This document shows, one piece after another, positions 1 through 64,000 of a DNA stretch of 64,000 bases (positions are counted from its first letter, which is position 1; every line of letters begins with the position of its first letter). The DNA is from Candidatus Moraniibacteriota bacterium (lineage in GTDB: Bacteria > Patescibacteriota > Minisyncoccia > Moranbacterales > UBA1568). Location of the stretch: NCBI GenBank assembly GCA_049289395.1, contig JBATLQ010000045.1:5565-69564 (forward strand), in the 5' to 3' direction. The notes beneath the pieces are model-generated. The model made no database searches and had not been told where the DNA came from. It saw only the letters and a list, made by a program, of their open reading frames with translations. The position numbers and the translations under genes were made by a program.

Positions 1-1642
1 CATAGACACTTTGTTGGCAGTCGGAACGATAATTGACAGCTCTCCGTCAACACTAATTGACGCCGCTACGCCCTTGGGGAGAATAGCGACATTGAGATCG
101 GGGACATCGACTGGAGAACGAGCAAAGACATACTTGGCATAGTCCTTCTCGAAGGTAAACTCGAGGCGTTCGTAATCACCGCTCTGATTGACGACGGAGA
201 GGACTACATAGCGTGGCCCAGCCTTTGCTACGATGACAGTGATGCCATCCAGCTCGGGGGCTCGGGTAATCGCACATGCCTTGCCACCAAAGGGAACAAT
301 GAGAAATGTCGCCCCGAGCGCATCCTGCACTCCGACACCATCGAACCACTTCGTTGAATTCCGCAATGCCCCCCAGGTGTTTCCGGAAGACAAAAGCGGC
401 GTATTGAACATCGTGAGCACGAGTTCGGTGATACCACGATCACTCACAGCGAACAGTCGATCAGCAGACCGGAACAATCCATGGGCCTTGAGTGCGAAAG
501 AGAGCTCCATCGTCTTTCCCGATGCAGCCTCGACATACTTGAACCCAAGCACGCCATTCTCGATCGTACCGACGAGCCATCCCCTGTCAACCTTCACCAC
601 TTCGACATCGCGGGTCTTAACCACGCCAATAGTTTTCTTCATGGTGAGTTCGACAAGCGAACCATCAGCACACTGCACGACACCGCATGGCCAGACCCGA
701 AGAACAGGATTGCCAGTGGGAGCGTACAACTTCTCGAAGGCGAGTGAGCCCGTCGCGGTACTGACCACACGGAGAACGCGTGCCGCCTGCGCAACCTGTG
801 TCCCCACTTGAAGTGGTGATGGCGGAATGGAACGCTCACCGTGTTGAAACGCGGCCTCGTACCAGGAAAGTAGTGGTGTGGGAATACATGAGAAATCGCG
901 CACTGCCCTATTGAGAGTCACTCCAGGAGTGAAGACCGATTTATTTGCCTTCATTCTTTCGAGAAACTCGACCGGCTTGTAGCCCTGGAGCGTTCCTTTG
1001 TACGGGTGAGTCCCTGTGAAGAGCTGAAATGTAACAACCCCCCAAGCAAACCAGTCGCTTTCAACTGAGACCAGCTTGGTATGCCAATCGCGAATCGAAG
1101 GCATCTTGGCTACCGTAGGAGGAATTTGCCCTCCAAGCACCCACGAGTCGACATCAATCACCCTTGGTGAAGGTTTCGCCCTATCACCAAAGTTGACCAG
1201 CCAATTGAGTTCATTGGCATCGACCATAATCGCATTCGCCGCATGCGCATAGCGCACCGTATCATGCATACCACCTGCGAGAATCCTCGCCGACTCATCC
1301 GTGAAGCTTTCGCGTTGACGGAAATCATTCGTGAACACCCGCGACATCGGCTCACCTGCCGCAAAGGGCATGTAATAGCCAATGGGTTCACCGGAAGCCG
1401 CATCGCTAGCGATACCCTGCGGACCGACGATCGTCATATGCTTGATGAGTGCAAGCTGGCGGATCTTCTCGATCATGCCACGCTGCTTCATCTTGCCTGC
1501 GTTGATGTAAATCTTCACAATGGTGTCGCCAGTGCGATAGATGATGCCTTCACCACCCTGAGCCACATAATCATCGGGTCGGAGGGTGAAGGTTCCGCGT
1601 CCCTCAAGTGCTACTTTGCGAGTCTTGGTTTGAGTTGCCATG
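1..1642 (-). CDS. Ser/Thr protein kinase (TerY-P triad type); start at 1642, 3' end runs off window
   Basis: No in-window stop, so absent from ORF track. Manual translation from ATG (plus cat 1640-1642, GGAGAT RBS) gives MATQTKTRKV... with kinase-like motifs: G-rich loop QGGEGIIY, VKIY lysine, catalytic-loop-like HAANAIMVDANELNW, DVDSW and SDWFAWGVVTFQLFTG. Overlaps PP2C gene by 39 nt. Confidence 0.55.
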
Positions 1643-2545
1643 GATATCTCCTTGTTCAATCGGTTCGATCTCGACATGGATCACTGCATACGCAATGTCA
1701 TCCATCGGTCCTTTACCTTGGTTGCAGAAGTCCTTGAGTGCACGAATCATCCGGCGCTTCACGAATACGCCCTTCGTAGTCTTGAAGGAGAGGAGTGCGA
1801 TGACGACATCCTTCCAGTCGACGCCATCGACACGCAACACGCCATCGGTAAAGACAGCAATCACATCAATGTAATCTGTCAATGTTTCCTTGCTGATCGA
1901 TTGAGTGATGCCTCGCATACCATCGATAACAGCATGAGCCACCGTACCGCGGCAAACGAATTCTTTGCTGATGGGATCATAACTCCAATGCTCCTCGAAC
2001 AGAGCAGGGGTCGTCGGGTCGCCGTGCTCGCGAACATAGCCTGCCCCACCCGACTCTTCGCGATACTGTGGATAGAACGGCACCTTACCCCAATCGTATC
2101 GGAATATCGACACTGAACCATCTCGTGCCTTCGTAGCAATCACGCCATCCCCGACAAGGTGAATCACTCCTCCTTCTCTGGTGGCAAATGCGTAGCCACA
2201 GGTCGCCAGCATGTCATCTCGTGCCAGACCGAGTGCATGGCGCACCGTACCAAGTACGATACGCTGTTGTACGCCAACTTCAGTAACGACACCATGTTCA
2301 CCCGTATCCGATGAGAAATTGATATTGTCATGCCGGTCATAATAGGCACGGATTGCGGCGATAGAACCGAATGTGAGCACGCGTGCACCCATATCGGTCT
2401 CTCCGCCAGCAGAACACCCGTCCGAAATGACGGCACAGGCCATCCCATCCTCATACATCGAGAGCGCGTGATCCTGACAAGGCTTCCCGCTCCCGACATG
2501 CTCGCGTCCGATACTAAAGTGGTGGTCTGCAGAAAGTCTGATCAT
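1604..2545 (-). CDS. PP2C-family Ser/Thr protein phosphatase
   Basis: 313-aa ORF; metal-binding Asp-rich motifs (VISDGCSAGGETDMGAR, VFTDGV) typical of PP2C; strong SD AGGGAGGAGA upstream of ATG. Confidence 0.6.
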   Translation of the reverse strand: MIRLSADHHFSIGREHVGSGKPCQDHALSMYEDGMACAVISDGCSAGGETDMGARVLTFGSIAAIRAYYDRHDNINFSSDTGEHGVVTEVGVQQRIVLGTVRHALGLARDDMLATCGYAFATREGGVIHLVGDGVIATKARDGSVSIFRYDWGKVPFYPQYREESGGAGYVREHGDPTTPALFEEHWSYDPISKEFVCRGTVAHAVIDGMRGITQSISKETLTDYIDVIAVFTDGVLRVDGVDWKDVVIALLSFKTTKGVFVKRRMIRALKDFCNQGKGPMDDIAYAVIHVEIEPIEQGDIHGNSNQDSQSST

Positions 2546-2626
2546 TTGAATCTCCTCCCTCCGAATGAAAGAAAAAAGGGCAACGATTGACTCGCTGCCC
2601 CAGGTTGCTTGATGCCTCGCGCGCGA

Positions 2627-3385
2627 CTAGATTGTCGCGGCGATATTCTGACTCGGACCACCGGTACCGATCGCCTGCGATTGGCTCGAAATTGACTGAT
2701 CGATGAAGGCCCCCAGCTTGGCCAACTTGGCCGGGGTTGCCTCACCTGCATCGACATACTGCGTCATACCGGCCTCGGCATGAAATGTCTCGAGCGCCCG
2801 CTTGACACCAGACTCCATCGTATTGATGCCGATGAGAATCGAGATCATCGATTCGAGCTTCTCGCCCGTGACCGACTGCTCGAGCTCTTGGCGTACCATG
2901 TGCATGGTGGCGACCGAAGCGTTCTCACCGCCATCGGTGATGATGAAGGCAATGCCGTTGACGCCGAATTCCTGTTCGGTGAGTTCTTCGCCATACTTGT
3001 TCATCGCACCGACCCCGGAGTAGACCGCGTCGCAAAGCGGCGTCATGCCACCCGGATCCAAATCCGGGTAGGCGGCGACATCAATCTCGGCGAGGGGCTT
3101 GAAGCCATGAACTTCCTTCACACCGTTCGGGTACTTGTCCGAAAAGTAGATGACCCGCAGGAGCAGATTGTCACTCCGCGGCGACTTTTTGCAAGCAAGC
3201 ACAGCGGCTTCGAGCATCTTGCCCAGCTCGACCTTGAAACGAGCGGTCGAACCAGTCTCGTCCACCGCGATGGTGGCGAGGGTGTACTCGGATGCGCCGA
3301 GCGCGTCGAGCCGAGTTCCGCTGAAGCTGAAATTTCCAGCCAGCCGGTGTTGTTGCATATTGTCATCGTTCATCAAACGGGGCAT
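2627..3385 (-). CDS. von Willebrand factor A (vWA) domain protein, TerY-like
   Basis: 252 aa; MIDAS-like VDETGST near N-term and FIITDGGEN motif; AAGGAGAT RBS; sits directly upstream of PP2C and kinase genes. Confidence 0.6.
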   Translation of the reverse strand: MPRLMNDDNMQQHRLAGNFSFSGTRLDALGASEYTLATIAVDETGSTARFKVELGKMLEAAVLACKKSPRSDNLLLRVIYFSDKYPNGVKEVHGFKPLAEIDVAAYPDLDPGGMTPLCDAVYSGVGAMNKYGEELTEQEFGVNGIAFIITDGGENASVATMHMVRQELEQSVTGEKLESMISILIGINTMESGVKRALETFHAEAGMTQYVDAGEATPAKLAKLGAFIDQSISSQSQAIGTGGPSQNIAATI

Positions 3386-3428
3386 GTTGATCTCCTTGTT
3401 TCGGTTGGTTTGGGTGACGAATCACTGC

Positions 3429-4259
3429 TTAGCGCAGGAAATCGTCGGCGGTGGTGAGCGTCATGCCCTGAGACTGCATCGACTGCAGCCAGGCTTGGGC
3501 GATAGTCGGAAAATCCGGCGTACCCGGTCCCTGAGGAACCGGATGAGTGCAATCGGTGATGATGTGGAACTTCCTGATGTGTTCATCACCGATGTATTGC
3601 GCGATCTGATTGACCGTCCGCAGAACACAGTGCGACAGGGCTTCGCCGGCAACACCGATGATGTCGGCCTCGCGCATGACCTCAAGGAGACCGGTATTGA
3701 GCTGGGTTGACGGATCTTCGGGATCAGGAACTTCAGCCATGAGAGCACCGAAGTGTTCGGTGAACACATTGGTACCCTTGGTGACATAGTTCACATTGGC
3801 AAACTCCTTGCGCTCCCAAGCCTCGAGGGCGGCGAACAGATTCGCCTGCACGGCCGCGCCGGGCGTGCCGATGAGGCAGTGGTCCGGCCAGATGAGGTGA
3901 GCGTAGTTGCCCGGCGTGCTTTCCAGGGTACGACAGTACTCGAGAAGACGCTTGCGAAACGCGGGGTTACGCGGCGACCAGACGCCAGCCTCGATATCCT
4001 TGGCGAAGATGAGCGTGAACGGGTTCGGCATATTGCCGTCCTGGTCGCGCCACATGCCACGGTGCGAAACATCGATCACGCGGTGCGAATCGAGCGTCAC
4101 ATGAATGTCATCGAGCTTAGGACCGACCCGCCGGATCAGCCCGGCCAGACGATCCATGTCGGCATTAGCGCCGGGCACGGGAAGCGTCGAACTCGGGGAG
4201 TCCATGAAGTCGTTCTGGGGATCGATGATCATGAGGTGAACCTTCAGATTTTTTGACAT
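3429..4259 (-). CDS. isochorismatase-family cysteine hydrolase (nicotinamidase-like)
   Basis: N-terminal LMIIDPQNDF motif characteristic of isochorismatase/nicotinamidase fold; start chosen at MSKNLKV with GGAG RBS. Confidence 0.55.
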   Translation of the reverse strand: MSKNLKVHLMIIDPQNDFMDSPSSTLPVPGANADMDRLAGLIRRVGPKLDDIHVTLDSHRVIDVSHRGMWRDQDGNMPNPFTLIFAKDIEAGVWSPRNPAFRKRLLEYCRTLESTPGNYAHLIWPDHCLIGTPGAAVQANLFAALEAWERKEFANVNYVTKGTNVFTEHFGALMAEVPDPEDPSTQLNTGLLEVMREADIIGVAGEALSHCVLRTVNQIAQYIGDEHIRKFHIITDCTHPVPQGPGTPDFPTIAQAWLQSMQSQGMTLTTADDFLR

Positions 4260-4652
4260 GCTGAGATACTCCTGGGTTAATTGACATTGATATATCAGGA
4301 ACTTCGGGTGTCGAAACTCGCTCGTGATGAGTGAATTCCGACGATTTTCCTTCATTCCTATTGTTAAACAGCGTCCCAATAGCTGTAAAGCCTGGGGCAC
4401 TGTCTTACAAGGTGTTCCTTGAAAAACACTGCTCCGCGCTTTACTTTATGCACAACTACATCAACCTGAGAATCCAATCCACAACTCGCCCCTTCAGAGA
4501 AGGATGACATTACCATCTATGCAATATATTGTCAACCCCTGTTCCAGTTGTTCCATCACCCATTTTATAAAATTCTTCGCCAGCCCTTCTTTATACCCAT
4601 CCCACTACTAAGTGTAGTATATACACTATATATTTTCTGTCAAGGGAAACAT

Positions 4653-4682
4653 AAAAAAAATCCCTTCTCTGAAGGGATTTTG
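4653..4682. terminator. bidirectional intrinsic terminator downstream of ruvA
   Basis: A-run, stem TCCCTTC, loop TCT, stem GAAGGGA, then T-run. Confidence 0.6.
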
Positions 4683-4705
4683 GAATAGCAATCAAACCAG
4701 TGGCT

Positions 4706-5278
4706 CTATTTCTTCCCCAAATTTTTCAAGGCGTAACGAATGCGCTCGCCGGGAGTCGTGATATCAGTCGGAATATCTTTCAACGACTCCCTCGCCTGCG
4801 CTGCGGAGTAGCCGAGCGCCATGAGCCCCTCTACCGCATCCTGATCCGCGGAGATAGACGCGCGACCAGTCACTTCCGCCGCGGTCACTTTGTTCTGCAA
4901 TTCGACGATGATCTTCTCTGCCGTTTTCTTCCCGACGCCGGAGATCCGCGTGAGGATAGTCGGGTCGCGCTCTACTACCGCCGCACGGATCGTATTCGTA
5001 TCGGCGATAGAGAGGATGCCGAGTGCCATCTTCGGCCCGACGCCCGATACCGAGATGAGCAATTGAAATACATTCAATTCATCTTCTTCGAGAAATCCGA
5101 ACAACGCGAACTGATCCTCCCGCACATGCGTATGGATATGGAGCGTCACCTCGTCTCGTCCGGCGAGCTTGCCCAAGGCATACGCGGATACCATGACGAG
5201 ATACCCCACCCCATGCACATCGACGATGACCGATGTCCCCTTCATCCCGACGACTTTCCCTGTGAGCAGTGCGATCAT
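4706..5278 (-). CDS. ruvA: Holliday junction DNA helicase RuvA
   Basis: 190 aa; MIALLTGKV...SVSGVGPKMALGIL HhH motifs and C-terminal domain typical of RuvA. Confidence 0.85.
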   Translation of the reverse strand: MIALLTGKVVGMKGTSVIVDVHGVGYLVMVSAYALGKLAGRDEVTLHIHTHVREDQFALFGFLEEDELNVFQLLISVSGVGPKMALGILSIADTNTIRAAVVERDPTILTRISGVGKKTAEKIIVELQNKVTAAEVTGRASISADQDAVEGLMALGYSAAQARESLKDIPTDITTPGERIRYALKNLGKK

Positions 5279-5595
5279 AGTATTTCCTTCAATTTCCTCC
5301 TGCTGTTTCTATCTCCAGCATAAGGGGTGGTACAAAATGTACCCCAGTTGACAGAAAGCTCCAAATCTCGTGCTCGTATCTTTTTAATGTATTGCTTTAC
5401 ATCAGCGGAATCAGTAAGTACTCGAACGACATCAGCCACGGAGAAATACCATTGGTTATCATGCCAAGATCGGCGAACCTCTCTCTCTTCAAAAATCGCC
5501 AGGGCAGTTTTCATAACTTCAAACATTATTTTCTTCTTCAGTATAGCATTATCAATTGTTTTCGATGCCATCCCTTGCCAAAGGGGAAAATCCAT
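5275..5595 (-). CDS. Bro-N/KilA-N-like DNA-binding domain protein
   Basis: 106 aa; segment WHDNQWYFSVADVVRVLTDSADVKQYIKKI resembles Bro-N (phage antirepressor N-terminal) domain; overlaps ruvA start by 4 nt. Confidence 0.4.
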   Translation of the reverse strand: MDFPLWQGMASKTIDNAILKKKIMFEVMKTALAIFEEREVRRSWHDNQWYFSVADVVRVLTDSADVKQYIKKIRARDLELSVNWGTFCTTPYAGDRNSRRKLKEIL

Positions 5596-5686
5596 GGTAC
5601 AAAAGGATAGTCCTGTTTCAAAGAAAATCCGAAACTCTCACGGTAACGATTTTCATTTTTAATTTTAATTTCGAAATGACAACGCT

Positions 5687-5959
5687 ATGCCAATCAAGGA
5701 AAATGCGAGGAAATACATGCGCGTCACCAAGCGGAAGACCCTCCGTAACAAGATCGTGAAGGGTGTCGTAAAGAGCGCGGTGAAGAATACCCGTACAGCC
5801 GTCGCCTCGGGCGATGTCGCGACTATGAAAGAGACCTACCTCAAGGCGCAGAAAGCCATCGACAAAGCCGCCGCGAAGGGTATCATCAAGAAGAATACCG
5901 CAGCGAGGAAAAAATCCCGCCTCAACGCCGCCATCAAGAAAGCGAGCTTGAAGAAATAG
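5687..5959 (+). CDS. rpsT: 30S ribosomal protein S20
   Basis: 90 aa, Lys/Arg/Ala-rich; N-terminal IKENARKY and GIIKKNTAARKKSRL match S20 pattern; alternative start 5717 has better SD. Confidence 0.7.
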   Translation: MPIKENARKYMRVTKRKTLRNKIVKGVVKSAVKNTRTAVASGDVATMKETYLKAQKAIDKAAAKGIIKKNTAARKKSRLNAAIKKASLKK

Positions 5960-6017
5960 TATCTCGTATCCCTGCCCGTCCGGCAGGCGGGAAGTATTAT
6001 GTATTTTCTATACCGTA

Positions 6018-6050
6018 TGAAAAAAACTCACCAAGTGGTGAGTTTTTTTC
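6018..6050. terminator. bidirectional intrinsic terminator (rpsT / holA)
   Basis: A-run, ACTCACC, AAGT loop, GGTGAGT, then T7. Confidence 0.65.
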
Positions 6051-6083
6051 TGTTCATTGTTTCTTGTTCCCTGTTCCCTGATT

Positions 6084-7052
6084 TTAAAACTTCGCCACGA
6101 ACAAATACACCGCGAGGTCGGGACGGAGGGCGCCGGTCTTGATACGGGCATCCGCTTCGGCGAGGAATGCGAAGGATTTCTTCAATCGGTCCATCGGGAG
6201 CTTTGCTATCGCGGAGAGGCACTTGCGTACCGAATATTCCTTCATCCCTGTTTGATTCGCGATTGCCTGTGATTGGCGGATACCCCGGTCATACGCATCC
6301 CGCACCGAGACGAGGAGTCGCATTTGCCAGGCGCAGGATCCGAGTATGCGAAACGCGTCCTCGCCCTTCCCCAGCTCCCGCGCGAAGAGCTGTATCGCTC
6401 CATCGCGCCGCCCAGACACGATGAGGTCGAGTGCCTCGAACACCGTCCCACCCGGTGCAAAGGAAATAAACTCACGCAACTCGCCTTCAGATATATTCCC
6501 CTCGGATTTCAGGAAAGCAAGTTTCGCGATCTCACTCTCCAGACGATACATATTCGTCCCACACTCGAGGATAAGCGCGCGAAGTGCCGGAAGCGAGAGC
6601 GTCGCCATTGCATTCCGCTCAGCAAACAATTTCGACGCATACTGTTCCAATTCCTGTGGAAGCGGTTTTTCATTGAGCACGACAGGCTCCGCCTTTTTCG
6701 AAAGCAACACCTGAAGTTCATTTTTCTTCCTCAATTTTCCCGCCTCAGAAAAAAGGATATGAATGGATGCATCGGAAAAAAGTTCGGGGTGTGATTCCAA
6801 TGCCGTGCAAATGCGACCGGAAAAAAGTTCATTCGAGAGCACATTCCGAATCACGATCATCTTTTCTTCGGAAAATAATCCCGTCTGCCATGCCTCTTGC
6901 AAAACCCTCCAAGTATTCTCCTCCTCACCAGAAAGATCGAAATCAAGAATAAGTACCTGTGCCCCTTGGTGATGTGCTGAAAAATCAGCACGAAGCTCCC
7001 GCTCCCGACGCCTCACGAAATATTCGCTTTCCCCCGATAAAAATTGAATCAT
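6084..7052 (-). CDS. holA: DNA polymerase III delta subunit
   Basis: ~322 aa from MIQFLSGE; overall delta-subunit-like organisation (N-terminal clamp-loader fold, C-terminal helical domain); located near rpsT as in many bacteria. Confidence 0.5.
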   Translation of the reverse strand: MIQFLSGESEYFVRRRERELRADFSAHHQGAQVLILDFDLSGEEENTWRVLQEAWQTGLFSEEKMIVIRNVLSNELFSGRICTALESHPELFSDASIHILFSEAGKLRKKNELQVLLSKKAEPVVLNEKPLPQELEQYASKLFAERNAMATLSLPALRALILECGTNMYRLESEIAKLAFLKSEGNISEGELREFISFAPGGTVFEALDLIVSGRRDGAIQLFARELGKGEDAFRILGSCAWQMRLLVSVRDAYDRGIRQSQAIANQTGMKEYSVRKCLSAIAKLPMDRLKKSFAFLAEADARIKTGALRPDLAVYLFVAKF

Positions 7053-7097
7053 ACTTCCAGTATACCAAAAAGAGCGGTTCCCCGCTCTTTCTTTCAA

Positions 7098-7195
7098 TCA
7101 GCGGTCGTTCCACTTTTTGAGCGGTGCCTCCGCTGATGGAAAGCCTTGTTTTTCGAACAGCGGACGCACCGCCCGCAGGCGGAACGACCGCTCGC
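7098..7195. repeat. REP-like intergenic hairpin repeat, copy A (extended, with flanking 13-bp inverted repeat)
   Basis: Core GGTCGTTCCACTTTTTGAGCGGTGCCTCCGCTG shared with copies at 15381-15450, 20121-20175 and 55698-55790; CAGCGGTCGTTCC (7099-7111) pairs with GGAACGACCGCTC (7181-7193). Confidence 0.6.
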
Positions 7196-7256
7196 GCATA
7201 TTCTGAATTCCCTATTCCAAAGTCTACATTCTACATTCCACATTCTCTATTCTTCT

Positions 7257-8456
7257 TTATGCCTTCACTTCCCAGCTGAAGAGTTGCCCTGGCACCATGA
7301 CTTCCACCCAGATCTGCCCGGGAACGAATTTTATTTCCGATCCGCTCTCATCGTAGAAGAAGAGTTTGGAATCCGCTGACTTCCGGCTTTTCTTCCAAGT
7401 ACCCCGATATTCCTTGCCATTCATATAATACCGTGCGTCACCCGTTTCTGCCGTATCGAACCACGGATCACCGAATTGGAGATTGTTGTACCGACCGGAA
7501 ATATTTTTCGGTCCCGTCTTCTCCCAGTCCTCGAGTCCCGCCCAGGGATCCTGCACCCCCCTCGCCGTATAATCGACGGTCGCCATGATCTGCTCATTCT
7601 CCGCGATGGCGAGCACGATATTTTTCGGCGCGATTCGCTTGTTGTTGTTCCGATCGAGATCCGCCACTCCACCCCAAGTACGGAGGTAACTATTCGAGTC
7701 ACGATCATAGTCATACTCCACCTCCATCATTCCCGGGTACCCGAAACGGAGGTGTCCGCCAGCTGGTCGATCTTCCACCTTCGCATCTTCCTCGTGTGGA
7801 TACCCCGCGAATGAATTCGTATCACGATACTCGTATTTTTTTGCCGCGGCGAGGAGCTGTTCTCCCTTGATATATCCCGTATCTTCGCCTCTCATGAGAC
7901 CCGTCCGTTCTTTCCGGAAACAGAAATCATTCGCCGGCTTCCCACCCTGATTGTTGCAGTCCAAATTGTCGATCACACCATCGTCGAGCTTCTTCAGGGC
8001 AAACGCCGACCCGCCCCATCCGACGAACACCGCATCGAGCCCCTTCGCCACACTGATATAATCATGACGAGCACTGCGCATCGCACCGATCTCATCCGGA
8101 ATATCACACTGGTACACGCCGAGGAGTCGCGTCACGAATATGCCTTCCGCCGGATTCGGCATCTCGAATACCATGTCCGCCTGAGAAAATCCCGCGACCG
8201 GCCTCGCCTGTCTGTCTACCGGTTGCATCACGGCGAAAGCGCGCTTGTTCCAATTCGCACATGAAACACCGCTCATCGGGGAGACGGGTCCCGTATTCAC
8301 GGAACGAGGAGTAGCATCTGCGGATCCGTTCCGCGTAATCTCTATCGGCTTCACGCTCTGTCGCCTGAGCAGATCCTTCCCGAAAGAAAAATACGCGGCG
8401 GCGAGAGCGACCACCACAGCGACTACTCCTACCACCACCTTGTTTTTTGGCTCCAT
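7257..8456 (-). CDS. membrane-anchored secreted protein, DUF3048 (YerB)-like
   Basis: 399 aa with N-terminal TM helix (VVVGVVAVVVALAAAYF); family call by overall resemblance only. Confidence 0.35.
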   Translation of the reverse strand: MEPKNKVVVGVVAVVVALAAAYFSFGKDLLRRQSVKPIEITRNGSADATPRSVNTGPVSPMSGVSCANWNKRAFAVMQPVDRQARPVAGFSQADMVFEMPNPAEGIFVTRLLGVYQCDIPDEIGAMRSARHDYISVAKGLDAVFVGWGGSAFALKKLDDGVIDNLDCNNQGGKPANDFCFRKERTGLMRGEDTGYIKGEQLLAAAKKYEYRDTNSFAGYPHEEDAKVEDRPAGGHLRFGYPGMMEVEYDYDRDSNSYLRTWGGVADLDRNNNKRIAPKNIVLAIAENEQIMATVDYTARGVQDPWAGLEDWEKTGPKNISGRYNNLQFGDPWFDTAETGDARYYMNGKEYRGTWKKSRKSADSKLFFYDESGSEIKFVPGQIWVEVMVPGQLFSWEVKA

Positions 8457-8520
8457 ACTGTTTATATATTCGTACTATTTACTTTCACTATGGTATCACA
8501 ATTCACGCATTGCGAAAAAA

Positions 8521-9468
8521 TCACCGCTTCTTTCTCACATTCATGAGATCAAGAGGCTCAGCGAATTCCATCTGTTCAGATCGCACTGAAAGTTCCTCCG
8601 CTGTGGCACCCCGTGACACGAAATACTCCCGTGCCGCTCTAACCAAATGTTCCGGGACGCTCGCTCCTGCGCTGAGACCCACGATGGAAACGCTTTCGAG
8701 CCACGCCTGATCGAGTTGTCCGATATCGTCAATGAGGTATGCTGTGCACCCCGCGTCGCGCACCGTCTCCATCAGTCGCGTCGAATTCGAAGAGGACTGC
8801 GATCCGAGTATGAGCACGAGGTCACTCACCTTCGCAAGCCCCAAAATAGCCTCCTGCCGATTCGTCGTCGCATAACAAATATCAGAGAGCGGTGGCGCCA
8901 CGATCTGCGGATACTTCTTCTGCAGAGCCTCTATCACGATACCCGTATCAGAGACCGAGAGCGTCGTCTGTGTGAGATAGGCGAGTTTCTCCGGATTCCC
9001 GATCTCGAGTTTCTCCACATCTTCTGCGGTCTCGACGATGGGAATGTCCTTCTCAGTACTCTCAGCAATCACACCGATTCCTTCGATATGTCCGAGATGC
9101 CCGATATACACCACCTCGAATCCATCACGAAGGAATCTCTGCATTTCGAGATGCACCTTGGTCACTAGGGGACAGGTCGCATCGATCACGCGAATGCCAC
9201 GGCTCCGCGCCTCCGTGAAATGTGCTGGTGGCGACCCATGTGCAGAAAACACCGCGACTCCTCCATCTGGTATTTCCGATACCGACTCGATCGTGACAGC
9301 ACCCTTCTTCTCGAGTGCTTCCACGACATATTTATTGTGCACGATCTGATGCTTGACGAAGACCGGCGCGCCGAAAATCTCGATCGTATCCTCGACTGCC
9401 TTCACCGCCCGATCTACTCCGGCACAAAATCCTCGAGGAGACACGGATATGACTTTTTGTACATTCAT
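8521..9468 (-). CDS. ispH: 4-hydroxy-3-methylbut-2-enyl diphosphate reductase
   Basis: 315 aa; N-terminal SPRGFCAGVDRAV and conserved Cys/His pattern of IspH/LytB. Confidence 0.85.
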   Translation of the reverse strand: MNVQKVISVSPRGFCAGVDRAVKAVEDTIEIFGAPVFVKHQIVHNKYVVEALEKKGAVTIESVSEIPDGGVAVFSAHGSPPAHFTEARSRGIRVIDATCPLVTKVHLEMQRFLRDGFEVVYIGHLGHIEGIGVIAESTEKDIPIVETAEDVEKLEIGNPEKLAYLTQTTLSVSDTGIVIEALQKKYPQIVAPPLSDICYATTNRQEAILGLAKVSDLVLILGSQSSSNSTRLMETVRDAGCTAYLIDDIGQLDQAWLESVSIVGLSAGASVPEHLVRAAREYFVSRGATAEELSVRSEQMEFAEPLDLMNVRKKR

Positions 9469-9505
9469 TGAGTTTATTTATATGGTTTTCTATCAATCAA
9501 ACAGT

Positions 9506-9541
9506 ATCAAAAAAACAAGGGACTGGCGAGAAGCCGTCCCC
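9506..9541 (-). terminator. intrinsic terminator (minus strand) after small CDS 9559..9762
   Basis: minus strand reads GGGGACGGC-UUCUC-GCCAGUCCC then UUGUUUUUUUG. Confidence 0.6.
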
Positions 9542-9558
9542 ATGATACAAACTCGGTG

Positions 9559-9762
9559 TTACGAGTCAGCGAAAAACTCCTCTGGCGGGTGTTCTGCGAA
9601 AAGCAATCGCATACACACTCCATCAAAATCACTCCGAGGGAGAAAACATTGACAATCGGGATGTTTCGCGACATGTCCCCTGAGACATTCCCCCAAAGAA
9701 TCAACTTCCTCACTCTGCAGTGTGACAATTTTTCCCCCTACAACACACAAAGGCGCAGGCAT
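9559..9762 (-). CDS. small Cys-containing protein (67 aa) with own promoter, strong RBS and terminator
   Basis: AAGGAGAG 7 nt upstream of ATG; sigma70-like promoter upstream (rc TTGACA-17-TAGATT); terminator downstream; 5 Cys. Confidence 0.45.
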   Translation of the reverse strand: MPAPLCVVGGKIVTLQSEEVDSLGECLRGHVAKHPDCQCFLPRSDFDGVCMRLLFAEHPPEEFFADS

Positions 9763-9791
9763 GACACTCTCCTTCCGTTTTGAGATATCTC

Positions 9792-9820
9792 GAATCTACC
9801 CGACATTTGCAAGGGTGTCA
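9792..9820 (-). promoter_or_regulatory. sigma70-like promoter (minus strand) TTGACA-17nt-TAGATT
   Basis: plus-strand aatcta(9792-9797)...tgtcaa(9815-9820); reverse complement gives near-consensus -35/-10 with 17-nt spacer. Confidence 0.5.
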
Positions 9821-9871
9821 ATATGAAAAATCATGGGAGATGCCCGCAATTTCTCATTCTTGCACGCCACG

Positions 9872-10783
9872 CTAAAATAATTCCAATTGTCTCTTGATGC
9901 TCCTCCCAACACCATCCGCCTCCTCATACCTTGCTGCATCGATATCTTGTTTCTGAGCAAGGCGCCGCTGAATCAAAGCGAGTTGTTTCCGATAGATATT
10001 TGCTATTTCATATTTACCACATTCCTCTGCAAATCTCGAAAAACTCATCAATTGCTGAGCCACCTGATGGAGAATGAGCTTCTGCACGGGGTGCGTTGCA
10101 AACTCTTTTTTACGAGCATCATCAACCCACATCCGCGCGAGTTCAATCAGGTGCGACCGATCTACTCCGATGACCACTCGTGGCAAATTCTGATACACAC
10201 CCTTGTGATGCGATCGTTCCGACTCAAAGTACCTAATGTGAGCAAGCTCCCCTGCTGCGATCTCCTCTTTTATCTTTTCAATCTTCGATCGCAATTTCGT
10301 TTCTCCAAAAGTCACATCGACAGCGAGTCCCATATGGGTGAATTGATCCATGCCCTCATCAAACTCCACAATCAGATCAACTCCATTTTTCAAATCATCA
10401 TACCGCGATGTCTTTATCGTTCTGACACCATCACCGAACCAATTGCTCTGCTCGATATGCTCATACAAAATAGCTTCAATAATATCAGCATGAATTTTAT
10501 CGATATCTAATGTCTTCAAAAATTGTTGATTCATCTCTTCCGCCCATTCGATATCCGCTTTCACCACCTCCTGATCATATGGGGGGTCATGGGGATCATA
10601 TTTTGCATTGTCTTCGGGGTCGTGTTGGGGTAAAAATGATTCTGGCTTGATAGCCCCCTCGGCAATCTTCTTCTGCGCCTTCATATAGGCCTCACGAACA
10701 AATGGGAGCACTTCCCGGAGTATTTCCTCCGGAGTTCCATGTAATTTCTCCGATCTCGGTTCGCCAAACCCTTGTTCACTCAT
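9872..10783 (-). CDS. hypothetical protein (303 aa)
   Basis: long ORF with coding-like composition; no family recognised. Confidence 0.5.
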   Translation of the reverse strand: MSEQGFGEPRSEKLHGTPEEILREVLPFVREAYMKAQKKIAEGAIKPESFLPQHDPEDNAKYDPHDPPYDQEVVKADIEWAEEMNQQFLKTLDIDKIHADIIEAILYEHIEQSNWFGDGVRTIKTSRYDDLKNGVDLIVEFDEGMDQFTHMGLAVDVTFGETKLRSKIEKIKEEIAAGELAHIRYFESERSHHKGVYQNLPRVVIGVDRSHLIELARMWVDDARKKEFATHPVQKLILHQVAQQLMSFSRFAEECGKYEIANIYRKQLALIQRRLAQKQDIDAARYEEADGVGRSIKRQLELF

Positions 10784-10820
10784 ATTTTTGACATTTGAAA
10801 TTTGAAATTTAATATTGTTC

Positions 10821-13454
10821 TTAAATCTCTCCCCAATTCTTCCCGATAGCGGTCTCGACGATGAGGGGTACCGAGAGAGTATACGCGCTTTCCATCACTT
10901 TCTTCAAATCCTTCGCGAATGATTCGGCGGTATCCTCCTTCACTTCGAAAATAAGTTCGTCATGCACCTGGAGGAGCATCTTCACCCGAAACGCATCCCG
11001 ATTATATTCCCTCACGAGCTGTTCCGCCGCGAGCATGGAGAGTTTCATGATATCCGCCGCGAGTCCCTGCACCGGCATATTGATCGCCATGCGTTCCCCG
11101 CTCCGTGCCACCATCACATTCTCGCTCCGGATCTCCGGTACCGATCGTCGCCGCCCGAGCTCCGTCTCCACAAATCCTTTTTCACGCGCACTCACCTTCA
11201 TCGATTCCATGAATTCCGCGACCTTCGGAAACTTCGCGAAGTATGCCGTGATAAATTCACCCGCCTCCTTCTGCCCGATTTCCGCCGCCTGCGCGAGGCC
11301 GAATGCGCCCATGCCGTACATGAGTCCGAAGTTGAACACTTTCGCCTGCCGACGCATATCATTCGTTACCAATTCCGGCGCGACCCGAAACACGACCGCC
11401 CCCGTCGTCCGATGCACATCCTCGCCTTTCTGAAATGCCTCCACGAGCGCGGGGTCACCCGAGAGATGTGCCATGACCCGCAATTCGATCTGCGAATAAT
11501 CCGCCCCGACGAAGAGATATCCATCCTCCGCTTCGAATGCGCCACGAATCTTTTCGCTCCACGCATTGCGGGCGGGAATATTCTGCAAATTCGGATTGGA
11601 CGAAGAGAGTCGCCCCGTCGCCGCGACCGCCTGATGATAGGTCGTGTGAAGCCTCGACTGCGCATCGACGAGCGTCGGGAGTGCATCGAGATAGGTCGTC
11701 TTCAATTTGAAGAGCTCCCGATACTGTTCGATGAGTCCCGCGATCGGATATTCCGCTTTCAATTTGATGAGTTCCGGTGAGGCAGTCGAGATGCCCGTCT
11801 TCGTCTTCTTCACACCCGCGGTCGGAATTTTCAAATCGACGAAGAGAATTTCTGCGAGTTGCTTCGGTGAATTGATATTGAATTCCCGTCCCGCATATTT
11901 GTAGATCTCCTGCTCGAGTCCGGTAATTTCCAGGGTGAGCTCTACTGAGAGCGCGCGAAACTTTTCCGTATTCAACCGGATGCCATTTTCTTCCATCTCT
12001 GCGAGTATCGGAAGGAGTGGCATTTCAATTTGTTCGAATACCGTTCGCACCGTTTTCCCCCCGACCTGATCCTTCGCCATCTCATCCATCTGCTCTGCAA
12101 AATGTTTTTCCAATTGAAGCACCGCCCGCGCCTTCTCTCCGGCTCCGGAGATCTCCTCCATACCGAGCTCCGAGAGTATCAGCCGTTCGAATGACACATC
12201 ACTCCCAGCACTGAGGAGGTATGCCGCGATTTCCACATCGAAAGCGATATTTTTCACAGCTATCTTCTCTGCCGAAAGCCCATGCATGATCGCTTTCCCA
12301 TCGAAGGCCGCTTTTCCGATAGATTCATTTTCGAAAAACTTTTTCAGAAAGACTTTCGTTTCTTCATTCCAGATAATCACTCCCGTTGATTTCTCTGTCG
12401 AGAGGCCAACACTCTCGAGAGCCGAACCAAAGAGCGATCCCATACCCTTTTCCAACCACACCCCAACCCGCATATTCTCTCCAAGAAAATCATTATACTC
12501 TCCCTCTGTCTTGATATTTTTTACCTTCTTTGTTCCCTGTTCCCTGTTCCCTGTTCCTTGTTCCTTGTTCCCTGTTCCCTGTTCACTCCCTGGCAGTCGT
12601 TTCAACAAACTGAAAAATCCGAGCTCCTGCAATAATGCTCCGACGATTTTTTTGTCATAATCTTTCACCACACACTTCTCGAGGTCGAGGGTCACCGGCG
12701 CATCGATACGAATCGCGCCAAGCGTCTTACTGAGGAATGCCTGTTCCTTATCTGTTTCCAATTTCTTCCGCACGGATTCTTTCACTTCTGGCAGATGCGC
12801 ATAGATATTTTCGAGCGTGCCGAACCCTACAAGGAGATCCGTCGCCGTCTTCGCACCGATACCCGAGACGCCCGGGATATTGTCCGAATTGTCCCCGGCG
12901 AGTCCCTTGTAATCCGGAATCTGCGACGGAGTGAAACCATATTTCGCGACGACCGCCGGCACATCATAGAGAACCAGATCCTTCAGACCCTTCCGTATCG
13001 AGAATACCTTGATATGATCATCCACGAGTTGCAGTGCATCATTGTCCCCCGTCACGATGATCACTTCGACACCCTGCGCGCCCGCCTGCTTCGCGATACT
13101 CCCGACGCAATCATCCGCTTCGAATCCGGCGAGCTCGTAGATCGGGATATTCATCGCGCTGACCACCTCTTTCACCCGCGGAATCTGCGCGTACAAATCA
13201 TCCGGTGCTTTCGTCCGCGTCGCTTTGTAGTCCGTATACAATTCATCCCGAAAAGTCTTCCCTTTCAAATCGAAAGACGCCGCGATATATTCCGGATGAA
13301 ACTTCTCCAAAACCGAGAGAAGCGTCGAAGTAAACCCGTACACCGCATGCACCACCTCGCCTTGCTTCGTCGTGAGTGGCGGCAAAGCATGATAGGAGCG
13401 GTGAATCAGCGCGTTCCCATCGATGAGCACCAGTACTTTTTTCTTGTTTTCCAT
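10821..13454 (-). CDS. polA: DNA polymerase I (5'-3' exonuclease + polymerase domains) with low-complexity EQGTGN insertion
   Basis: 5'-nuclease motifs VLVLIDGNALIHRSYHAL; polymerase motifs RRQAKVFNFGLMYGM and LQVHDELIFEV; listed 13493 start is TTG, ATG at 13454 (MENKKKVLVLIDG) preferred. Confidence 0.85.
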   Translation of the reverse strand: MENKKKVLVLIDGNALIHRSYHALPPLTTKQGEVVHAVYGFTSTLLSVLEKFHPEYIAASFDLKGKTFRDELYTDYKATRTKAPDDLYAQIPRVKEVVSAMNIPIYELAGFEADDCVGSIAKQAGAQGVEVIIVTGDNDALQLVDDHIKVFSIRKGLKDLVLYDVPAVVAKYGFTPSQIPDYKGLAGDNSDNIPGVSGIGAKTATDLLVGFGTLENIYAHLPEVKESVRKKLETDKEQAFLSKTLGAIRIDAPVTLDLEKCVVKDYDKKIVGALLQELGFFSLLKRLPGSEQGTGNKEQGTGNREQGTKKVKNIKTEGEYNDFLGENMRVGVWLEKGMGSLFGSALESVGLSTEKSTGVIIWNEETKVFLKKFFENESIGKAAFDGKAIMHGLSAEKIAVKNIAFDVEIAAYLLSAGSDVSFERLILSELGMEEISGAGEKARAVLQLEKHFAEQMDEMAKDQVGGKTVRTVFEQIEMPLLPILAEMEENGIRLNTEKFRALSVELTLEITGLEQEIYKYAGREFNINSPKQLAEILFVDLKIPTAGVKKTKTGISTASPELIKLKAEYPIAGLIEQYRELFKLKTTYLDALPTLVDAQSRLHTTYHQAVAATGRLSSSNPNLQNIPARNAWSEKIRGAFEAEDGYLFVGADYSQIELRVMAHLSGDPALVEAFQKGEDVHRTTGAVVFRVAPELVTNDMRRQAKVFNFGLMYGMGAFGLAQAAEIGQKEAGEFITAYFAKFPKVAEFMESMKVSAREKGFVETELGRRRSVPEIRSENVMVARSGERMAINMPVQGLAADIMKLSMLAAEQLVREYNRDAFRVKMLLQVHDELIFEVKEDTAESFAKDLKKVMESAYTLSVPLIVETAIGKNWGEI
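12528..12590. repeat. heptamer microsatellite (TGTTCCY)x8 inside polA coding sequence
   Basis: tgttccc tgttccc tgttccc tgttcct tgttcct tgttccc tgttccc tgttcac; encodes EQGTGN[KR] repeats; 3 related heptamers also at 6058-6080. Confidence 0.8.
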
Positions 13455-13593
13455 ATCCGCAGTATAATCCGCCAAGAGATTTTCCGCTACCAACCACAGA
13501 CATTGACTGATTACTCATGATAAAAAAAGTGTCACCCACTTATTCGTTTTTTCCCAAAAGCATTTTCAACGCAACCAACCAGGAGGCATCACC

Positions 13594-13992
13594 ATGCAAC
13601 CCAGAGACATATTGAATACCGCAACAATTCTCTTTCTTGCCATCATGAAATCGTTCCTCGAATGGATCGTCATCATGATTATGGTCGTCATCACAATGAT
13701 AATGCTCTTTTCAGCGAACGAACCAGACGCCAATGCGACCCTTGAGTCTGGTGTTATCGAGATAATCATCGGCGGAGAATATGCGCTGGCGACCGGATTC
13801 TTTATCTGGAACACTCCCGCAAGGAATCACACCTTCTATTTCTTCCTCATGGGGGCATCCATCGTGATCGCCACGAGTGTCTATCTCCTCCTTGGTAGTT
13901 ACTTCGTATTCTGCCTCTTCCTCGGAAGTGTCGGGATCTGGTACCAAATCACCCTCACCCAGCTTCGGCCGGCGACAACGACTCCCGATTGA
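13594..13992 (+). CDS. hypothetical small membrane protein
   Basis: 132 aa, 3-4 hydrophobic helices; followed by terminator. Confidence 0.5.
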   Translation: MQPRDILNTATILFLAIMKSFLEWIVIMIMVVITMIMLFSANEPDANATLESGVIEIIIGGEYALATGFFIWNTPARNHTFYFFLMGASIVIATSVYLLLGSYFVFCLFLGSVGIWYQITLTQLRPATTTPD

Positions 13993-14037
13993 TGCAAACA
14001 ACGAACGAGCACTGGGTAATCACCCACACCCCTCGCC

Positions 14038-14072
14038 AACCCGCCGGCATCATCACGGCGGGTTTTTTATTT
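14038..14072 (+). terminator. intrinsic terminator
   Basis: CCCGCCGGC-loop-GGCGGG followed by TTTTTTATTTT. Confidence 0.65.
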
Positions 14073-14116
14073 TCACTCAAAGAAGAATAAGGAGTCCTAT
14101 AATTGGAAATTTCCCA

Positions 14117-14446
14117 CTATCGGCGGGCAGCGATGGCGAAATCGAGAAAATATTTCCGCCATGACTCTTTCGTCGAACCGTATATATTCTCACCGATGAA
14201 AAAATCGAGGAAAAGCTCGCGCGAACGCGCCACCTCTTTCAATCGTCCGAAATTCTTGGGATCTCCGAGCGTCATATCAAAAAGCTCCAACCCCCGGTAC
14301 AGTGCCGCCTCGGACTGAGCGAGATCGTTTTTCTCGCGTCCCCGCAGAGCGCGCTCTATCTCACTCCCGATATTGCCCATCTGCTCGACTAGCGAAAATT
14401 CGCACCAGTGCGAAGTAGAGAGATTTTTATGAAAAGCGGTTCTCAT
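14117..14446 (-). CDS. hypothetical protein (109 aa)
   Basis: ORF overlapping upstream gene stop by 4 nt (operon-like). Confidence 0.4.
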   Translation of the reverse strand: MRTAFHKNLSTSHWCEFSLVEQMGNIGSEIERALRGREKNDLAQSEAALYRGLELFDMTLGDPKNFGRLKEVARSRELFLDFFIGENIYGSTKESWRKYFLDFAIAARR

Positions 14447-14823
14447 AGCGCAACGAGTTCTTTCACGACCCCCCGTATCTTTTCCCGTATCTCTTCGCTT
14501 TCTACATTTCTACTCCTATTATTCTGGCGTGGACGCACATTGATCATCGAGTCGAATTCGAGAAAATCGCTTTCGTCATTATCCGGGTAGAAGTTGATGC
14601 CCCACAAATTCTCCTGTTTCGAGCCAGACTCGAGGAGTGCCGCTTCTTCATCGGCATGCATCTCAGCATCTACTGCCATACTGTGCTGCTCGATATCCAC
14701 CACCGCCTTCACGAGCCCACCGAACATCTTTTCAGACATCTCATGCAATTCGGCTCGGGTAACTTTTTCTCCAGGCTGTATGATTCTCATAAGTTTCTCA
14801 TGTGTATACCGGCAGTATATCAA
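14443..14823 (-). CDS. hypothetical protein (126 aa)
   Basis: ORF in operon with 14117..14446. Confidence 0.4.
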   Translation of the reverse strand: MIYCRYTHEKLMRIIQPGEKVTRAELHEMSEKMFGGLVKAVVDIEQHSMAVDAEMHADEEAALLESGSKQENLWGINFYPDNDESDFLEFDSMINVRPRQNNRSRNVESEEIREKIRGVVKELVAL

Positions 14824-14914
14824 GAAAGGATGTCATTCTCAATGATGGCGATCTCCCTCGTTTTTACTTGGATCTAAGAATTAGAATGCTTCGAGAACCT
14901 CAGCGAGCCATCGT

Positions 14915-15367
14915 TCATACCGGTTCACCAATAGATTCCACGCTTATTTCTCGTTCATTTTCAGAGAGCGTCCGAAGCGATATTTCGATCCTTTTCTCCG
15001 GAAGAAGTTCTGCGATACGATTCGGCCATTCGAGGAGGGTCACTCCATCCGGGTCGCTGATCCATTCCTCGAAACCGATTTCACGGAACTCTGGTGCGCC
15101 GAGGCGATACGCATCAGCATGATAGATATACTTAATACCGCTCTCAGTTGGCATCGTGAGGTCATATTGCTTCATGAGAATAAATGTCGGGCTGACGAAT
15201 GGTTTCTCTGCACCGAGCCCTTCGAGCAACCCCTGAATGAAGGTCGTCTTCCCAGCGCCGAGATTCCCTTCGAAACAGACGAGTGTCCCGGGTTTCAATG
15301 TGCGCGCAAAGTTCCTCCCGACTTCACGGGTTTCTTCGGCAGAATGTGTAGTAAATGTTTGAGTCAT
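14915..15367 (-). CDS. tsaE: tRNA threonylcarbamoyladenosine biosynthesis ATPase TsaE
   Basis: 150 aa; Walker A GNLGAGKTTF and SPTF motif typical of YjeE/TsaE. Confidence 0.8.
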   Translation of the reverse strand: MTQTFTTHSAEETREVGRNFARTLKPGTLVCFEGNLGAGKTTFIQGLLEGLGAEKPFVSPTFILMKQYDLTMPTESGIKYIYHADAYRLGAPEFREIGFEEWISDPDGVTLLEWPNRIAELLPEKRIEISLRTLSENEREISVESIGEPV

Positions 15368-15380
15368 AATAATTCCATAA

Positions 15381-15450
15381 AGAGAGTTGAGGGTTTTTAC
15401 AACGGTGGTTCCGCTTTTTGAGCGGTACGACCGCTGATTGAAAGAATCTT
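15381..15450. repeat. REP-like intergenic hairpin repeat, copy B
   Basis: agagagttgagggtttttacaacGGTGGTTCCGCTTTTTGAGCGGTACGACCGCTG; left flank shared with copy D. Confidence 0.6.
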
Positions 15451-15592
15451 ATTCACAAATACTAAGCCATAAATCACAAAAACGCCACATTTGACTTCCG
15501 CTCCATATCTTGGTACCGTACCCTCTTGCTTTATGCTGGGTTAAAGCGTTTTATTTTGACATTTGATATTTGGATTTTGAAATTTTCCCCGT

Positions 15593-16729
15593 ATGTCCCT
15601 CACTCCCGAACAGCAATTCACCGATCTCCTCAATCGCTCGCTCGAGCCCCTCATTCTCATCCCGAGGAATCCTTCCCTCGATGTCCTCTCATCGGCCTTC
15701 GCTCTCGGGCATTTCTTCGAGCGAAGGGGCGCCCATGCCACTCTCGTCGGCGAACAGATCAATGAAAAGGCTACAGGGCTCACCTTCCTCACTCGACCGA
15801 ACACCATGCTCGACGCGCTCACGGGTGCACGCGAATTCATCCTCGCCTTCAACACCGAGCGGAATCCCATCATCGGCATCCGGAGCGCGCAGGAGGAGAA
15901 TGAGTTCCGCGTCTATGTCACGCCGGAGCACGGCATCATCGACCCGCGGGACTTCTCTTTCGTGCCAGCACATTTCAAACACGACCTCGCCATCATCCTC
16001 GGCGCCGCGGATAAGGAAACGCTCGGCAAAACCTACACTGATAATCCGGACCTCTTCTACGAACTCCCCATCGTAAATATCGATTGTCATGCCGACAACG
16101 AACGATTCGCTCAGGTGAATCTCGTCGATATCACCGCGTCATCCGTCGCAGAGATCATCGGGAGAGTCCTCCTCGAAAACACCAAGCAAAAAATCGACCC
16201 GAGTATCGCCGAATGTCTCTATGCCGGTATCGTCGCCGCGACCGAAAGCTTCCAGAAACAAAATACTCAACCCAAAGCACTCGAGGTGAGTGGGAAGCTC
16301 CTCGACCTCGGTGTCGATCAGCAGAAAATCATCCGCGCACTCTATCGCAGTGACTCCCTCGCCCTCCTCAAACTCTGGGGTCGTGCCATGAGCACCATCC
16401 GCGAGGACGATACGATCCACCTGGTCTCTGCCACGGTCACCGCCGAAGATATCGTGCAGTCGCGCGCCCATCCCGACATCCTCCCGACCGTCCTTGATCG
16501 CATCAAACGACATTCCGCGACCGGGCAATTTTTCCTCCTCCTCGTACCCGAAATCTCCGGTGGCACCACCACCTATATCGAGGCGACCAATATCGACGCA
16601 CTCTTCCCGCTCCTCCAAAAACTCAGCCCGAAGGAAACTATTGGCGAGACATTCATCTTCTCCTTCCCTGACCTGACCCCCGAACAAACCGAGGAACACA
16701 TCCTCTCCCTCCTCACACCGAAAAAGTAA
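15593..16729 (+). CDS. DHH/DHHA1-family phosphoesterase-like protein (NrnA-like, motifs degenerate)
   Basis: 378 aa; NIDCHADN in place of canonical NIDHHxxN; C-terminal DHHA1-like GGGH replaced by GGTT. Confidence 0.5.
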   Translation: MSLTPEQQFTDLLNRSLEPLILIPRNPSLDVLSSAFALGHFFERRGAHATLVGEQINEKATGLTFLTRPNTMLDALTGAREFILAFNTERNPIIGIRSAQEENEFRVYVTPEHGIIDPRDFSFVPAHFKHDLAIILGAADKETLGKTYTDNPDLFYELPIVNIDCHADNERFAQVNLVDITASSVAEIIGRVLLENTKQKIDPSIAECLYAGIVAATESFQKQNTQPKALEVSGKLLDLGVDQQKIIRALYRSDSLALLKLWGRAMSTIREDDTIHLVSATVTAEDIVQSRAHPDILPTVLDRIKRHSATGQFFLLLVPEISGGTTTYIEATNIDALFPLLQKLSPKETIGETFIFSFPDLTPEQTEEHILSLLTPKK

Positions 16730-16789
16730 CATCAACCCAACGGTCGTGGTGATCATGTGACATTTCTCAAATTGTTTTTCATTCGCATC

Positions 16790-16817
16790 TACAGGGGTTG
16801 AACCCCTGTTTTTTGCG
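16790..16817 (+). terminator. intrinsic terminator
   Basis: CAGGGGTT-GA-AACCCCTG followed by TTTTTTG. Confidence 0.7.
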
Positions 16818-16970
16818 TATGATTCTTCATCTCTCTTTCCCACTCATTCTTTTCTCAAAATATGCTAAAATGAATGAAAAGAATTGCAAAAAAAATTTCC
16901 TCATCTCTATTATCCAACTTCTCACTATCTCTCCTAAACTCTCTCCTCTCAACTCTAATCTCTTCTCCCT

Positions 16971-19900
16971 ATGGTTCAAGTCATCCAAGGCACACAAAAC
17001 GACGATCTCTCGAAACAATCGAGTGAGCTCGATGAGCAACTCCAGAAAATAAAGACCGCTTCTATCGAAGAGGAGGCTTCGAGACTCGCTTCCGAATGCG
17101 GTCTCGCCTATGCTGACCTCCATCTCTTCCCCATCCTCGCCGAAGATATCCGGCTCGTGCCCGAAGAAGATGCAACCAAGTTGCAAATAGCCCTCTTCCA
17201 ACAAAGCGGGAAAACCGCTCATTTCGGCATGATAGAGCCTGGAAATGAGGACTCCCGAAATGCTATCACCAAGCTCTGCGAGAAAAATGATTGGAAGCCA
17301 GTGCTCCATGTCATCTCGCAGCCCTCTTTCGACAAGGCGATCGCTATCTATCACGATGCACCCCTCATCAAGAGCCTCGACCTCATGCGCGTCTCCCTCA
17401 CCGGAGCGGACCTCGAAAATTTCGAGAAGAATTTCGGCATGCTCCTCGACCTCGAACACACTTTCCAGAAGGTCTCCACCTCGCAGGTCATCGAAACTAT
17501 CCTCGCGGGGGCGAAACAAATGCGCGCGAGTGACATCCACCTCGAACCCGAAGAAGAGGCGACGCGCCTGCGCTACCGCATCGACGGCGTCCTCCAAGAC
17601 ATCGGAAAATTCCCGAAGTCCGTCTATCACCTCGCCACCTCCCGTATCAAGATGCTCGGGAAGATGCGACTCAATATCCGTGACCGTGCGCAGGACGGTC
17701 ATTTCTTCATCGACCTCGACGGGAAGCGCATCGACATCCGCGTGAACAGCATCCCCGGAAAATACGGCGAGAATATCAACATGCGACTCCTCTCCGCTGA
17801 TAGTCTCGTCGCCAAGGTAGAAGAACTCGGACTGCGCGGTCTCGCCTACGATGCCGTCCGTTCGGAAATCGGGAAGCCCCACGGCATGATTCTCAATACC
17901 GGACCGACCGGCTCCGGCAAGACGACCACCCTCTATACCCTCCTCGGTCAGATGAACGAACCCGGGAACAAGATCATCACCATCGAGGATCCGATCGAAT
18001 ACTCACTGAAGGGCATCGTCCAGACCGAAGTCGCCAAGGGTGGTCAATACACCTTCGCAGACGGCCTGCGCGCCATCGTTCGTCAGGATCCCGACATCAT
18101 CCTCGTCGGTGAGATTCGCGATGAAGAAACCGCTGACATCGCCGTGAACGCCGCCCTCACCGGACATCTCGTCCTCTCCACCCTCCATGCGAACAGTGCC
18201 TCCGCCGCCGTCCCCCGTCTCCTCGAACTCGGCATGAAACGAGAAATGATCACTTCATCCGTCAATTGTTTCATCGCGCAGAGGCTCGTCCGCGTTCTCT
18301 GTGATACTTGCAAAACCTCCTACGAACCCGCGAGAGAAACCGTCGATTCACTGAAAGAGCTTATCGCGATCATCTCTCCGAAATCGAAAGTAGACATTCC
18401 GAAAGAAATCCCCGTGCTCTGGAAATCCGTCGGCTGTCCCTCATGCAATATGACCGGATTCCGCGGCAGGAAGGGTATCTTCGAAGTCCTCCTCATGTCT
18501 CAGCCCGTGACGCAGGTCATCAATGACCTCGGCACCGAAGACGCGATACTCCGCACCGCCCTCGAAGACGGTATGGTGACTATGACGCAGGACGGGATCC
18601 TCAAATCGATCGAGGGTCTCACCACGCTCGAAGAAGTGTGGCGCGTCGCGGATCAAGCCGACATCCTCCGTGATATCTACAATGAACTCATGCCGAGCGC
18701 GCTCTCTCGCTCCTCGGTCATACCAACGCCACTCCTCGAAAAGGTCAAGGCACATCTCGGCAACTTCACTGATTTCTCCGCGTTCACGAAAGAGCTCCCT
18801 CAGAACGAATTCTTCCGTGCTATTTTCGCTGCGGCACTGCTCCTCCGTGCTGGCGACATCCACCTGGAGCCGACCGATACCGAAGTGCTCGTCAGGCTCC
18901 GCATCGATGGCATCCTCCAAACTGTCACCACTTTCCCGAAAAATAATTACCCGGCGATCCTCGGTGAAGTAAAACTCTGGGCCGGACTGAAGTCAGGAGA
19001 GCAAGCGGGCGTCGTCGATGGACGATTCTCTATCTCCATCGAAGAACCATTTGAGAATATTACCAATGTGCAGACCGACATCCGCCTCTCCATCATCCTC
19101 GGCGGTTTCGGTGAGACATCTGTCATGCGACTCCTCAGTAAGAATGCGGTGAAACTCGAACTCTCTTCCCTCCATATCCGCAAAGAAAATCTCGCGCGCA
19201 TCGAGGCCGCGATAAAGAAGCCGAATGGCATGATCCTCAATACCGGACCAACTGGCTCCGGCAAGACGACGACGCTCTACAGTATTCTTTCGGGACTCAA
19301 CAAACCCGAAGTGAAGATTATCACCGTCGAAGATCCGATCGAATACCAAATGCCCGGCATACTCCAAACTCAGGTGAACAATGAACAAGGCTATTCCTTC
19401 GCGCAGGCACTCCGTGCACTCCTCCGTCAAAATCCTGACATCATGATGATCGGTGAAATCCGCGATGAAGAGACCGCCCAGATTGCCGTGCAAGCCGCTA
19501 TCACGGGACACCTCGTCCTCTCCACTCTCCATGCGAACTCTGCCGCCGGTGCTATCCCCCGCATGCTCAATATGGGCGTCACCGGAGACGACCTCGCCAA
19601 TGCCGGGAACTGCTTCATCGCACAGAGACTCGTGCGACATCTCTGCGAGAACTGTCGCGAAGCAGTCACGCCGACTACAGAAGAGGCGACACTCATCGAA
19701 AACTATCTGAGTAAAATCACGCCAGCATCCGGTATCGAAAAGCCAAGCGCCGAAAAAATCTACCAAGCGAGGGGTTGCGAGAAATGTAACGGCACAGGAT
19801 ACACCGGACAAATCGTTCTCTCCGAAGCACTCACCGTCGATCAGTCCATCGAGGAACTCATCTCGCACAACGCACTCGCTTCTGAAATCGAAGCGAAGGC

Positions 19901-20000
19901 AATCGAAGGTGGTATGGTCAGCCTCGCTCAAGACGGCATCCTCGCCGCCCTCGAAGGTCGCACCACCCTCGCCGAAGTCGCCCGCGTGACGGAGGAGTAA
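16971..20000 (+). CDS. pilB: type IV pilus/T2SS assembly ATPase PilB/GspE, tandem-duplicated fusion (two complete ATPase cores)
   Basis: 1009 aa; two Walker A LNTGPTGSGKTTTLY (nt ~17895 and ~19240), two Walker B DIILVGEIRDEETA/DIMMIGEIRDEETA, two His boxes GHLVLSTLHAN, two tetra-Cys clusters; one N-terminal T2SSE_N-like domain. Confidence 0.85.
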   Translation: MVQVIQGTQNDDLSKQSSELDEQLQKIKTASIEEEASRLASECGLAYADLHLFPILAEDIRLVPEEDATKLQIALFQQSGKTAHFGMIEPGNEDSRNAITKLCEKNDWKPVLHVISQPSFDKAIAIYHDAPLIKSLDLMRVSLTGADLENFEKNFGMLLDLEHTFQKVSTSQVIETILAGAKQMRASDIHLEPEEEATRLRYRIDGVLQDIGKFPKSVYHLATSRIKMLGKMRLNIRDRAQDGHFFIDLDGKRIDIRVNSIPGKYGENINMRLLSADSLVAKVEELGLRGLAYDAVRSEIGKPHGMILNTGPTGSGKTTTLYTLLGQMNEPGNKIITIEDPIEYSLKGIVQTEVAKGGQYTFADGLRAIVRQDPDIILVGEIRDEETADIAVNAALTGHLVLSTLHANSASAAVPRLLELGMKREMITSSVNCFIAQRLVRVLCDTCKTSYEPARETVDSLKELIAIISPKSKVDIPKEIPVLWKSVGCPSCNMTGFRGRKGIFEVLLMSQPVTQVINDLGTEDAILRTALEDGMVTMTQDGILKSIEGLTTLEEVWRVADQADILRDIYNELMPSALSRSSVIPTPLLEKVKAHLGNFTDFSAFTKELPQNEFFRAIFAAALLLRAGDIHLEPTDTEVLVRLRIDGILQTVTTFPKNNYPAILGEVKLWAGLKSGEQAGVVDGRFSISIEEPFENITNVQTDIRLSIILGGFGETSVMRLLSKNAVKLELSSLHIRKENLARIEAAIKKPNGMILNTGPTGSGKTTTLYSILSGLNKPEVKIITVEDPIEYQMPGILQTQVNNEQGYSFAQALRALLRQNPDIMMIGEIRDEETAQIAVQAAITGHLVLSTLHANSAAGAIPRMLNMGVTGDDLANAGNCFIAQRLVRHLCENCREAVTPTTEEATLIENYLSKITPASGIEKPSAEKIYQARGCEKCNGTGYTGQIVLSEALTVDQSIEELISHNALASEIEAKAIEGGMVSLAQDGILAALEGRTTLAEVARVTEE

Positions 20001-20039
20001 GGCAAGAGAGCCTAGGGCTCTTAGAGAATTTAGAGCTTT

Positions 20040-20230
20040 TAGGAACAAAAAAAAGAGACTTCATCACGAAGCCTCTTTTAATTGTCTGCAAGAGAGGGGA
20101 TAAAATGAAACCAAAAAGGAGCGAGAGCGGTCGTTCCCCTTTTTGAGGGGTGCGACCGCTGTTTCCAAAAAGTAAATTTGAGAAACCAAAAGAGACTTCG
20201 TGATGAAGCCTCTTTTACTTATAATTTACA
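20040..20230. repeat. composite repeat region: two inverted hairpin copies flanking REP-like copy C (20121-20175)
   Basis: aaaagagacttcATCACgaagcctctttt (20050-20080) and aaaagagacttcGTGATgaagcctctttt (20188-20216), loops mutually reverse-complementary; core GCGGTCGTTCCCCTTTTTGAGGGGTGCGACCGCTG between. Confidence 0.6.
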
Positions 20231-20251
20231 AATAAAAAAAGGAGGCTCGTT

Positions 20252-20601
20252 TTAAAAGCCTCCATTCACTTCGTCCCGGCGCGATTTACGACACCGAGAA
20301 GCGGTGCCCGATGCTGTCTCGTCAGTGAGCTTGCTCAAAACGACGAAGCTACCCACCGGAATGCCAATCCTCAACTGTTCGCGAGGAAGGGTCAGGATCA
20401 CCCCGCCGAATTCACCTTCATCCTCGGGTTCCACAAACTCGAGAGTCACAGCATTCCCGAAGCGCTCAAAGAATTCGCCTTCGTCCAGGTCTACAGGCGC
20501 AATCCGCGAAGCATCCAGTACGACCGGACCATTCCCGCCTGCATCTTGTTCGATGCTGACGGCATCCGTTTCCAGCAAGCCCATTCGTTCCAACATACAC
20601 T
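20252..20601 (-). CDS. small acidic hypothetical protein (~116 aa)
   Basis: start MKCMLERMG with strong SD (AGGAGGG); listed 195-aa ORF is an upstream extension through a structured leader. Confidence 0.45.
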
Positions 20602-20846
20602 TCATGATGCTACCCTCCTTCGTGGTTGAACAAAAAAATAGAAACCCAGTCGAACTGAAGACAATCCACAGACATAGGAGCCCACGGGAAGGATCAGCGT
20701 CGAGGTATGGCCCAGCCGAAACCAGCCCACCCGATCTTGACAAAAAGATCCCATAACTGAAGGGAAAAGATAGTGCCCTCCAGCTGTCTTCAGTTAGACT
20801 GGATTTCCATTTGAAATGCAATCGAAACAAACCCACCACATTTTCA
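20602..20846 (-). promoter_or_regulatory. structured ~245-nt 5' leader (candidate cis-regulatory RNA)
   Basis: 17-bp closing stem CAGTCGAACTGAAGACA (20647-20663) / TGTCTTCAGTTAGACTG (20785-20801) enclosing 121 nt with internal GATCTT-gacaaa-AAGATC hairpin; U-run before RBS on minus strand. Confidence 0.3.
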
Positions 20847-20860
20847 AAATACGACCCTGT

Positions 20861-20889
20861 ATACTAGCATAGCTTTGATTTTATGTCAA
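20861..20889 (-). promoter_or_regulatory. sigma70-like promoter (minus) TTGACA-17-TAGTAT
   Basis: plus atacta 20861-20866 and tgtcaa 20884-20889; 17-nt spacer. Confidence 0.5.
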
Positions 20890-20977
20890 CCCCGTTTCAA
20901 ATTTCATCAAAAAACATGCACTTTTGGCTTATAAAAGGCATAATACAATGAATCACACAATAGATACCAATCATTAT

Positions 20978-21006
20978 TTGAAATCGGGGTCAACAGGTGC
21001 TAAAAT
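20978..21006 (+). promoter_or_regulatory. sigma70-like promoter for ruvB TTGAAA-17-TAAAAT
   Basis: TTGAAA 20978-20983, 17-nt spacer, TAAAAT 21001-21006; ~95 nt upstream of ruvB ATG. Confidence 0.5.
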
Positions 21007-21100
21007 AGCGGTATCAAGGTATATTTTCCCCTTATTTTCAGGTATTTTTTCTCTTATCTCTAAAAACTCTAAGAGCCCTAAACCCTAAGTCTCTATTGTC

Positions 21101-22111
21101 ATGCTCACCTCATCCGTCGAACAAAATGAAGATGTCGTTCTCGACAATACACTCCGCCCTCAGACCTTCGCGGAGTATATCGGTCAGGAAAAGATCAAAG
21201 CGAATCTCGCTCTCTTCATCGAGGCGGCGCGTCGTCGTGGAGAAAACATCGAGCATGTTCTCCTCTACGGATCCGCCGGACTCGGGAAGACCACCCTCGC
21301 CAATATCATCGCCAAAGAAATGGGGGTCAATATCCGCATCACCTCGGGTCCCGCCATCGAGAAAGTCGGCGACCTCGGATCCATACTCACCAATCTCGAA
21401 CCGGGCGATGTCCTCTTCATCGATGAGATCCACCGGCTGAATAAATCCATCGAAGAAGTGCTCTATCCCGCGATGGAGGATTACAAACTCGACATCGTCA
21501 TCGGCAAAGGGCCCTCCGCCCGTACGCTCCAGCTCGACCTCCCGAAGTTCACCCTCATCGGTGCCACCACCAAGCTCGGTTCTCTCTCCAATCCCCTCCG
21601 CAACCGTTTCGGATCCATCCATCGCCTCGAATTCTATGAACCGGCCGAAATCAAACAAATCGTGAAACGATCCTCACGAATTCTTGGCGTCGAACTCGAT
21701 GAAGAAGGCGCGGATGTCATCGCCCGCTCCAGCCGTCAGACCCCGCGCGTCGCTAATCGCATACTGAAACGCGTTCGGGACTACGCGCAGGTACATCGCA
21801 ACAACACCATCGACTCTGCCTCCGCCAAAGAAGCACTCGACCTCTTCGAAATTGATCACCTCGGACTCGAACCGACCGATCATCATATCCTCCGCTCCCT
21901 CATACAGAAATTCCGCGGTGGTCCCGCCGGCATCCAGGCCATCGCCGCGGTCGTCGGTGAAGAAATACGCACCGTCGAAGAAGTCTACGAACCCTATCTC
22001 ATCCAGCTCGGCTTCCTCGCCCGCACCCCGCGCGGTCGCGTCGTCACCCCCGAAGGCTACCAACACATGAACATCCCCATGCCCGCAAATCATCAAGATA
22101 AATTGATGTAA
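21101..22111 (+). CDS. ruvB: Holliday junction DNA helicase RuvB
   Basis: 336 aa; Walker [15 protein letters not shown], Walker [11 protein letters not shown], sensor motifs; typical RuvB. Confidence 0.9.
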
Positions 22112-22130
22112 AGAGCTTATCTCATATGGT

Positions 22131-22652
22131 ATGTCGAAATCACTGAATATACAATTTGAAAAAGCCGTGCGAATTCTGGCAGAGTATATGCCGGTATCAG
22201 ATGAAAACAGCAGAAAGCCTATCATGTTTCACGACATCCGTGTTGGTGTCTATCTGTACGAACATGGGTATTCAGAAGATATCGTGTTGGCTGGCATCTT
22301 GCATGATACGCTCGAGTGGTCGGGTGCCGACGAGCAACTCTTGAGAGATGAGTTCGGCGATACGGTGGTGAAATTGGTTCTCGCGAGCACCAAAGATGAT
22401 ACCATCGCAGATAAGATAGAAAAAACAAACGAGCTGATTCAACGATGCGTGCAAAACGGACAAGATGCTCTCATTGTAAAAACTGCTGATATTATCGATA
22501 GTTTCAAGTGGTATTCCAGTCAGAACAACGAAGACGAATTGAAAAACCATTGCATGAAGAATGCCGACGCTATTTTTAAATTCAAACCGAAAAATTTTGA
22601 CGACAAGATATTCGACGAGCTGAAAAGTTGGCAAGAGCGATCCGCAAGTTAA
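22131..22652 (+). CDS. HD-domain phosphohydrolase (small (p)ppGpp-hydrolase-like)
   Basis: 173 aa; HDIRV...LHDTLE HD motifs resembling RelA/SpoT-type hydrolase domain. Confidence 0.5.
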   Translation: MSKSLNIQFEKAVRILAEYMPVSDENSRKPIMFHDIRVGVYLYEHGYSEDIVLAGILHDTLEWSGADEQLLRDEFGDTVVKLVLASTKDDTIADKIEKTNELIQRCVQNGQDALIVKTADIIDSFKWYSSQNNEDELKNHCMKNADAIFKFKPKNFDDKIFDELKSWQERSAS

Positions 22653-22748
22653 TCTCAACATCCCCATGCCCATCGGTCACCAGAATACATTGAGTATCTC
22701 AAAAACACACTCTCGCGCCTGCCTGCTTAGGCTCTTAGTATGGCATCA

Positions 22749-23021
22749 CTACCGATCCTTGGCGGTATGCCACACCTGGAGAATTTCGATAGTATCTTCT
22801 TTGATACGATAGGAAACGAGGTAGTGTTTCTGTATGACCAATTCACGCATATTCTCTTTCGCCCCCGATCGTCCGAGATAAGGAAACCATCTCAGATTAT
22901 CCACCTGATCAAAAATTTCATGCACAAAAGAAATGGCGCGATCTTTGTTATCTCGCGCGATGTAGAGCGCGATACGATCCATATCATGAAGCCCCCGCTT
23001 CAACCATTTAATGCTTCGCAT
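22749..23021 (-). CDS. type II toxin, ParE/RelE family
   Basis: 90 aa; C-terminal YRIKEDTIEILQVWHTAKDR pattern typical of ParE/RelE; overlaps upstream antitoxin gene by 14 nt. Confidence 0.65.
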   Translation of the reverse strand: MRSIKWLKRGLHDMDRIALYIARDNKDRAISFVHEIFDQVDNLRWFPYLGRSGAKENMRELVIQKHYLVSYRIKEDTIEILQVWHTAKDR

Positions 23022-23238
23022 ATCCCCATTTTTTCATGATTGCCTCCACCTCTTTTTTCGAAGCGAATTTTCCGGCATCCGCATCCTTCATTGCTTGTTT
23101 CAAGTCTTTCAGTTGCGGAATGCGCCACGCCAAATATTCCTCCACCGCCACATGCGCAACCGAAGAAATAGACGATCCGGTCAATTCGGCGAATCGACCG
23201 ATTTTTTCCTTCAATTCATCGGACACCCGCAGTGTCAT
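23008..23238 (-). CDS. type II antitoxin (RHH/ParD-like)
   Basis: ~76 aa from MTLRVSDELKEKIGRFA; small, precedes and overlaps toxin gene. Confidence 0.55.
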   Translation of the reverse strand: MTLRVSDELKEKIGRFAELTGSSISSVAHVAVEEYLAWRIPQLKDLKQAMKDADAGKFASKKEVEAIMKKWGYAKH

Positions 23239-23409
23239 GGTATTCTGCTTCGTTCTCACACCCATACAAGAATGTATTACATATGATTACATTATAATCA
23301 TATCAGGAGATACTAAAGCGGTCAATATACTGTTCCCCTGTATGCGACCGTAACTTTCCGAAAATGCCTCCAAGGCGTATACTAGAGAAAATAAATCCAA
23401 AAAATTCCT

Positions 23410-23682
23410 ATGCATTCTCTCTTCGGTATTCTCTATGCGATCATGTTCCTCATCTTCGTCAGTGGCGCGGTGTTCATCGTCTACCACCTCCTCCGATACT
23501 CACCGACGCGGGTCGGGGCGACGATGAGCGTCACCCTCTTCCTCTCGGTCTTCCTCGTCCTCCTCTTCACGAATGCGATGCTCTTTTTCATGCTCCCGCT
23601 CGATACCTTTTTCCCGGGCATCGACATCCCTTCCATGGACTTCACTTCTGGCTCCACTGGCTTCGGTCCGTTTTCACGATAG
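23410..23682 (+). CDS. hypothetical membrane protein (90 aa)
   Basis: two long hydrophobic helices. Confidence 0.4.
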   Translation: MHSLFGILYAIMFLIFVSGAVFIVYHLLRYSPTRVGATMSVTLFLSVFLVLLFTNAMLFFMLPLDTFFPGIDIPSMDFTSGSTGFGPFSR

Positions 23683-23777
23683 GTTCACCTCCCGTACCTC
23701 TCATCTACTCTCTCATCTCATATCTATTCTCTAATCTCTCATATCTCACCTCTCAACTCTAATCTCTTCCTCTTCCT

Positions 23778-24314
23778 ATGCAACCACTCGATAATTTTCT
23801 CTCAACTGAAGAAAAAGTGCTGAAAGTATCCCATCGGCACTGGTTCGATATCCTCATGCACTTCGCCTCTATCATCGCGCTCATGGGGATGGTATTCCTT
23901 TCCTTCGTCGCGCTCCCCGCATTTTTCCCCGACCTCCTCGCTTCGGAATACGGTCGATTCTTCCTCTTCATCGAAAACACCATCGTCCTCCTCAGCTGGA
24001 TCTATTTCTTCCTCATTTGGATCGATGTCTGGTTCGACACCTGGATCATCACCGATGACCGCATCATCAACATCGAACAGAGCGGGCTCTTCTCACGCGA
24101 GGTGAGCGAACTGAAGCTCGCAAGGGTTCAGGATGTCTCCGTCGAAGTGCATGGATTCTTCCAAACTTTTCTCAATTATGGCGATGTACACATCCAGAGC
24201 GCTGGCGAAGAGGAGCGGTTCCAATTCCGCTCCGTCCCCGACCCATACGGCGTGAAGAATATCATCATGAACCATGTCCGCACCTACGGGAACAAACATC
24301 CAGATCAACAGTAA
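23778..24314 (+). CDS. bacterial PH-domain (YdbS/YdbT-like) membrane protein
   Basis: 178 aa; two N-terminal TM helices then ITDDRIINIEQSGLFSREVSELKLARVQDVSVE beta-rich segment typical of bPH_2. Confidence 0.5.
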   Translation: MQPLDNFLSTEEKVLKVSHRHWFDILMHFASIIALMGMVFLSFVALPAFFPDLLASEYGRFFLFIENTIVLLSWIYFFLIWIDVWFDTWIITDDRIINIEQSGLFSREVSELKLARVQDVSVEVHGFFQTFLNYGDVHIQSAGEEERFQFRSVPDPYGVKNIIMNHVRTYGNKHPDQQ

Positions 24315-24464
24315 ATCCCCACTTGAACAAACGCCTGAAATCAGCTAAGATGAAGGCGTTTTATTTTCCTCGAGTTATCCGATTATCTCAAGGACTTTCA
24401 TTTTTGTATTAAAATTGGTTTTAATCTCTATTCTCTATTCTCTATTCTATATTCTTCTGAAAGT

Positions 24465-25181
24465 ATGAGCGGACACTCCCACTGGGCTACCCACAAACAC
24501 CACAAAGGCATCATGGACGCCAAACGAGGCGCCATCTTCACGAAATTCGGCCGCCTCATCTCCATCGCCGCACGCGAAGGCGGTGATCCGGATATGAATT
24601 ACAAGCTCCGCCTCGCCATCGACAATGCGCGTGGGGTCAACATGCCGAAAGAAAATATCGAACGCGCCATAAAAATAGGCACCGGGGAAAATAAGGACAG
24701 CGCCATCATCGAAGAAGTACTATACGAGGCATATGGACCGAATCAGGTCGCCCTCCTCATCGAAGGACTCACCGATAACAAGAACCGCGCCGTCAGTGAA
24801 GTGAAGACCCTCCTCACGAAGAATGGCGGGAAATTCGTTCCATCAGGTTCGATTTCCTTCATGTTCAAACGATGCGGCTTCATCGTCTTCTCTCTCGAGA
24901 AATACCCTACCGATACCCTCGAGATGGAAACGATCGAATCCGGTGCAGATGATTTCAAGGTAGAAGAGGAAGTCTTCGTCGTCATCACCAAGGTCGAAGA
25001 CCTCCAGACGGTCAAAACCTACTTCGAAGGGAAAAAATTCATCCCGGAGTCAGCATCCCTCGGCTATCTCCCCACACAAACCGTCACCCTCTCCGATGAA
25101 GACCTCGAGGAATACTTCAAACTCAAAGAAATCCTCGAAGACAACGCTGATGTCTCGACCGTCTGGGACAATTTGCAGTGA
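24465..25181 (+). CDS. yebC: YebC/PmpR-family transcriptional regulator
   Basis: 238 aa; N-terminal MSGHSHWATHKHHKG signature. Confidence 0.85.
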   Translation: MSGHSHWATHKHHKGIMDAKRGAIFTKFGRLISIAAREGGDPDMNYKLRLAIDNARGVNMPKENIERAIKIGTGENKDSAIIEEVLYEAYGPNQVALLIEGLTDNKNRAVSEVKTLLTKNGGKFVPSGSISFMFKRCGFIVFSLEKYPTDTLEMETIESGADDFKVEEEVFVVITKVEDLQTVKTYFEGKKFIPESASLGYLPTQTVTLSDEDLEEYFKLKEILEDNADVSTVWDNLQ

Positions 25182-25333
25182 GCAGTAAACAGGGAGCAAT
25201 GAGCACGAAACCAGAAATACAGCGGTCTCTCCGCTGTATTTTGTTTTGAGAAAAAACCTTTCTGCTCTATCCTATAAACATCCTCTTTCTCTTTTTTTTG
25301 TTCACTGTTCGCTGTTAATTGTTATCTGATTTT

Positions 25334-25828
25334 ATGCGTATCCTCGGTATCGATCCTGGCACGGCGACGGTAGGGTGGGCGGTCATTGATTTAACGGCTG
25401 GCAAAATTGGCATCGTCGATTTCGGTCATATCAGCACCTCACCCAAGACGCCCATGACGGAGCGACTCTTAGAGATTTCCAAGGATTTGGAAGAAATTAT
25501 CACGAAATATGAGCCCGAGGAGGCAGGAGTGGAAGAACTCTTCTTCGCGAAGAATGTGAAAACCGCCATGACGGTGAGCCAAGCCCGTGGCGCGATACTC
25601 TTGACTCTAGAGAGATTTTGTGTCAATATATTCGAGTACAAACCAAATGAAATAAAACTTTCCCTCACGGGCTACGGGAGGGCGGACAAGCCACAAATGC
25701 AGGAAATGGTGAAAGCGATACTCAAACTGAAATCCATACCGAAACCGGACGATGCCGCCGATGCCTGCGCCATCGCCATCTGCCATGCGAATAGTAGGAA
25801 AATGAAAACACTGCAGGCATCAAAATAA
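25334..25828 (+). CDS. ruvC: crossover junction endodeoxyribonuclease RuvC
   Basis: MRILGIDPGTATVGWAV N-terminus (RNase H-like fold with catalytic Asp), ~164 aa; downstream of yebC as in many bacteria. Confidence 0.85.
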   Translation: MRILGIDPGTATVGWAVIDLTAGKIGIVDFGHISTSPKTPMTERLLEISKDLEEIITKYEPEEAGVEELFFAKNVKTAMTVSQARGAILLTLERFCVNIFEYKPNEIKLSLTGYGRADKPQMQEMVKAILKLKSIPKPDDAADACAIAICHANSRKMKTLQASK

Positions 25829-25964
25829 TCCCTTCTGACTAGTCTGTTTTTATTTTTATTCATAAAGTAACCAGTTATTTGTAACTAGTAACTTGGAAAA
25901 AGGGCGCGTTCGCGATATGCGTCTTCAATTACCAGTTACCAATTACGAGTTTCTCAATTAGCCT

Positions 25965-26621
25965 ATGCCCATTCATCCTCTCATCGCCTTTTTCGTAGAA
26001 TCCGGCGTGCCACTCCAGACGGTGGCACTCCTTCTCTTCCTCCCCATTATCGCGACCCTCGTCGCTCTTTTCCGTCAAATTGTCGGCATCAAGGCATTCG
26101 GCATCTACACGCCATCCATCATCACTTTCGCGCTCCTCGCTTTCGATCCAAATGGCGTGAAGTATGGCATCGCTATTTTCATCGCGGTCATCGTGGTCGG
26201 CATGCTCTCGCGCTGGTTCCTCAAGCGATTTCGCCTCCTCTATCTCCCTCGTGTCGCCATCACGCTTTCCATCGTCTCCCTTTCTATTCTCGGCATCCTC
26301 GTCCTCGGTGGTACGCAGAACCGTACCGGACTCGCTTCCGTATCCATATTTCCCCTCCTCATCATGATCACGCTCGCGGAGAAATTCGTCGCGACGCAGA
26401 TTGAGAAGGGTACAAGGGTGGCTCTTATCCTCGCCATGGAAACACTCGTCATCTCTATCGTCGGGTATGCACTCCTCAGATGGAATGCGCTCCTCCAAAT
26501 CATCCTCGCCTTCCCCTGGCTCATCCTCCTCACCTTTATCGTCAATATCCTCCTCGGGAAATGGACCGGGCTTCGGCTTACGGAATACATTCGCTTCCGG
26601 AAAATTATCAAGCACCTATAA
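25965..26621 (+). CDS. 7-TM integral membrane protein accompanying ATP-grasp enzymes
   Basis: 218 aa, seven hydrophobic helices; immediately upstream of ATP-grasp genes. Confidence 0.55.
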   Translation: MPIHPLIAFFVESGVPLQTVALLLFLPIIATLVALFRQIVGIKAFGIYTPSIITFALLAFDPNGVKYGIAIFIAVIVVGMLSRWFLKRFRLLYLPRVAITLSIVSLSILGILVLGGTQNRTGLASVSIFPLLIMITLAEKFVATQIEKGTRVALILAMETLVISIVGYALLRWNALLQIILAFPWLILLTFIVNILLGKWTGLRLTEYIRFRKIIKHL

Positions 26622-26675
26622 GAAATCTTTCTCGTTCGATGCTCCATGTTGTATGTTTCATGTTGACTGATCCGT

Positions 26676-28112
26676 ATGTTTGAATTTTTCGCGAAAAGTA
26701 GGAAGCTCCTCGGCATGAACGCGCGCAATCTCGGGTATGTGCGCTCTTTCAACAGAAAGCGTGGCATGCGCATCGCTGATCACAAACTCCTCTGCAAACG
26801 CATTCTCGCGAAAAACAATCTGCCCGTATCGACGCTCATCGCGAAAATCCATACGACAGAGGAGCTCGAGACTTTCGATTGGAATGCTCTCCCAAATAGC
26901 TTTGTGCTGAAACCAAATCGCGGCTTCGGCGGTGAAGGGATCCTCGTCGTCTATGGCAAGAAACGATCCGATCCTGCCCGCAATGCTTCGCATAGCGATG
27001 CAGGCGGGGCATGGGTGAAGGCCGACGGCTCCATCGTCACCATCGATGATATCAAGACTCATATCCGCAACATTCTCGATGGTTCATTCTCCCTCTCCAA
27101 TACTCCCGATTCCGCGTTTTTCGAAGAGCGACTCAAACTTCTCAAGCTCTTCAAGCCCTACGCATTCAAAGGCATCCCCGATATCCGCGTGATTGTTTTC
27201 AATAAAATACCCATCATGGCGATGCTCCGTCTCCCAACGCGTGCCTCCGATGGCAAGGCGAATCTCCAACAAGGCGCTATCGGACTCGGCATCGATATGG
27301 CGACCGGCACCACGACGACCGCCATCCAGGGGAAGGGCTCCATCATCGAATACGCACCCGGGACGAGACTCCCGCTCTCCGGTATCAAGATCCCCTATTG
27401 GAAAAAAATCCTCACCATGTCCGTCCAAGCACAGGAAATTTCCGGTCTCGGTTTTCTCGGAGCGGATATCGCGATCGATCGCGACCTTGGCCCCGTCATC
27501 CTCGAGCTCAACGCGCGCCCCGGACTCTCCATACAACTCGCGAATCTCTCCGGGCTGAAGGAGCGCCTCGATCGCGTGAAGGGATTGAAAATAAAAACCG
27601 TGGAGAAGGGTATCCGTGTCGGCATGGATCTCTTCGGCGGTGAGATCGAGGAAGAACTGGAAGAAATTTCCGGCCGTCGCGTCATCGGATGTATCGAAAA
27701 GGTGAAGCTGATTGGAAAAGACGGAAAGGAAATCGAGGTCGAGGCAAAAATCGATACCGGTGCCGATTCAACTTCGATCGATACCGAACTCGCGAAAAAG
27801 CTTGGTTTCTCCGATGTACTAGAGTTTTTTGAAACTATCCCGGAACCTAAAACAGACAACCAGGATGATATACGAAAAATGTCTGACGCCTACGACATAA
27901 GATATAAAAATGCTCACCCAGACCTCCGGGCTATCGTCTTCGCTCGCTCCGCGAATGGACTCAGCATGCGCCCAAAAGTAGAAGTATCACTCATCATAGA
28001 TACCGTCGAGATTTCCGCTCGCACCACCATCATCGATCGATCACGCCTCGAATACCCCGTAATCATTGGAAGAAAAAATCTCTCTAAATTTCTTGTTGAT
28101 GTAAATAAATAA
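26676..28112 (+). CDS. ATP-grasp amidoligase (RimK-related) fused to C-terminal retropepsin-like (DUF785/RimK-associated protease-like) domain
   Basis: 478 aa; ATP-grasp C-terminal motif ILELNARPGLS; C-terminal region with AKIDTGADSTSID and LIIDTVEIS Asp-Thr-Gly-like motifs. Confidence 0.55.
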   Translation: MFEFFAKSRKLLGMNARNLGYVRSFNRKRGMRIADHKLLCKRILAKNNLPVSTLIAKIHTTEELETFDWNALPNSFVLKPNRGFGGEGILVVYGKKRSDPARNASHSDAGGAWVKADGSIVTIDDIKTHIRNILDGSFSLSNTPDSAFFEERLKLLKLFKPYAFKGIPDIRVIVFNKIPIMAMLRLPTRASDGKANLQQGAIGLGIDMATGTTTTAIQGKGSIIEYAPGTRLPLSGIKIPYWKKILTMSVQAQEISGLGFLGADIAIDRDLGPVILELNARPGLSIQLANLSGLKERLDRVKGLKIKTVEKGIRVGMDLFGGEIEEELEEISGRRVIGCIEKVKLIGKDGKEIEVEAKIDTGADSTSIDTELAKKLGFSDVLEFFETIPEPKTDNQDDIRKMSDAYDIRYKNAHPDLRAIVFARSANGLSMRPKVEVSLIIDTVEISARTTIIDRSRLEYPVIIGRKNLSKFLVDVNK

Positions 28113-28120
28113 AAAAACTT

Positions 28121-29062
28121 ATGACAAAAAATTCCCTCATTATCATCAGAGAGGCTGAACACATCGGCCTCAAGGTAGAAATTATTTCCGACAAAAAAAA
28201 CCTTTTTGTCATTCATGGAAAAAACAAGTCTCTCACTGTGTGTGAACTATTTTCCATAACACTCGATCCTGCTGGCGAAGCTTACCGACTCTCTAAAGAC
28301 AAGGTCCTGACCTACCTTCTTTGGGAGCGAGCCAATATACCATTTCCAAAGTATTATCACTTCAAGAATCACGCCGACTTTCAAGAGAAATGCCACAATA
28401 TTCACTTTGAATACCCGCTCATCCTCAAAGAAGGCGGTGGTTCAAAAAGCATTAATGTCCATATGGATATTCAATCGATACATCAACTAAAAAAATCAGC
28501 CGCCAGCTATACAAAGGAGTTTCTCGCTCAACAAATGATCATCGGGAAAGAATACCGGCTCCTCCTCCACCAAGGGAGCCTCCTTGGTGCCCTCCTTCTC
28601 ATTCATCCGCATATCATCGGGGATGGAGAGCATACCATACATGAGCTCATCGAGATGGCAAATCACAATAAAGAAAAGAAGCTTGTTTTGGATAAAAATT
28701 CACTTGCCATACTTCAAAACGATGGCCTCTCCCCAGAAAGTATTCCTCAAAAAAATAAAAAGATTTTTCTCCAAAAAAACTCCCGCCTTTCCCAAGGGGG
28801 GGAATCACATGACTGCACTGACATCGTGCACCCAGAAATACTACGCTTGGCCAAAAAAGCTATTGAAGCAACCAACCTCGGTCTCGGTGGGCTCGACCTC
28901 ATCTGTGATGACATAACCCTCCCCCCAGCAAATCAAAAATTCATGTTCCTTGAAGTAAATACCTACCCTGATCTCAGTATCCACTATGAGCCCACTCACG
29001 GCTCCCCCCAGCCAGTCGCCAAACTTATTCTTGAAAATATTTTCGATGCCAACGCACAATAA
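28121..29062 (+). CDS. ATP-grasp family ligase
   Basis: 313 aa; C-terminal FLEVNTYPDLSIHYEP ATP-grasp motif; AT-rich gene. Confidence 0.5.
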   Translation: MTKNSLIIIREAEHIGLKVEIISDKKNLFVIHGKNKSLTVCELFSITLDPAGEAYRLSKDKVLTYLLWERANIPFPKYYHFKNHADFQEKCHNIHFEYPLILKEGGGSKSINVHMDIQSIHQLKKSAASYTKEFLAQQMIIGKEYRLLLHQGSLLGALLLIHPHIIGDGEHTIHELIEMANHNKEKKLVLDKNSLAILQNDGLSPESIPQKNKKIFLQKNSRLSQGGESHDCTDIVHPEILRLAKKAIEATNLGLGGLDLICDDITLPPANQKFMFLEVNTYPDLSIHYEPTHGSPQPVAKLILENIFDANAQ

Positions 29063-29101
29063 AAGCACTCGGAACGATTGATTTTAACACACCTTGTCAC
29101 T

Positions 29102-29983
29102 ATGCCAAAAAAACTACACTTTCTTATCATAATGGGAAAAACAGGCCCAAATCATATCGACATAATTAATGCAATCACTGACGCTGGGCACATAAGTCAT
29201 ACATTTAGCATCAACGATGCTACCATCAAAATTATTCAGGGAAAAGAAGTTGTATTTTTCCAAGAATACCCGCTCTCATTTTTCGACATCATTATACCGC
29301 GCACCATACAAACAAACCTCAGTCTCGGAAGATTTATACTCTGCCAAGCTAGGGCAGAACAATTTGTTCTTGATGAATGCATCGCACATCGTGATACCTT
29401 TGGGAAAATATCCCAAGGTAAAGCGCTCCTCGATAAAAAAATAAATCACCCAAAAACTATTTATACCGCAAATGCCGATGCTCTTCCCCTTATAATAAAC
29501 GCACTTTCATTCCCTTGTGTTGCAAAACCAGTATCAGGTCGACAAGGGGCTGGCGTAACACTCGTAAGAGACCAGAACGAAGCAATTAAAATTATTAAGG
29601 AACACGCTATGGGCTATCTCTTCCAAGAATACCTCCCAATTCAATTCGACTATCGGATATTCGTAGTTGGGGGAAAAGCAATTGGGGGGATACAAAGACA
29701 TATCTCTAAAAATGACTTCCGCACCAATGCCTCTGTTGGATCCGAGGTCACAAACACAAAAATGACAGCCGCCCTGCGCTCCACAGCGATTCAGGCCACA
29801 GCTGTTTTTGGGTACGACATTGCAGGAGTAGACATAGCCATTGTCAATGGGAGGCATTATGTTTTTGAAGTAAACCGCTCTCCTCAATGGCAAGCATTCA
29901 AAAAAGCAACTGGGATAAATCCTGCCAAACATATTATCGAGTATGCTATTAAAAAACATCATAAAAAACATCGAGCGGCTTGA
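29102..29983 (+). CDS. RimK-like alpha-L-glutamate ligase (ATP-grasp)
   Basis: CVAKPVSGRQGAGV, DYRIFVVGGKAIGGIQR, IAGVDIAIV and FEVNRSPQWQ match RimK-type motifs. Confidence 0.65.
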   Translation: MPKKLHFLIIMGKTGPNHIDIINAITDAGHISHTFSINDATIKIIQGKEVVFFQEYPLSFFDIIIPRTIQTNLSLGRFILCQARAEQFVLDECIAHRDTFGKISQGKALLDKKINHPKTIYTANADALPLIINALSFPCVAKPVSGRQGAGVTLVRDQNEAIKIIKEHAMGYLFQEYLPIQFDYRIFVVGGKAIGGIQRHISKNDFRTNASVGSEVTNTKMTAALRSTAIQATAVFGYDIAGVDIAIVNGRHYVFEVNRSPQWQAFKKATGINPAKHIIEYAIKKHHKKHRAA

Positions 29984-30058
29984 AAGAATTGAAAAAACAA
30001 TCTTTTTCCTGTACCATAAGCATATTCCTGGGAAATTTTTCCTTTGAGAAAATGCTCT

Positions 30059-32614
30059 ATGCCGATCATACACTTCTTTCGCCCAAAGCGATCCGCGCTT
30101 AAGCCCCCGGCTGAGAAAAGCGCTGAGAAGCGCTCAAAAATGCGCCGTTTTTTTCGTTTTTCTCTGAAACTCAGCCTTTTCATTTTCATTCTTGGCGTAC
30201 TCGCGACTGTCGGCATTTTCGCCTATATCGCGAAGGATCTCCCGAGTCCGGGGAAGGTGAACAAGCGATTCATCGCCGAATCGACGAAAATCTACGATCG
30301 CACCGGTGAACATCTCCTCTATGAAGTTCATGGCGAGGAGAAACGCACGCTCATTCCCTTCTCCGAAATGCCCGAGAGTCTCCGCGCCGCCACGCTCACC
30401 CTCGAGGATCAGGACTTCTATTCACATCACGGCATCAAACTCACCTCTATCGTCCGCGCTATCGTGAAGGATGTCCTCCATCAGGGTGCCGCGCAGGGGG
30501 GATCCACTATCACCCAGCAATTCGTGAAGAATTCCCTCCTCACGAACGAAAAGACGCTCATCCGAAAAGTGAAGGAAGTCATCCTCTCCATCGAAGTCGA
30601 ACAAAAATTCTCCAAAGACGAAATACTCGAAATGTATCTCAATGAAATCCCCTATGGCTCGAATGCCTATGGCATCGAAGCGGCTACCCAGACTTATTTC
30701 GGGAAACACGCGAAGGAGCTCTCTCTCGATGAAGCCGCCATCCTCGCGTCCCTCCCCAAGGCACCGAGTACCTATTCCCCCTACGGCTCGCGAACCGAAC
30801 AACTGAAAATCCGCCAGGAAGTCGCCATCAAGAACATGGCGAGACTCGGATATATCACTGAGGATCAGGCGAAAGAAGCGATCGCCGTCGATGTCTTGAA
30901 AAAAATTCTGCCACAGAAAAACATCATCGCGGCACCTCATTTCGTGATGTTCGTGAAAGAATATCTCGATCAGAAGTATGGCGAGCTCTCGATCGAACAG
31001 AGTGGTCTCCGGGTGTACACCACGCTCGATTGGGACAAACAGATGGCGGCAGAACAAGCGGTTCGCGAGGGTGCGGAAAAGAATATGAAGTGGAAGGCGA
31101 GCAACGCCGCGCTCGTCGCCATGGATCCGAAGACCGGACAGATCCTCGCCATGGTCGGATCCAAGGATTATTTCGACAGTGCCATCGATGGACAGGTCAA
31201 TGTCACCATCCGCGAACGACAACCGGGGTCATCCATGAAGCCCTATATCTACCTCACCGCTTTCGAGAAAGGCTATTCCCCCGACACACTCCTCTACGAT
31301 ACGCCGACGCAATTCGATACCAATGAAGAAAAGAAATACGAACCGCAGAATTATGATGGCAAGTTTCGCGGTCCCATATCGATGAAGGAAGCCCTCCCGC
31401 AGTCGCTCAATATCCCCGCCGTAAAAACCCTCTACCTCGTCGGGGTGAATGATGCCGTCAAGACTGCGAAAAATCTCGGCATCACCACACTCAACTACCC
31501 CGATCGCTACGGACTCTCCCTCGTCCTCGGCGGTGGCGAAGTGAAGCTCATCGATCATGTGCACGCCTACGCATCGCTCGCCGCCGGAGGGGTGAAACGC
31601 CAGCAGAGCGCGCTCCTGCGGGTAGAAGATGCGCATGGGAACATCCTCGAAGAATATAAGAGTGACCCCGGAGAGCGCGTCATCGAAGAAAAGTATGTCG
31701 CCATCCTCGATCATGTCATGTCGACGAATGCTTACCGCGCGCCCGTCTTCGGAGAAAATAATCCACTCCGCTTCGACAATCGACAAGTCGCCGCGAAAAC
31801 CGGTACGACCAATGAGTTCCGTGACGCCTGGACAGTCGGGTTCGCACCATCGATCGCGGTCGGCGTGTGGGTCGGCAATAACAACAACGACCCGATGACT
31901 CCCGGAGCAGACGGCTCCATCGTCGCCGCTCCGATTTGGCGAGCCTTCATGGACAAGGCACTCGTGAACACCCCTATCGAGAATTTCCCCGAATACAAAC
32001 CGGAGGATACTGAGAACAAGGACGCCGTCGACAAACCCCTCATGAATGGAAAAGTGGATTCGAAAGAAAATGTGAAAGTGTGCAAGATAAAAAGTGACAA
32101 ATACTGCCTCGCGAACGATTACTGTCGAGATAAGGACATCGAGAAGAAAACATTCGTCTCGAGTCACGACATCCTCTCGTATGTCAATCGCGATGATCCC
32201 ACCGGAGCCATCCCGGACAAGCCGGACCGCGACTCGCAGTATAAAGGGTGGGAAAAGGGAGTGAAAGACTGGTACTCGGATCAGAAGAAAATCATTCTCG
32301 GCGATCCACCGAAGGACAGCTGTACCCAAGACGACTTCTCCCAATACAAACCTTCCGTCACCATCTCCACCTCTGGTGATGCTTCTTCGTCGAGCATCAC
32401 CCTCAGCGTCTCCTCCGACGCTCCGTATGGCGTCCGGAGTGTCTCCTATGAAGTGGATGGCAAGGATGCCGGATCATCCACGAGTAAGCCCTACAGCGTC
32501 TCGTACGATATTCCCGCTGACAAAAACAACTCCACCATCTCGGTAGAAGCAAAACTCGAGGATAGCAATGGAAACACCACAACCGCATCGAAAAATATCT
32601 CGGTTCACTACTAA
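30059..32614 (+). CDS. class A penicillin-binding protein (transglycosylase + transpeptidase) with C-terminal extension
   Basis: GT51 motif TLEDQDFYSHHGI; transpeptidase motifs SSMKP (SxxK), SLN (SxN), KTGTT (KTG); N-terminal TM anchor; listed 30044 start is TTG. Confidence 0.85.
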   Translation: MPIIHFFRPKRSALKPPAEKSAEKRSKMRRFFRFSLKLSLFIFILGVLATVGIFAYIAKDLPSPGKVNKRFIAESTKIYDRTGEHLLYEVHGEEKRTLIPFSEMPESLRAATLTLEDQDFYSHHGIKLTSIVRAIVKDVLHQGAAQGGSTITQQFVKNSLLTNEKTLIRKVKEVILSIEVEQKFSKDEILEMYLNEIPYGSNAYGIEAATQTYFGKHAKELSLDEAAILASLPKAPSTYSPYGSRTEQLKIRQEVAIKNMARLGYITEDQAKEAIAVDVLKKILPQKNIIAAPHFVMFVKEYLDQKYGELSIEQSGLRVYTTLDWDKQMAAEQAVREGAEKNMKWKASNAALVAMDPKTGQILAMVGSKDYFDSAIDGQVNVTIRERQPGSSMKPYIYLTAFEKGYSPDTLLYDTPTQFDTNEEKKYEPQNYDGKFRGPISMKEALPQSLNIPAVKTLYLVGVNDAVKTAKNLGITTLNYPDRYGLSLVLGGGEVKLIDHVHAYASLAAGGVKRQQSALLRVEDAHGNILEEYKSDPGERVIEEKYVAILDHVMSTNAYRAPVFGENNPLRFDNRQVAAKTGTTNEFRDAWTVGFAPSIAVGVWVGNNNNDPMTPGADGSIVAAPIWRAFMDKALVNTPIENFPEYKPEDTENKDAVDKPLMNGKVDSKENVKVCKIKSDKYCLANDYCRDKDIEKKTFVSSHDILSYVNRDDPTGAIPDKPDRDSQYKGWEKGVKDWYSDQKKIILGDPPKDSCTQDDFSQYKPSVTISTSGDASSSSITLSVSSDAPYGVRSVSYEVDGKDAGSSTSKPYSVSYDIPADKNNSTISVEAKLEDSNGNTTTASKNISVHY

Positions 32615-32714
32615 GGCAAAATCTCTTCAAAAAACACTCCGGAAATCGGAGTGTTTTTTTAATGCGAAGCGCTAAGAGATACTGTCGACATTCCTTCCAT
32701 ACATCTCTCAATCA

Positions 32715-33599
32715 CTATCGCTTGAAGTCCGCACTGATTTTCCAAATACCTTTTTCACGGAATGCTGGGATCGTCTGATGCCTTGCCGCATTCGATATCC
32801 CTGACGCAGGCACATCATGCTTCTTCGCGTATTGAGCAAGAGTAATGATATCACCACCCTTCATATAGGTAATTCTTTTGTTCATCGATTCCATGAGAGC
32901 AAGCGTCACTACTCGCTCCATGGAGCTCGTATCACCGTCATTTCGATACTCTCCAAATGTTTTGTAATATTTCGATTTTTCCTTATCCCGAATAATAATC
33001 GATGGAAGTCCGAGTTGAAACATCTGATAATTCATGAGCACCCGACCAATGCGACCATTCCCATCGCAAAACGGATGGATTGTCTCGAAATCCAAATGGA
33101 ACTTCGCGATCTTATCCAAAAAATACGCGTCAATGTTTCCGGAGTATTCCAGAAGAAGCGAGCCGATCATATGTTCGACGCGCTCCGGTGCCGGTGCCAC
33201 ATGTGTCCCCACGCGGACATACTCTCCGGTCTTGCGAAATCGTCCCGCATACTCATCATTGATTCCGCCGAGGAGCATCTGATGGAGGAAGAGCATGAGC
33301 TCCTTATCAACACTCTTTTCCTGAGACTTGGTCCGGATATAATTCATAACCCGTGCCAAATTCTTCGCCTCGAAAATTTCACGGACACTGACATCCCGAG
33401 ACACCTCCATTTCCAAGAGAATCTTCTCCGTTTCCCGAAGCGTCAGCGTCGAATTCTCGATAGCATTCGAATTGTAGACACTCTCTGGAATTTCCGCTTC
33501 ATCCAAGAGGACAAGCAAGGACTCCTTCCCTTTGCGCAAGGTATCATATTCGTTCTTCAGTACCTGAAGACGCTTCCTGATATGTGCTGATGTAGCCAT
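32715..33599 (-). CDS. Fic-family protein (AMPylase/ Fic-DOC)
   Basis: 294 aa; canonical Fic motif HPFCDGNGRIGR. Confidence 0.8.
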   Translation of the reverse strand: MATSAHIRKRLQVLKNEYDTLRKGKESLLVLLDEAEIPESVYNSNAIENSTLTLRETEKILLEMEVSRDVSVREIFEAKNLARVMNYIRTKSQEKSVDKELMLFLHQMLLGGINDEYAGRFRKTGEYVRVGTHVAPAPERVEHMIGSLLLEYSGNIDAYFLDKIAKFHLDFETIHPFCDGNGRIGRVLMNYQMFQLGLPSIIIRDKEKSKYYKTFGEYRNDGDTSSMERVVTLALMESMNKRITYMKGGDIITLAQYAKKHDVPASGISNAARHQTIPAFREKGIWKISADFKR

Positions 33600-33604
33600 A
33601 TTTT

Positions 33605-33697
33605 TTCGTGAATTGTATGTATAAAGTATACATCATTCACGATTTATTGTCAATAATTCGTGAATTTTAGTGAAAAATAGACAATATTCACGATTTA
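33605..33697. promoter_or_regulatory. palindrome-rich operator/promoter region upstream of fic
   Basis: TTCGTGAAT (33605-33613, 33657-33665) paired with ATTCACGA (33643-33650, 33686-33693); inner palindromes TGTATA...TATACA and TTATTGTCAATAA. Confidence 0.45.
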
Positions 33698-33901
33698 TGG
33701 AACCAATTTCTCAGGTTTGTTTACAATCACCCATCTTTACCCCTCCAGAAAATTGTTTGGAAGCCTTGCCTCCAAACAGTCAAGATACATTTCCCCCCTT
33801 CTCTTCTTTGAGACGGAACTTCACGATCTTTCGGATCAGTGCGAGCGGGAGCTTCCCTCCGAGCGGGAATTGGAAATCGGATGGCACCCAACAACAGCTT
33901 T

Positions 33902-34261
33902 CTAGTTCTCCAAAGAATCCAAATACTCCTGTATCAATCCCCTGTCCTCATTTTCTTTCTCACCCTTGTAGTACAGCTCGATAAAATCTATCAGGACAAC
34001 TTCTCCGTTATCAATATTATGCGCGTAAATAATACGAAACAATGACTGCCCCTTCAGCGACGCGCAAGAAAGCCGCACCTTGAAAATAGTAATACATCCG
34101 TTATCCGAAATATGCAGCCTGTTCCAATGCTTGCTTCCATTGCCAAGTGGCAACACCCTCAAAACATCCTGGAGCTTGCTGAGATCGCTCTGCAATGATC
34201 TGTATTTCTTACTCAATCGCTTTAGTTCCTTCGAAAATTTCTGTGATTGCCGGAATTCCAT
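33902..34261 (-). CDS. type II toxin, RelE/ParE superfamily (HigB-like)
   Basis: ~120 aa from MEFRQSQKF; C-terminal RIIYAHNIDNGEVVLIDFIELYYKGEK pattern; 20 nt downstream of HTH-DUF4065 gene. Confidence 0.5.
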   Translation of the reverse strand: MEFRQSQKFSKELKRLSKKYRSLQSDLSKLQDVLRVLPLGNGSKHWNRLHISDNGCITIFKVRLSCASLKGQSLFRIIYAHNIDNGEVVLIDFIELYYKGEKENEDRGLIQEYLDSLEN

Positions 34262-34280
34262 ATGTCTGTTCGGTGCAGTA

Positions 34281-34997
34281 TTACAATTCATTATACTGTC
34301 GTACAGACAATTTCTCCGGGCGATAGAAAACATGATCGTACTCGATATTCTTCCCATCCTCTGCGGCAAACCACGGCGTATCCTCATGCGAAAGTACCGA
34401 GAGCTCCGCAGCACTCTTCTCTCCATATCGCGCCAGCACACTATCGATCATCGTCATTTCCTGAGCACTCAGACTGCTCAAGTCTGCATGGCGATGTGGC
34501 AGAAATTTCCTCTGCTCATAAGTAAAGTACGCACTCTTCACTTCTTCCAATTCTCCACTTTTCTTCATCTCCTCCACGACACTCACGAATTCCCTCGGCG
34601 TCGGACCATGATGATTCTTGATATAGGTCAGTCCCATGAGTTGATCCTCGTACTTCTCATAGTAATCAAAGTCGATGAAATAGAGGAGCTTATAGAGCAC
34701 AGTCATACCGACATTCGGCTTCCCTGCCGTCTTTTCCAAGACATACAGAAAAACCTGCTTGAATTTCTCAAGTTTCTTCTGCGGAATACTGACACGCATA
34801 TCCCCCTTCGGAGATACATGATCCCTCACGATACCGAAAATCTCTTGAATCTTCCATTCTTCCACCTTGGTCAATTTCCGCTCATTATTTTCAACCTTGG
34901 CCAAAGTCGGACGGGAAATATCCAAACGCTTCGCAAGCTCTCCCTGCGACATGCCATATTCTTCCCGCAATTTTCGTACATCAATTTTCTGGGACAT
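34281..34997 (-). CDS. antitoxin-like HTH (XRE) + DUF4065 (Panacea/SocA-like) domain protein
   Basis: N-terminal HTH MSQGELAKRLDISRPTLAKVENNER; DUF4065-like LYKLLYFIDFDYYEKYEDQLMGLTYIKNHHGP. Confidence 0.55.
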   Translation of the reverse strand: MSQKIDVRKLREEYGMSQGELAKRLDISRPTLAKVENNERKLTKVEEWKIQEIFGIVRDHVSPKGDMRVSIPQKKLEKFKQVFLYVLEKTAGKPNVGMTVLYKLLYFIDFDYYEKYEDQLMGLTYIKNHHGPTPREFVSVVEEMKKSGELEEVKSAYFTYEQRKFLPHRHADLSSLSAQEMTMIDSVLARYGEKSAAELSVLSHEDTPWFAAEDGKNIEYDHVFYRPEKLSVRQYNEL

Positions 34998-35188
34998 AAT
35001 ACTTTTTTTAGTACCTTAATAATACCACCCTTTCTATCACTCTGCAAAGAATTTGTCAATATATAGTAATAATTTACACAATTACTTTACAAAATAAACC
35101 TAATAATATACAATGATGCTGTCGAATGAGGGGGAACCCTCTCAACGGTCGGGTTCGGCTAATAAACACAATAATCCAAACAAACGGT

Positions 35189-35377
35189 ATGGCAATGTAT
35201 CGCCTCAAAAAAGATGCCAATAGACAATATTACTGGATTTTGCAATCTAGCGAAAATCGTAAGATTGTCGCTATGAGTAGCGAATCATACGATTCCAAGC
35301 AGGGAGCTCTCAACTCCATCAGCTGGACAAAAGCAAACGCAGACAAAGCGGGATTCGAAGATAATACTCAGCTTTAA
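35189..35377 (+). CDS. YegP/DUF1508-family small protein
   Basis: MAMYRLKKDANRQYYWILQSSENRKIVAMSSESYDSKQGALNSI matches UPF0339 repeat. Confidence 0.6.
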   Translation: MAMYRLKKDANRQYYWILQSSENRKIVAMSSESYDSKQGALNSISWTKANADKAGFEDNTQL

Positions 35378-35412
35378 ATTCGCTTCAAAGAGAAAAATGA
35401 AAATAAAAATCT

Positions 35413-35452
35413 AAAAAGAGGGCGTGTATTGAGACACGACCTCTTTTTTACT
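35413..35452 (+). terminator. intrinsic terminator
   Basis: AGAGGGCGTGT-attgag-ACACGACCTCT followed by TTTTTT. Confidence 0.55.
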
Positions 35453-35610
35453 TCCCTACCCCCACACTAAAGGCTTCTTGAAGAATGGATTGCTCGAGGC
35501 GGTCGAGCACGCCGGAGCAGAGGTATTCCTCATTCGCTTCTCCTTATGATATTCAGACATACGTTTCACTTACGAGTTACATATTTTGGTATGTAACTAC
35601 AAAAAGGAAC

Positions 35611-36021
35611 TCAATCACTCTTCCGATCTCCTATGACTTGTATATCTGTGACACGGATATTCTCCAGACACTTCGAGTCACCATAGTACTCGCAATCATC
35701 AGGCTCTTTCTCTCCTGTTATTTTAAATACACCGTTTTCATTTTCCCTCACATATTTTACATAATCATCAATCCTTTTTTCATCATCCATCTTTTCAATC
35801 ATTGCAAAGAACCATGGATGATCCTCAAACTCATCTAGTACCCTTCCTTGTTCGATATCATAGTAAGAGAATCGCACATCCCCCGATGTTGAAACTCTTG
35901 AAAGAACGCCATATCTTTCTACAAAAGAACTCCTCCCTGCATTATGTATATTCACCCACAAAATAGAAGCCGCAATAGCAACAAGAAGGAATATTGAAAT
36001 ATAGAGTGAATTTTTTTTCAT
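35611..36021 (-). CDS. hypothetical secreted/membrane-anchored protein
   Basis: signal-peptide-like MKKNSLYISIFLLVAIAASILW; last gene of minus-strand operon. Confidence 0.4.
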   Translation of the reverse strand: MKKNSLYISIFLLVAIAASILWVNIHNAGRSSFVERYGVLSRVSTSGDVRFSYYDIEQGRVLDEFEDHPWFFAMIEKMDDEKRIDDYVKYVRENENGVFKITGEKEPDDCEYYGDSKCLENIRVTDIQVIGDRKSD

Positions 36022-36025
36022 GATA

Positions 36026-36784
36026 TTATTCCATTTTGGATAAAACTTTAATTTCATTCGCCATCCTTATCCATTCTGCATTACTTATTCCATGTGCCAT
36101 TGGATGAGGTATTACAAAATAATTGATGCCTTCCTTTTTACAATAATGAAATCCCTCCGACTTCTTAAATTGACACTTCGCTATTTCAATCCAATGAGGA
36201 AGGTACATAAATGAACAGAAAATTACAGTGGTTGGTCGATGCTTGCTGATATATTTTTGATACAACTTAATCCTCATTGGCATTACCTCCTGAAAATACA
36301 CCCCTCGTGTCATCAAATAATCAATTTTAAAATTAAAATAAACCCAATCCAGCTCGCGTATTGAGCTCGATGGTAATGGCATTAGATCAAGAATACAATG
36401 ATTGCTATCTCGTCGACCAAATCTCGTTTTCTGATATTCTCTCACAATTTCAGTAGTCACAGATTGCTCCTCAAAGGCAAGCAACATGGTGATCAGCTTA
36501 CTCCAAGTTCTTTGAATAGGAGGTCGTTCCCCTAAAAAATATCTTATGTGATCTGGGACATCCGTCATGTCATCACAAATATCAACAACCAAACTATCCT
36601 TTGTTGCTTTGAAGCGAGGCTTCAGATCTTCTAATTCGCCAGCAAACCCCTCTTCCATACACACAAACCAAATATTTGAGTCAATATTTCCATAACCCAA
36701 AAAATTATTGATCCTATTTTCTATAAGTTCTTTCGAAATCATTGCTTTTTTGAAGAAATATTTTTCAATTCCACTTATGAACAC
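36026..36784 (-). CDS. hypothetical protein with uracil-DNA-glycosylase-fold-like motifs (divergent)
   Basis: GYGNIDSNIWFVCMEEGF resembles UDG family-4 motif GEGxpxArlMfVGEAPG; NHCILDLMPLP resembles NvVKCRPP; C-terminal VIPHPMAHGISN resembles HPSxLLRN; by-eye only. Confidence 0.3.
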   Translation of the reverse strand: MFISGIEKYFFKKAMISKELIENRINNFLGYGNIDSNIWFVCMEEGFAGELEDLKPRFKATKDSLVVDICDDMTDVPDHIRYFLGERPPIQRTWSKLITMLLAFEEQSVTTEIVREYQKTRFGRRDSNHCILDLMPLPSSSIRELDWVYFNFKIDYLMTRGVYFQEVMPMRIKLYQKYISKHRPTTVIFCSFMYLPHWIEIAKCQFKKSEGFHYCKKEGINYFVIPHPMAHGISNAEWIRMANEIKVLSKME

Positions 36785-36895
36785 ACGGATTCCGTGTTCG
36801 CCTCCCCTTGTAGTATTCGGACATAGTGGTTAGTGATAAAAAATGGTATCTAGCCTCTCTTCTATTTTTGGATTGTTGAACATAATTCTTCTTAT

Positions 36896-38887
36896 TTATC
36901 CTTTTGAGGTGATAGCCTCCTTCTTGAGACTTAGAATCCTATTCACAACCTTTTCGAGAGACGCACTGCTTTCCCCTGCTGCTTTTGCGCTAGTTATAAT
37001 ATCAGTAACTATATTCGGATTCTTTATTGCGTGTTTCTTCTTTGTTACTCCATACTTTTTCTGACATTCCACAAGAATCCTTTCAAATTCAACAGTGCCG
37101 ATTTCCTCACAAAGAGTGCTTTCAAGTTTGTCTTTAAAGCACGAAAATTTATCTTCAATATATGCTGGCCATTCCTCCTCAATACTACCGACCAATCTGA
37201 GCAATTTTTTATTCTCATCAGGATTCGCCTTTCCATCTGCTTTTCCACACAACTCACACGCTCCAGATGTCTCGCCTTTTCCATAATCGCCATCCCAAAC
37301 TATATATGTCGGTATTCCTAATTTTGTGAAAATTATGTACGGTCTATCTATATTCGTTTTTCCTCCACAAGGAATTATAGAAAATCCATCCCCCTCCAAT
37401 TCGTGCCCCATTGCTTTTGCGGTACCCAATATAGCCGCCCTATCATCTTCACCCTCAACAAGAATATTCGCATCAGCAAAAAATCCCTCATTCATCCAAG
37501 GCGTCATTATGGCGTGAAGCCTGGGAATCAAACTGGCTCCAGTATACTGTTGTCCGCGCTTCCCGTCAGCTTCCCAGCTAGCTAAAGCAACTTCATCTAG
37601 TGTCGTATGAATAACCTTTGTTATTTTCGGTTTCTCCACCTCGTTTACTAACTTACGAAAAAGCCTTATCTGGTCAATCCTATCGATGCCCACAAAATGA
37701 GGAGAGTGAGTACAATATATAATTTGAGTGTTATCGGCTACTCCTGGCATTTTTCCGTCTGCTAACTGTCTTAGTATTTTTGCCAAATGTCTCTGTCTAT
37801 TCGGATGCTGATAAATTTCTGGCTCCTCGATTGCCAAAATAAGCGTGGGTAAATCCGTTTCAGTTACTCCTTCATCGGTCTTTGCACTCTTAACTTGTTC
37901 CATTGCCAAATGCTGAAGTAGGGTCAAAATAAATGCTCGCTGTAGCCCGTGCCCGGTTTTTTCAACTGACGACTCAAATCCGTCTTCAATCAGCTTTATA
38001 TCAGCTTGTGGCATAGGCATAGTAATGCCGGCAAGTGGAAGCCAATTCAATCCAACTTGAGCATTTGGAACATAAATCTTCATCGTTTCAGTCATCTGTT
38101 TTTCTAGAACCTTCAATTCAGTAAGCTTTTCAGGATCCATTATTTCCTTATACTTTTCCTCGGTCTTATTTTTCAATTTAACATACTCCTCCTTTCTCAC
38201 AAGAACACTTCTTACAACCAAATCCATCAAGCGAGAAAACGTAGAGCTTTTTCCATCTTCAATATCAATACCCGCATTACGAACAGCAGGTATAAAGAGA
38301 AACTGCGAAAACTTTCCCAGATAACCCTTCGCCACGCTCTTAAAACCGAAAAATTGTCCGTCATCTCTCATACGAACACATTGTGTACGATTCTCATTCT
38401 CCCATTTATCCAACTCAATTACAGTTGTCTGATTCTTCCAATCCGGCAATCTCTGATATTTTTCATTTTTTTTTAATTCAACATATTTCTCTTTCTTGTC
38501 TCTCGCTGAAGAAGCATTCCTCACTGAAGCGAAATCTGGATTCTGCAAACTTGCACCGTGATACTTAAAACTCGGTTTACCATCAGTCCAATCAATTACA
38601 AGCTCAATAGTTAATTTGTCGTCCTGTAAATAAGAACCAAAAAGACGTTTTGCTTCTTCTGAAAGCTTTTTATATGTAACGGCTACGACTATAGGCGATG
38701 ATGTATCCTTATTATAATAATCATCCTGTTTAATGCTTTGAGAAAAAGCATAAAATATCTCAAGCGCCTTCAGGAAAGTCGACTTTCCTGTCCCATTTGC
38801 CCCAACCAATGCCGTCAGATCCTCCAAATAAACTTCTTCATCCAATAGCGATCTATAATTTTTAATTAAAACAGATTCAATCAACAT
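36896..38887 (-). CDS. OLD-family ATP-dependent nuclease (ABC-type ATPase + C-terminal Toprim)
   Basis: 663 aa; Walker A LVGANGTGKST, Walker B LILAIEEPEIYQHP, H-loop IIYCTHSPHF; C-terminal Toprim motifs ILVEGEDD and IVWDGDYGKGE. Confidence 0.7.
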   Translation of the reverse strand: MLIESVLIKNYRSLLDEEVYLEDLTALVGANGTGKSTFLKALEIFYAFSQSIKQDDYYNKDTSSPIVVAVTYKKLSEEAKRLFGSYLQDDKLTIELVIDWTDGKPSFKYHGASLQNPDFASVRNASSARDKKEKYVELKKNEKYQRLPDWKNQTTVIELDKWENENRTQCVRMRDDGQFFGFKSVAKGYLGKFSQFLFIPAVRNAGIDIEDGKSSTFSRLMDLVVRSVLVRKEEYVKLKNKTEEKYKEIMDPEKLTELKVLEKQMTETMKIYVPNAQVGLNWLPLAGITMPMPQADIKLIEDGFESSVEKTGHGLQRAFILTLLQHLAMEQVKSAKTDEGVTETDLPTLILAIEEPEIYQHPNRQRHLAKILRQLADGKMPGVADNTQIIYCTHSPHFVGIDRIDQIRLFRKLVNEVEKPKITKVIHTTLDEVALASWEADGKRGQQYTGASLIPRLHAIMTPWMNEGFFADANILVEGEDDRAAILGTAKAMGHELEGDGFSIIPCGGKTNIDRPYIIFTKLGIPTYIVWDGDYGKGETSGACELCGKADGKANPDENKKLLRLVGSIEEEWPAYIEDKFSCFKDKLESTLCEEIGTVEFERILVECQKKYGVTKKKHAIKNPNIVTDIITSAKAAGESSASLEKVVNRILSLKKEAITSKG

Positions 38888-38946
38888 ACATGAAAAATCA
38901 AAAAGGGATAAGTCTATTTGCTATATAAATTAAATCAATTAGTTTT

Positions 38947-39168
38947 TTAAAATTTGGATTGGTATCTTGGTTTATATTTGTTAATATAAGCATTCAAACC
39001 ATTATGCTCGCACGCTAATCTTTTCATATTTTCAATATGATTCGATCCTGCACTCATGTATGTATAGATATAAACTGATCCATCATGAAATTGGACTTTG
39101 ATATAGTCATTACCAATTTCAAAAGCATCTACATTTGAATCACCATCTCTATCATTATATGGTTGCAT
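38947..39168 (-). CDS. KTSC-domain small protein
   Basis: 73 aa; IKVQFHDGSVYIYTYMSAG matches KTSC pattern. Confidence 0.4.
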   Translation of the reverse strand: MQPYNDRDGDSNVDAFEIGNDYIKVQFHDGSVYIYTYMSAGSNHIENMKRLACEHNGLNAYINKYKPRYQSKF

Positions 39169-39182
39169 ATAATTTCTATTTA

Positions 39183-39911
39183 TTACGAAATGAATTTAGT
39201 GGTCGCTTCAACAAGCTTAACAAAGCATTGTTTTATATCAGTCCAATCATTACTATTTATCTCCACTTTGTCGCCATCATTATAATTTTTAATATTAGCA
39301 CTAAATACCCTTGTCGCACTTACAAATTTCTTATCTATAATACCTCCTTTATGCACCAACACATGCCTAAGTTCCAAATAAAAACATATCTTTTTCTCAA
39401 TCTCATCTTCCAAGGAAATATTTTTTGATAAATATTTTTCAAAATTTCTTTTTATTGCCTGAAAATCCTGAAAATTAGGCTTTACTTTTTCAAGAACAAG
39501 CCTGCCAAATCCACCCCGATAGGTAAGTTTATTTTTAACTAGTTCAGCCAAAGTAATTTTTATCCCTTCTAACTCTTTATTTTCCAGATTGATTCCATTG
39601 AAACCATTCAAAGCATTTTCAAAATACTTCTTCAGAGTCGCCTCTAAACTTGAAACTGCAAGGATACACATTTGCGAGTATATAACTTTAAAATTGTTTT
39701 CAATTGATCTATTGTTAATATTTTCCAGTCCGCTCTTCGCATTATCCAAAGCTATTTTCACAGTTGTTTGTATTCCAGAAGTATTAATCGCTACAGTCAA
39801 GGCTTGAACTGCCATATCTTTAATCAAACTTGGTGTCCGTTCAAGTTTATCGATATCAGCAAGTTCTTTTTTAAAATTCTTGAGGTAATCAGTCGTTGGC
39901 AATCTTGACAT
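39183..39911 (-). CDS. hypothetical protein with HEPN-like R-x4-H motif
   Basis: 242 aa, mostly helical; ELRHVLVHKGG fits HEPN Rx4-6H signature; first gene of operon. Confidence 0.35.
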   Translation of the reverse strand: MSRLPTTDYLKNFKKELADIDKLERTPSLIKDMAVQALTVAINTSGIQTTVKIALDNAKSGLENINNRSIENNFKVIYSQMCILAVSSLEATLKKYFENALNGFNGINLENKELEGIKITLAELVKNKLTYRGGFGRLVLEKVKPNFQDFQAIKRNFEKYLSKNISLEDEIEKKICFYLELRHVLVHKGGIIDKKFVSATRVFSANIKNYNDGDKVEINSNDWTDIKQCFVKLVEATTKFIS

Positions 39912-39963
39912 ATTTTTTTATACAAACATCCATTATAAAAATCCTTTTTAAACTCCTTTCTTA

Positions 39964-39994
39964 TGAAAACAAACACCCCGGAAGTCCGGGGTGA
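39964..39994 (-). terminator. intrinsic terminator (minus strand) separating DpnI-like operon from OLD operon
   Basis: perfect 9-bp stem CACCCCGGA-AGT-TCCGGGGTG; on minus strand followed by UUUGUUUUC. Confidence 0.5.
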
Positions 39995-40140
39995 TGGAAT
40001 AATCTTGCGAATATGGCTCTTTCCTTTCTTCTTTTTCTATTTAGGATGGGTTTTATTTTTTGTTAGTCCTAGCATACCACAACATGTGAAAAAATACAAG
40101 TGTCAAATCTTTTGAAAAATAAACAAATTTTCATACATAA

Positions 40141-40356
40141 TTATGAACCTGTCCAATCCTCTCTGCACTGTGCGCACCGTTCATTGCCAGTATGATCAAA
40201 ACAGTCAGTAAATTTGTTCGGCTCATATCTTTGCTCATCTTCATTCCAAAAAAACTCGTCATCAATGAGTGTCTCGACAAGCTTTCTTTCTGCTCCGCAA
40301 TGCTGGCAAGCATGCCTAGGAAAATTTTTTGTTTGTACATCCATATTCCCGATCAT
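40141..40356 (-). CDS. small zinc-ribbon protein (71 aa)
   Basis: CQHCG...CAQC Cys pairs; 15 nt downstream of DpnI-like gene. Confidence 0.35.
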   Translation of the reverse strand: MIGNMDVQTKNFPRHACQHCGAERKLVETLIDDEFFWNEDEQRYEPNKFTDCFDHTGNERCAQCREDWTGS

Positions 40357-40371
40357 TGATCGAAAACAAAT

Positions 40372-41139
40372 CTATGTCAAACGATACTGTCCATAACCAA
40401 CAAACTCCAGATAACCCTTATTCCTCAAAATCTGTAACTGTTGCCTTATTTTAGGTCTTATATTTTTGTTTTCAGGATGAATTATAGATAAATCGTACTC
40501 GAAAGCATACATATCCTGTAGGGTAAATTTCTTTTGATTGAGTGAATCAATACAATTCATAATATCCAAGATCCACCCTTTGCTATCCGATTTTTTAATT
40601 TTTTTCAAAAATAATGTCTTCTGCCATTTTTCCAGTACGCTCTTTTTATCCGTCTCTTTCCCATTTTCTACATAGAATATTTGTCCAGCCTTTGGAATCT
40701 TTGAGAATAAAATATTCGAGCCAATCCAGCCAGCGCGTCTGGCATTTTCTCTGAGTGGTTTCCTTTTTTCAATAATCTCGGAGATAAAAAAATGTTTCGG
40801 TATAACAAAAAAATCATACACCTTTGAGGCTTCAGCTATATACCCCATAAAAAAGAAATTTGGTTTTTCTGATGAATTGATTCTTTTGATCATTTGAGAA
40901 TAGGCTCCGGCGGAAACCTTTTTACCAATTTTCCCATTTTTAGATTTTAACTCAAAGTCTTCAACACATGTTTTACAATAAAAATCAGCAACTGGTTTAT
41001 TATTACCATAATTGTAAATACCATTGCCACAATTCGGACAATAAATCTCATGAAGCACCCATGCCTCACTTAAAACACGAGCTTTTTGAGAAACACTCCT
41101 ATACTGAATCGCTAATTTCGTATCAAAAAATAAATTCAT
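40372..41139 (-). CDS. DpnI-like (Dam-replacing family) methyl-directed restriction endonuclease
   Basis: 255 aa; SQKARVLSEAWVLHEIYCPNCGN, ADFYCKTCVEDFELKSK (PD-ExK-like with Zn ribbon), NFFFMGY, RRAGWIGSNI and C-terminal winged-helix-like IRQQLQILRNKGYLEF, as remembered for DpnI. Confidence 0.55.
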   Translation of the reverse strand: MNLFFDTKLAIQYRSVSQKARVLSEAWVLHEIYCPNCGNGIYNYGNNKPVADFYCKTCVEDFELKSKNGKIGKKVSAGAYSQMIKRINSSEKPNFFFMGYIAEASKVYDFFVIPKHFFISEIIEKRKPLRENARRAGWIGSNILFSKIPKAGQIFYVENGKETDKKSVLEKWQKTLFLKKIKKSDSKGWILDIMNCIDSLNQKKFTLQDMYAFEYDLSIIHPENKNIRPKIRQQLQILRNKGYLEFVGYGQYRLT

Positions 41140-41235
41140 AATTGATGATCAATAATCTCCACTGAAAACTCATTTCATAAATGAAATGGTGTCACTATGA
41201 CAAACAATCCTATTTGTCCAAGAACCAATCCATAA

Positions 41236-41694
41236 TCAGAGATTAATTTGATACTGCAGTCGCCTTGTCTTAATCCGCTGATTTAATTCTTCAGATGTCA
41301 ACATTGCGTACCCCTTGCTTTCCGGGTGAAGGCTGACGAAACAAAAACGGTACTGCTTACCCAGTTTATCTGCTAATCGAAACTCATTTTCTGTTGCGCC
41401 AAAGAAAAATCCATCAGGATTATTAACGAGTTTTTTCTGAGTTGTTTTAAGTTCAATCAATACAATCTGCTCAAATGGAACATCCATAATACTCATACCA
41501 CTTACCATTGGAAGAAGAACGAGATCAAATGCACGAGAAAATGTCATTGGCAAATCAAGGCGCCTCAAAATCTCCTTTCGTTCTTCTTTGCTTGGCTTCT
41601 TAAAGCGAGCATCTGATTCAAGTAAAAAATCAACCGCTGATGTCTCGGTTATATTATTCTTAATTGTTGCGCCATATGAATGTTGGTGTGCCAC
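41236..41694 (-). CDS. PD-(D/E)XK-like nuclease superfamily protein (152 aa)
   Basis: AFDLVLLP ... IVLIELKTT matches D...ExK core. Confidence 0.35.
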   Translation of the reverse strand: MAHQHSYGATIKNNITETSAVDFLLESDARFKKPSKEERKEILRRLDLPMTFSRAFDLVLLPMVSGMSIMDVPFEQIVLIELKTTQKKLVNNPDGFFFGATENEFRLADKLGKQYRFCFVSLHPESKGYAMLTSEELNQRIKTRRLQYQINL

Positions 41695-41937
41695 GATCTG
41701 ATTAGATCATACAAAAGCACCCAGATCAAGATCGCCACCAGAAAACTATTCCCCATAATAAAAATTCCCCCATTCTCCCACCCCAGTCGGAATAGCACAA
41801 GTTCCGACGGGAGAAACAAAAAAATCCCTTCTCGGTGGGAATTTCATCCTATTTTCTCTCCCCAGTGACCTTACATGTGGTGTGCCCCAGTTACATTCCG
41901 AATGATGTAACGGGGCAGGCGGGGTAAACCACCCTAT

Positions 41938-42474
41938 TTATTCAGCAACAAATCGAATCGAGATCTTTTTGTCCATATACTGTCGAAGGTGTCCGATGAG
42001 AGTCGCAGCGACCTCATTCATTTCCATACTTTCAACTTCTTTCAATATGGTAATTTCAGCCAAATCTTCGCTCGTCTCATCGTTGATAATCGTAATCACA
42101 CCAGGCCTCTTCCCTATGACGATAGATTTCAATACTCCTTTCTCTTTTTTGGTTATCTTCAATTCATCAACCATCATGCTGTATGTTTCTGCTGCTGTTT
42201 CATAATCCTTTTTCGACTCAACCAGCCCTGCTATCCTATTGACGGCTAAGCCATTCTTCATATGCTCACCCATTATTTTCGATAGTGAAAAAACCTCCTC
42301 ACGGGGAGCCTGCTTCAATTCCAATTCTTCGAGAGAAAGCCCCATCGCCAGCTGATATGAAACGAAAAGTTCCTCGCTACTGATATTGTTGCTTTTCGAA
42401 AAAGATATTATCTCTTCCAACTGCTTCTCTTGCGGATCATCTCCCGTCTTCGGAAACTCCATTGGATTTTTCAT
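41938..42474 (-). CDS. hypothetical protein (178 aa)
   Basis: ORF with coding-like composition, acidic; no family recognised. Confidence 0.4.
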   Translation of the reverse strand: MKNPMEFPKTGDDPQEKQLEEIISFSKSNNISSEELFVSYQLAMGLSLEELELKQAPREEVFSLSKIMGEHMKNGLAVNRIAGLVESKKDYETAAETYSMMVDELKITKKEKGVLKSIVIGKRPGVITIINDETSEDLAEITILKEVESMEMNEVAATLIGHLRQYMDKKISIRFVAE

Positions 42475-42697
42475 ACTATATTTGTTATTTCTTCCAATCC
42501 CGAATTACTACCCCACCGCGGACGCGGGTGACCACTACTTTTTGCTTCTCTCTCCATCCAAGCTCGCGGACGAGCTCAATCGGGAGCGTCAGCCCAATAG
42601 ACTTTCCACCGAGTTTGGTAAGTTTCCGAACGCTTTTATCCGTTGCTTGTTTTGGCATAATATTTTCTTTAGTTTATCGCCTCATTTTCAGTCCCCC

Positions 42698-42726
42698 TTG
42701 TCAATTTTGTCAATATTTGGTATATT
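42698..42726 (+). promoter_or_regulatory. sigma70-like promoter TTGTCA-17-TATATT
   Basis: TTGTCA 42698-42703, spacer attttgtcaatatttgg, TATATT 42721-42726. Confidence 0.5.
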
Positions 42727-42732
42727 CTAGTT

Positions 42733-42790
42733 GGTCGCGAGGAAACCCGCGCCCATCAAAATGGAGTCTCCTTGGGAGGCTCTTTTTTGA
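42733..42790 (+). ncRNA. candidate ~55-nt small RNA (promoter-to-terminator unit), antisense to 3' end of DUF3800 gene
   Basis: promoter above; terminator hairpin GAGUCUCC-UUG-GGAGGCUC (one G.U) then UUUUUU at 42765-42790; a GCGAGG/CCCGCG 5' hairpin. Confidence 0.3.
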
Positions 42791-43565
42791 TATTCTCCTT
42801 GATATTCTCCAAAGTTAATGGAAAAACTTTCAATCCAATTCCTAAGCAATCCCCTTTTACCTTCAAGAGCTTTGGATAAGTGATATCACTATAGCGCCAA
42901 TATTCTTCTGGCTTTTTCCCATACTCAAAAATATGATACACGGGATAGCAATAGAGATCAGCTATTTGTATTCCGACAGTATCCTCGGAAGTCGAATACA
43001 GAAGCTTTTCAACGATATTCGGACACTTTTTCCATATATCCCCATCCCTCCATCGCATCATATGATGAATATCCTTAAGAGAATCACCGATAAATGATTT
43101 TTCAACTGTTCCGACACGAGGATCAATCACACAGAGACCGAGCGAATTCCGCTCTTTCAAAAATCGCTGAAATCTTTCGAGGAGATAGAGGTATGCTATC
43201 TCATATGGATTCTGTGATGGGTATTGTTTCCAATAAGCATCCTTATTAATCACTATGGCTATCAATGTGATTGGCAGGGAAACCAAGTATGCCTTTATAT
43301 CAGCCTCAAGTTGATTATACATTTCTCGATCATGCAGTTTGAGCGGCGATTCCTGTTCCAAGTCGGGATTCGCATACCGAAGGAAGTTTGATTTGATTTC
43401 AAGATCTTCATTCTGAAAATATTTCTTTTTGATTACACGGAGATCTTCTTCAACTTTCACGCGGTCCGAATCATTGATGATGCATCCAGTCAAAACCAAA
43501 AACTGCTTTCCTTTTTGAGAAAGCGGTATAGTATCACCCGATTCATCTATATACATGAGATACAT
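42756..43565 (-). CDS. DUF3800-family protein
   Basis: 269 aa; N-terminal MYLMYIDESGD hallmark of DUF3800. Confidence 0.6.
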   Translation of the reverse strand: MYLMYIDESGDTIPLSQKGKQFLVLTGCIINDSDRVKVEEDLRVIKKKYFQNEDLEIKSNFLRYANPDLEQESPLKLHDREMYNQLEADIKAYLVSLPITLIAIVINKDAYWKQYPSQNPYEIAYLYLLERFQRFLKERNSLGLCVIDPRVGTVEKSFIGDSLKDIHHMMRWRDGDIWKKCPNIVEKLLYSTSEDTVGIQIADLYCYPVYHIFEYGKKPEEYWRYSDITYPKLLKVKGDCLGIGLKVFPLTLENIKENIKKEPPKETPF

Positions 43566-43723
43566 GGATTTCTACGATATGCGTCTACCAATATAATTAC
43601 ATACCTCGTTACATATATCCTATCACCTCCCCATTCCCACGGCAATTTACGCCGAGTCCCTTTATGAAGGGAATTTCATCGCTCTTGAAAGCAAAAATCC
43701 GCCACTCGGGCGGATATTTTCCA

Positions 43724-44020
43724 CTAATCCATGCTCACCTTGATCTCGCGTATCGCTTCGAGGCCGAGCATGGAATTCGTTTTTTCGGCGATATTCTTTC
43801 TATTGAGCCAGATTTCACTCGCCCAGAGGGAACTCCGGAAGCCGACGAAGAGCTTTTTCTCCTTATAGAACCTCGGTTCTATATTTTCCTCACCCCTCGT
43901 CCCATATTCCGCGTGGATCACCTTATTGAAAACCGAGAAAATCGTCTTTTCATCGATTTCTTTCAGCTCTTTCGGTGCTTGAAAGTTCTTTTTTTCGAGA
44001 TATTGTCTGAGATCAAGCAT
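43724..44020 (-). CDS. DUF721/DciA-like small protein
   Basis: 98 aa; RSSLWASEIWLNRKNIAEKTNSMLGLEAIREIKV resembles DUF721; immediately downstream of dnaN. Confidence 0.5.
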   Translation of the reverse strand: MLDLRQYLEKKNFQAPKELKEIDEKTIFSVFNKVIHAEYGTRGEENIEPRFYKEKKLFVGFRSSLWASEIWLNRKNIAEKTNSMLGLEAIREIKVSMD

Positions 44021-44033
44021 ACAAGTGGCTCCA

Positions 44034-45185
44034 TTATTTCCGAATAGGCATCGCTATATAGAGGAAATGCTGTTTTTTCTCACCATCCACATCGTTCATA
44101 CGGAAAGCGACCGGCGTATGGGGAGTATTACACTGGAGCGTCACCTTCTCACCCTGGAGGATATTGAGCCCGTCGAGGATATATTTCGGATTAAACGAGA
44201 TCGCCATATCCGTATCACCCTGTATATCCGCCGAAAGAGTGACTTTATTCTCTCCAATCTCCTGAGAGAGCGATGCGACCACTACTTTCCCCTCCTGTGG
44301 AAGAAGAGTAAAAATAATTTCTCCTGCTGATTGGGAAGAAAAGACACTTCCCACCCGAACCGCCCGCAAGAGCTCCTCTCGGTCGAATACCACTTGGGAG
44401 GAAAACTTCTGTGGAATAATCTGCTTATAATCAGGATATTTCCCATTGATGAGTCGGGATATGATCTGTATTTCATCTACCTGGAAGAATATCTGATTCT
44501 CATGTAAGGCTATTTTCACCCACTCGCTCTCGGGAGTGATGCTCCGCTGAAGCTCCTGGAGAGTCGCCGCGGGGATGATGAGTGATGGGTGACTCTCGAT
44601 AAATGTGTGGTATTTTTCATTTTCACCCATATTTTCCAGAGGAAATATCTCCTCGCCGAGGCGAAAGCTATCCGTCGCCGCAAAATGAATTTCTTTCTCA
44701 AAGAAGAATGCATGTACTCCTGTGAGTTCGAGGCGACTATCCGTCAGTGAAACACATGGGAGAAGCCTTGAAAAGGCATTTTTCAGGGATTGTGCTGGGA
44801 GATTGAAGAAATATTCTCCATCATACTGTGGGATGAGAGGGAAGTCCTTCGCATCAAGCCCTTTTATTTTCATCTCATACCCACCACTCACGATTTTCAG
44901 GAAACTTCCCGTGGTCTCGAAAGAGAGGACATCCTGAAGAGGGAGATTGTGGATAAAATTCGAAAGGAGTTTGGCGGGAATCGTAATCCGACCCTCTTCC
45001 TCAATTTTCCCACCGACATAGGCGATAACACCGATTTCGAGGTTGGTTGCAGAGAGTTTGAGCCGCCCGCCTTTTGTTTCCAAAAGAAAGTTTCCGAGAA
45101 TCGGCAGAGTTGATTGCCTCCCGACGACTCGTTCGAGGATATTGATCGCATGAATGATATTTTCTTGGGTACAGAGGAGTTTCAT
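44034..45185 (-). CDS. dnaN: DNA polymerase III beta sliding clamp
   Basis: 383 aa; MKLLCTQENIIHAINILERVVGRQSTLPILGNFLLE N-terminus typical of DnaN; three-domain length. Confidence 0.9.
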   Translation of the reverse strand: MKLLCTQENIIHAINILERVVGRQSTLPILGNFLLETKGGRLKLSATNLEIGVIAYVGGKIEEEGRITIPAKLLSNFIHNLPLQDVLSFETTGSFLKIVSGGYEMKIKGLDAKDFPLIPQYDGEYFFNLPAQSLKNAFSRLLPCVSLTDSRLELTGVHAFFFEKEIHFAATDSFRLGEEIFPLENMGENEKYHTFIESHPSLIIPAATLQELQRSITPESEWVKIALHENQIFFQVDEIQIISRLINGKYPDYKQIIPQKFSSQVVFDREELLRAVRVGSVFSSQSAGEIIFTLLPQEGKVVVASLSQEIGENKVTLSADIQGDTDMAISFNPKYILDGLNILQGEKVTLQCNTPHTPVAFRMNDVDGEKKQHFLYIAMPIRK

Positions 45186-45444
45186 AGGAGTATCTTTAAG
45201 AGTAAGGTTTCTTCTTTAATTATTTAAAAAAATTATTTATTACTATTAGGGGTGTGAATTGGTGGATAAGTGGATTATATGGCTTATGATAAGGATGAAA
45301 AAAGATGGGAGTAGGGAGGGTATTGGTGTGTAGGGGATGTGGGTTAGGTGTGATGGATGGGAATAGGTATGGGAATGATTTTTTTATACACGATACAAGG
45401 GGAGTTTAGGAGGGGTTATTCAGGGTTATACACATATTATACCG
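45186..45444. other. candidate oriC (dnaA-dnaN intergenic): AT-rich unwinding element plus DnaA-box-like motifs
   Basis: AT-rich ttaattatttaaaaaaattatttattactatt (45207-45243); GGTGGATAAG and GTGGATTAT close to TGTGGATAA; G/T-rich degenerate repeats; gene-orientation switch around this locus. Confidence 0.5.
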
Positions 45445-46875
45445 TCATGAGTAATAGAGTCGTTCTTTCAGGGTGTGGATTTCTTCTTTGAGTTTCGGAT
45501 CCTCTTCGGTACTCTTGTGGATTTTCTCGAAAGCGTGGAGTGCGGTAGTGTGATCCCTTCCTCCGAATACGGCGCCGATGCTCGAGAAGGATGTTTGGAG
45601 TTCACTTCGCATGAGGTACATCGCCATCTGTCTCGGGTGAGAAACCTCTTTCTTTCGCCCTTTTTTCACGAGGTTCACTCGTTCGATCTTGTAGTGTTCT
45701 TCGATCACCCTGAAAATATCATCCAAACTGAGATTTTTCTTGGTTTGGAGGATGAGCTCGGAAAGGATTTTCTCGGTGGCGGATGGTGATGGGGTGAGTT
45801 TATGAAATTCGCAGTAGGCGATGACCCTATTGAGAGCGCCTTCGAGCTCGCGGACATTCTGCGTGATGTTTTCAGCGATATAATGGATGGATTCTCGATC
45901 TATTTCGAATCCTTTTTCCCGCATTTTCGCCTCGAGGATGGCGATGCGTGTCTCATAATTCGGACGGCTGATATCGGTGATCATACCTCCTTTGAAACGC
46001 GAGCGGAGCCGGTCTTCGAGTGTGGCGATGGCGTGTGGCGGGCGGTCGCTCGAGATGACGATCTGCTTATTGAGCTGGTAGAGGGCGTTAAAGATATGGA
46101 AAAACTCGGATTGAGTCTTTTCTCTGCCAGAAAGGAATTGGACATCATCGATGATGAGGAGATCGATGCCTTGGTAATAGTTCTTGAATTGATCGACTTT
46201 TTGATTTTTTATGGAATCGACGAGCTCGGTCGTGAAGCGTTCCGAGGTGATATATTTTATCTTTTTCTCCGGATGGTGTTTGGTGAGCTCATTGCCGATA
46301 GATTGGAGGAGATGTGTTTTCCCGAGCCCGACGCCGCCATAGATGAAGAGGGGGTTGTACACCATTCCAGGGTTTTGGGAGACCGTGAAGCATGCCGCCC
46401 GAGCGAGCTCGTTATTTTCGGAGACGATGAAGTTCTCGAAGGTATATCGGTGGTTGAGATTGGAATGGTGAACTACTGGCGACCGATCCATGACGATAGG
46501 TGTTGGGTGTACAGCCGGTGGATAACCAGGGTGAATGTCGAAAGAGGGCTTATTCTGAGGGGCTTTAATGGCGTCAAAAGAACGAGGTGATACAGATGAA
46601 TCAGTCCCTCCTGGTATTGAGTGGGTCCCTATTTGCAGGACACACTGGATACTCTTGATATCCTCGTGGTGAATTTTTCGGAGAGACTTCAGGAGATAGA
46701 GGTTGTATTTATTCTCCAACCATTCTTTGGTAAATCCATTCGGAACGCCGACCGTTACTATCCCATCATCGATATTGAGGATGCGGGTGTCCTTGAACCA
46801 GGTAAGAAAATTCGCACGGGAAATAGAGAGTTCCATTTCCCCGAGCACGGCTTTCCAGAGGTCTTCGTGTGTCAT
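45445..46875 (-). CDS. dnaA: chromosomal replication initiator DnaA
   Basis: AAA+ motifs GGVGLGKTHLLQSIGNE, DLLIIDDVQFL, C-terminal DNA-binding domain; ATG at 46875 (MTHEDLWKAV). Confidence 0.9.
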   Translation of the reverse strand: MTHEDLWKAVLGEMELSISRANFLTWFKDTRILNIDDGIVTVGVPNGFTKEWLENKYNLYLLKSLRKIHHEDIKSIQCVLQIGTHSIPGGTDSSVSPRSFDAIKAPQNKPSFDIHPGYPPAVHPTPIVMDRSPVVHHSNLNHRYTFENFIVSENNELARAACFTVSQNPGMVYNPLFIYGGVGLGKTHLLQSIGNELTKHHPEKKIKYITSERFTTELVDSIKNQKVDQFKNYYQGIDLLIIDDVQFLSGREKTQSEFFHIFNALYQLNKQIVISSDRPPHAIATLEDRLRSRFKGGMITDISRPNYETRIAILEAKMREKGFEIDRESIHYIAENITQNVRELEGALNRVIAYCEFHKLTPSPSATEKILSELILQTKKNLSLDDIFRVIEEHYKIERVNLVKKGRKKEVSHPRQMAMYLMRSELQTSFSSIGAVFGGRDHTTALHAFEKIHKSTEEDPKLKEEIHTLKERLYYS

Positions 46876-47015
46876 AGGGAATACAAGGGAATGAAATATA
46901 GGTAAATATATCATGACGGCACAATTCTATCGAGTGGGGCGGTGCATATCCGGTGTATAAGTAGGGAGGATGCGTGTGTCTGCCCGCATTGCTACGCAAA
47001 GCGTTGCGGGCGGGA

Positions 47016-47044
47016 TTGACACATTCGGAGAAAAGGCGTATTCT
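47016..47044 (+). promoter_or_regulatory. sigma70-like promoter for rpmH TTGACA-17-TATTCT
   Basis: TTGACA 47016-47021, 17-nt spacer, TATTCT 47039-47044, ~28 nt upstream of rpmH ATG. Confidence 0.55.
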
Positions 47045-47072
47045 AGTCCTGTTACTCATTGACGGTATTTGT

Positions 47073-47213
47073 ATGGCTACCAAGAGAACCTATCAACCGA
47101 AAAAACTTCGCAGGGCACGACGGCATGGCTTTCTCGAGCGGATGTCGACTCCAGGAGGGCGGGCGGTTGTCGCCAAGCGACGGCGGGAAGGACGCAAGAA
47201 ACTGACCGTTTGA
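47073..47213 (+). CDS. rpmH: 50S ribosomal protein L34
   Basis: [46 protein letters not shown] near-canonical L34. Confidence 0.9.
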
Positions 47214-47223
47214 CTCACAGGCT

Positions 47224-47556
47224 ATGGTGTCACCAGGATTCCGACTGCGAAAAAATGCTGATATAGAGAGGGTTTTTCGAAAGGGGAAACCCTTTTTTTC
47301 TGTTTTTCTGGGATGCCGGTTCGTCGCTACTCCAGGTGCTCCTCTCGCCGCTTTTTCGGTTTCGAAGAAGCAATTTCCCACCGCAGTGGAGCGAAATCGT
47401 CTGAAACGACGCCTCCGGGAGTCATTTCGGGCACATTTGAAATTAGGGCTTGTTTCAGCCGGTGAATATGTTTTTTTCTTCACGAAACAGGCGAAAAACC
47501 CCTCATGTCAAGAAATACGAGATGCGATGCGAGCCATTTTCGCGAAAATACGCTAA
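47224..47556 (+). CDS. rnpA: RNase P protein component
   Basis: 110 aa basic protein; RLRKNADIERVFRKGK motif; follows rpmH. Confidence 0.8.
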   Translation: MVSPGFRLRKNADIERVFRKGKPFFSVFLGCRFVATPGAPLAAFSVSKKQFPTAVERNRLKRRLRESFRAHLKLGLVSAGEYVFFFTKQAKNPSCQEIRDAMRAIFAKIR

Positions 47557-47586
47557 GATAGGGGAAGGATAATATAATTGTAAAAA

Positions 47587-48321
47587 ATGGGTATGGGTGA
47601 ACTCTTTCATGTGGTTGTTTCGCAACCAATTTATAATGCACTGGTCTTTTTTTACAATGTCATACCAGGGAGCGATTTCGGTCTCGCGGTGATAGCAACG
47701 ACTATCCTCCTTCGTATTTTATTCATTCCTCTGTACAAGAAGCAGTTGGAGTCCCAGCGGGAAATGCAGATACTCCAGCCGAAGATCAAGGAACTCCAGA
47801 AACAGTACAAGGGGGACAAGGCGAAATTGAATGAAATGCAGATGAAGCTCTACCAAGAGCATGGGGTGAACCCGCTCGGAGGGTGTCTCCCGATTATTGT
47901 GCAGGTTATTTTCCTCATCGCTATTTATCAAGTGATTATCGGTATCTCCAATGGAGGTTTCCTCGCGAATGGAGCAGATCTCTATCGATTTGTATCGAAT
48001 CCGGGAGAAATCGCGCATCATTTCTTCGGTATCGCTGATTTAGCGAAGCCGAGCTATCTTTTCGCCGCCCTCGCCGCCCTCGCGCAGTTCTATCAGGTGA
48101 AAATGATGCTCGATGCTCAGAAGACAGATCAGCCGGCGAAGAAAGTGGATGATTCGACGGAACCGGACTTCATGGCTATCATGAATAAGCAGATGCTCTT
48201 CATCGGTCCTGGCATGACACTCTTCATCGGGGCGACCTTCCCAGCAGCACTTTCCTTGTATTGGCTTGTTTCCACGGTATTTACGATTGTTCAACAGATA
48301 TTCATTTTTAAGAAGAAGTGA
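47587..48321 (+). CDS. yidC: membrane protein insertase YidC (short form)
   Basis: 244 aa, multi-TM; conserved position after rnpA. Confidence 0.75.
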   Translation: MGMGELFHVVVSQPIYNALVFFYNVIPGSDFGLAVIATTILLRILFIPLYKKQLESQREMQILQPKIKELQKQYKGDKAKLNEMQMKLYQEHGVNPLGGCLPIIVQVIFLIAIYQVIIGISNGGFLANGADLYRFVSNPGEIAHHFFGIADLAKPSYLFAALAALAQFYQVKMMLDAQKTDQPAKKVDDSTEPDFMAIMNKQMLFIGPGMTLFIGATFPAALSLYWLVSTVFTIVQQIFIFKKK

Positions 48322-48325
48322 TGGT

Positions 48326-48787
48326 ATGGATACACTACTCATAGTTCAGGAAGAATCAGAAAACCTCCTCCAAAAAATGGGGTTTCCGGCCGAAGTGGTC
48401 GCCACGAGTATGGGCGAACGGAGCTATTCCATTCGCATTACGGTGAGTGACGGGTCCAAGCTCCTCATCGGTTCGCACGGAGTCGCGCTCTCTGCTCTCC
48501 AGTATGTCATGCGATCGATATTGACGAGGAAATTGCAGGAGCGAATCGATGTGCTCGTCGATGTGAATGGATATTGGGAAGAAAAGAGGCCACTCCTCGA
48601 ACGGGAAGCCTTGGCAGCAGAAGAAGAGGTACTCCGGACGGGACATCCTGCAATTCTTCGTCCGATGCTTCCATACGAGCGGAAGGTCATCCATACATTC
48701 CTCGTCGCGCGGAATAAGGTCACCACTGAAAGCTCTGGTCATGGTGAAGACCGGAAAGTCATCATCAAGGCACTTTCCGATATGTGA
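48326..48787 (+). CDS. Jag/KhpB-like RNA-binding protein (KH/R3H)
   Basis: ~153 aa; R3H-like ERKVIHTFLVARNKVTTESSGHGEDRKVIIK; follows yidC. Confidence 0.7.
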   Translation: MDTLLIVQEESENLLQKMGFPAEVVATSMGERSYSIRITVSDGSKLLIGSHGVALSALQYVMRSILTRKLQERIDVLVDVNGYWEEKRPLLEREALAAEEEVLRTGHPAILRPMLPYERKVIHTFLVARNKVTTESSGHGEDRKVIIKALSDM

Positions 48788-48788
48788 G

Positions 48789-48925
48789 GGAAAACACAAA
48801 AATGAAAAACACAGAAACCAAACAAAGCACAATTCTCAAAGCACAAGCAGGAACAAACTTGTGTTTTGGCTTTTGGTTATCGTGCTTTGTTTGGATTTTG
48901 TGATTTGAGTTTTGTGCTTTTTTCT
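48789..48925. repeat. CA/GT-rich palindromic ~135-bp intergenic repeat, copy X
   Basis: shares gaaaacacaaa, ccaaacaaagcacaa and gtgctttgtttgg...tttgtgatttgag...ttgtgc with 56995-57128 (opposite orientation); internal arms CCAAACAAAGCAC/GTGCTTTGTTTGG. Confidence 0.65.
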
Positions 48926-50269
48926 ATGGCTCTCGCCCGTAAAATTGCCTACAATGTGGTAATCGTTTCTGTCCTGAAGGTGGCATCGACCGTGCTTCTC
49001 TCGCTTTTTTCGATTAAACTCATTACCGGTTACTTGGGACAGGAGGGCTTCGGTCAGTATGCGACCGTGCTCGCCTTTTTCGCTTTCTTTTCGGCGATTG
49101 CGGATCTCGGCATCGGTATGATCACCGTGCGGGAGATTTCTCGTCCACAGGCGGATGAAAAGCGCATTTTGGGAAATGTGCTTTCCCTTCGCCTTTTGTC
49201 ATCTGGGGGTATTTTTCTTTTGTCGCCATTCCTTATTTTTTTCTTCGGGTACCCGGCGGAGCTGAAGGAGGGCATTCTCATCGCCGCGTTCGCGATTATT
49301 TTCTCGACGATGTCCCTCGTCCTCAATGGTATTTTCCAAAAGCGGGTGGCGATGCAGGAGGTCGCGATGATCGAGTTTATCGGCAAGATTCTCCAGGTAG
49401 CATTCATCGCATTCGCCGTCGCGAAGGACTGGGGATTCCTCTCTATCGTTTCGGCCATCCTCGTTTCCATGAGCTTCAATGCAGTGAGTGTGTTCCTGAT
49501 GAGCCGTCGTCATATCCGGTTTCCACTGCGTTTCGAACGGGCATATTGGAAAGAGTTTCTCCGGGAATCGTATCCTTTGGGGGTGACGGCCATCATCACT
49601 TTCCTGTATTTCAAATTCGATACCATTATTCTTTCGGTACTGCGCCCCGCCACGGATGTGGGTATTTACAATGTCGCGTACAAGATCATGGAGAATCTTA
49701 TTTTCTTTCCGGCGATGCTCGCGGGGCTCATCATCCCCCTCCTTTCCAAGCACCTCCTCTCCAACCGGAAGAAATTCGATATGATTGCCTCGAAAACATT
49801 CAAAGTATTTCTCATTATCGTCCTGCCGATTGCGGTCGGGACGCTCTTTCTCGCCGAGGATATCATCCTCATCGTGAGTGGACCCTCATTTCTCGCTTCA
49901 GCGGAGGTACTCCGCGTGCTCGTCGTTTCCCTTTTCTTCATTTTCTTCGGACACTTTTTCAATATGATACTGCTCGTTTCCAATGCGCAGAAAAAGCTCA
50001 TGTGGACGCTCTCATTCGCCGCTCTGTTCAATATTGCCCTTAATCTCTTTCTCATCCCGCGATTTTCGTATATGGGAGCGGCTTTCGCATCGGCTTCGAC
50101 GGAGGCATTCGTCGTCCTCACGGCATCTTTCATCGCATTCCGTCACATCGGGTATCGACCGTCATTTCAGGGGGTTCCTCCCCTTATCATTGCCAGTTTC
50201 GGTATGGCAATTTTTCTCTTCCTTCTTCATGGGAAACCCCCTTTCTTCTCCTCGGTCTTGGCGCGGTGA
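48926..50269 (+). CDS. polysaccharide/lipid-linked oligosaccharide flippase (MOP superfamily, Wzx/MurJ-like)
   Basis: ~447 aa multi-TM; start moved to MALARKIAYN because upstream part lies in repeat X. Confidence 0.6.
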   Translation: MALARKIAYNVVIVSVLKVASTVLLSLFSIKLITGYLGQEGFGQYATVLAFFAFFSAIADLGIGMITVREISRPQADEKRILGNVLSLRLLSSGGIFLLSPFLIFFFGYPAELKEGILIAAFAIIFSTMSLVLNGIFQKRVAMQEVAMIEFIGKILQVAFIAFAVAKDWGFLSIVSAILVSMSFNAVSVFLMSRRHIRFPLRFERAYWKEFLRESYPLGVTAIITFLYFKFDTIILSVLRPATDVGIYNVAYKIMENLIFFPAMLAGLIIPLLSKHLLSNRKKFDMIASKTFKVFLIIVLPIAVGTLFLAEDIILIVSGPSFLASAEVLRVLVVSLFFIFFGHFFNMILLVSNAQKKLMWTLSFAALFNIALNLFLIPRFSYMGAAFASASTEAFVVLTASFIAFRHIGYRPSFQGVPPLIIASFGMAIFLFLLHGKPPFFSSVLAR

Positions 50270-50396
50270 TTCTCTATGGTGTGCTCTTGTGGCTCTGTAA
50301 TGGGGTGACGAAGGAAGAGATGGACATCATTCTCTCTGGACGCAGGCTCGCCCGCGAGTCTCAATCGGCTGAGCACACCGAGACCATTGTTTAGTA

Positions 50397-51275
50397 ATGG
50401 AGCTCATCATGGATACCGCTCCCCTCGTGGCAATTATTGTCCTCAATTACAACGGGAAAGACTGTCTTTCGCATGCTTTAGGGTCGCTTCAAAGGCTTGA
50501 TTATGTGGCGAAGAAAATAATTGTCGTCGATAATAATTCGCGGGATGGATCCTTCGAAACCGCAAAAATTACTTTTCCTCACGGTGTTTTTTTGAAAAAT
50601 ACGGCGAATGTGGGTTTCGCGGCGGGTATGAATGTCGGTATCCGGGAGGCATTCCGACTCGGCGCGAAATATATCTGGCTGTTCAATAACGATGCATCTG
50701 CCGATGCCTCGACGCTGACTTGGCTCGTGCGTTTTTGTGAAAGCCGAGGAGATGTGGGTGCGGTGAGTCCAGTGATTACTGATGCATTGGGGAATACTTG
50801 GTTTGCGGTCGGGGAAATATCGTACCTCCGTATGCGGGCGTATCATGATACGAAAGTAAGGGGTTCGCGCCCATATCAGAGCGAATATTTGTCGGGGTGT
50901 GCACTCTTTCTCCCTTCGGCCGTGCTTCGGGAGGGAGGGCTTTTAGATGAGCGGTATTTCCTCTATTATGAAGACGCGGATCTCTCTCTGCGGATACGGA
51001 AATCCGGGAAGAAATTGTTCGTCCTTCCGACAGCTCGGGTAGCGCACGGAGAGCAGAGCGAGAAGAAGTCTTCGGAGAAGATCTATTACTTGGTTTTGTC
51101 GGGACTGCTCTTCTTTCGCGAGCATACGCCCCTCCACCTGCGTCCATTTGTATGGGCATTCTCTCGGTTGCGCCGATTCAAAAATTTTCTGGATGTTGTA
51201 TTGAAACGGGAGAAGGCTGATATGGTCGCCCGTGCGTATAAAGAATATGATCGAACACAACATACGGATTCCTAG
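50397..51275 (+). CDS. family-2 glycosyltransferase
   Basis: VAIIVLNYNGKDCL and DNNSRDGS motifs typical of GT2. Confidence 0.7.
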   Translation: MELIMDTAPLVAIIVLNYNGKDCLSHALGSLQRLDYVAKKIIVVDNNSRDGSFETAKITFPHGVFLKNTANVGFAAGMNVGIREAFRLGAKYIWLFNNDASADASTLTWLVRFCESRGDVGAVSPVITDALGNTWFAVGEISYLRMRAYHDTKVRGSRPYQSEYLSGCALFLPSAVLREGGLLDERYFLYYEDADLSLRIRKSGKKLFVLPTARVAHGEQSEKKSSEKIYYLVLSGLLFFREHTPLHLRPFVWAFSRLRRFKNFLDVVLKREKADMVARAYKEYDRTQHTDS

Positions 51276-52035
51276 GCTCTCTCTCGTCTTCGTGAATTAT
51301 CGGAGTATTTTTCATCTCTCCCAATCACTTCGATCACTCGAAAAAGAGCCATCTTCTCAACAGGAGAGAGAGATCATCGTCGTGAATCAGGATGTATCAG
51401 AGCGAAAGGCGATGGAGATGTTCGCAAAACAGCGGGGGTTTCGATTGATTCACCGAGAGAATCTCGGCTTTGCTTCGGGTGCCAATGCGGGGGCGGCTGT
51501 AGCTACCGGAGCGTATCTCGCCTTCCTCAATCCAGATACATACTACTCTTCGGGAAGTTTCGAAGAGATACTGCAGATATTTGAAGTGGATGATCATGTG
51601 GGACTTGTCGGCGCGACACTCTGCGATGCGGATGGTCATCCAGAGAAATGGAGCAAAGGGCGTTTTCTTACGCTCTCACGGCTCGTGATGAATAATATAA
51701 TTCCGGAGGCCTTTTTTCCGAAGAGAGGAATTGATTGGGTGAGTGGAGGAGCCCTCTTTATACGGAAGAGTTTGTTTCACTCCTTATGTGGTTTCAGTGA
51801 AGACTTCTTCCTCTACTTCGAGGATATGGATTTCTGCGCTCGGGTGAGGCAGGCGGGGTATTCGGTTCAGTCCAGTCAATCCTTGCAATTTACACATGCC
51901 GGAGGGAAGAGTTGTGCATCGAAATCCATACGAAAGAAGCATTTTTTCGATTCCCAAAGGAGATATTTCAGGAAACATCGACCTTTTTGGGAGCAGAGGG
52001 TGCACTTTTTCTTGCAGGGAATAAAAATATGGTAG
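51247..52035 (+). CDS. family-2 glycosyltransferase
   Basis: SLVFVNYRS...VVNQDVSE and DxD-like motifs; overlaps previous gene. Confidence 0.6.
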   Translation: MIEHNIRIPRLSLVFVNYRSIFHLSQSLRSLEKEPSSQQEREIIVVNQDVSERKAMEMFAKQRGFRLIHRENLGFASGANAGAAVATGAYLAFLNPDTYYSSGSFEEILQIFEVDDHVGLVGATLCDADGHPEKWSKGRFLTLSRLVMNNIIPEAFFPKRGIDWVSGGALFIRKSLFHSLCGFSEDFFLYFEDMDFCARVRQAGYSVQSSQSLQFTHAGGKSCASKSIRKKHFFDSQRRYFRKHRPFWEQRVHFFLQGIKIW

Positions 52036-53330
52036 AACGGTCAGATTTCATACAAAGATTAGTATTCCTCTTTTTTCTCATCCTCCCGTTTCAGTTCGCG
52101 CTGAATCCATCGGAGGGTTTTGATGTGGCACTTTCTCGGGTCGCCGTACTGGTGATAGGCGGGCTATTCCTCCTGGAGCGATTGCGGGATGGTTCATGGA
52201 TGCTCCCCGCGAGGAGAGATCTTTTTTTCTGCATGGGATTCATTTTCCTTGCCATACTCTCCCTTTTGTGGGCGCGGGAACCTCTCTGGACACTTCGCAA
52301 GGTATTTTTTTTGATTTCCTTTCTCCCACTCTGGTTTCTTCTCTCGGATATGTTTGTACGGAGAGGAGTGGTCGCGGTGAGGGATATTGCCTCTGGATTT
52401 TTCTTCGGTTCAGTTGCTGGGGCGGTCGTCGCGCTCTTGCAATTTTCCTCCCAATTCGTTTTTTCTCTGGATCGCGTGCTCGATTTTTGGTTGAGCAGAA
52501 TGTACCCTATTTTCCTCGGAGAGACATTTGCACAATCAGTTGCCATACATCCTAGTCTCCTCGTAAATATCGCCGGGAAAACGATTTTACGAGCCGTAGG
52601 GGTCTTCCCAGACCCGCATGTGGCGGCATTTTATTTCGGGATGGCGATACCATTCGGCGTGTGGCTTGGCATGACCGCTGTACCAACGAAAAGAACCATT
52701 TTCTTTCTCGGAACGGGCATTCTTTTTCTCGCTGACCTCTGCACTTTTTCTCGTGGCGGGTATGTCGGACTCTTCGTGATGCTCATTTTTTTCGGAGCGT
52801 TTTCCTTCTCTCATATGCGGGAACGGATATCATTTCGACAGAAGAAAAAAATCGCATTGGTGATGATGGTAATCCTCCTATTCTCTCTTCTTATCGCCCC
52901 GGTACGAAATCGTTTGATGGATACACTTTCTGTGACAGAAGGTTCCAACAGCGCGAGAATCGCCCTCTGGGGAGAAGCAATCTCCCATATCAAAGAGCGG
53001 CCACTTCTCGGATACGGTCTCGGGAATTACCCCCTGCAGGTGAAGCCGAGTACCGAGTATCGCGAGCCGATTTATATTCACAATATCTATTTGGATATAT
53101 GGGCGGACCTCGGGCTTATCGGACTCATTTTCTTCCTCGGTATGTTCCTCCTCCCGGTCGCCGTATTCTTTGTTCGTGGGAGCTTTTCGAGCATTGCTTT
53201 CCCTGCCGTGCTCGCGCTCGTTCTCTTCCTCGCGCACTCTTTTTTCGAGGATATCCTTTTTTCCGTGCATATTTTCCCGGTGCTCCTGTTCCTCATCGTG
53301 ACGATCTCATGGTATAACAAGGAACAATGA
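52029..53330 (+). CDS. O-antigen ligase/polymerase-like (Wzy_C) membrane protein
   Basis: ~433 aa, 10+ TM helices with large periplasmic loop; IHNIYLDIWADLGLIG motif. Confidence 0.55.
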   Translation: MVERSDFIQRLVFLFFLILPFQFALNPSEGFDVALSRVAVLVIGGLFLLERLRDGSWMLPARRDLFFCMGFIFLAILSLLWAREPLWTLRKVFFLISFLPLWFLLSDMFVRRGVVAVRDIASGFFFGSVAGAVVALLQFSSQFVFSLDRVLDFWLSRMYPIFLGETFAQSVAIHPSLLVNIAGKTILRAVGVFPDPHVAAFYFGMAIPFGVWLGMTAVPTKRTIFFLGTGILFLADLCTFSRGGYVGLFVMLIFFGAFSFSHMRERISFRQKKKIALVMMVILLFSLLIAPVRNRLMDTLSVTEGSNSARIALWGEAISHIKERPLLGYGLGNYPLQVKPSTEYREPIYIHNIYLDIWADLGLIGLIFFLGMFLLPVAVFFVRGSFSSIAFPAVLALVLFLAHSFFEDILFSVHIFPVLLFLIVTISWYNKEQ

Positions 53331-54593
53331 ATGGCGTGTATGAAACAAGATTTTATTGAGAAAATTTTTATAGGGTCACTGCTTGCTGTACCACTGCTCG
53401 TTATTTTCGCCACAGAAAAAGTGGTGCTCTTTGGCATACCACTCTATGCGCCAGAGGTGTTCACCATTTTCGCGCTTGGGAGTCTCCTCATGAGAGAGCG
53501 GAGTGTCTGCTTCATTCATCCCCGCATGGGCATTCTTTTTCTCGCTCTCTTCCTCATCGCCGTCGGTCTTGGCATCGGGGCGCTCTCGAATGACACGACT
53601 CTGCATGGATATGGTCGTATGAAGAGCTGGTTTGTCTTCCCACTCCTCTATGGAAGCATGCTCGCGTTTTCTTTGAGGAGAAACATGCTTTCCAGAGAGG
53701 ATATTTTTCGTTCAGTATTTTTTGGCGGGATATTGGTGGGTATGGCTACTTTCGTGAGTATCTTTTCGGGTGGAGGATTTTCGTATGATCACCGGTTACA
53801 TGGATTTTTCTCTTCCCCGAATCAGCTTGCCCTCCTCCTCGGAACAGCGCTTATCATAGGTGTTTTCCTCGCGATTTCTCTCTGGGGAAAGCCAGGGAAA
53901 GAACGACTCACCATTCTTTTTGGGGTATTGTTCCTCGGAATGCTTCTCCTTCTCACGCAATCGTATACAGTTCTTTTTTCTTTGATGATGGTCGCCGGCA
54001 TTGGAATCGCGAGGTATCGACATCGTTTTTCGCGGAGACAAGTCGTGATTTTTTCCCTCGGATCCATTCTGTGTGTCGGGATACTCCTCACCTTGAGTTA
54101 TCCGAAATGGCAGAGCATCATAACTTCCGATGAACGATCTTCGATCGCATCACGAGGTATGATCTGGCAGTCGGCACTTCAAATGATCAGGGAGCATCCG
54201 TTGATTGGCATTGGACCGGGAAATTTTCAGAGGGAATATATCGCATATCAACAGTATTTCCCGCCCTATCTCGAGTGGTCGGCGCCACATCCACATAATG
54301 CATTTCTCGATCTGTGGTTGGAAGGTGGATTGTTCGCTGTCATCGGGTTCGCCCTCTTCTTTTGGCACTGGCTAGCGTCCTCGGCGCGGGATTTCTTTGC
54401 TAAAAAAAAGGAGGATGCTGTTCGTGCACTCCCCTTCTTCCTCGGAATATATTTTTTTCTGACGGGGCTCACGGATGTCTCATTCCTCGGGAATGATCTC
54501 GCCTATTTTTTTACCACTGCTTTCGTTTTGAGCCTTTTCTTGATGCGGGAGTCTACAGATGTATCTGATAGGCTTTCCCATCACGGCGATTGA
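53331..54593 (+). CDS. O-antigen ligase/polymerase-like (Wzy_C) membrane protein, paralog
   Basis: 420 aa multi-TM; HPHNAFLDLWLEGGLFA motif parallel to previous gene. Confidence 0.55.
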   Translation: MACMKQDFIEKIFIGSLLAVPLLVIFATEKVVLFGIPLYAPEVFTIFALGSLLMRERSVCFIHPRMGILFLALFLIAVGLGIGALSNDTTLHGYGRMKSWFVFPLLYGSMLAFSLRRNMLSREDIFRSVFFGGILVGMATFVSIFSGGGFSYDHRLHGFFSSPNQLALLLGTALIIGVFLAISLWGKPGKERLTILFGVLFLGMLLLLTQSYTVLFSLMMVAGIGIARYRHRFSRRQVVIFSLGSILCVGILLTLSYPKWQSIITSDERSSIASRGMIWQSALQMIREHPLIGIGPGNFQREYIAYQQYFPPYLEWSAPHPHNAFLDLWLEGGLFAVIGFALFFWHWLASSARDFFAKKKEDAVRALPFFLGIYFFLTGLTDVSFLGNDLAYFFTTAFVLSLFLMRESTDVSDRLSHHGD

Positions 54594-55695
54594 AGAAATA
54601 GAGGGTATCTTCTTTGGGTGAGAGGAAGAGATTGATACTGTCGAATTCCGTACCGATGTCGTTCCCTTCGATGATGCGTTCTCTTTTCCCTGTTTCGAAG
54701 CTCAGTTTCCAGAAAGTATCCGTCGTCTGAAGTTTCTTCGAGAAGTAATCATTCGGCAGGGTGATATTTTCGGGAAGAGAACCAGGAAGGGCGTAGTAGA
54801 GGGACTTTCCATCCGATGACCAGACCGCCTTGGAGACGAGGGTTGGGATGATGAGGGGCGTGAACTCGCCACCATTTTTGTTCATGGTCGCGAGGGAAAT
54901 TTGAGAAGTCCCTTTCTCTTGTAGGAAAGAAACGAGCACTTTCTCCCCATCGGGTGACCAGAGGTAATCTCCGCCGAAGCGATCAGCGAGCAAGGTCTTC
55001 GTATTGGTTCCAGAAGAAGATGCGGTTTGAAACACACTCTTCTCGAGCCCATTCGGACGATTCCAAAAGGAAACATCCGAGCTCTTCGGTACGGGCGCAG
55101 TGAAAACATTCTTTACAGGAAGAGCGATGATTTCCTTCCACTCGCTTCCATCTGGATTGGAGATGTTGACGCTCGCGGTTCCGGATTCGGAGGTGTATTG
55201 ATAGAACATCTTATCACCGAGATTGGAGAAAGAGGGGTATTTCAGATTTTCTTTCAGTGGGAGCACTTCTTTCGATGGGAGCGTGATGAGATGCCAGCGG
55301 AGTGTGGTGTTCTCGATGAGGACGAGTGCCCGCATTTTGCTATGTGCCCAAACGACCTCTACTGGCGTACCAGGGAGGTTATCGATGAGTACGCTCGATT
55401 CCTCCGTTTCCAAGGAAATTTTCTTGAGAGAGCGATTATCAGTGGAAAAATAGGCAAGCTCTGCATCAGAGAGGACGGTCGCCCCGACATTTTTTTCCTT
55501 GATGATGGCTTCAATTTTCGAAACGGGAGTGGTTTTCGGTGGCGTATTGGTGAAGGTATTTTCGGCAGAAGGATCTTTTTCTGGAGTGGCGACTTTGGGA
55601 TCGAGCGGATTATTGCGATACGCGAAATGATACACCCCGAAAAAGATGAGGGTGAGGATGAAGAGCCCGAGCGAGATAAAGAAAAATGTTTTCAT
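54553..55695 (-). CDS. membrane-anchored beta-propeller (TolB/PD40-like) protein
   Basis: N-terminal TM anchor; repeated YxxSPDGKxLxF-like segments. Confidence 0.4.
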   Translation of the reverse strand: MKTFFFISLGLFILTLIFFGVYHFAYRNNPLDPKVATPEKDPSAENTFTNTPPKTTPVSKIEAIIKEKNVGATVLSDAELAYFSTDNRSLKKISLETEESSVLIDNLPGTPVEVVWAHSKMRALVLIENTTLRWHLITLPSKEVLPLKENLKYPSFSNLGDKMFYQYTSESGTASVNISNPDGSEWKEIIALPVKNVFTAPVPKSSDVSFWNRPNGLEKSVFQTASSSGTNTKTLLADRFGGDYLWSPDGEKVLVSFLQEKGTSQISLATMNKNGGEFTPLIIPTLVSKAVWSSDGKSLYYALPGSLPENITLPNDYFSKKLQTTDTFWKLSFETGKRERIIEGNDIGTEFDSINLFLSPKEDTLYFFNRRDGKAYQIHL

Positions 55696-55697
55696 GA

Positions 55698-55790
55698 AAG
55701 AGAGTTGAGGGTTTTTTACAACGCCTGCCTGCCGGTAGACAGGGTGGTTCCGCTTTTTGAGCGGTGCCCCCGCTGTAAAAAACTTCTTCT
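55698..55790. repeat. REP-like intergenic hairpin repeat, copy D
   Basis: agagagttgagggttttttacaac...GGGTGGTTCCGCTTTTTGAGCGGTGCCCCCGCTG. Confidence 0.6.
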
Positions 55791-55809
55791 TGAGAATATA
55801 GGGAGGCTC

Positions 55810-56934
55810 CTAGAGACTACAGCAATTTGTTTGGTCACTGATATGAATATGGGGATATGGTCCGGCTGTTTCATCATTGACTCTCCCTCCGCATGCATTT
55901 CCAGCTTGCTTCAGACTTTCGACGATGGACAAGTCCATGCCGCCACCCGAATTTTTTACGGAGAAATCAGCCGCATGAGATTTGTTGCAGGCATCACTTC
56001 TTTGTGAGACCCCCCCTCCATAGTGACAGGATGTTTGAGCGTGGGCGCAGGGAGGCTTACTCCAGTTATTTTTACAATTTGAAAAACCGGCGCTATCCGA
56101 GATGCTGGTTATTCTGGCGCTCGGGTATTTCTCGTGTATGCAGGCGAGCAGATCGGAGAGTGGTTGTGATGCATCATTGCATTGAGAATTGTTTATGCCT
56201 GATACGGATAACCCACCACAACCACTCCCTGTTCCGGCGGTCGGCATAGGAGCAGTAGCCCCTGGCGTAGAGGCGCCACCGGTACCACTCCTGGAGACGG
56301 TTGGGAGCTTCAGATTCACGAGGTCGGGGTTGATGACATAGAGGATGAGGTAGGATGCGAGCGCGAGGACGAGCCCGATGAGAGCATCTTGCATAATACT
56401 TTTCGCCGATCCCATTTTCGAGGTATTGGCAGCGGAGAGCATATACATGAAGGCACCGACGAGGAACATGAAGAGCGCGCAGAGACCCACGATCCAAATG
56501 GCGAGCTTGTAGATGGCGCTGAGATATGCCGAGAAACTGAGATTCGTCGAATCAATCCCAGGAAGTTTCTCGAGGAGGGTATAGTTGAGGGATGGGTTAG
56601 CGGATGTCCCTGCGGATACTCTAATGGAGCTTAATGCTTGATTCTGCAGTATGGGGTCTTTGATGGTTGATTGGATATGACTTGCTTGTATCTTTTGTGC
56701 GTCTTGATCGCTAGTGACGCAACAGGATCCCTGGGATTTCCCGTTTGAATTGCATTCGCCAACCTTCTGTCTGATCCAGCAACCAGTGAGTGCGCAGTGA
56801 CCTCCGTTATCTTCGCAAATTTTGCTTTCAATGATGAGGCTGGCATCCGCAGCGGAGGTTGATGGGGAAAATACAAAAAAGGCAAGGAACACCAAAACGA
56901 GGGATGGGGTATTTATTTTTGAGAAATGTATCAT
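55810..56934 (-). CDS. secreted Cys-rich protein with central hydrophobic segment
   Basis: signal peptide LVLVFLAFFVFSPSTSA; many Cys (CEDNGGHCALTGCWI..., CCSL C-term); central TM-like AIWIVGLCALFMFLVGAFMYML; Gly/Thr/Ser/Pro linker. Confidence 0.45.
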   Translation of the reverse strand: MIHFSKINTPSLVLVFLAFFVFSPSTSAADASLIIESKICEDNGGHCALTGCWIRQKVGECNSNGKSQGSCCVTSDQDAQKIQASHIQSTIKDPILQNQALSSIRVSAGTSANPSLNYTLLEKLPGIDSTNLSFSAYLSAIYKLAIWIVGLCALFMFLVGAFMYMLSAANTSKMGSAKSIMQDALIGLVLALASYLILYVINPDLVNLKLPTVSRSGTGGASTPGATAPMPTAGTGSGCGGLSVSGINNSQCNDASQPLSDLLACIHEKYPSARITSISDSAGFSNCKNNWSKPPCAHAQTSCHYGGGVSQRSDACNKSHAADFSVKNSGGGMDLSIVESLKQAGNACGGRVNDETAGPYPHIHISDQTNCCSL

Positions 56935-56994
56935 AGTGTTTTGCACTTAGTATACAACAAAAAAAAAATCCCGACGATACCCTTCATACTGAAG

Positions 56995-57128
56995 AGAAAA
57001 CACAAAGCTCAAATCACAAAAGCCAAACAAAGCACAACACAAAAAAACACAAACGCCCTGTCTCGTTTGTGCTTTGATGAATGTGTTTTGTCTGGTCTTT
57101 GTGTTTTTCGTACTTTGTGCTTTTTGAA
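56995..57128. repeat. CA/GT-rich palindromic ~135-bp intergenic repeat, copy Y
   Basis: see copy X; 67-aa ORF 56947..57150(-) shares ALFGFCDLSFV with the extension of ORF 48866. Confidence 0.65.
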
Positions 57129-57130
57129 TA

Positions 57131-58174
57131 TCAGAAATCCCAACTCCCATTCAAACTCGAAGACTGCGTATAATTGACGACGGTCGTTTCGAAGAAATTG
57201 CCCTTGTCGCTATTGGTATCCTGGAGTCGGTCGAGGTGTTTGTAGGGATTGTCGATGGTTTCCGGATAGAGTGGATCCATATTGAGCATGGCGAGGCGCT
57301 TGTTGGCGAGCCACTTGGTGTATCCTTCGGTCGTCTCGCCGTTGATACCCGGGATGCGGTCGCCGAGAATATGCTTCCCCCACTCGATTTCCTGGTTCAC
57401 CGCCTCGGTCATCATCTCGCGAATAATGGTTTCATCGAAAATATCAGGAAATTCTTTCTTGATCTCGCGGAGGAGATTGGAGAAGATAGTGATATGCGTG
57501 AGCTCGTCACGGCGAATATAGCTGATCATCCGACCGGTCGCGAGCATCTTCATATTGTCCGTCAGGGTGTCGAAGAAAGCGAAGCCATTGTAGAAATAGA
57601 GTGCTTCGAGGAGGAAATTCGCGACCACCGAACGGAAAAATGTCTTATCCGTGGGTGACTCGATGAAATCCTGATAGATCTGACCGATGTACTCATTCCT
57701 TTCGAGAAGTATTTTGTCGCTCCTCCAGAAATAATAGATCTCATCTCGTTCCTTGCTGTCCACGACGGATTCGAGGATGGTGGCATAGGATTGCGAGTGA
57801 ATGGCTTCCTGATAGGCTTGGATGGCGAGGATGAGGTTCACTTCCGGCGAGGTGATGTAATCCGAGAGATGCGGGAGATTTACGGTTTGGATGGAGTCGA
57901 GGAAGATGAGGAAGGAGAGAATTCCTTTGTAGGCATGTTGTTCCTCGGCTGAGAGGTCACTGTGAAACATGCGGGCATCGTCTTTCAATCCCGAAACTTT
58001 CTCCGGTACCCAGAAGTTGCCAATCATGACCTGATAAAGCGATTTCGCCCAGGGGTATTTCACGGCATTCAAGTTGAAGAGTCCCGTAGTGGAGCCTTTG
58101 ATGATGGTTCTCGCCTCGACGGCGTCGTCCCCCTTCGGATTGAAGAGGAGGTTTTGGAGCATTTTTTCGGTCAT
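57131..58174 (-). CDS. nrdB: ribonucleotide reductase class I small subunit (R2)
   Basis: diiron-site motifs incl. QAYQEAIHSQSY and FxxxE/H helices; ~347 aa from MTEKML. Confidence 0.85.
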   Translation of the reverse strand: MTEKMLQNLLFNPKGDDAVEARTIIKGSTTGLFNLNAVKYPWAKSLYQVMIGNFWVPEKVSGLKDDARMFHSDLSAEEQHAYKGILSFLIFLDSIQTVNLPHLSDYITSPEVNLILAIQAYQEAIHSQSYATILESVVDSKERDEIYYFWRSDKILLERNEYIGQIYQDFIESPTDKTFFRSVVANFLLEALYFYNGFAFFDTLTDNMKMLATGRMISYIRRDELTHITIFSNLLREIKKEFPDIFDETIIREMMTEAVNQEIEWGKHILGDRIPGINGETTEGYTKWLANKRLAMLNMDPLYPETIDNPYKHLDRLQDTNSDKGNFFETTVVNYTQSSSLNGSWDF

Positions 58175-58232
58175 ATTCAGCCTACAAATTACGAATAAAT
58201 TACTACAAATATACAAATTCTACAAATAGCTC

Positions 58233-58631
58233 TTAGTAAAGGTTGAGTATTCTCATGGAGCGCACTCCCTCAGGTGTAAAATTTGCAAGAATGGCGAGCT
58301 TTTTTTGTGTGACATGGAGATATCCTTTCACTTGCTCAATATTGCTTTTTGAGAAGTGATGCCCCTTTTTTATTTCAAGGACAATTCTATCATCGATCAG
58401 AAAGTCAAGGAAGTACCTCCCGATAGACTCTCCTCGTATAGTTATTTCGTAGGGAACTTGGCTCTTGAATGGGATATTCTTTTTTGTGAGAGCCTTTTCT
58501 ATGGCTCGTTGATAATATTTCTCTTGTAAACCGGTGCCAAGCTCGTTGTCGACTTCATAGAGGATTCCGACAATAGCATAACTGAGATCCTTGTAGATCA
58601 CTTTTTCTCCCGATGTCCTGCCCCGATCCAT
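58233..58631 (-). CDS. GxxExxY-family protein (PD-(D/E)XK_3)
   Basis: 132 aa; KDLSYAIVGILYEV...LDFLIDDRIVLEIKK...ILANF matches GxxExxY pattern; between nrdA and nrdB. Confidence 0.55.
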   Translation of the reverse strand: MDRGRTSGEKVIYKDLSYAIVGILYEVDNELGTGLQEKYYQRAIEKALTKKNIPFKSQVPYEITIRGESIGRYFLDFLIDDRIVLEIKKGHHFSKSNIEQVKGYLHVTQKKLAILANFTPEGVRSMRILNLY

Positions 58632-58676
58632 ATTCGTAGAATTTGTATATTTGTATCTCGATTTGTAATTTGTAGG

Positions 58677-61292
58677 TTATCCGCTGCAGGAAACACAGTT
58701 TTCCTTGATTTCACCCGAGAGGCTGCGGACATAATAGACGGTCTTGATGCCCTGGCTCCAGGCGGAAACATAGTGGGTATAGAGTTGCGCGGGGCTGGTT
58801 TTCGATGGGTCGATCATCCATTCGAAGCTGATACTCTGATCCACCCAGCGATAGATGACCGCCATCATACTGATGACATCGGTCATCTCCATATTCACAT
58901 ATTCCTTGTAGTACCAGAAATTCTCCTTGGAGAGTTTCGGAGCGACGCGGACGGTCGGTGCAGAGAGATTGGTCTCGACGAAGTATCGCTTGTAAATCGG
59001 AAGGAGGGCCGCAGTGGTGCCGACGACTCCGGCGGTGGAGGTATTTGGTGCTGGAGCGGTATGATAGGCGAAACGGACGCCATGCTGCTTCATATCATCG
59101 AAGAGCGCTGACCAATCCGCTTTGAACGGAGTGTTCTGTTCATACCAGGATCGATCCCGACCGAGGAGTAGCCCCTTGGAGTACTCACTCCCTTTGTAGA
59201 GAGAGTACTGCCCGCGCTCTTTCGCGATATCGATTGAGGCACGATAAGTGTGGAAGGTATATCGTTCGAAGAGTCGATCCACCTCAATCCTCGCCTCCTC
59301 GGTGTCGTAGGCGATCTTCCTCGTCGCGAGGTACTCGGCGAGACCGAGATAGCCGAGACCGACACTCCGATACCGCATAGCGGTTCGTTCCGCTTCCTTG
59401 ATTGGGTAGTAATTGAGTGTGATGACATTGTCGAGAATGCGCATGACGACCGGGAAGACGGCAGCGATGACGGATGGTTCGAAGACGGTGGCGACATTGA
59501 TCGAGGCGAGATTGCAGACGACGAGGTCGCCCGGGTCATACTTGATCATGATTTTGCCATCCTCGATGGTCTCCTCGATGAATTTGCTCGCGGAAGTATT
59601 CTGACAGATTTCCGTGCAGAGTTGGGTCGAGTAGATGTTGCCTGCATGCTTGTTCGGATTGAGGCGATTGACGGTATCGCGGAAAAACACATACGGCATG
59701 CCGGTCTCTACCGTCGTCTTCAGGAATTTCTTGAAGAGATCTTTCGCAGGGACGGTTTTCTTCATGGTGAGTCTGGCATCTTTCTCGAGCTCGAGGTAAA
59801 AGGCATTGAAGTCTTCATTGAAGAAGTCTTGCAGGGATTTCCCATAGAAACTCTTCACCTCGTGCGGGTCGAAGAGTGACCACTCGCCCCCTGCCTCGAG
59901 TCGTTTCATGAAGAGATCGGGGATGGAGACTGCCGGGAAAATGTCGAATGCTTTTGCCCTGATATCCCCCGTTTCGGTCTGGAGATCGAGAAAGTCGTGG
60001 ATGTCGCAGTGCCAGATATCGAGCGTGACGGATATGGCACCCAGCCGTGACCCGAGCTGATTCACCGCAGAAGCAGTATCATTGATGACCTTGACCCAGG
60101 GATTGACGCCTCCGGACATCCCGCGCACCTTCCGGATCATGCCCCCACGCGCGCGGATATTACCCAGGTAGACGCCGACGCCTCCGCCGAATTTCGATAT
60201 TTGCGCCATATTTTCGATGGCATGGTAGATGCCACGGAGATCATCATCTACATTGATCTTGAAACAGCTGGAGAGTTGATTGTAATTCGTCCGCGCATTG
60301 AGGAGGGTCGGTGTCGGGAGAGAAATCCGCTGTTTGGAGCAGTGTTCGTAGATTTGCAGGGCGAAGGCGAGGCGAGTTTCCTTCTTCTCTGGAATCGCGA
60401 GAAAGAGCGCGAGCGACATGTACATTTCTTGCGGGAGTTCCTTCACGACTTTGTTCGGATTGAGGAGATAGCGCTTCACAAATGAAACGATAGTCGTGTA
60501 TTCATAGCTCTCATCGGTTGCCATGGAGAGATGTCGTCCTGCTTCGAGGATATCTTCTGGTGAGTAGTATTGGTAGAAGTCCTTGTAATAGAGACCTTCT
60601 TTGATATAGTCGTCGAAAAATGCCTTGTAGGACTTCGGAGTATAGATCTCCCTTTGCGTAAGCCCGCGATTTTTCGTCGCTTGCTTGTAGAGACCGCCGA
60701 GGAGTATTCGTGCCGCGACATTCTGCCAAATGATATTCTCCACCGTGACGAGGTCGATGCAGGTTTTGACCAGCATCTTTTCGATATCGGCAGTCTTGAT
60801 ATCTTCGACGAGATTTTTTTTGAAAGCGTCCATGAGATCTTCGAAGCGACAGTATTCCTCGAATCCTTTGGCAGCACGGTCGAAGACGAGGCGGAGCTTG
60901 TTGAGGTCGAATGTCTCCTTCGATCCGTCGGACTTGGTTACTTTCAGGGTTTGTTTCTCGAATTCACGGACGAGCTCTTCTTTCTTTTCCTCGCGCTCTT
61001 CATTGCGTGCTCCGCGATAGAGGATGTAGGCTTTCGCGACTTCGAAATGATTGAGTTTGACCAGGTGCCGTTCGACGACATCCTGAATATCCTCGACGGA
61101 AGGAATGCGGTTGATGAAGATATCATTGAAGACATGCTCGATATCGTGGATGACCGCATCAGTTACCTCGGGGATGAAATCCTTGTCTATTTCTCCGATG
61201 GCGTCGCAGGCGAGTTCGATAGCATGATCGATCCGTGTGCGGTCGAAGTCGATGATTTCTCCGTCGCGTTTTTTGATTTTTTCGATGGGCAT
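58677..61292 (-). CDS. nrdA: ribonucleotide reductase class I large subunit with N-terminal ATP-cone
   Basis: ~872 aa from MPIEKIKKRDGEI (ATP-cone); catalytic motifs incl. active-site Cys/Asn/Glu region, C-terminal CVSCSG tail. Confidence 0.85.
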   Translation of the reverse strand: MPIEKIKKRDGEIIDFDRTRIDHAIELACDAIGEIDKDFIPEVTDAVIHDIEHVFNDIFINRIPSVEDIQDVVERHLVKLNHFEVAKAYILYRGARNEEREEKKEELVREFEKQTLKVTKSDGSKETFDLNKLRLVFDRAAKGFEEYCRFEDLMDAFKKNLVEDIKTADIEKMLVKTCIDLVTVENIIWQNVAARILLGGLYKQATKNRGLTQREIYTPKSYKAFFDDYIKEGLYYKDFYQYYSPEDILEAGRHLSMATDESYEYTTIVSFVKRYLLNPNKVVKELPQEMYMSLALFLAIPEKKETRLAFALQIYEHCSKQRISLPTPTLLNARTNYNQLSSCFKINVDDDLRGIYHAIENMAQISKFGGGVGVYLGNIRARGGMIRKVRGMSGGVNPWVKVINDTASAVNQLGSRLGAISVTLDIWHCDIHDFLDLQTETGDIRAKAFDIFPAVSIPDLFMKRLEAGGEWSLFDPHEVKSFYGKSLQDFFNEDFNAFYLELEKDARLTMKKTVPAKDLFKKFLKTTVETGMPYVFFRDTVNRLNPNKHAGNIYSTQLCTEICQNTSASKFIEETIEDGKIMIKYDPGDLVVCNLASINVATVFEPSVIAAVFPVVMRILDNVITLNYYPIKEAERTAMRYRSVGLGYLGLAEYLATRKIAYDTEEARIEVDRLFERYTFHTYRASIDIAKERGQYSLYKGSEYSKGLLLGRDRSWYEQNTPFKADWSALFDDMKQHGVRFAYHTAPAPNTSTAGVVGTTAALLPIYKRYFVETNLSAPTVRVAPKLSKENFWYYKEYVNMEMTDVISMMAVIYRWVDQSISFEWMIDPSKTSPAQLYTHYVSAWSQGIKTVYYVRSLSGEIKENCVSCSG

Positions 61293-61387
61293 AGGGGGAG
61301 AGGTTAGAGTTGAGAGATGAGAGGGAGAAAGAACTTCTCCGAGAGGTATCCCGAATTTATTGAAAGAGAATATTTTTTGGAAGAAGG

Positions 61388-61963
61388 CTATGCTGTGAGG
61401 CGGGATTCGACGGTGTTCCAATCGATGGCATTCATGAATGCCGAGAGGTAATCGGCTCGTTTGATACCGTAATCAAGCATAAAAGCATGTTCGAAGACAT
61501 CCATGACGAGAAGTGGTGTCGTCCCCGCGAGGTGTCCCCCGTCGTGTTCATTCACCCAGACATTGAGGACTGTGCTTGTCTCGGTGTCTTGTGTGAGGAT
61601 GACCCAGCCAATGCCACGCATCGCTCCGATAGCGAGGAAGTTTTTTTGCCAGTTCTCGATACTTCCAAATGTTTTTTCGATGGCTTCTTTGAGTGCTCCT
61701 TCAGAGATGCTCGCCGGAGATTTCGTCATGTTTCCGAAGTAGAGTTCATGGAGCCGCATGCCATTCCATTCCCAACCGAAACGACGCTGGAGTTCGGAGT
61801 ATTCCGGAGTCCCGGGCTCTTTGGAGTCGAGAAACTCGAGAAGTGTATTGGTGTTCTTCACATAGCCTTCGTAGAGCGTGAAGTGATTCGTGAGGAGCGC
61901 ATCACTGAGGCCAGGGAGGCCGAGGAGATGCTTGAAATCTTTGATTTTGTAGATATCTGGCAT
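61388..61963 (-). CDS. sodA: Fe/Mn superoxide dismutase
   Basis: ~191 aa from MPDIYKIKDF; metal-ligand motif DVFEHAFMLDY (canonical DVWEHAYY). Confidence 0.85.
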   Translation of the reverse strand: MPDIYKIKDFKHLLGLPGLSDALLTNHFTLYEGYVKNTNTLLEFLDSKEPGTPEYSELQRRFGWEWNGMRLHELYFGNMTKSPASISEGALKEAIEKTFGSIENWQKNFLAIGAMRGIGWVILTQDTETSTVLNVWVNEHDGGHLAGTTPLLVMDVFEHAFMLDYGIKRADYLSAFMNAIDWNTVESRLTA

Positions 61964-62030
61964 ATGGTCGCAATGAGAATAGTTAATGGTTTCTATTTGT
62001 ATATTTGTACAGATTTGTAATTTGTAGGCA

Positions 62031-62639
62031 CTATATTTTCCCGACGAGATCGACACCGGGCTTCAGTGTCCGGTCCCCTTTCTTCCAGTTGGCAGGGCAG
62101 ACCTGACCCGGATGCTCTTTGACGAAGATTGCCGCTTCGAGCTTGCGGAGGGTTTCCTTGGTGTTACGACCGATGTCGTTCGAGTTGATCTCTATTGCCT
62201 GGAGAACCCCATTGGTATCGATGATGAAGGTGCCACGAAGAGAGAGGCCTCCATCGGGGGTAAGGTCGAGACCTTCCTCGGGGATATGGACACCGAAAGC
62301 TTTGGCGAGTTTCGCGGTCGGGTCAGCAGCCATCGGATAGGTGATTTGTTTGATAGCGGGAGAGAAATCATGCCATGCTTTGTGAACGAAGACGGTATCG
62401 GTACTGACGGAGATTACTTCCGCGCCGAGCGCTTTGAAAGCATCATAATTTTGGGCGAGTTCCTCGAGTTCCGTTGGGCAGACGAAGGTGAAGTCGGCGG
62501 GATAGAAAACGACGACGACCCACTTGCCGAGGAGGTCGGAAAATTTCATCTTTCGGAATGATTCGTCCTGAAAATATTCGAACTCGAAATCAGGGACGAC
62601 CTGTCCGATGGTGACGGTCTGGATTGCTGTTTCTTCCAT
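62031..62639 (-). CDS. 2-Cys peroxiredoxin (AhpC/TSA family)
   Basis: 202 aa; peroxidatic motif FTFVCPTE. Confidence 0.85.
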   Translation of the reverse strand: MEETAIQTVTIGQVVPDFEFEYFQDESFRKMKFSDLLGKWVVVVFYPADFTFVCPTELEELAQNYDAFKALGAEVISVSTDTVFVHKAWHDFSPAIKQITYPMAADPTAKLAKAFGVHIPEEGLDLTPDGGLSLRGTFIIDTNGVLQAIEINSNDIGRNTKETLRKLEAAIFVKEHPGQVCPANWKKGDRTLKPGVDLVGKI

Positions 62640-63102
62640 ACTCTTTTTGTGTAAAAAATTATAAGTAACGGTTCATATTCTCATGTCTCGAGAAAATATA
62701 CAGATTTCAGGCGAAAACCCTGCATCAGTGAGGAGGAATACCTTGATATTCCGACGAGCTGTAAAGGGTTTGCAGACGAAATCTGTGTATTTTATCAGAC
62801 AAGCGTTTTTTTGTTTTGTATACGCGGTGAGAATGTGAACAGTTACTGAAGTCACGAGGATTTTTTCGCGACGCTGTATCATCATAGATGACCCTGTTTT
62901 CTTCTGTCAAATGTCCGTTCTAGGGGCGTGTTACGGGAACACAAAAACCGAAAAAATCAAGTATTAGAATGAAAAAGAAACAATATGTAGTAGGTATTTC
63001 TTCATTTATGGCACAAGATGAATTTTCCACCGATAGAATCTTGGTTCGAAAAAACGGCGCCTTGAAGCGCAGTCAAACCGTTGAGGATTCGGTAATGGAA
63101 GG

Positions 63103-64000
63103 TTATGGATGACCGACTGGCGATGCGCTCTCACCCTGAGCGAAAGAGGTGATATTGTGGAGCGTGGTGTCGAGGATACGGCGGAGAGCCTCTTCGCTGT
63201 AGAAACCGATATGCGGGGTAAAGACGACATTGTCGCGACTGAGGAGATCGTGATTTTGCTCCAGCTGTCTCGCTTTTGCGGGGTTGCAATTTTCGTGACT
63301 CTGCACGCACTGATTCTCTTCCTTGATAGACTCTTCACCTTCGAGGACATCGAGCCCGGCACCCGAGAGGATATGCTGGTCGAGTGCTTTGATGATCGCC
63401 CCATTGTCCACGACGCCACCGCGGGAGGTGTTGATGAGGAGACTTCCTTTTTTCAGTGACGAGAGGTTGTTTTCATTGATGAGGTGATGCGTATGTTCGT
63501 TGTACGGAACATGGAGCGTCACGATGTCTGATTGTGAAAGTACTTCAGAGAGAGGCGCGTAGTTGAAATGAAGTATCTCGGAGAGAAAGATATCATGACT
63601 GGTGTCATGTGCGATGACATGCATGCCGAAACCTTTGGCGATGCGAATGACATGGAGTCCGATGCGTCCCGTTCCAATGACACCGAGCGTCTTGTCTTTC
63701 AGGTCGAATCCGATGAGTCCTTCTATGGAGAAATCTCCTTTCAATCCGCGGGTATAGGACTTGTGGACATTGCGCGAGAGTGCGAGGATGAGGGCAAATG
63801 TGTGTTCTGCGACGGTGTTTTCTCCGTAATGGGGCACATTGGTCACATTGATGCCGTGTTTTTTGCAGGCAATCATGTCGATATGGTCGAATCCGGTGGA
63901 ACGGGTCGCGATGAATCGAAGTACGGGGAGTTGTTTCAGGATATCCTCGCTGACTGAGGAATAAATGAAGACTGAGATACATTCACACTCCTTGGCGAGA
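63103..64000 (-). CDS. D-isomer-specific 2-hydroxyacid dehydrogenase; N-terminus beyond window
   Basis: NAD-binding GVIGTGRIGLHV, catalytic His region FTPHIG; frame continues upstream of listed Met to window edge. Confidence 0.7.
   Translation of the reverse strand, partial: LAKECECISVFIYSSVSEDILKQLPVLRFIATRSTGFDHIDMIACKKHGINVTNVPHYGENTVAEHTFALILALSRNVHKSYTRGLKGDFSIEGLIGFDLKDKTLGVIGTGRIGLHVIRIAKGFGMHVIAHDTSHDIFLSEILHFNYAPLSEVLSQSDIVTLHVPYNEHTHHLINENNLSSLKKGSLLINTSRGGVVDNGAIIKALDQHILSGAGLDVLEGEESIKEENQCVQSHENCNPAKARQLEQNHDLLSRDNVVFTPHIGFYSEEALRRILDTTLHNITSFAQGESASPVGHP

Follow-up and report, generated by a model that had tools for sequence, protein, structure and literature searches.

The block at positions 1-4259 of the window, the 64-kb stretch of DNA analysed in the present study, contains the first genes of an operon for NAD recycling and belongs to a tiny symbiotic bacterium of the CPR group. 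On balance, and with modest confidence, we favour the interpretation that this block forms the promoter-proximal section of a Candidatus Moraniibacteriota (Patescibacteria/CPR) operon for NAD salvage under NrtR control, comprising a four-gene module that is expressed in two tiers and acts as a phosphorylation-gated entry into nicotinamide salvage. The NAD link of the cassette is well supported, and the gating mechanism is one that we infer.

The four co-directional open reading frames called in a first-pass annotation of this DNA were recovered on the minus strand, in the order hydrolase, vWA, PP2C and kinase. The first gene (3429-4259, 276 aa) encodes a long, divergent nicotinamidase-like hydrolase, here termed PncA', and starts at an ATG at 4259 with an AGGAG ribosome-binding site, the longest open reading frame reaching 4400. 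It is followed after 43 nt by the gene for the vWA-domain protein (2627-3385, 252 aa), after a further 81 nt by that for a PP2C_2-family Ser/Thr phosphatase (1604-2545, 313 aa), and then by the Ser/Thr kinase gene (1-1641, ATG at 1641), which is truncated by the window edge after 547 of its 580 codons. The overlap between the last two genes, previously given as 39 nt, measures 38 nt. The window-side neighbours of the cassette are the core genes ruvA, rpsT and holA, and a terminator-like hairpin of the upstream gene ruvA (4657-4681, minus strand) forms the 5' boundary of the unit.

A predicted sigma-70-type promoter (4643-4616, minus strand; TTGACA-16-TATACT, 11 of 12 matches) precedes the first gene, and its spacer and -10 element are covered by a candidate NrtR-type operator at 4610-4628. 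This box, AAGTGTAGTATATACACTA, has one mismatch to the palindrome TAGTGTA-N5-TACACTA and was the single site with two or fewer mismatches found by motif scan in the 64 kb. The palindrome fits the GT-N7-AC core that defines NrtR sites, and ADP-ribose suppressed DNA binding in vitro by both of the NrtR proteins assayed (PMC2330246). Of 57 CPR loci, 37 have the box no more than 400 nt upstream of PncA', and it was also identified upstream of NAPRT, NadE, NrtR, NADK and NadD genes, with 117 sites observed versus four expected (~30-fold enrichment). No nrtR gene was found within the 64-kb window, which leaves up to ~5.6 kb of the 69.6-kb source contig outside; 33 of 61 related loci have nrtR, among them L152, a 75%-identical relative. 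The operator is absent from the phage clade. The leader, extending from the predicted transcription start to the PncA' ATG (4260-4609, minus strand), is longer than in relatives (~350 nt versus a median box-to-start distance of 148 nt), and an Rfam scan of it returned nothing at E ≤ 1.

The order of the cassette is identical in 55 of 61 Patescibacteria (CPR-clade) loci. Its neighbours in relatives include nrtR, pncB (NAPRT), nadD/NMNAT, nadE, prs (PRPP synthase), nadK (NAD kinase) and an ADP-ribosylglycohydrolase gene, and the operon continues in these relatives into nadD/NMNAT, pncB and nadE. The first-pass annotation had described the hydrolase as not a standard part of the triad formed by the other three genes, and had related that triad to Ter stress-response loci. 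Neither view fits the comparison: PncA' is the invariant partner of the triad in ~100 loci, and NAD genes under NrtR adjoin the cassettes of relatives, with no Ter or restriction gene among the neighbours examined. We found no paper describing a nicotinamidase-vWA-PP2C-kinase combination.

Judged from its sequence, PncA' is predicted to be a long, divergent hydrolase of isochorismatase fold and nicotinamidase type, with an intact catalytic triad and metal site. A PDB profile search matched nicotinamidases only (29iv, 2h0r, 3pl1 and 1ilw; E 6e-6 to 6e-4), in agreement with the initial call of an isochorismatase-family enzyme. Residues D13, K161 and C211 align with the VDMQNDF Asp, DKG Lys and CV Cys of yeast Pnc1 (2h0r), which we take to be its Asp-Lys-Cys catalytic triad, and D57 and H59 (LDSH) together with H127 (WPDHC) align with the DWH and WPVHC motifs of the same protein, presumably the Zn ligands of its Asp-His-His metal site. 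All six residues are invariant across >100 sequences, those of phages included. PncA' is ~70-90 residues longer than classical PncA; the window protein has no Pfam match, falling short of the isochorismatase cut-off, and scores 18 bits against NCBIfam PRK11609 (cut-off 174), while some of its homologues match PF00857 or carry the name nicotinamidase. The family is a large one, with 1056 clusters at E ≤ 1e-30, and in eukaryote-like proteins it is also found unaccompanied by the triad.

Genes 2-4 appear to constitute a YegL/PphC/YegI-type (TerY-P-like) triad, and the vWA-PP2C-kinase order and domain identities proposed at first pass hold. HMM searches bore these identities out in part: the phosphatase is the sole cassette protein of the window to pass Pfam (PF13672 PP2C_2, E 1.7e-13, 51 bits versus a cut-off of 24), whereas the vWA protein has no Pfam match, to VWA or any other model, and the kinase scores 18.6 bits against Pkinase, below the cut-off of 31.7. 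The vWA, kinase and hydrolase calls, weak in Pfam, were rescued by profile and structure comparison. Gene 2 is modelled as a MIDAS-bearing vWA protein with an invariant, partly disordered Ser/Gly-rich tail. Its MIDAS residues are D42-x-T-x-S46, T115 and D151 (alignment A1), the invariant C-terminal segment is SISSQSQAIGTGGPSQNIAATI, and the AF2 model (pLDDT 85.5, tail below 55) gave 208 vWA matches at E ≤ 1e-3 in Foldseek. Homologues are named 'YegL' by JGI; similarity to E. coli YegL, which has a comparable Ser-rich end, is weak (hhalign 24.5%, E 8e-4). Both the MIDAS and the tail residues are kept in phage versions. The same is true of the phosphatase residues D25, D42, D133, D234, D282 and D283, which are putative metal ligands kept in the CPR and phage proteins, and the phosphatase has PCQD and FTDG motifs in common with E. 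coli PphC.

The kinase was completed beyond the window edge, as had been suggested at first pass. The full protein (P0121, 580 codons, 100% identical to the window part) comprises a YegI-like Hanks-type domain (residues ~1-275), a linker (280-289) and a seven-bladed beta-propeller (290-580), with the kinase domain aligning to YegI at an hhalign probability of 96.8% (E 2e-10, 197 columns). The atypical catalytic loop remarked upon earlier is present, and is a trait of the YegI-like family; both proteins have a GGEG loop, lack HRD and carry ID-x-DS in place of DFG. The cassette kinase has the loops MVDANELN and IDVDSW, residues 133-147 being HAANAIMVDANELNW. YegI itself has VGDxxQxS and DSD, and autophosphorylation has been reported for it in spite of these non-canonical loops (bioRxiv 10.1101/819920).

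A predicted terminator-like hairpin between the PncA'-vWA and PP2C-kinase pairs is conserved. In the window, the scan placed this hairpin and its T-run (GGGGCAGCGAgtcaaTCGTTGCCCT TTTTTCTTTC) at 2567-2601 on the minus strand, in the vWA-PP2C spacer, with a local fold of -18.5 kcal/mol. The corresponding spacers of relatives contain a hairpin of -12 kcal/mol or stronger in 57 of 59 cases (mean -19.9 versus -9.6 kcal/mol for shuffles), and 48 of the 59 are terminator-like, compared to 0-4 among shuffles. Expression in two tiers is suggested by this hairpin, by the GC3 of PncA' and vWA (0.73, standing out from a genome mean of 0.54 ± 0.11; rpsT reaches 0.76) relative to PP2C (0.545) and the kinase (0.58), which sit at that mean, and by the adjacency of PncA' and vWA in phages, which is kept in 31 of 46 cases, the other pairs staying adjacent in 15 of 41 and 19 of 40.

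Under the favoured interpretation, cleavage of NAD would generate ADP-ribose, which would release NrtR and allow transcription of the operon, and the hairpin would keep the levels of PncA' and vWA high and those of the kinase and phosphatase low. The kinase would dock onto the vWA tail via its propeller and phosphorylate that tail, with PP2C reversing the modification. Depending on its phosphorylation state, vWA would bind PncA' through the MIDAS, and so either gate the enzyme or load its metal. Control would fall on the irreversible deamidation of nicotinamide, whose product nicotinate supplies PncB, NadD and NadE. The kinase could also act on PncA', on PncB or on a substrate from outside the locus.

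The module is not restricted to CPR bacteria. Of 46 phage-clade loci, 40 have all four genes within ±8 kb, with the order retained in 36, and the genes around the phage copies have matches in phage families. These loci include two published genomes of 485 and 595 kb; in the deposited phage genomes LR745208.1 and LR756511.1, the module is present despite interspersed unrelated open reading frames. NAPRT, NadE and NMNAT genes occur beside the phage-borne copies in many contigs. The CPR and phage clades are deeply diverged (25-50% identity), with the catalytic and binding residues of all four proteins kept between them. A phage would use the module to restore NAD in the course of infection. We also put forward, as a tentative proposal that may well prove wrong, that PncA', vWA, PP2C and the propeller kinase form one phospho-regulated complex, serving as a committed, switchable entry of Preiss-Handler-type NAD+ rebuilding common to CPR bacteria and huge phages. 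If true, this would in effect be a fourth phage NAD+ reconstitution strategy; it would also provide the first example of a bacterial NAD salvage enzyme under Ser/Thr phospho-control, and the first defined metabolic target of a TerY-P/YegLKI-type triad.

Alternatively, PncA' may not be the salvage nicotinamidase, but a nicotinamide sensor or a hydrolase of a different amide, in a four-protein signalling device that would relay NAD cleavage, as a phospho-signal, to targets beyond the locus; we consider this unlikely. In several relatives (L003, L009, L011, L013, L015 and L033), the same regulon includes another isochorismatase-family gene, shorter and with nicotinamidase-like motifs, so PncA' may do something other than bulk nicotinamide deamidation, and fusions of PncA'-type domains to ankyrin and ion-transport (TRP-like) channels, along with tandem repeats in eukaryote-like proteins, suggest a ligand-sensing module. 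A 230-aa domain of unknown kind fused to PncA' in some lineages, and the ADP-ribosylglycohydrolase and Nudix genes flanking the cassette in L152, likewise count in favour of this explanation. Invariance of the six catalytic and metal residues argues, however, for catalysis by PncA'. The metal site of nicotinamidases binds the unsubstituted pyridine nitrogen, and this site is retained in PncA'; in addition, no other nicotinamidase was found within the L004 and L153 loci. A further role for vWA, to which we assign a still lower likelihood, would be as a maturation factor or metallochaperone for PncA', like the vWA partners of other metalloenzymes, with the kinase and phosphatase merely tuning assembly. 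M. tuberculosis and E. coli nicotinamidases are reported to need metallochaperone-like help (PMC6941528), which is consistent with such a role. So are the intact MIDAS beside a metal-dependent enzyme and the tight pairing of PncA' and vWA, which are equally conserved (mean identity 0.59 and 0.585 in the CPR clade). Maturation alone does not explain the invariant tail and the propeller, however, and the AAA+ (MoxR-type) partner of known vWA maturation systems was not seen among the annotated neighbours.

A further view, which builds on the first-pass annotation, takes the block for an independent TerY-P-type island, active in stress or against phages, that was gained by horizontal transfer and includes a hydrolase as an accessory; this now seems highly improbable. 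TerY-P-like modules have been reported as defence systems (PMC10542128), and the triad architecture and YegI-like kinase agree with this. The block is also richer in G+C than the rest of the window, as had been stated (55.4% versus 47.5%, or 49.1% excluding the island at 35-43 kb), and is its top-GC 4.26-kb stretch, the runner-up having 54.5%. The remainder is nevertheless not AT-rich, a description that applies to 35-43 kb alone (37% GC), and genes neighbouring the cassette have 52-56% GC (ruvA 56%, rpsT 53%, holA 52%, DUF3048 55% and ispH 54%). Horizontal transfer is unsupported, since the composition of the block equals that of the flanking core genes, the cassette order is conserved in Patescibacteria, and related Moraniibacteriota-type contigs contain the nearest homologues. 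The truly foreign-looking island of the window sits elsewhere, at 35.6-43.6 kb. PADLOC v2, presumed to hold TerY-P models, gave no family for vWA, PP2C or the hydrolase at E ≤ 1, and for the kinase weak, generic kinase matches (PD-T4-6 and mad6). Moreover, the cassette is kept across the phylum within a metabolic regulon, and phages themselves carry it. Chance adjacency of an ordinary pncA gene and an unrelated signalling triad is the least credible explanation; each part does come from a widespread family, with nothing further in its favour, and it is contradicted by co-occurrence in two deeply diverged clades, including phages with inserted genes.

Among known systems, E. coli yegL-pphC-yegI and TerY-P have the same three domains in the same order as the cassette. 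The kinase domain of YegI is homologous to that of the cassette kinase, the phosphatase is of PP2C_2 type in both systems, and YegL has a MIDAS and a Ser-rich C-terminal end like those of the cassette vWA, although overall vWA similarity is weak. YegI has a membrane segment (bioRxiv 10.1101/819920), and a zinc ribbon or an OB fold has been reported for TerY-P kinases (PMC10542128), whereas the cassette kinase ends in a soluble seven-bladed beta-propeller. TerY-P is associated with Ter genes or with restriction and DNA-processing systems; in contrast, the cassette neighbours in relatives are NAD genes, with PncA' and the NrtR operator as constant partners. CbbO, NorD and CoxE are vWA co-factors of enzyme activation that act with MoxR ATPases, and they resemble the cassette in placing a MIDAS vWA gene beside a metalloenzyme on which it could act. 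In the cassette, a kinase-phosphatase pair replaces the AAA+ partner. A MoxR-vWA pair has been described in phages (PMC7824862).

NrtR operons (nrtR-pncA-pncB-nadD-nadE, PMC2330246) share with the cassette a palindromic GT-N7-AC operator overlapping the promoter and a pncA-type first gene, and nrtR, pncB, nadD, nadE and prs belong both to the NrtR regulon and to the cassette loci of relatives. The cassette differs in having three signalling genes between the pncA-type gene and the rest, and PncA' differs from the classical PncA of these operons in its extra length and in falling below family cut-offs. The CPR lineage and the TAGTGTA-N5-TACACTA consensus are absent from Rodionov et al. 2008 (PMC2330246). 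Preiss-Handler gene clusters (pncB-nadD-nadE) have been described in jumbo phages (PMC11662467), and the phage surveys consulted (PMC7824862 and PMC11662467 among them) mention neither a vWA-PP2C-kinase set nor a nicotinamidase partner. NARP1, NARP2 and NARP3 rebuild NAD using the enzymes Adps/Namat, Nampt/Nmnat and PnuC/NadR, none of which is present in the cassette; its phage-borne copies would rebuild NAD from nicotinamide.

Positions 1-4259 of the window are filled by four co-directional open reading frames on the minus strand, forming a cassette of a divergent nicotinamidase-like hydrolase (PncA'), a vWA protein, a PP2C phosphatase and a kinase. The PncA' gene (3429-4259; 276 aa), with AGGAG 5' of its ATG, is separated by 43 nt from the vWA gene (2627-3385; 252 aa), which is separated by an 81-nt spacer from the PP2C gene (1604-2545; 313 aa). 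The kinase gene begins at 1641 and exits the window start with 547 codons inside; its overlap with the PP2C gene, given as 39 nt in the first-pass annotation, measured 38 nt. Logan contigs lengthened the kinase by 23 codons only, and the complete protein of 580 aa was obtained through P0121 (NCBI MFZ1720005.1), which is 100% identical to the part inside the window. P0121 belongs to a Candidatus Moraniibacteriota MAG, which assigns the window to a Patescibacteria (CPR) genome.

Direct scans of the window proteins against Pfam, NCBIfam, PADLOC and PHROGs found little. PP2C_2 was the sole cassette match to pass the Pfam cut-off (E 1.7e-13), the Pkinase match of the kinase falling below it and the vWA protein and hydrolase having no Pfam matches, so the remaining three identities were settled by profiles and structures, through which the proposed vWA and kinase assignments also held. 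Against the PDB, a profile of 25 PncA' sequences matched nicotinamidases only (E 6e-6 to 6e-4). In the profile alignment D13, K161 and C211 align with positions of the nicotinamidase template, yeast Pnc1, that we take to be its catalytic triad, and D57, H59 and H127 with those that are presumably its zinc ligands; all six residues are invariant. PncA' is 60-96 residues longer than the matched nicotinamidase chains (180-216 aa). Because the vWA profile found no PDB sequences, a predicted structure was needed for this protein, which proved to be a vWA domain (pLDDT 85.5) with 208 vWA matches in Foldseek at E≤1e-3 and the MIDAS residues D42, S46, T115 and D151. The kinase profile matched protein kinases, and the kinase model (pLDDT 85.6) consists of a kinase domain joined by a short linker to a C-terminal half that is all beta, with the kinase-WD40 half of LRRK2 as the top Foldseek match; the 29 strands modelled in the C-terminal half fit seven blades. 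An assignment to the small-molecule kinases of the APH/choline-kinase type was rejected, since both the fold matches and the C-lobe, with its motif DWFAWGVVTFQLFTGxHPYKG, belong to protein kinases.

The vWA protein has homologues with 60-65% identity in many Parcubacteria lineages. The order PncA', vWA, PP2C, kinase is retained in 55 of the 61 loci of the CPR (Patescibacteria) clade recovered from species-representative genomes, the remaining six being cut by contig ends. The hydrolase, which the first-pass annotation regarded as a non-standard addition, is a constant partner of the triad. Comparison of neighbourhoods placed the CPR cassettes among NAD genes, namely those for NrtR, NAPRTase (pncB), NAD synthase, NMN/NaMN adenylyltransferases, PRPP synthase and NAD kinase; some CPR loci also have a second, shorter isochorismatase-family gene with nicotinamidase-like motifs. 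In the two closest relatives that have longer contigs, the operon runs on past the kinase. In one of these (L153, 83% identical) the kinase is followed by an NMNAT-like gene, an NAPRTase gene and a 661-aa gene, and in the other (L152, 75% identical) by genes for an ADP-ribosylglycohydrolase (11900-12886), NadE, a NadD-like protein and NAPRTase, with NrtR and Nudix genes upstream of the cassette (the extra Nudix gene before PncA' at 6570-7049). By analogy, a similar continuation of NAD genes is expected past the left edge of the window. The ADP-ribosylglycohydrolase and Nudix genes of L152 tie the cassette to ADP-ribose turnover. CPR regulons further include fused NAD enzymes, namely an NMNAT-NAD kinase fusion of 457 aa (L004, 13734-15107) and a 399-aa fusion of a nucleoside 2-deoxyribosyltransferase-like domain with a Nudix domain (L006, 7727-8926).

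TAGTGT-N7-ACACTA emerged when the DNA upstream of PncA' was searched without bias for inverted repeats. The extended box, TAGTGTA-N5-TACACTA with ≤2 mismatches, has 117 occurrences (~4 expected) in the CPR loci, which total 0.92 Mb, lies ≤400 nt upstream of PncA' in 37/57 loci, and is also found upstream of NAPRT, NadE, NrtR, NADK and NadD genes. It agrees with the GT-N7-AC core of NrtR operators, and in vitro ADP-ribose suppressed the binding of DNA by both NrtR proteins tested (PMC2330246). Within the window there is a single putative NrtR box (≤2 mismatches), at 4610-4628; it overlaps the -10 element and spacer of the region's best promoter match (TTGACA-16-TATACT, 4643-4616), and the transcription unit is bounded by the ruvA terminator at 4681-4657. 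The leader between the predicted NrtR-controlled promoter and the PncA' start (4260-4609) is, at ~350 nt, the longest among the compared loci (median 148 nt); an Rfam scan of it gave no match, and no conservation was seen in the related locus L003.

The spacer between the vWA and PP2C genes includes a GC-rich hairpin followed by a T-run (2601-2567), which among relatives is kept in structure and not in sequence. Hairpins of ≤-12 kcal/mol were present in 57/59 spacers, with a mean of -19.9 compared to -9.6 in shuffled spacers, and 48 of the 59 were terminator-like, compared to 0-4 in shuffles. GC3 is 0.73 for PncA' and vWA, resembling that of rpsT (0.76), while PP2C (0.545) and the kinase (0.58) are at the window mean of 0.54 ± 0.11. 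PncA' and the vWA protein may thus be abundant, with the regulators PP2C and kinase scarce and made by read-through.

The first-pass annotation had contrasted the base composition of the block with an AT-rich remainder of the window and read it as a sign of horizontal acquisition. The block is indeed richer in GC (55.4%) than the rest of the window (47.5%), but it equals the adjoining core genes (52-56%), and the window as a whole, at 48% GC, is not AT-rich. The excess derives chiefly from the GC3 of two genes, which together with the phylum-wide conservation of the cassette leaves recent transfer without support. The truly deviant stretch is an island at 35.6-43.6 kb (35600-43600), with 32-41% GC against 48% for the window, for which horizontal acquisition is far more plausible than for the cassette block. 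It contains genes for an OLD-family AAA_15-TOPRIM (ATPase-TOPRIM) protein (36896-38887), a DpnI-like methyl-directed restriction enzyme (40372-41139) and a DUF3800 protein (42756-43565), as well as several further open reading frames without matches, and a Fic/DOC-family gene lies just outside it (32715-33599). The island adjoins the cumulative GC skew minimum near 44 kb. Beside it are dnaN (44034-45185; Pfam match) and an open reading frame (45445-46914) that is a candidate dnaA from the look of its N-terminus, and the origin of replication is probably in this region (44000-47000).

Scanned with the vWA alignment, IMG/VR yielded 61 contigs of 22-620 kb and 27% to 69% GC, all or most of which hold the four cassette genes. 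Clustering of the cassette loci gave two clades, a CPR clade and a phage clade. Six IMG/VR "viral" contigs (L089, L091-L094, L096) group with the CPR clade and three MAG contigs labelled Gammaproteobacteria or Armatimonadota (L065, L067, L068) with the phage clade, and these are likely misclassified in either direction. Of the 46 distinct loci in the phage clade, 40 have all four genes within ±8 kb and 36 have them in the same order, PncA'-vWA being the pair most often adjacent (31/46), and many phage loci also hold NAPRT, NadE, NMNAT or NrtR. Two GenBank phages, LR745208.1 (485 kb) and LR756511.1 (595 kb), carry the four genes in order with ORFans between them, a sulfotransferase being the single Pfam match among these intervening frames. 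Genes around the phage copies have strong matches to phage families (e.g., phrog_1735 at E 1e-281). T4-type RNA ligases 1 and 2, RtcB and an ATP-dependent DNA ligase flank the cassette in L111, L130 and L137. The CPR and phage clades, at 25-50% identity, have kept the catalytic, MIDAS and tail residues in common.

The PncA' family comprises 1056 clusters at E≤1e-30 and includes eukaryote-like proteins (P0417, P0365, P0476, P0418, P0501), some with tandem PncA' repeats. One eukaryote-like protein of 1629 aa combines ankyrin repeats, an ion-transport (TRP-like) region and two PncA' domains, a fusion that recalls enzyme-derived ligand sensors on channels. In some Patescibacteria a conserved domain of ~230 aa (alignment A4) is fused to the PncA' N-terminus; its sites are L019 5412-6086 and 10988-11671, L025 1144-1818, L027 8431-9105, L036 8340-9023, L048 1905-2597 and L033 8363-8965, and in L019 it is also free-standing directly after the kinase gene. 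This domain had no Pfam or NCBIfam match and, in the PDB, only an insignificant short-repeat match.

The protein identities, conserved association, operator, hairpin and residue conservation are observed; from them we infer a most likely mode of action. NAD cleavage would yield ADP-ribose, upon which NrtR would leave its box and the operon be transcribed, and PncA' would turn nicotinamide into nicotinate, feeding PncB, NadD and NadE. The vWA protein may bind PncA' via its MIDAS site and either gate the enzyme or load its metal. The kinase propeller would dock the invariant Ser-rich vWA tail SxSSQSQxLGTGGPS (pLDDT below 55), which the kinase may phosphorylate, and PP2C would reset the switch.

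Other explanations concern both single parts and the whole. PncA' might serve as a sensor, or the vWA protein might have a purely maturation role. Least likely are a defence island, as PADLOC defence models gave no match for the vWA, PP2C or hydrolase proteins, and chance adjacency, which the co-occurrence of the four genes in both clades contradicts.

NrtR-controlled pncA-pncB operons, jumbo-phage pncB-nadD-nadE clusters and NARP1-3 were known beforehand. In the literature covered, which does not extend to all journals, a nicotinamidase joined to a vWA-PP2C-kinase set goes unmentioned in the paper on NrtR, the surveys of jumbo phages and of viral NAD metabolism, and the NARP3 paper. CPR bacteria and huge phages share the cassette, and their gene pools are thereby linked. 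Phage copies beside NAPRT, NadE and RNA-repair genes point to an undescribed, regulated rebuilding of NAD by phages after its destruction by bacterial immunity. CPR bacteria are believed to depend on salvaged cofactors, and if nicotinamide salvage has a first step that is conserved and regulated, this step would be central to their host dependence.

TerY-P and YegL-PphC-YegI triads are not known to have an assigned biological role, E. coli included, and a triad of this kind with one constant enzyme partner and one constant regulon offers a concrete, testable target. As the first-pass annotation proposed, the vWA, PP2C, kinase order is that of a known system, being identical in E. coli yegL-pphC-yegI. 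The vWA protein has faint similarity to YegL (24.5%), and both have a Ser-rich C-terminal end. The kinase domain is homologous to YegI (hhalign 96.8%, E 2e-10), with which it shares departures from the HRD and DFG motifs. Since YegI is reported to autophosphorylate in spite of these (bioRxiv 10.1101/819920), the atypical catalytic loop noted earlier is present as a family trait of the YegI type and no sign of decay. Under the definition of TerY-P used here, kinases of those systems carry a C-terminal zinc ribbon or OB fold (PMC10542128), unlike the predicted propeller of the window kinase. The cassette triad is TerY-P-like by architecture, yet a separate branch of that kind.

Follow-up and report, generated by a model that had tools for sequence, protein, structure and literature searches.

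The window, by which we mean the whole 64,000-nucleotide stretch of DNA that was analysed, contains five copies of a short palindromic repeat, and these copies probably represent a lineage-restricted family that behaves like the REP and REPIN sequences. Comparison with related genomes showed that copies of the family are gained or lost, flipped, doubled inversely, nested, and occasionally fixed in frame in genes.

Detection of the repeat in the window

The core GGTSGTTCCNCTTTTTGAGSGGT was located at positions 7103, 15404, 20129 and 55743, in all cases on the plus strand and with 0 mismatches. When the core was written as a degenerate 23-nt pattern, four exact matches were obtained in the window where 0.01 were expected by chance, and 0 of 100 shuffled sequences reached four. 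A repeat finder run on the window grouped the same four copies as one family (D3), so the conserved core that a preliminary description had placed at four sites was borne out, and it lies above chance. A covariance model (CM; R1) was then built from 78 aligned copies, with a 33-nt core in a 49-nt model. Run over the whole window with filters off, it returned exactly five full copies at 44-68 bits (E 1e-13 to 1e-21), and a half-site search of the window yielded 0 copies beyond these five. The repeat unit consists of the 33-nt core and measures about 45-50 nt including its flanks, and 5/5 window copies are intergenic (Table 1).

What had been described as a 13-bp flanking inverted repeat of copy A is actually a complete fifth copy in inverted orientation, which was also revealed by pairwise alignment, and copy A is therefore a doublet. 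Together, A1 and A2 form a REPIN-like doublet at approximately 7100-7192, and folding of 7089-7200 gives a single hairpin about 100 nt long, at -59.6 kcal/mol and z -7.6. The preliminary description had overlooked this fifth copy, as well as the single-long-stem form of the hairpin and the in-frame copies in relatives that are described below. One further hairpin, at 25216-25244, has only the outer CAGCGG/CCGCTG stem in common with the repeat (fold -16.9 kcal/mol, z -5.9); it resembles an ordinary terminator, and its membership of the family is doubtful.

Table 1. Repeat copies and associated features in the window.
Feature	Position	Strand	CM score (bits)	Core	Remarks
Copy A1	7095-7143	+	59.7	7103-7135	Flanks tcaatCAGCGG...CCGCTGATgGA lengthen the stem; fold -20.5 kcal/mol, z -3.1
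Copy A2	7150-7197	-	43.8		Inverted partner of A1; loop CTGCGG for TTTTTGA
B/D common flank	15381-15403	-			Reads gttgtaaaaaCCCTCAACTCTCT; immediately precedes the tsaE ATG (15367)
Copy B	15396-15444	+	56.5	15404-15436	Divergent gap, tsaE (-) / DHH-family gene (+)
Copy C	20121-20169	+	68.3	20129-20161	Perfect stem, inner CCCC/GGGG; fold -29.5 kcal/mol, z -5.9; convergent gap after pilB
Minimal hairpin ACAGCGGTctctCCGCTGT, then T-run	25216-25244	+	18.7		23 model positions skipped
113-bp block	55696-55808	+			Leader motif + nested module + copy D + tail
20-nt palindromic module gcctgcctgccggtagacag	55723-55742	+			Lies nested within copy D's 5' arm
Copy D	55736-55783	+	46	55743-55775	tttttacaac/ctgtaaaaaa subfamily

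Hairpin structure and covariation

Alignment of the 78 copies gave a single hairpin with up to 14 pairs, one T.T mismatch, five further pairs and a loop of 3-7 nt. A two-tier hairpin had been proposed earlier; the copies do fold as hairpins, but what was drawn as two tiers is one longer stem of about 14 bp, followed by the T.T mismatch and then 5 bp. On RNA folding, all five window copies beat their shuffles (z -2.7 to -5.9). Paired cells amounted to 83.6% in the alignment. Column shuffles gave 75.8%, with 0 of 500 reaching the observed value, and controls with slid partners gave 35-65%. The covariation score over the 78 copies was 0.218 versus 0.096, and this covariation partly reflects subfamily history and not independent events, because the copies are paralogous.

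At pair 12-34, CG is found in 50 copies and UA in 21, at pair 18-28 GC is found in 67 copies and CG in eight, and the four outermost pairs show swaps between AU and UA. Further compensatory variants, of the form GTCAC.../...GTGTG, change pair 13-33 from G-C to A-U and pair 14-32 from U.G to C-G. Among the unpaired or mismatched columns, the T.T at 15-31 is invariant, and A.C and T.T mismatches recur. The outer stems fall into subfamilies (atttcatttcaac/ctgaaatgaaat, attttttayaac/ctgtaaaaaat, caaacaac/ctgtttg and gagagc.../...ctgtttgaaaa), and the loop varies between TTTTTGA, TTTTGGA, CTGCGG-type and TGTCTCA. Copy C differs from its orthologue in L007 (loci of relatives are cited here by L numbers) at five core positions, four of which make up two compensatory pairs, with the remaining one in the loop.

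These data show that the family is maintained at the nucleic-acid level, with stems that covary and a hairpin that is kept across reading frames. Each copy can fold into a single hairpin that is long and imperfect, be it as single-stranded DNA or as RNA, and whichever way it is oriented. A tandem operator of two GCGG-N5-CCGC palindromes was also considered and was dropped, since it takes the nested hairpin model for the changes from CCGC/GCGG to CCCC/GGGG and from C-G to T-A to be compensatory.

Distribution in relatives

An exact scan of the GTDB representatives, one genome per species, was carried out with a version of the core having 20 specified bases. This gave 46 loci with approximately 60 strict matches, all of them in three MAGs: CAYOIM01 and CAZIBB01 (both labelled 'uncultured Bdellovibrionales') and JBATNG01 ('Candidatus Moraniibacteriota'). 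As all three share synteny with the window, with nucleotide identities of 75-95%, their labels cannot all be right. The DnaN protein of the window is also present in GCA_049663265.1, and the host lineage is probably Patescibacteria/CPR. In a metagenome collection the same pattern was found on 20 contigs, all from one assembly (WBZP01). Viral contigs scanned with the same pattern gave 0 matches, and a phage origin was ruled out on that ground.

With the covariance model at a threshold of at least 35 bits, about 105 distinct copies were counted in 310 kb of MAG loci, and about 45 further copies in 63 kb of WBZP01 loci. In total, the three related MAGs and one metagenome contributed about 150 occurrences of the same repeat in about 370 kb, with none elsewhere in the collections scanned. 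The strict pattern by itself was counted 47 times in CAYOIM01, on contigs totalling about 474 kb. The window holds five copies per 64 kb versus about one per 3-6 kb in the relatives' loci, a density that is inflated because these loci were fetched around matches. Clusters of alternating orientation were found in L004, L018, L020, L042, L045 and L057. The repeat family is real, abundant and very narrowly distributed. In the literature library searched there was no paper tying REP, RAYT or REPIN to Patescibacteria/CPR, which is weak negative evidence.

Turnover at orthologous sites

Counterparts of copy A were found at orthologous sites in L003 and L063. An orthologue of copy B lies in L026 (506-554) with its right flank conserved, and orthologues of copy C lie in L007 (602-650), L013 (2171-2219) and L026 (7220-7269) and show compensatory-pair differences. 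Copies A, B and C thus persist across genomes that share only about 80% identity in their genes, and the cores are conserved at least as well as the neighbouring coding DNA. The intergenic DNA of the relatives is mostly unalignable around the copies.

In L003, A1 is found between identical flanks with its asymmetric interior inverted, and doublets similar to A1/A2 occur in L063 and L007. Pairwise alignment showed that the 113-bp block containing copy D is missing from the orthologous junction in L028, where only 2 nt separate the ATG of one gene from the stop codon of its neighbour; this may be either an insertion or a deletion. Comparison of copy D with the L028 junction (...TTTTCAT/.../CCTAGAG) revealed no target duplication in this one clean case. 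In L007, a doublet with a leader is present where the window, at about 21045-21100, has unrelated sequence. A paralogous composite at L015:5420-5600 has the architecture of copy D, with the 20-nt module at the same position. Nested palindromes were seen in loops in L013 and L019, longer versions of the module lie inside an L019 element, and in L030 one repeat element is located inside another.

Copy C is itself flanked by two terminator hairpins (20051-20079 and 20188-20216) of the form AAAAGAGACTTC-loop-GAAGCCTCTTTT. Their stems are identical and the 5-nt loop is inverted between them (ATCAC versus GTGAT), and the L013 orthologue has the opposite loop. Loop flipping of palindromes seems to be common in the lineage of the window.

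Copies inside genes of relatives

Using a conservative frame-and-codon test applied to the relatives only, about 8% of copies were scored as intragenic and about 92% as intergenic. In L030, an intact ORF of 808 aa corresponds to the NAD-dependent DNA ligase LigA, with its adenylation domain matched in three pieces. Compared with E. coli LigA (2OWO), this protein carries three insertions, about 44, 31 and 38 residues long, at approximately 106-108, 234 and 424-425, the third of which falls within the zinc finger, and each insertion is made of one or two repeat copies. Site 2 is also occupied by a copy in the LigA of L045, placed in another reading frame via flanking indels (AVAPLQKRNNRS versus SGRTAQKAERSL), and between L045 and L030 the site-2 stem shows a compensatory change from C-G to T-A. 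At site 1, where L030 has two copies, L045 (7130-7175) instead carries an in-frame small palindrome that is perfect and of another kind, CCTCCCCTTGGAAAGGGGAGG; palindromic insertions seem to favour this site.

Two in-frame copies were found in TatD (L023) and one in an amidase-like ORF (L050), and in L057 the tail of a 416-aa ORF is made of several copies. The in-frame element is read in all three frames, giving AVAPLKKRNDRS, SGRTAQKAERPL and ...SGTTA. Intragenic copies with a TTTTTGA or TTTTGGA loop are always antisense to the gene, which is the orientation that is stop-free in every frame, and this points to selection against stops.

Gene context and transcription signals

Pfam analysis of the genes next to the window copies agreed with the preliminary description for holA, DUF3048, tsaE, DHH and the fused double PilB, but not for the PD40 and Cys-rich genes named beside copy D: one neighbour of this copy has no match and the other has a weak T4SS_pilin match. 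The orientation of copies relative to genes was determined using crude but consistent gene calls, filtered by codon score. Tandem-same and tandem-anti arrangements were represented by 15 and 18 copies, and convergent and divergent arrangements by 11 and 9, with no orientation bias overall or in any subtype.

Consensus scans at the four window loci found no T-run after any copy and no sigma-70 match, and canonical terminators are located beside A (7069-7092) and C (20051-20079 and 20241-20263). A search of Rfam gave nothing at gathering score and nothing overlapping a copy at E up to 1, which rules out a known RNA family, and no tRNA or tmRNA was found in the window. Identity as a terminator or promoter was rejected on the negative consensus scans and the census without orientation bias. 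With no T-run or sigma-70 match, separate terminators, no bias and no Rfam family, a dedicated terminator or attenuator role is unlikely, and the missing T-runs, the separate terminators and the unbiased orientation speak against the transcription-attenuating motif that had been suggested. Any cis effects of the window copies are at most mild, and the copies are probably bystanders.

The left flank reported to be common to copies B and D was recovered at 15381-15403 and 55699-55722, differing by a 1-nt indel. It consists of a subfamily outer-stem half (tttttacaac) and the reverse complement of a pyrimidine-rich motif, CCTCAACTCTCT, which lies directly upstream of the ATG of minus-strand genes. 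In copy D, the flank is parted from the core by the nested 20-nt palindrome. A search for the pyrimidine motif gave 21 matches against 9.2 expected, the best ones being upstream of start codons. Read on the minus strand, the attttttayaac subfamily in B and D has TAAAAAA, a CCTCAACTCT-type leader and then a start codon, and the same arrangement of TAAAAAA and leader is found in four copies of relatives (L009, L023, L035 and L040). The D block places its CCTCAACTCT-type leader at the ATG of the downstream gene. Judged from its sequence, the B/D subfamily may carry an outward-facing promoter/leader piece by the downstream ATG.

Pyrimidine-rich motifs (TCTCACCTCTCAACTCTAATCTCTTC and its variants) were noted immediately before start codons at 16933-16968, 23702-23769, 61293-61323 (-), 15381-15392 (-) and 55699-55710 (-). 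These pyrimidine motifs sit where a purine-rich Shine-Dalgarno sequence would be expected, and they resemble the 16S rRNA 3' end, not its complement.

Search for a mobilizing enzyme

The E. coli RayT protein was compared using phmmer with ORFs of at least 60 aa from the window and 66 loci (about 440 kb, partial genomes), and no match was obtained below E=0.4 in this single-sequence search, which is weak for distant RAYTs. A probe for IS200, treated as no more than a lead, detected one ordinary IS200 tnpA at L043:6118-6537, in the MAG richest in the repeat; its identity rests on its own HUH (HVHML) and Y (GYAVSTVG) motifs. The end hairpins of this tnpA (CCACTGG..CCAGTGG and CCACCAG..CTGGTGG) are unrelated to the repeat. 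With no RAYT match and unrelated IS200 ends, neither RAYT nor IS200 is supported as the mobilizer.

Two nuclease genes with inverted repeats of their own adjoin or replace elements. In L030, a small GIY-YIG nuclease gene lies between CCCGCACACCAA inverted repeats (2123-2470), abutting hairpin elements that are nested; the interrupted ligA is located downstream of it. In the window, a small PD-(D/E)XK (PDDEXK_3) gene at 58233-58631 (-) is enclosed, within 58204-58655, by 25-nt inverted repeats that are 96% complementary, and L028 has a hairpin repeat at the junction where the window has this gene. The region 58204-58655 may be a small mobile nuclease cassette. No link of the GIY-YIG or PD-(D/E)XK gene to the repeat family was shown.

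Other features of the window

The dnaN gene (44034-45185, -) adjoins a DnaA-type gene (45445-46914, -; L069 annotation), and GC skew switches sign near 44-47 kb, at the cumulative-skew minimum. In a sister contig, DciA follows dnaN. The region 44034-46914 is probably the replication origin region. The adjacent region 36000-44000 is of low GC content (36-39%). Its genes include those for an OLD-family AAA_15+TOPRIM nuclease (36896-38887), a DpnI-like restriction enzyme (40372-41139) and a DUF3800 protein (42756-43565), and the region has the appearance of an acquired defence island next to the origin.

The ORF of 1009 aa at 16971-20000 has two T2SSE (PilB-type ATPase) domains and represents a fused tandem PilB, with an internal duplication whose repeats are offset by 1344 nt and share 74-87% identity. 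Runs of a 7-nt unit, TGTTCCC/TGTTCNC, occur at 6039-6080, 12512-12581 and 25287-25328, one of them apparently within an 890-aa ORF (10821-13493) and the others intergenic. Long inverted repeats that are G/T-rich (or A/C-rich) were found 8 kb apart at 48799-48920 and 56997-57109, with 58 nt that are 81% complementary and 43 nt that are 84% complementary. They are intergenic and upstream of genes, and may be another dispersed repeat family.

Alternative explanations

If the family is REP-like, its propagation would be non-autonomous, with a trans-acting enzyme not encoded in the window acting on the hairpin, and palindrome-driven template switching or gene conversion might assist it. The window copies would be dispensable as promoters or terminators, and would act at most as incidental RNA hairpins or spacers. 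Against the REP-like explanation stand the lack of a transposase tied to the element, and the conservation of A, B and C at orthologous sites, which would also be expected of a site useful to the host. Such a site, in line with the protein-binding motif that had also been suggested, could be a palindrome or cruciform to which a protein of the chromosome binds (for instance gyrase, a regulator or a nucleoid-associated protein) and which is kept even in genes. The persistence of A, B and C within unalignable intergenic DNA fits this idea, as do the compensatory change that preserves the ligA hairpin despite the differing reading frame, the invariant mismatched positions, which suggest sequence-specific recognition, and the independence of orientation. 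However, copy number differs several-fold between close relatives (whose loci were chosen around matches), copies are present, absent or replaced at orthologous junctions, and selfish repeats typically show such self-nesting and such clustering, in tandem or inverted. No candidate binding protein was identified. We regard a host-functional DNA site as unlikely.

It is rather improbable that the repeat works at the RNA level, as a terminator or attenuator, a 3'-end stabilizer or a processing site, with B and D as part of a promoter/leader cassette. Strong hairpins with z -2.7 to -5.9, the covariation support and the presence of G.U pairs favour such a role, most copies are at gene ends, and B, D and four copies of relatives precede TAAAAAA and a CCTCAACTCT-type leader before a start codon. 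These points are set against the absence of a T-run or sigma-70 consensus at the window copies, the canonical terminators already beside A and C, the unbiased orientation relative to the upstream gene, the lack of an Rfam match even at E up to 1, and the occurrence of copies in divergent promoter gaps and inside ORFs, with orthologues that can be flipped. Chance likeness among GC-rich terminator-like hairpins, with no true family, might be suspected from the plain terminator hairpin at 25216-25244, which has the same CAGCGG/CCGCTG stem, but it is practically eliminated by the 0 of 100 shuffles with four matches, the covariance-model E values of 1e-13 to 1e-21 and the approximately 150 copies in relatives. 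The self-nesting, the copies in several frames and the conservation of the ligA hairpin leave room for something more novel than a REP-like family. We would suggest only tentatively, as an outcome we do not expect, a novel, very small self-nesting hairpin element of ultra-small bacteria that colonizes intergenic DNA, the loops and arms of other copies, and, in frame, essential genes such as ligA by non-RAYT mobility, and that would persist as a nucleic-acid hairpin even within coding sequence. Such mobility might depend on a hairpin-specific nuclease of another kind or on replication template switching, and if this were true, non-RAYT hairpin elements would be a source of protein 'expansion segments' in the lineage.

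The repeat matters because genomes streamlined to about 1 Mb are generally regarded as poor in repeated or selfish DNA. The density found here is comparable to that of E. coli REPs, and gene junctions and essential proteins have been reshaped. The family provides a marker for the lineage and may explain some unalignable intergenic regions and odd protein insertions. For annotators, short 'extra' protein segments in these MAGs can be repeat insertions and not assembly errors. The ligA site that two genomes share lends itself to testing for selection on a DNA- or RNA-level hairpin within coding sequence.

Comparison with known repeat families

The REP, BIME and REPIN sequences of Enterobacteria and Pseudomonas are repetitive extragenic palindromes mobilized by RAYT tyrosine transposases. 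The cognate RAYT (a Y1 HUH transposase) of REPs is found in the same genome and is usually flanked by REPs. The repeat described here is like them in being an imperfect palindrome of about 35-50 nt with tens to hundreds of copies, mostly extragenic, and in occurring as singles, as inverted doublets folding as one hairpin and as alternating clusters. It is also similar in its lineage-specific sequence, its subfamilies, and its gain and loss between relatives. It differs in having no sequence similarity to them, in being partly in frame in genes, and in its nested palindromes. The GTAG-like 5' tetranucleotide of REPs is absent, and the 5' side here reads (G/C)A(G/A)CGGTCG (78 copies).

MITEs such as the Correia elements of Neisseria and ERIC, and palindrome-associated elements derived from IS200/IS605, sometimes carry promoters or terminators, and ERIC and others are occasionally intragenic. 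The present repeat is similarly structured and dispersed, and probably non-autonomous like them, but it is much shorter, and no full-length IS with matching ends was found, the sole transposase detected being the IS200 tnpA of L043. The earlier designation 'REP/MITE-like' is supported for its REP-like half, as a short repeated palindrome that is mostly extragenic, forms doublets and is polymorphic, and is not supported for the MITE half, since terminal inverted repeats with a target-site duplication were lacking at the single clean comparison of a filled and an empty site. Integron attC sites and CRISPR repeats were dropped on anatomy, as the repeat occurs as dispersed single units with no RYYYAAC/GTTRRRY and no arrays, and a DNA uptake sequence was dropped because the repeat is too long and too rare.

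The RPEs of Rickettsia, for which one account summarizes the original description (PMC10969869), are palindromic repeats that lie between genes and in frame in unrelated genes, including essential ones, and do not destroy them. RPEs measure about 100-150 bp, and each family has a conserved peptide in one frame. The repeat described here is like them in occupying a small reduced genome and in its in-frame insertion into functional ORFs, here in the relatives and not in the window. It differs in that its unit is about 45 nt, three frames are used, the hairpin and not the peptide is conserved, and the host belongs to another phylum. We conclude that this is probably a new, lineage-restricted family, REP/REPIN-like in its general properties, with behaviour like that of the Rickettsia RPEs in coding regions.

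Follow-up and report, generated by a model that had tools for sequence, protein, structure and literature searches.

Motors of the PilB/GspE type have been studied as homohexamers. GspE/EpsE (Vibrio 1P9R, 4KSR, 4PHT) is a hexamer of N2D:CTD construction units, and PilB/PilF (Geobacter metallireducens PilB 5TSG/5TSH/6OLJ; T. thermophilus PilF 5IT5/5OIU) has one core of N2D and CTD per chain behind an N-terminal MshEN/GSPII-type domain. The order of ATP turnover in these rings, and the coupling of a six-fold motor to a trimeric or dimeric platform, are still argued from crystal symmetry and models. In the PulE6:PulF3 model the platform protein, internally duplicated into Cyto1 and Cyto2, forms a pseudo-sixfold trimer facing six ATPase N2Ds, each PulF protomer binding two of them via these domains (PMC10790770).

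The window (the whole 64-kb stretch of DNA that was analysed) encodes an ATPase with two such cores. The gene is a single uninterrupted ORF of 1009 aa that starts with ATG and is listed with its stop codon (Table 1). A Pfam scan matched T2SSE (PF00437; cut-off 24.9) at a total of 721.5 bits over two stretches (the best at aa 171-558, the second at about aa 612-1005), and MshEN/N1 (PF05157) once, with 26.0 bits against a cut-off of 23.1. The domain order is a single N1 (MshEN/T2SSE_N) followed by two full GspE/PilB-type cores, A and B, each consisting of N2D and CTD. Cores A and B were 42% identical over 416 residues (E = 3e-117), far above chance, and each could be aligned end to end with solved GspE/PilB/PilF cores. 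The best sequence match of core A was the Type II secretion ATPase GspE/EpsE (306 bits), and the AlphaFold model superposed on the PilB/PilF cores with a TM of 0.90-0.92. The sequence-only reading had described two full cores behind one N1, each core with its own Walker A, Asp box, Walker B, His box and tetra-cysteine motif; all of these were found in both cores, and the Walker motifs of the second half are intact.

The window cores have in common with PilB/PilF the N2D+CTD fold, the motifs, the arginine sensors, the pore Glu, the tetracysteine and the N-terminal domain, and with GspE/EpsE the domain order and the Zn motif. They differ from both in being joined two to a chain, so that one N1 serves two cores; PilF repeats its N-terminal GSPII domains, whereas the window protein repeats the ATPase core. 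A Foldseek search of the PDB with the model of the window ATPase returned single-core chains only.

Table 1. Features of the two-core ATPase gene and its flanks (aa, residue numbers of the ATPase unless a protein length is given)
Feature	Position	Strand	Evidence or remark
378-aa divergent NrnA-like DHH-family protein	15593..16729	+	Pfam DHH E = 1e-5, below cut-off
Terminator-like hairpin after DHH-like gene	16791-16809
Promoter-like site TTGCAA-18-TATTAT upstream of ATPase start	16884..16913	+	consensus match only
Two-core GspE/PilB-family ATPase, complete ORF	16971..20000	+	full-length homologues 55-93% identity
N1 domain (MshEN/T2SSE_N type), aa 44-124; predicted long helix aa 11-42 before it	17100..17342	+	Pfam, predicted secondary structure
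Core A N2D, aa 165-280; invariant R199, R201, R203, R257, R272	17463..17810	+	dN/dS 0.009
Core A CTD, aa 290-562	17838..18656	+	motif residues invariant in 117 sequences; dN/dS 0.035
Core A Walker A, GPTGSGKT, aa 311-318	17901-17924	+
Core A Asp box, aa 335-343	17973-17999	+
Core A Walker B, aa 373-384 (GEIRDEET at aa 380)	18087-18122	+
Core A His box, aa 398-406 (GHLVLSTLHAN at aa 398)	18162-18188	+
Core A Cys 444/447/489/492 (CxxC pairs at 444 and 489)	18300-18446	+
Structured inter-core connector, aa 563-610: helix 563-573, low-confidence hinge 575-579, strand 581-584, helices 586-595 and 599-608	18657..18800	+	dN = 0, dS = 1.2 vs the 93%-identical homologue L004
Core B N2D, aa 611-725; invariant R642, R644, R685, R705, R720	18801..19145	+	dN/dS 0.050
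Core B CTD, aa 738-1009	19182..19997	+	dN/dS 0.059
Core B Walker A, GPTGSGKT, aa 759-766	19245-19268	+
Core B Asp box, aa 783-791	19317-19343	+
Core B Walker B, aa 821-832 (GEIRDEET at aa 828)	19431-19466	+
Core B His box, aa 846-854 (GHLVLSTLHAN at aa 846)	19506-19532	+
Core B Cys 892/895/936/939 (CxxC pairs at 892 and 936)	19644-19787	+
13-bp-stem hairpin with flanking A and T runs, just past ATPase stop	20051..20079	.	consensus match only

Full-length two-core homologues, with uninterrupted ORFs of 1003-1022 aa, were found in more than 115 protein clusters drawn from NCBI, JGI, ENA and Logan assemblies, and the gene was present at the same locus position in all 80 of the retained (best) species-level genomes. 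The architecture is fixed across a Patescibacteria clade made up of Moranbacteria and neighbouring Parcubacteria/Paceibacteria. Full-text searches, made mostly outside the subscription journals, turned up no account of a PilB/GspE with two cores in tandem, and the two-core form is conserved but undescribed across ultrasmall Moranbacteria-type bacteria.

In 117 sequences the residues K317/K765, E339 D340 E343 / E787 D788 E791, E381/E829 and H399 H406 / H847 H854, the N2D arginines and all eight Cys were invariant. McCallum et al. 2017 single out T327, E357, R271, R286, T411, H413, H420, R455 and the pore residue E400 of Geobacter PilB. These residues were matched in both cores by a constant offset from the His box, and the counterpart of the pore Glu (E386/E834) was at least 90% conserved. 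The connector residues Q562, L566, Y570, L573, M574 and L578 were nearly invariant in the homologue alignment. Values of dN/dS lay between 0.00 and 0.15 in every segment, the junction included, at an unsaturated dS of about 0.8, N1 being the least constrained segment (0.146). The domain most diverged between the cores was N2D, with 35% identity between A and B compared with 58-63% between orthologues, and eight positions were fixed differently in A and B, such as D373/N821 and H244/R685. These observations leave virtually no doubt that this is a real two-core gene, with one N1 and two complete motor units, which is selectively maintained.

Signs of the GspE/PilB/PilT superfamily (Walker A, Asp box, atypical Walker B, His box and N2D arginine sensors) were present in both cores, together with signs of the assembly type, namely the tetracysteine in both CTDs and the single N-terminal N1/GSPII-type domain. 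With the PilB equivalog TIGR02538 (cut-off 675.65), N1 plus core A scored 425.5 and core B 383.3; with the GspE equivalog TIGR02533 (cut-off 630.25) the halves scored 444.5 and 424.1. The whole protein reached 800.5 and 860.2, respectively, passing both cut-offs because the scores of the two cores add up. Since neither half reaches either cut-off, automatic PilB/GspE names are unsafe, and the summed two-core scores are an annotation hazard. The label 'PilB/GspE' given from the sequence alone is right for superfamily and fold, but overstated as a specific name. A PilB-PilT fusion, combining extension and retraction motors, was rejected, since both cores carry the assembly-type tetracysteine and the halves scored 190 and 156 with PilT_fam, both below the cut-off of 319.

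In a neighbour-joining tree of the cores, which carries no support values, the second cores formed one clade and the first cores grouped with single-core CPR proteins. The gene order at the locus, tsaE, DHH-like gene, ATPase, ruvB, is conserved. Two single-core DHH-linked CPR ATPases, P0150 and P0191 (560-565 aa, 44-47% identity), consist of N1 and a core A-type sequence, belong to the core A clade and occupy the same locus, lacking the connector and the second core. Descent from a single-core ATPase is shown by the single clade of second cores and by the presence of single-core relatives in the same tsaE/DHH-like/ATPase/ruvB locus. The second core arose once, long ago, in a CPR lineage with single-core relatives at this DHH-linked locus, and proteins of the P0150/P0191 type likely represent the ancestral state. 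The protein had been called tandem-duplicated, which holds for the duplication of the core; the event is neither recent nor genome-specific, being shared by at least 80 species-level genomes.

Other multi-core relatives were also found. P0006, one protein on one metagenome contig, has three cores in 1460 aa and lies at the same locus as the two-core gene; its middle core is N2D-B-like and mostly CTD-A-like, and the inter-core connector is present twice. P0006 is derived from the two-core form by unequal crossover. In P0126 and P0129 the two cores of each protein are near-identical and sister to each other (69% and 53% identical), as would result from a separate duplication or gene conversion; P0126 sits at the same locus as the window-type two-core gene. 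P0141, from a distant lineage and without N1, has two T2SSF-type domains joined to two T2SSE cores. An independent origin of every two-core protein was rejected for the main family, in which the second cores form one clade; for P0126, P0129 and P0141 it is a possibility.

The sequence-only reading had proposed a trimer of dimers or a double ring, which is reasonable as a pair of options. The arrangement we are inclined to prefer, at slightly better than even odds and on indirect evidence, is a single-ring trimer in which three chains supply six cores. The three chains would form one planar ring with A and B alternating. One type of N2D:CTD packing unit would be intra-chain (CTD-A, connector, N2D-B), while the second would link neighbouring chains (CTD-B with N2D-A). 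The alternation would match the trimeric, internally duplicated PilC/GspF platform, Cyto1 and Cyto2 each binding the N2D of a different subunit, and the diverged N2D-A and N2D-B would specialise for the two platform domains, giving a motor:platform ratio of 3:3 instead of 6:3. ATP turnover round the ring would rotate or lift the platform, inserting pilins, as proposed for PilB. PilC/GspF is a membrane platform and not an ATPase, and its parallel with the two-core chain is one of analogy, not homology. The core multiplicities seen in the family, 1, 2 and 3, are all divisors of 6. Because the middle core of P0006 is an N2D-B/CTD-A chimera, only the in-plane arrangement of CTD-A with N2D-B and CTD-B with N2D-A reuses existing interfaces. 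Two further observations speak for the single ring: the unrelated P0141 has T2SSF-type domains and T2SSE cores joined two to two, and N2D is where A and B have diverged most relative to orthologues. The intra-chain unit was not confidently predicted: the AlphaFold monomer had a pTM of 0.62 at full length and of 0.61 for CTD-A, connector and N2D-B, and the hinge at aa 575-579 had a pLDDT below 50. The account as a whole, a two-core filament motor with an A-B alternating trimer ring matched to its platform, seems to us somewhat more probable than not. More tentatively, the protein could be a natural covalently linked PilB-type dimer that forms an obligate A-B-A-B-A-B ring, 3:3 with a PilC trimer, with N2D-A and N2D-B on different PilC domains, and the three-core P0006 could be a 2x3 solution of the same kind.

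Joined, diverged catalytic cores fix which ring positions are equivalent. One point against the trimer is that A would face B across the ring, a layout that rules out the true C2 symmetry of crystallised PilB; should the alternating 3:3 reading be true, filaments can be assembled without strict C2-symmetric firing of equivalent subunits on opposite sides. The linked cores would allow Walker mutants of alternate ring positions alone, and the stoichiometry could be read by mass measurement or cryo-EM. In AAA+ motors, linked-subunit ClpX allowed single-position mutation, and an alternating ring would make the same possible for defined ring sites here. The protein would then be a naturally occurring 'linked-subunit' form of a ring motor that is usually assembled from six individual copies.

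A stacked double ring is the alternative geometry, in which six chains would place a ring of six A cores above a ring of six B cores, one ring sitting on the platform and the other serving for regulation, as a scaffold for assembly or to deliver a second power stroke. Stacking is usual where other ring ATPases carry covalent tandem ATPase domains: KaiC and type II AAA+ proteins (p97, NSF, ClpB), which like the window protein have two nucleotide-binding cores per ring-forming chain, form two rings of six, although their ATPase families are different ones. With 48 residues and a flexible hinge, the structured connector is long enough for a second tier, AlphaFold did not dock N2D-B on CTD-A with confidence, and a hexamer would retain six N1 domains and true homomeric N2D:CTD interfaces. 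On the other hand, in this family the pore and the N2D face engage the membrane platform, so that the lower ring would have no known partner, yet core B keeps its pore Glu (E834) and the inter-unit sensing residues under strong constraint. The N2D-B/CTD-A middle core of P0006 would need a new homo-ring interface, and stacked rings of the PilT/GspE type were absent among the solved structures matched. We regard the double ring as unlikely.

The filament role was examined through the gene neighbourhoods. By tblastn there was no second T2SSE homologue in the 64-kb window, the ORFs scanned contained no T2SSF, PilM or prepilin motif, and no platform (PilC/GspF), prepilin peptidase or pilin gene was found in the window, in agreement with the earlier remark that it has no separate pilT or pilC. 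In about 80 loci, pilC, pilM, pilT and pilD were not found within 10 kb on either side. The lack of a nearby pilC or pilT is typical of the whole CPR ATPase clade, single-core members included, and therefore says little about function; other CPR PilB-like genes are dispersed too. An adjacent pilin occurred in only one of the about 80 loci, L069, where a prepilin gene (TIGR02532, 33.8 bits, cut-off 16.3) directly follows the two-core gene; next after the single-core relative P0182 comes a gene of the N_methyl pilin-like kind. PilC searches with the PilC of a pil operon (L095) and with a profile of 16 Parcubacteria-type PilCs gave no Moranbacteria-labelled match among the 120 listed for each. 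Type IV pilus parts have been described as widespread in CPR bacteria, which are reported to be without the outer-membrane secretin component PilQ (PMC6744442), and such parts have been reported in two Moranbacteria bins (PMC9530719). The window ATPase is likely to drive the assembly of a type IV filament, with the genes for the remaining components located elsewhere in the genome. The two-core form would then be a clade-specific change in the motor of a CPR surface appendage, a motor to which a central part in episymbiotic life is ascribed.

The DHH-linked ATPase clade, one- and two-core members together, may instead have been recruited to a task other than pili, for example taking up and processing DNA or nucleotides alongside the NrnA-like DHH protein and the neighbouring repair genes, or filament-independent secretion or signalling. 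The locus is set among tsaE, polA, holA-like, ruvA/B/C, yebC and fpg genes, and in 77 of 78 loci the gene immediately upstream of the ATPase, in the same orientation, is the DHH-like one (median gap about 138 bp); it also precedes the single-core relatives. The missing pil genes and the sub-cut-off equivalog scores of the halves point the same way, as does the occurrence, in other small-genome bacteria, of a canonical pil operon that includes a single-core ATPase (P0143), that ATPase lying outside the DHH-linked clade in the tree. However, the N1 domain, tetracysteine and pore residues that characterise filament-assembly ATPases have all been kept, prepilin-type genes abut members of the clade in the two loci named above, and the dispersal of other CPR PilB-like genes weakens the argument from absence. 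The adjacency may also reflect synteny and not an operon, because the housekeeping gene order is conserved, and the DHH gene and the ATPase of the window are parted by a terminator-like hairpin as well as a promoter-like site; the DHH-like gene was not adopted as an operon partner on these grounds. A role outside filament assembly is rather improbable in our view.

It could also be that one core works while the other serves as a pseudo-subunit with a regulatory or structural part, giving three active and three non-catalytic nucleotide-binding sites per ring, a state for which the nucleotide-binding, non-catalytic alpha subunits of F1-ATPase provide a model. In distant members core B has changed at a somewhat higher rate than core A, the two cores carry different fixed residues at eight positions, and a core is degraded in some distant two-core proteins: core 1 of P0141 has a degenerate Walker A (GSGTT) and core 2 of P0128 is without the tetracysteine motif. 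Against this, the Walker A Lys, catalytic Glu, Asp box, His box and arginine sensors are invariant in both cores (n = 117), and dN/dS is equally low in both. Judging from the invariant catalytic residues and the low dN/dS, both cores very probably hydrolyse ATP, and a single working core would be a distinctly poor guess. A sequencing or assembly error that joined adjacent pilB-like genes, by frameshift or by a collapsed repeat, was a concern raised earlier for the region of 18.6-18.9 kb and can be dismissed: nothing was found in its support, the same uninterrupted ORF occurs in independent assemblies (>115 clusters, 80 species genomes), the junction is under purifying selection (dN = 0), and there is no repeat to collapse because the cores share only 42% identity.

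Scanning the window for Rfam families and tRNAs gave no matches. The hairpin just past the ATPase stop, with its flanking A and T runs, is a possible bidirectional terminator.

The gene had been read from sequence alone as one ORF encoding a 1009-aa secretion ATPase with a single N1 domain and two full catalytic cores. The ORF call returned the same coordinates, and Pfam matched T2SSE twice in the protein (aa 171-558 and about 612-1005; 721 bits summed) and MshEN/N1 only once (aa 44-124, above the gathering score). Walker A, Walker B and His-box motifs and CxxC pairs were found in each core. The two cores aligned with each other at 42% identity across 416 residues (E = 3e-117), and the solved GspE, PilB and PilF cores aligned end to end with each half, so that both the domain scan and the alignments bore out the described architecture, well above chance level. 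An AlphaFold2 model of the full protein (mean pLDDT 82.4, pTM 0.62) matched PilB/PilF core chains in the PDB with TM 0.90-0.92, and the structure search with this model found no PDB chain spanning both cores (TMq <= 0.36).

Features of the two-core ATPase, its locus and the rest of the window (nucleotide positions refer to the window unless a locus is named; aa, residue of the ATPase)
Feature	Position	Strand	Remarks
Two-core ATPase ORF	16971-20000	+	ORF call; ATG start, 1009 aa
Walker A (GPTGSGKT)	aa 311 and 759		motif search
Walker B-type GEIRDEET	aa 380 and 828		motif search
His box (GHLVLSTLHAN)	aa 398 and 846		motif search
CxxC pairs	aa 444/489 and 892/936		motif search
Three-core derivative P0006	L003 10001-14383		same tsaE/DHH locus; JGI 3300022698; single contig only
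Terminator-like hairpin	16791-16809		between DHH gene and ATPase
Promoter-like site	16884-16913		between DHH gene and ATPase
Three ATP-grasp genes in succession	26676-29983	+	
Fic/DOC protein	32715-33599		low-GC stretch
OLD-family nuclease	36896-38887		low-GC stretch; AAA_15 and OLD TOPRIM domains
DpnI-type methyl-directed restriction enzyme	40372-41139		low-GC stretch
DUF3800 protein	42756-43565		low-GC stretch
dnaN	44034-45185	-	
dnaA	45445-46914	-	
PF18895 'T4SS_pilin' protein	55810-56946	-	secreted, Cys-rich; weak match, E = 1e-4

Among 5.8 billion proteins searched, the full query was spanned at 55-93% identity by over 115 clusters, 1003-1022 aa in length. These full-length two-core homologues came from NCBI, JGI, ENA and Logan assemblies, and those that carried a name were 'GspE/PulE family protein' of Candidatus Moranbacteria/Moraniibacteriota, Minisyncoccota or 'Patescibacteria group'. 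When one genome per GTDB species was scanned, 144 relatives were confirmed; all 80 that were retained matched the query over essentially its whole length, and they derived mostly from Moranbacteria or Parcubacteria-group MAGs. Nearly complete contigs are among the carriers, such as JBAQEZ010000003.1 (767 kb) and JAUSGT010000002.1 (636 kb). The Walker A lysine, the Asp-box acids, the catalytic glutamate, the two His-box histidines and the N2D arginines were invariant in both cores of the alignment (n=117), as were all eight cysteines. When the gene was compared with a 93%-identical homologue from a related locus, L004 (dS about 0.8), dN/dS was 0.146 for N1, 0.009 for N2D-A, 0.035 for CTD-A, 0.050 for N2D-B and 0.059 for CTD-B, and dN was zero in the 48-codon connector. 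Recurrence in independent assemblies and purifying selection across the junction ruled out a false join, and a collapsed repeat is impossible because the cores are only 42% identical. Record titles do not always fit the Patescibacteria-type gene and synteny: many species-representative MAGs (L004, L005, L006, L013 and other loci; also L069) go under 'uncultured Bdellovibrionales bacterium' and one under 'Candidatus Bathyarchaeia archaeon', probably through taxonomic mislabelling or contamination of the bins.

HMMER, run exhaustively against 1.84 billion cluster representatives, yielded 14,832 proteins at E <= 1e-30. The best 150 of these included 13 two-core proteins of 978-1018 aa (P0025, P0121-P0132) and one further, differently built two-core protein, P0141 (1047 aa), the remainder being single-core proteins or fragments. 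In a neighbour-joining tree of the proteins split into cores, made without support values, the second cores of the main family formed one clade with no sampled single-core protein inside it. The first cores clustered with the single-core CPR proteins P0137, P0150, P0191 and P0182, two of which share the locus of the window gene, itself in a CPR-type genome (DHH-like gene, then ATPase, with tsaE upstream or ruvB downstream). The simplest history would be that a single-core, DHH-linked ATPase acquired its second core once, early in the lineage.

Other multi-core relatives were also found. P0126 and P0129 each have two cores that are mutual closest relatives (69% and 53% identity, respectively), and P0126 nonetheless lies at the same polA-tsaE locus; these pairs may have arisen either by separate duplication or by gene conversion. 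P0006 (1460 aa) has three complete cores with intact Walker A, Walker B and His motifs in all three. Its middle core combines an N2D resembling that of the last core (65-74% identity) with a CTD mostly resembling that of the first (56-72%), as unequal crossover between two copies of the two-core gene would be expected to produce. An assembly duplication was rejected since the repeated parts have since diverged. P0141 carries two T2SSF-type (PilC-like) cytoplasmic domains without membrane segments together with two T2SSE cores, the first of which has a degenerate Walker A (GPTGSGTT), and apparently belongs to a high-GC organism of an unrelated lineage.

Because the scores of its two cores add up, the window protein passed two NCBIfam equivalog cut-offs, that for GspE (860 against 630) and that for PilB (800 against 676). 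N1 plus core A alone scored 444 for GspE and 425 for PilB, and core B alone 424 and 383, all below the cut-offs. Core A was marginally nearest to Vibrio GspE and core B, again marginally, to Thermus PilF. With its T2SSE and N1 domains and its tetracysteine motif, the protein belongs safely to the GspE/PilB assembly-ATPase group; it is not demonstrably an orthologue of GspE or of PilB specifically. Automatic names based on whole-sequence scores can mislead for multi-core proteins.

In the PilB ring, the N2D from each chain packs on the CTD of the adjacent chain to form the rigid block, the nucleotide sits between N2D and CTD, and particular Arg, Glu, Thr and His residues relay state between units (PMC5424180). 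Counterparts of the relay residues, including the pore glutamate (E386 and E834), were invariant or nearly so in both cores (n=117), the mapping to Geobacter PilB being inferred from numbering, by a constant offset from the His box, and not from a printed alignment. Since these counterparts are kept in each core, both cores look like working ring positions.

We lean towards an assembly of three chains in one ring, with cores A and B alternating. This arrangement is favoured, indirectly, by the core multiplicities of 1, 2 and 3, all of which divide six, and by the chimeric middle core of P0006, which keeps only CTD-A:N2D-B and CTD-B:N2D-A contacts. These would be the alternating in-plane contacts of the ring, with both parts of a packing unit joined by the connector. 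From its 1009 aa, the chain would give a trimer of about 0.33 MDa, compared with about 0.67 MDa for a hexamer. The AlphaFold monomer runs left the position of CTD-A relative to N2D-B unfixed (pTM 0.62 and 0.61; low-confidence hinge at aa 575-579). A double ring of twelve cores, stacked in the manner of KaiC or type II AAA+ proteins, is a less likely alternative; in P0006 it would demand, as would the opposite in-plane polarity, interfaces never present in the parent protein.

The single ring of three chains is also favoured by the platform. In the PulE6:PulF3 model, the duplicated domains Cyto1 and Cyto2 let each platform protomer bind two ATPase N2Ds, so that alternate ATPase positions are non-equivalent already in canonical machines (PMC10790770), and P0141 has two platform-type domains fused to two cores. 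In agreement with such a ring, N2D was, for its level of conservation in orthologues, the region in which A and B differed most (35% identity against 58-63%, compared with 57% against 73% for the CTD core). PilB crystals show exact C2 symmetry, whereas a trimer of A-B chains cannot have such symmetry; if the trimer is true, the protein owes some of its informative value to this departure.

Gene order around the ATPase was conserved in the 83 loci compared. In 77 of 78 loci a co-directional DHH-family gene of ~380 aa immediately preceded the ATPase (median gap about 138 bp); tsaE was on the opposite strand in 54 loci and ruvB downstream in 66, with a small membrane protein and a bPH_2 protein next in about 60, and yebC (44 loci), ruvC (34) and polA (29) were also present. 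PilC, PilM, PilT and PilD were absent from the neighbour families of the 83 loci. Within the 64-kb window no second T2SSE gene was found and no platform or pilin gene was seen, consistent with the earlier remark that separate pilT and pilC genes are missing here. Further CPR PilB-like genes are likewise dispersed, and P0143, a relative outside the clade of the two-core gene, sits within a full pil operon. A hairpin and a promoter-like site separate the DHH gene from the ATPase, and a strong hairpin follows just past the ATPase stop codon, suggesting that the ATPase may be transcribed on its own.

Scanning for prepilin motifs in the window and all loci gave one genuine case, at the related locus L069, where a 165-aa prepilin gene (TIGR02532, above cut-off) begins 87 bp past the two-core gene and occupies the ATPase-ruvB gap. 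An N_methyl/Laminin_G_3 pilin-like gene follows that of the single-core relative P0182. Type IV pilus parts have been reported as near-universal in CPR (PMC6744442) and as present in Moranbacteria bins (PMC9530719). Type IV filament assembly is the most likely role of the two-core ATPase, and a probable one, given its family features, the adjacent pilin genes at two loci and these reports. No Moranbacteria-labelled protein appeared among the best 120 matches listed in each of two PilC searches.

Two-core proteins are already public in databases under generic names. No description of a tandem two-core GspE/PilB was found in the full-text literature, with most subscription journals outside the scope of the search, or in a review of PilB and a census of archaeal T4P. 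The protein is familiar in fold, chemistry and probable role, but not in its covalent doubling, the conservation of that doubling across a clade, the existence of a three-core derivative or the 3:3 coupling that the doubling would imply. Everything beyond the architecture itself is inferred. The family offers a natural linked-subunit system, whose stoichiometry would be of interest to specialists.

The DHH-like neighbour (window 15593-16729) is a divergent NrnA-like protein found almost always directly upstream of the ATPase clade, single-core and two-core alike (78 loci). In the window copy the DHH motif is DCH and the 'DTG' motif is ATE, and the family consensus keeps IDHH but no longer has the initial Asp of motif I. 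The protein is possibly an altered or inactive phosphoesterase; its steady pairing with the ATPase might reflect a functional link or could equally be conserved housekeeping synteny. On the other side of the ATPase, the gap to ruvB (20001-21100) is 1.1 kb, longer than the median elsewhere of about 0.5 kb, and contains an ORF on the minus strand (20252-20605, or extending to 20839), bounded by a terminator-like hairpin (20263-20241) on one side and a strong promoter-like site (20889-20861) on the other. Neither a family match nor, in the 83 loci, a homologue was found for this ORF.

A higher-GC block (0.57) at 1604-4400 on the minus strand holds a PP2C-like phosphatase gene (1604-2545) and two ORFs without Pfam matches, and no homologue of any of these genes was found in the related loci. 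The ATP-grasp trio, an ATPgrasp_ST gene with a C-terminal Zn_protease-like domain followed by two RimK-like genes, is kept downstream of the ATPase locus in related genomes, with a 7TM_transglut protein ahead of it at L001. PF18895 proteins adjoin single-core CPR PilB-like ATPases at two loci (L087 4605-5819 and L089 5825-8911), at one of which six are consecutive. GC skew turns from strongly negative to positive at about 44 kb, beside dnaN and dnaA, whose surroundings (43.5-47.6 kb) probably contain the origin of replication. Next come a yidC-like and a jag-like gene (47.6-48.8 kb), assigned from their sequences only. A low-GC stretch at about 32.7-43.6 kb (0.33-0.42, against about 0.50 elsewhere), which holds several ORFs without a family besides the genes listed in the table, looks like an acquired defence island.
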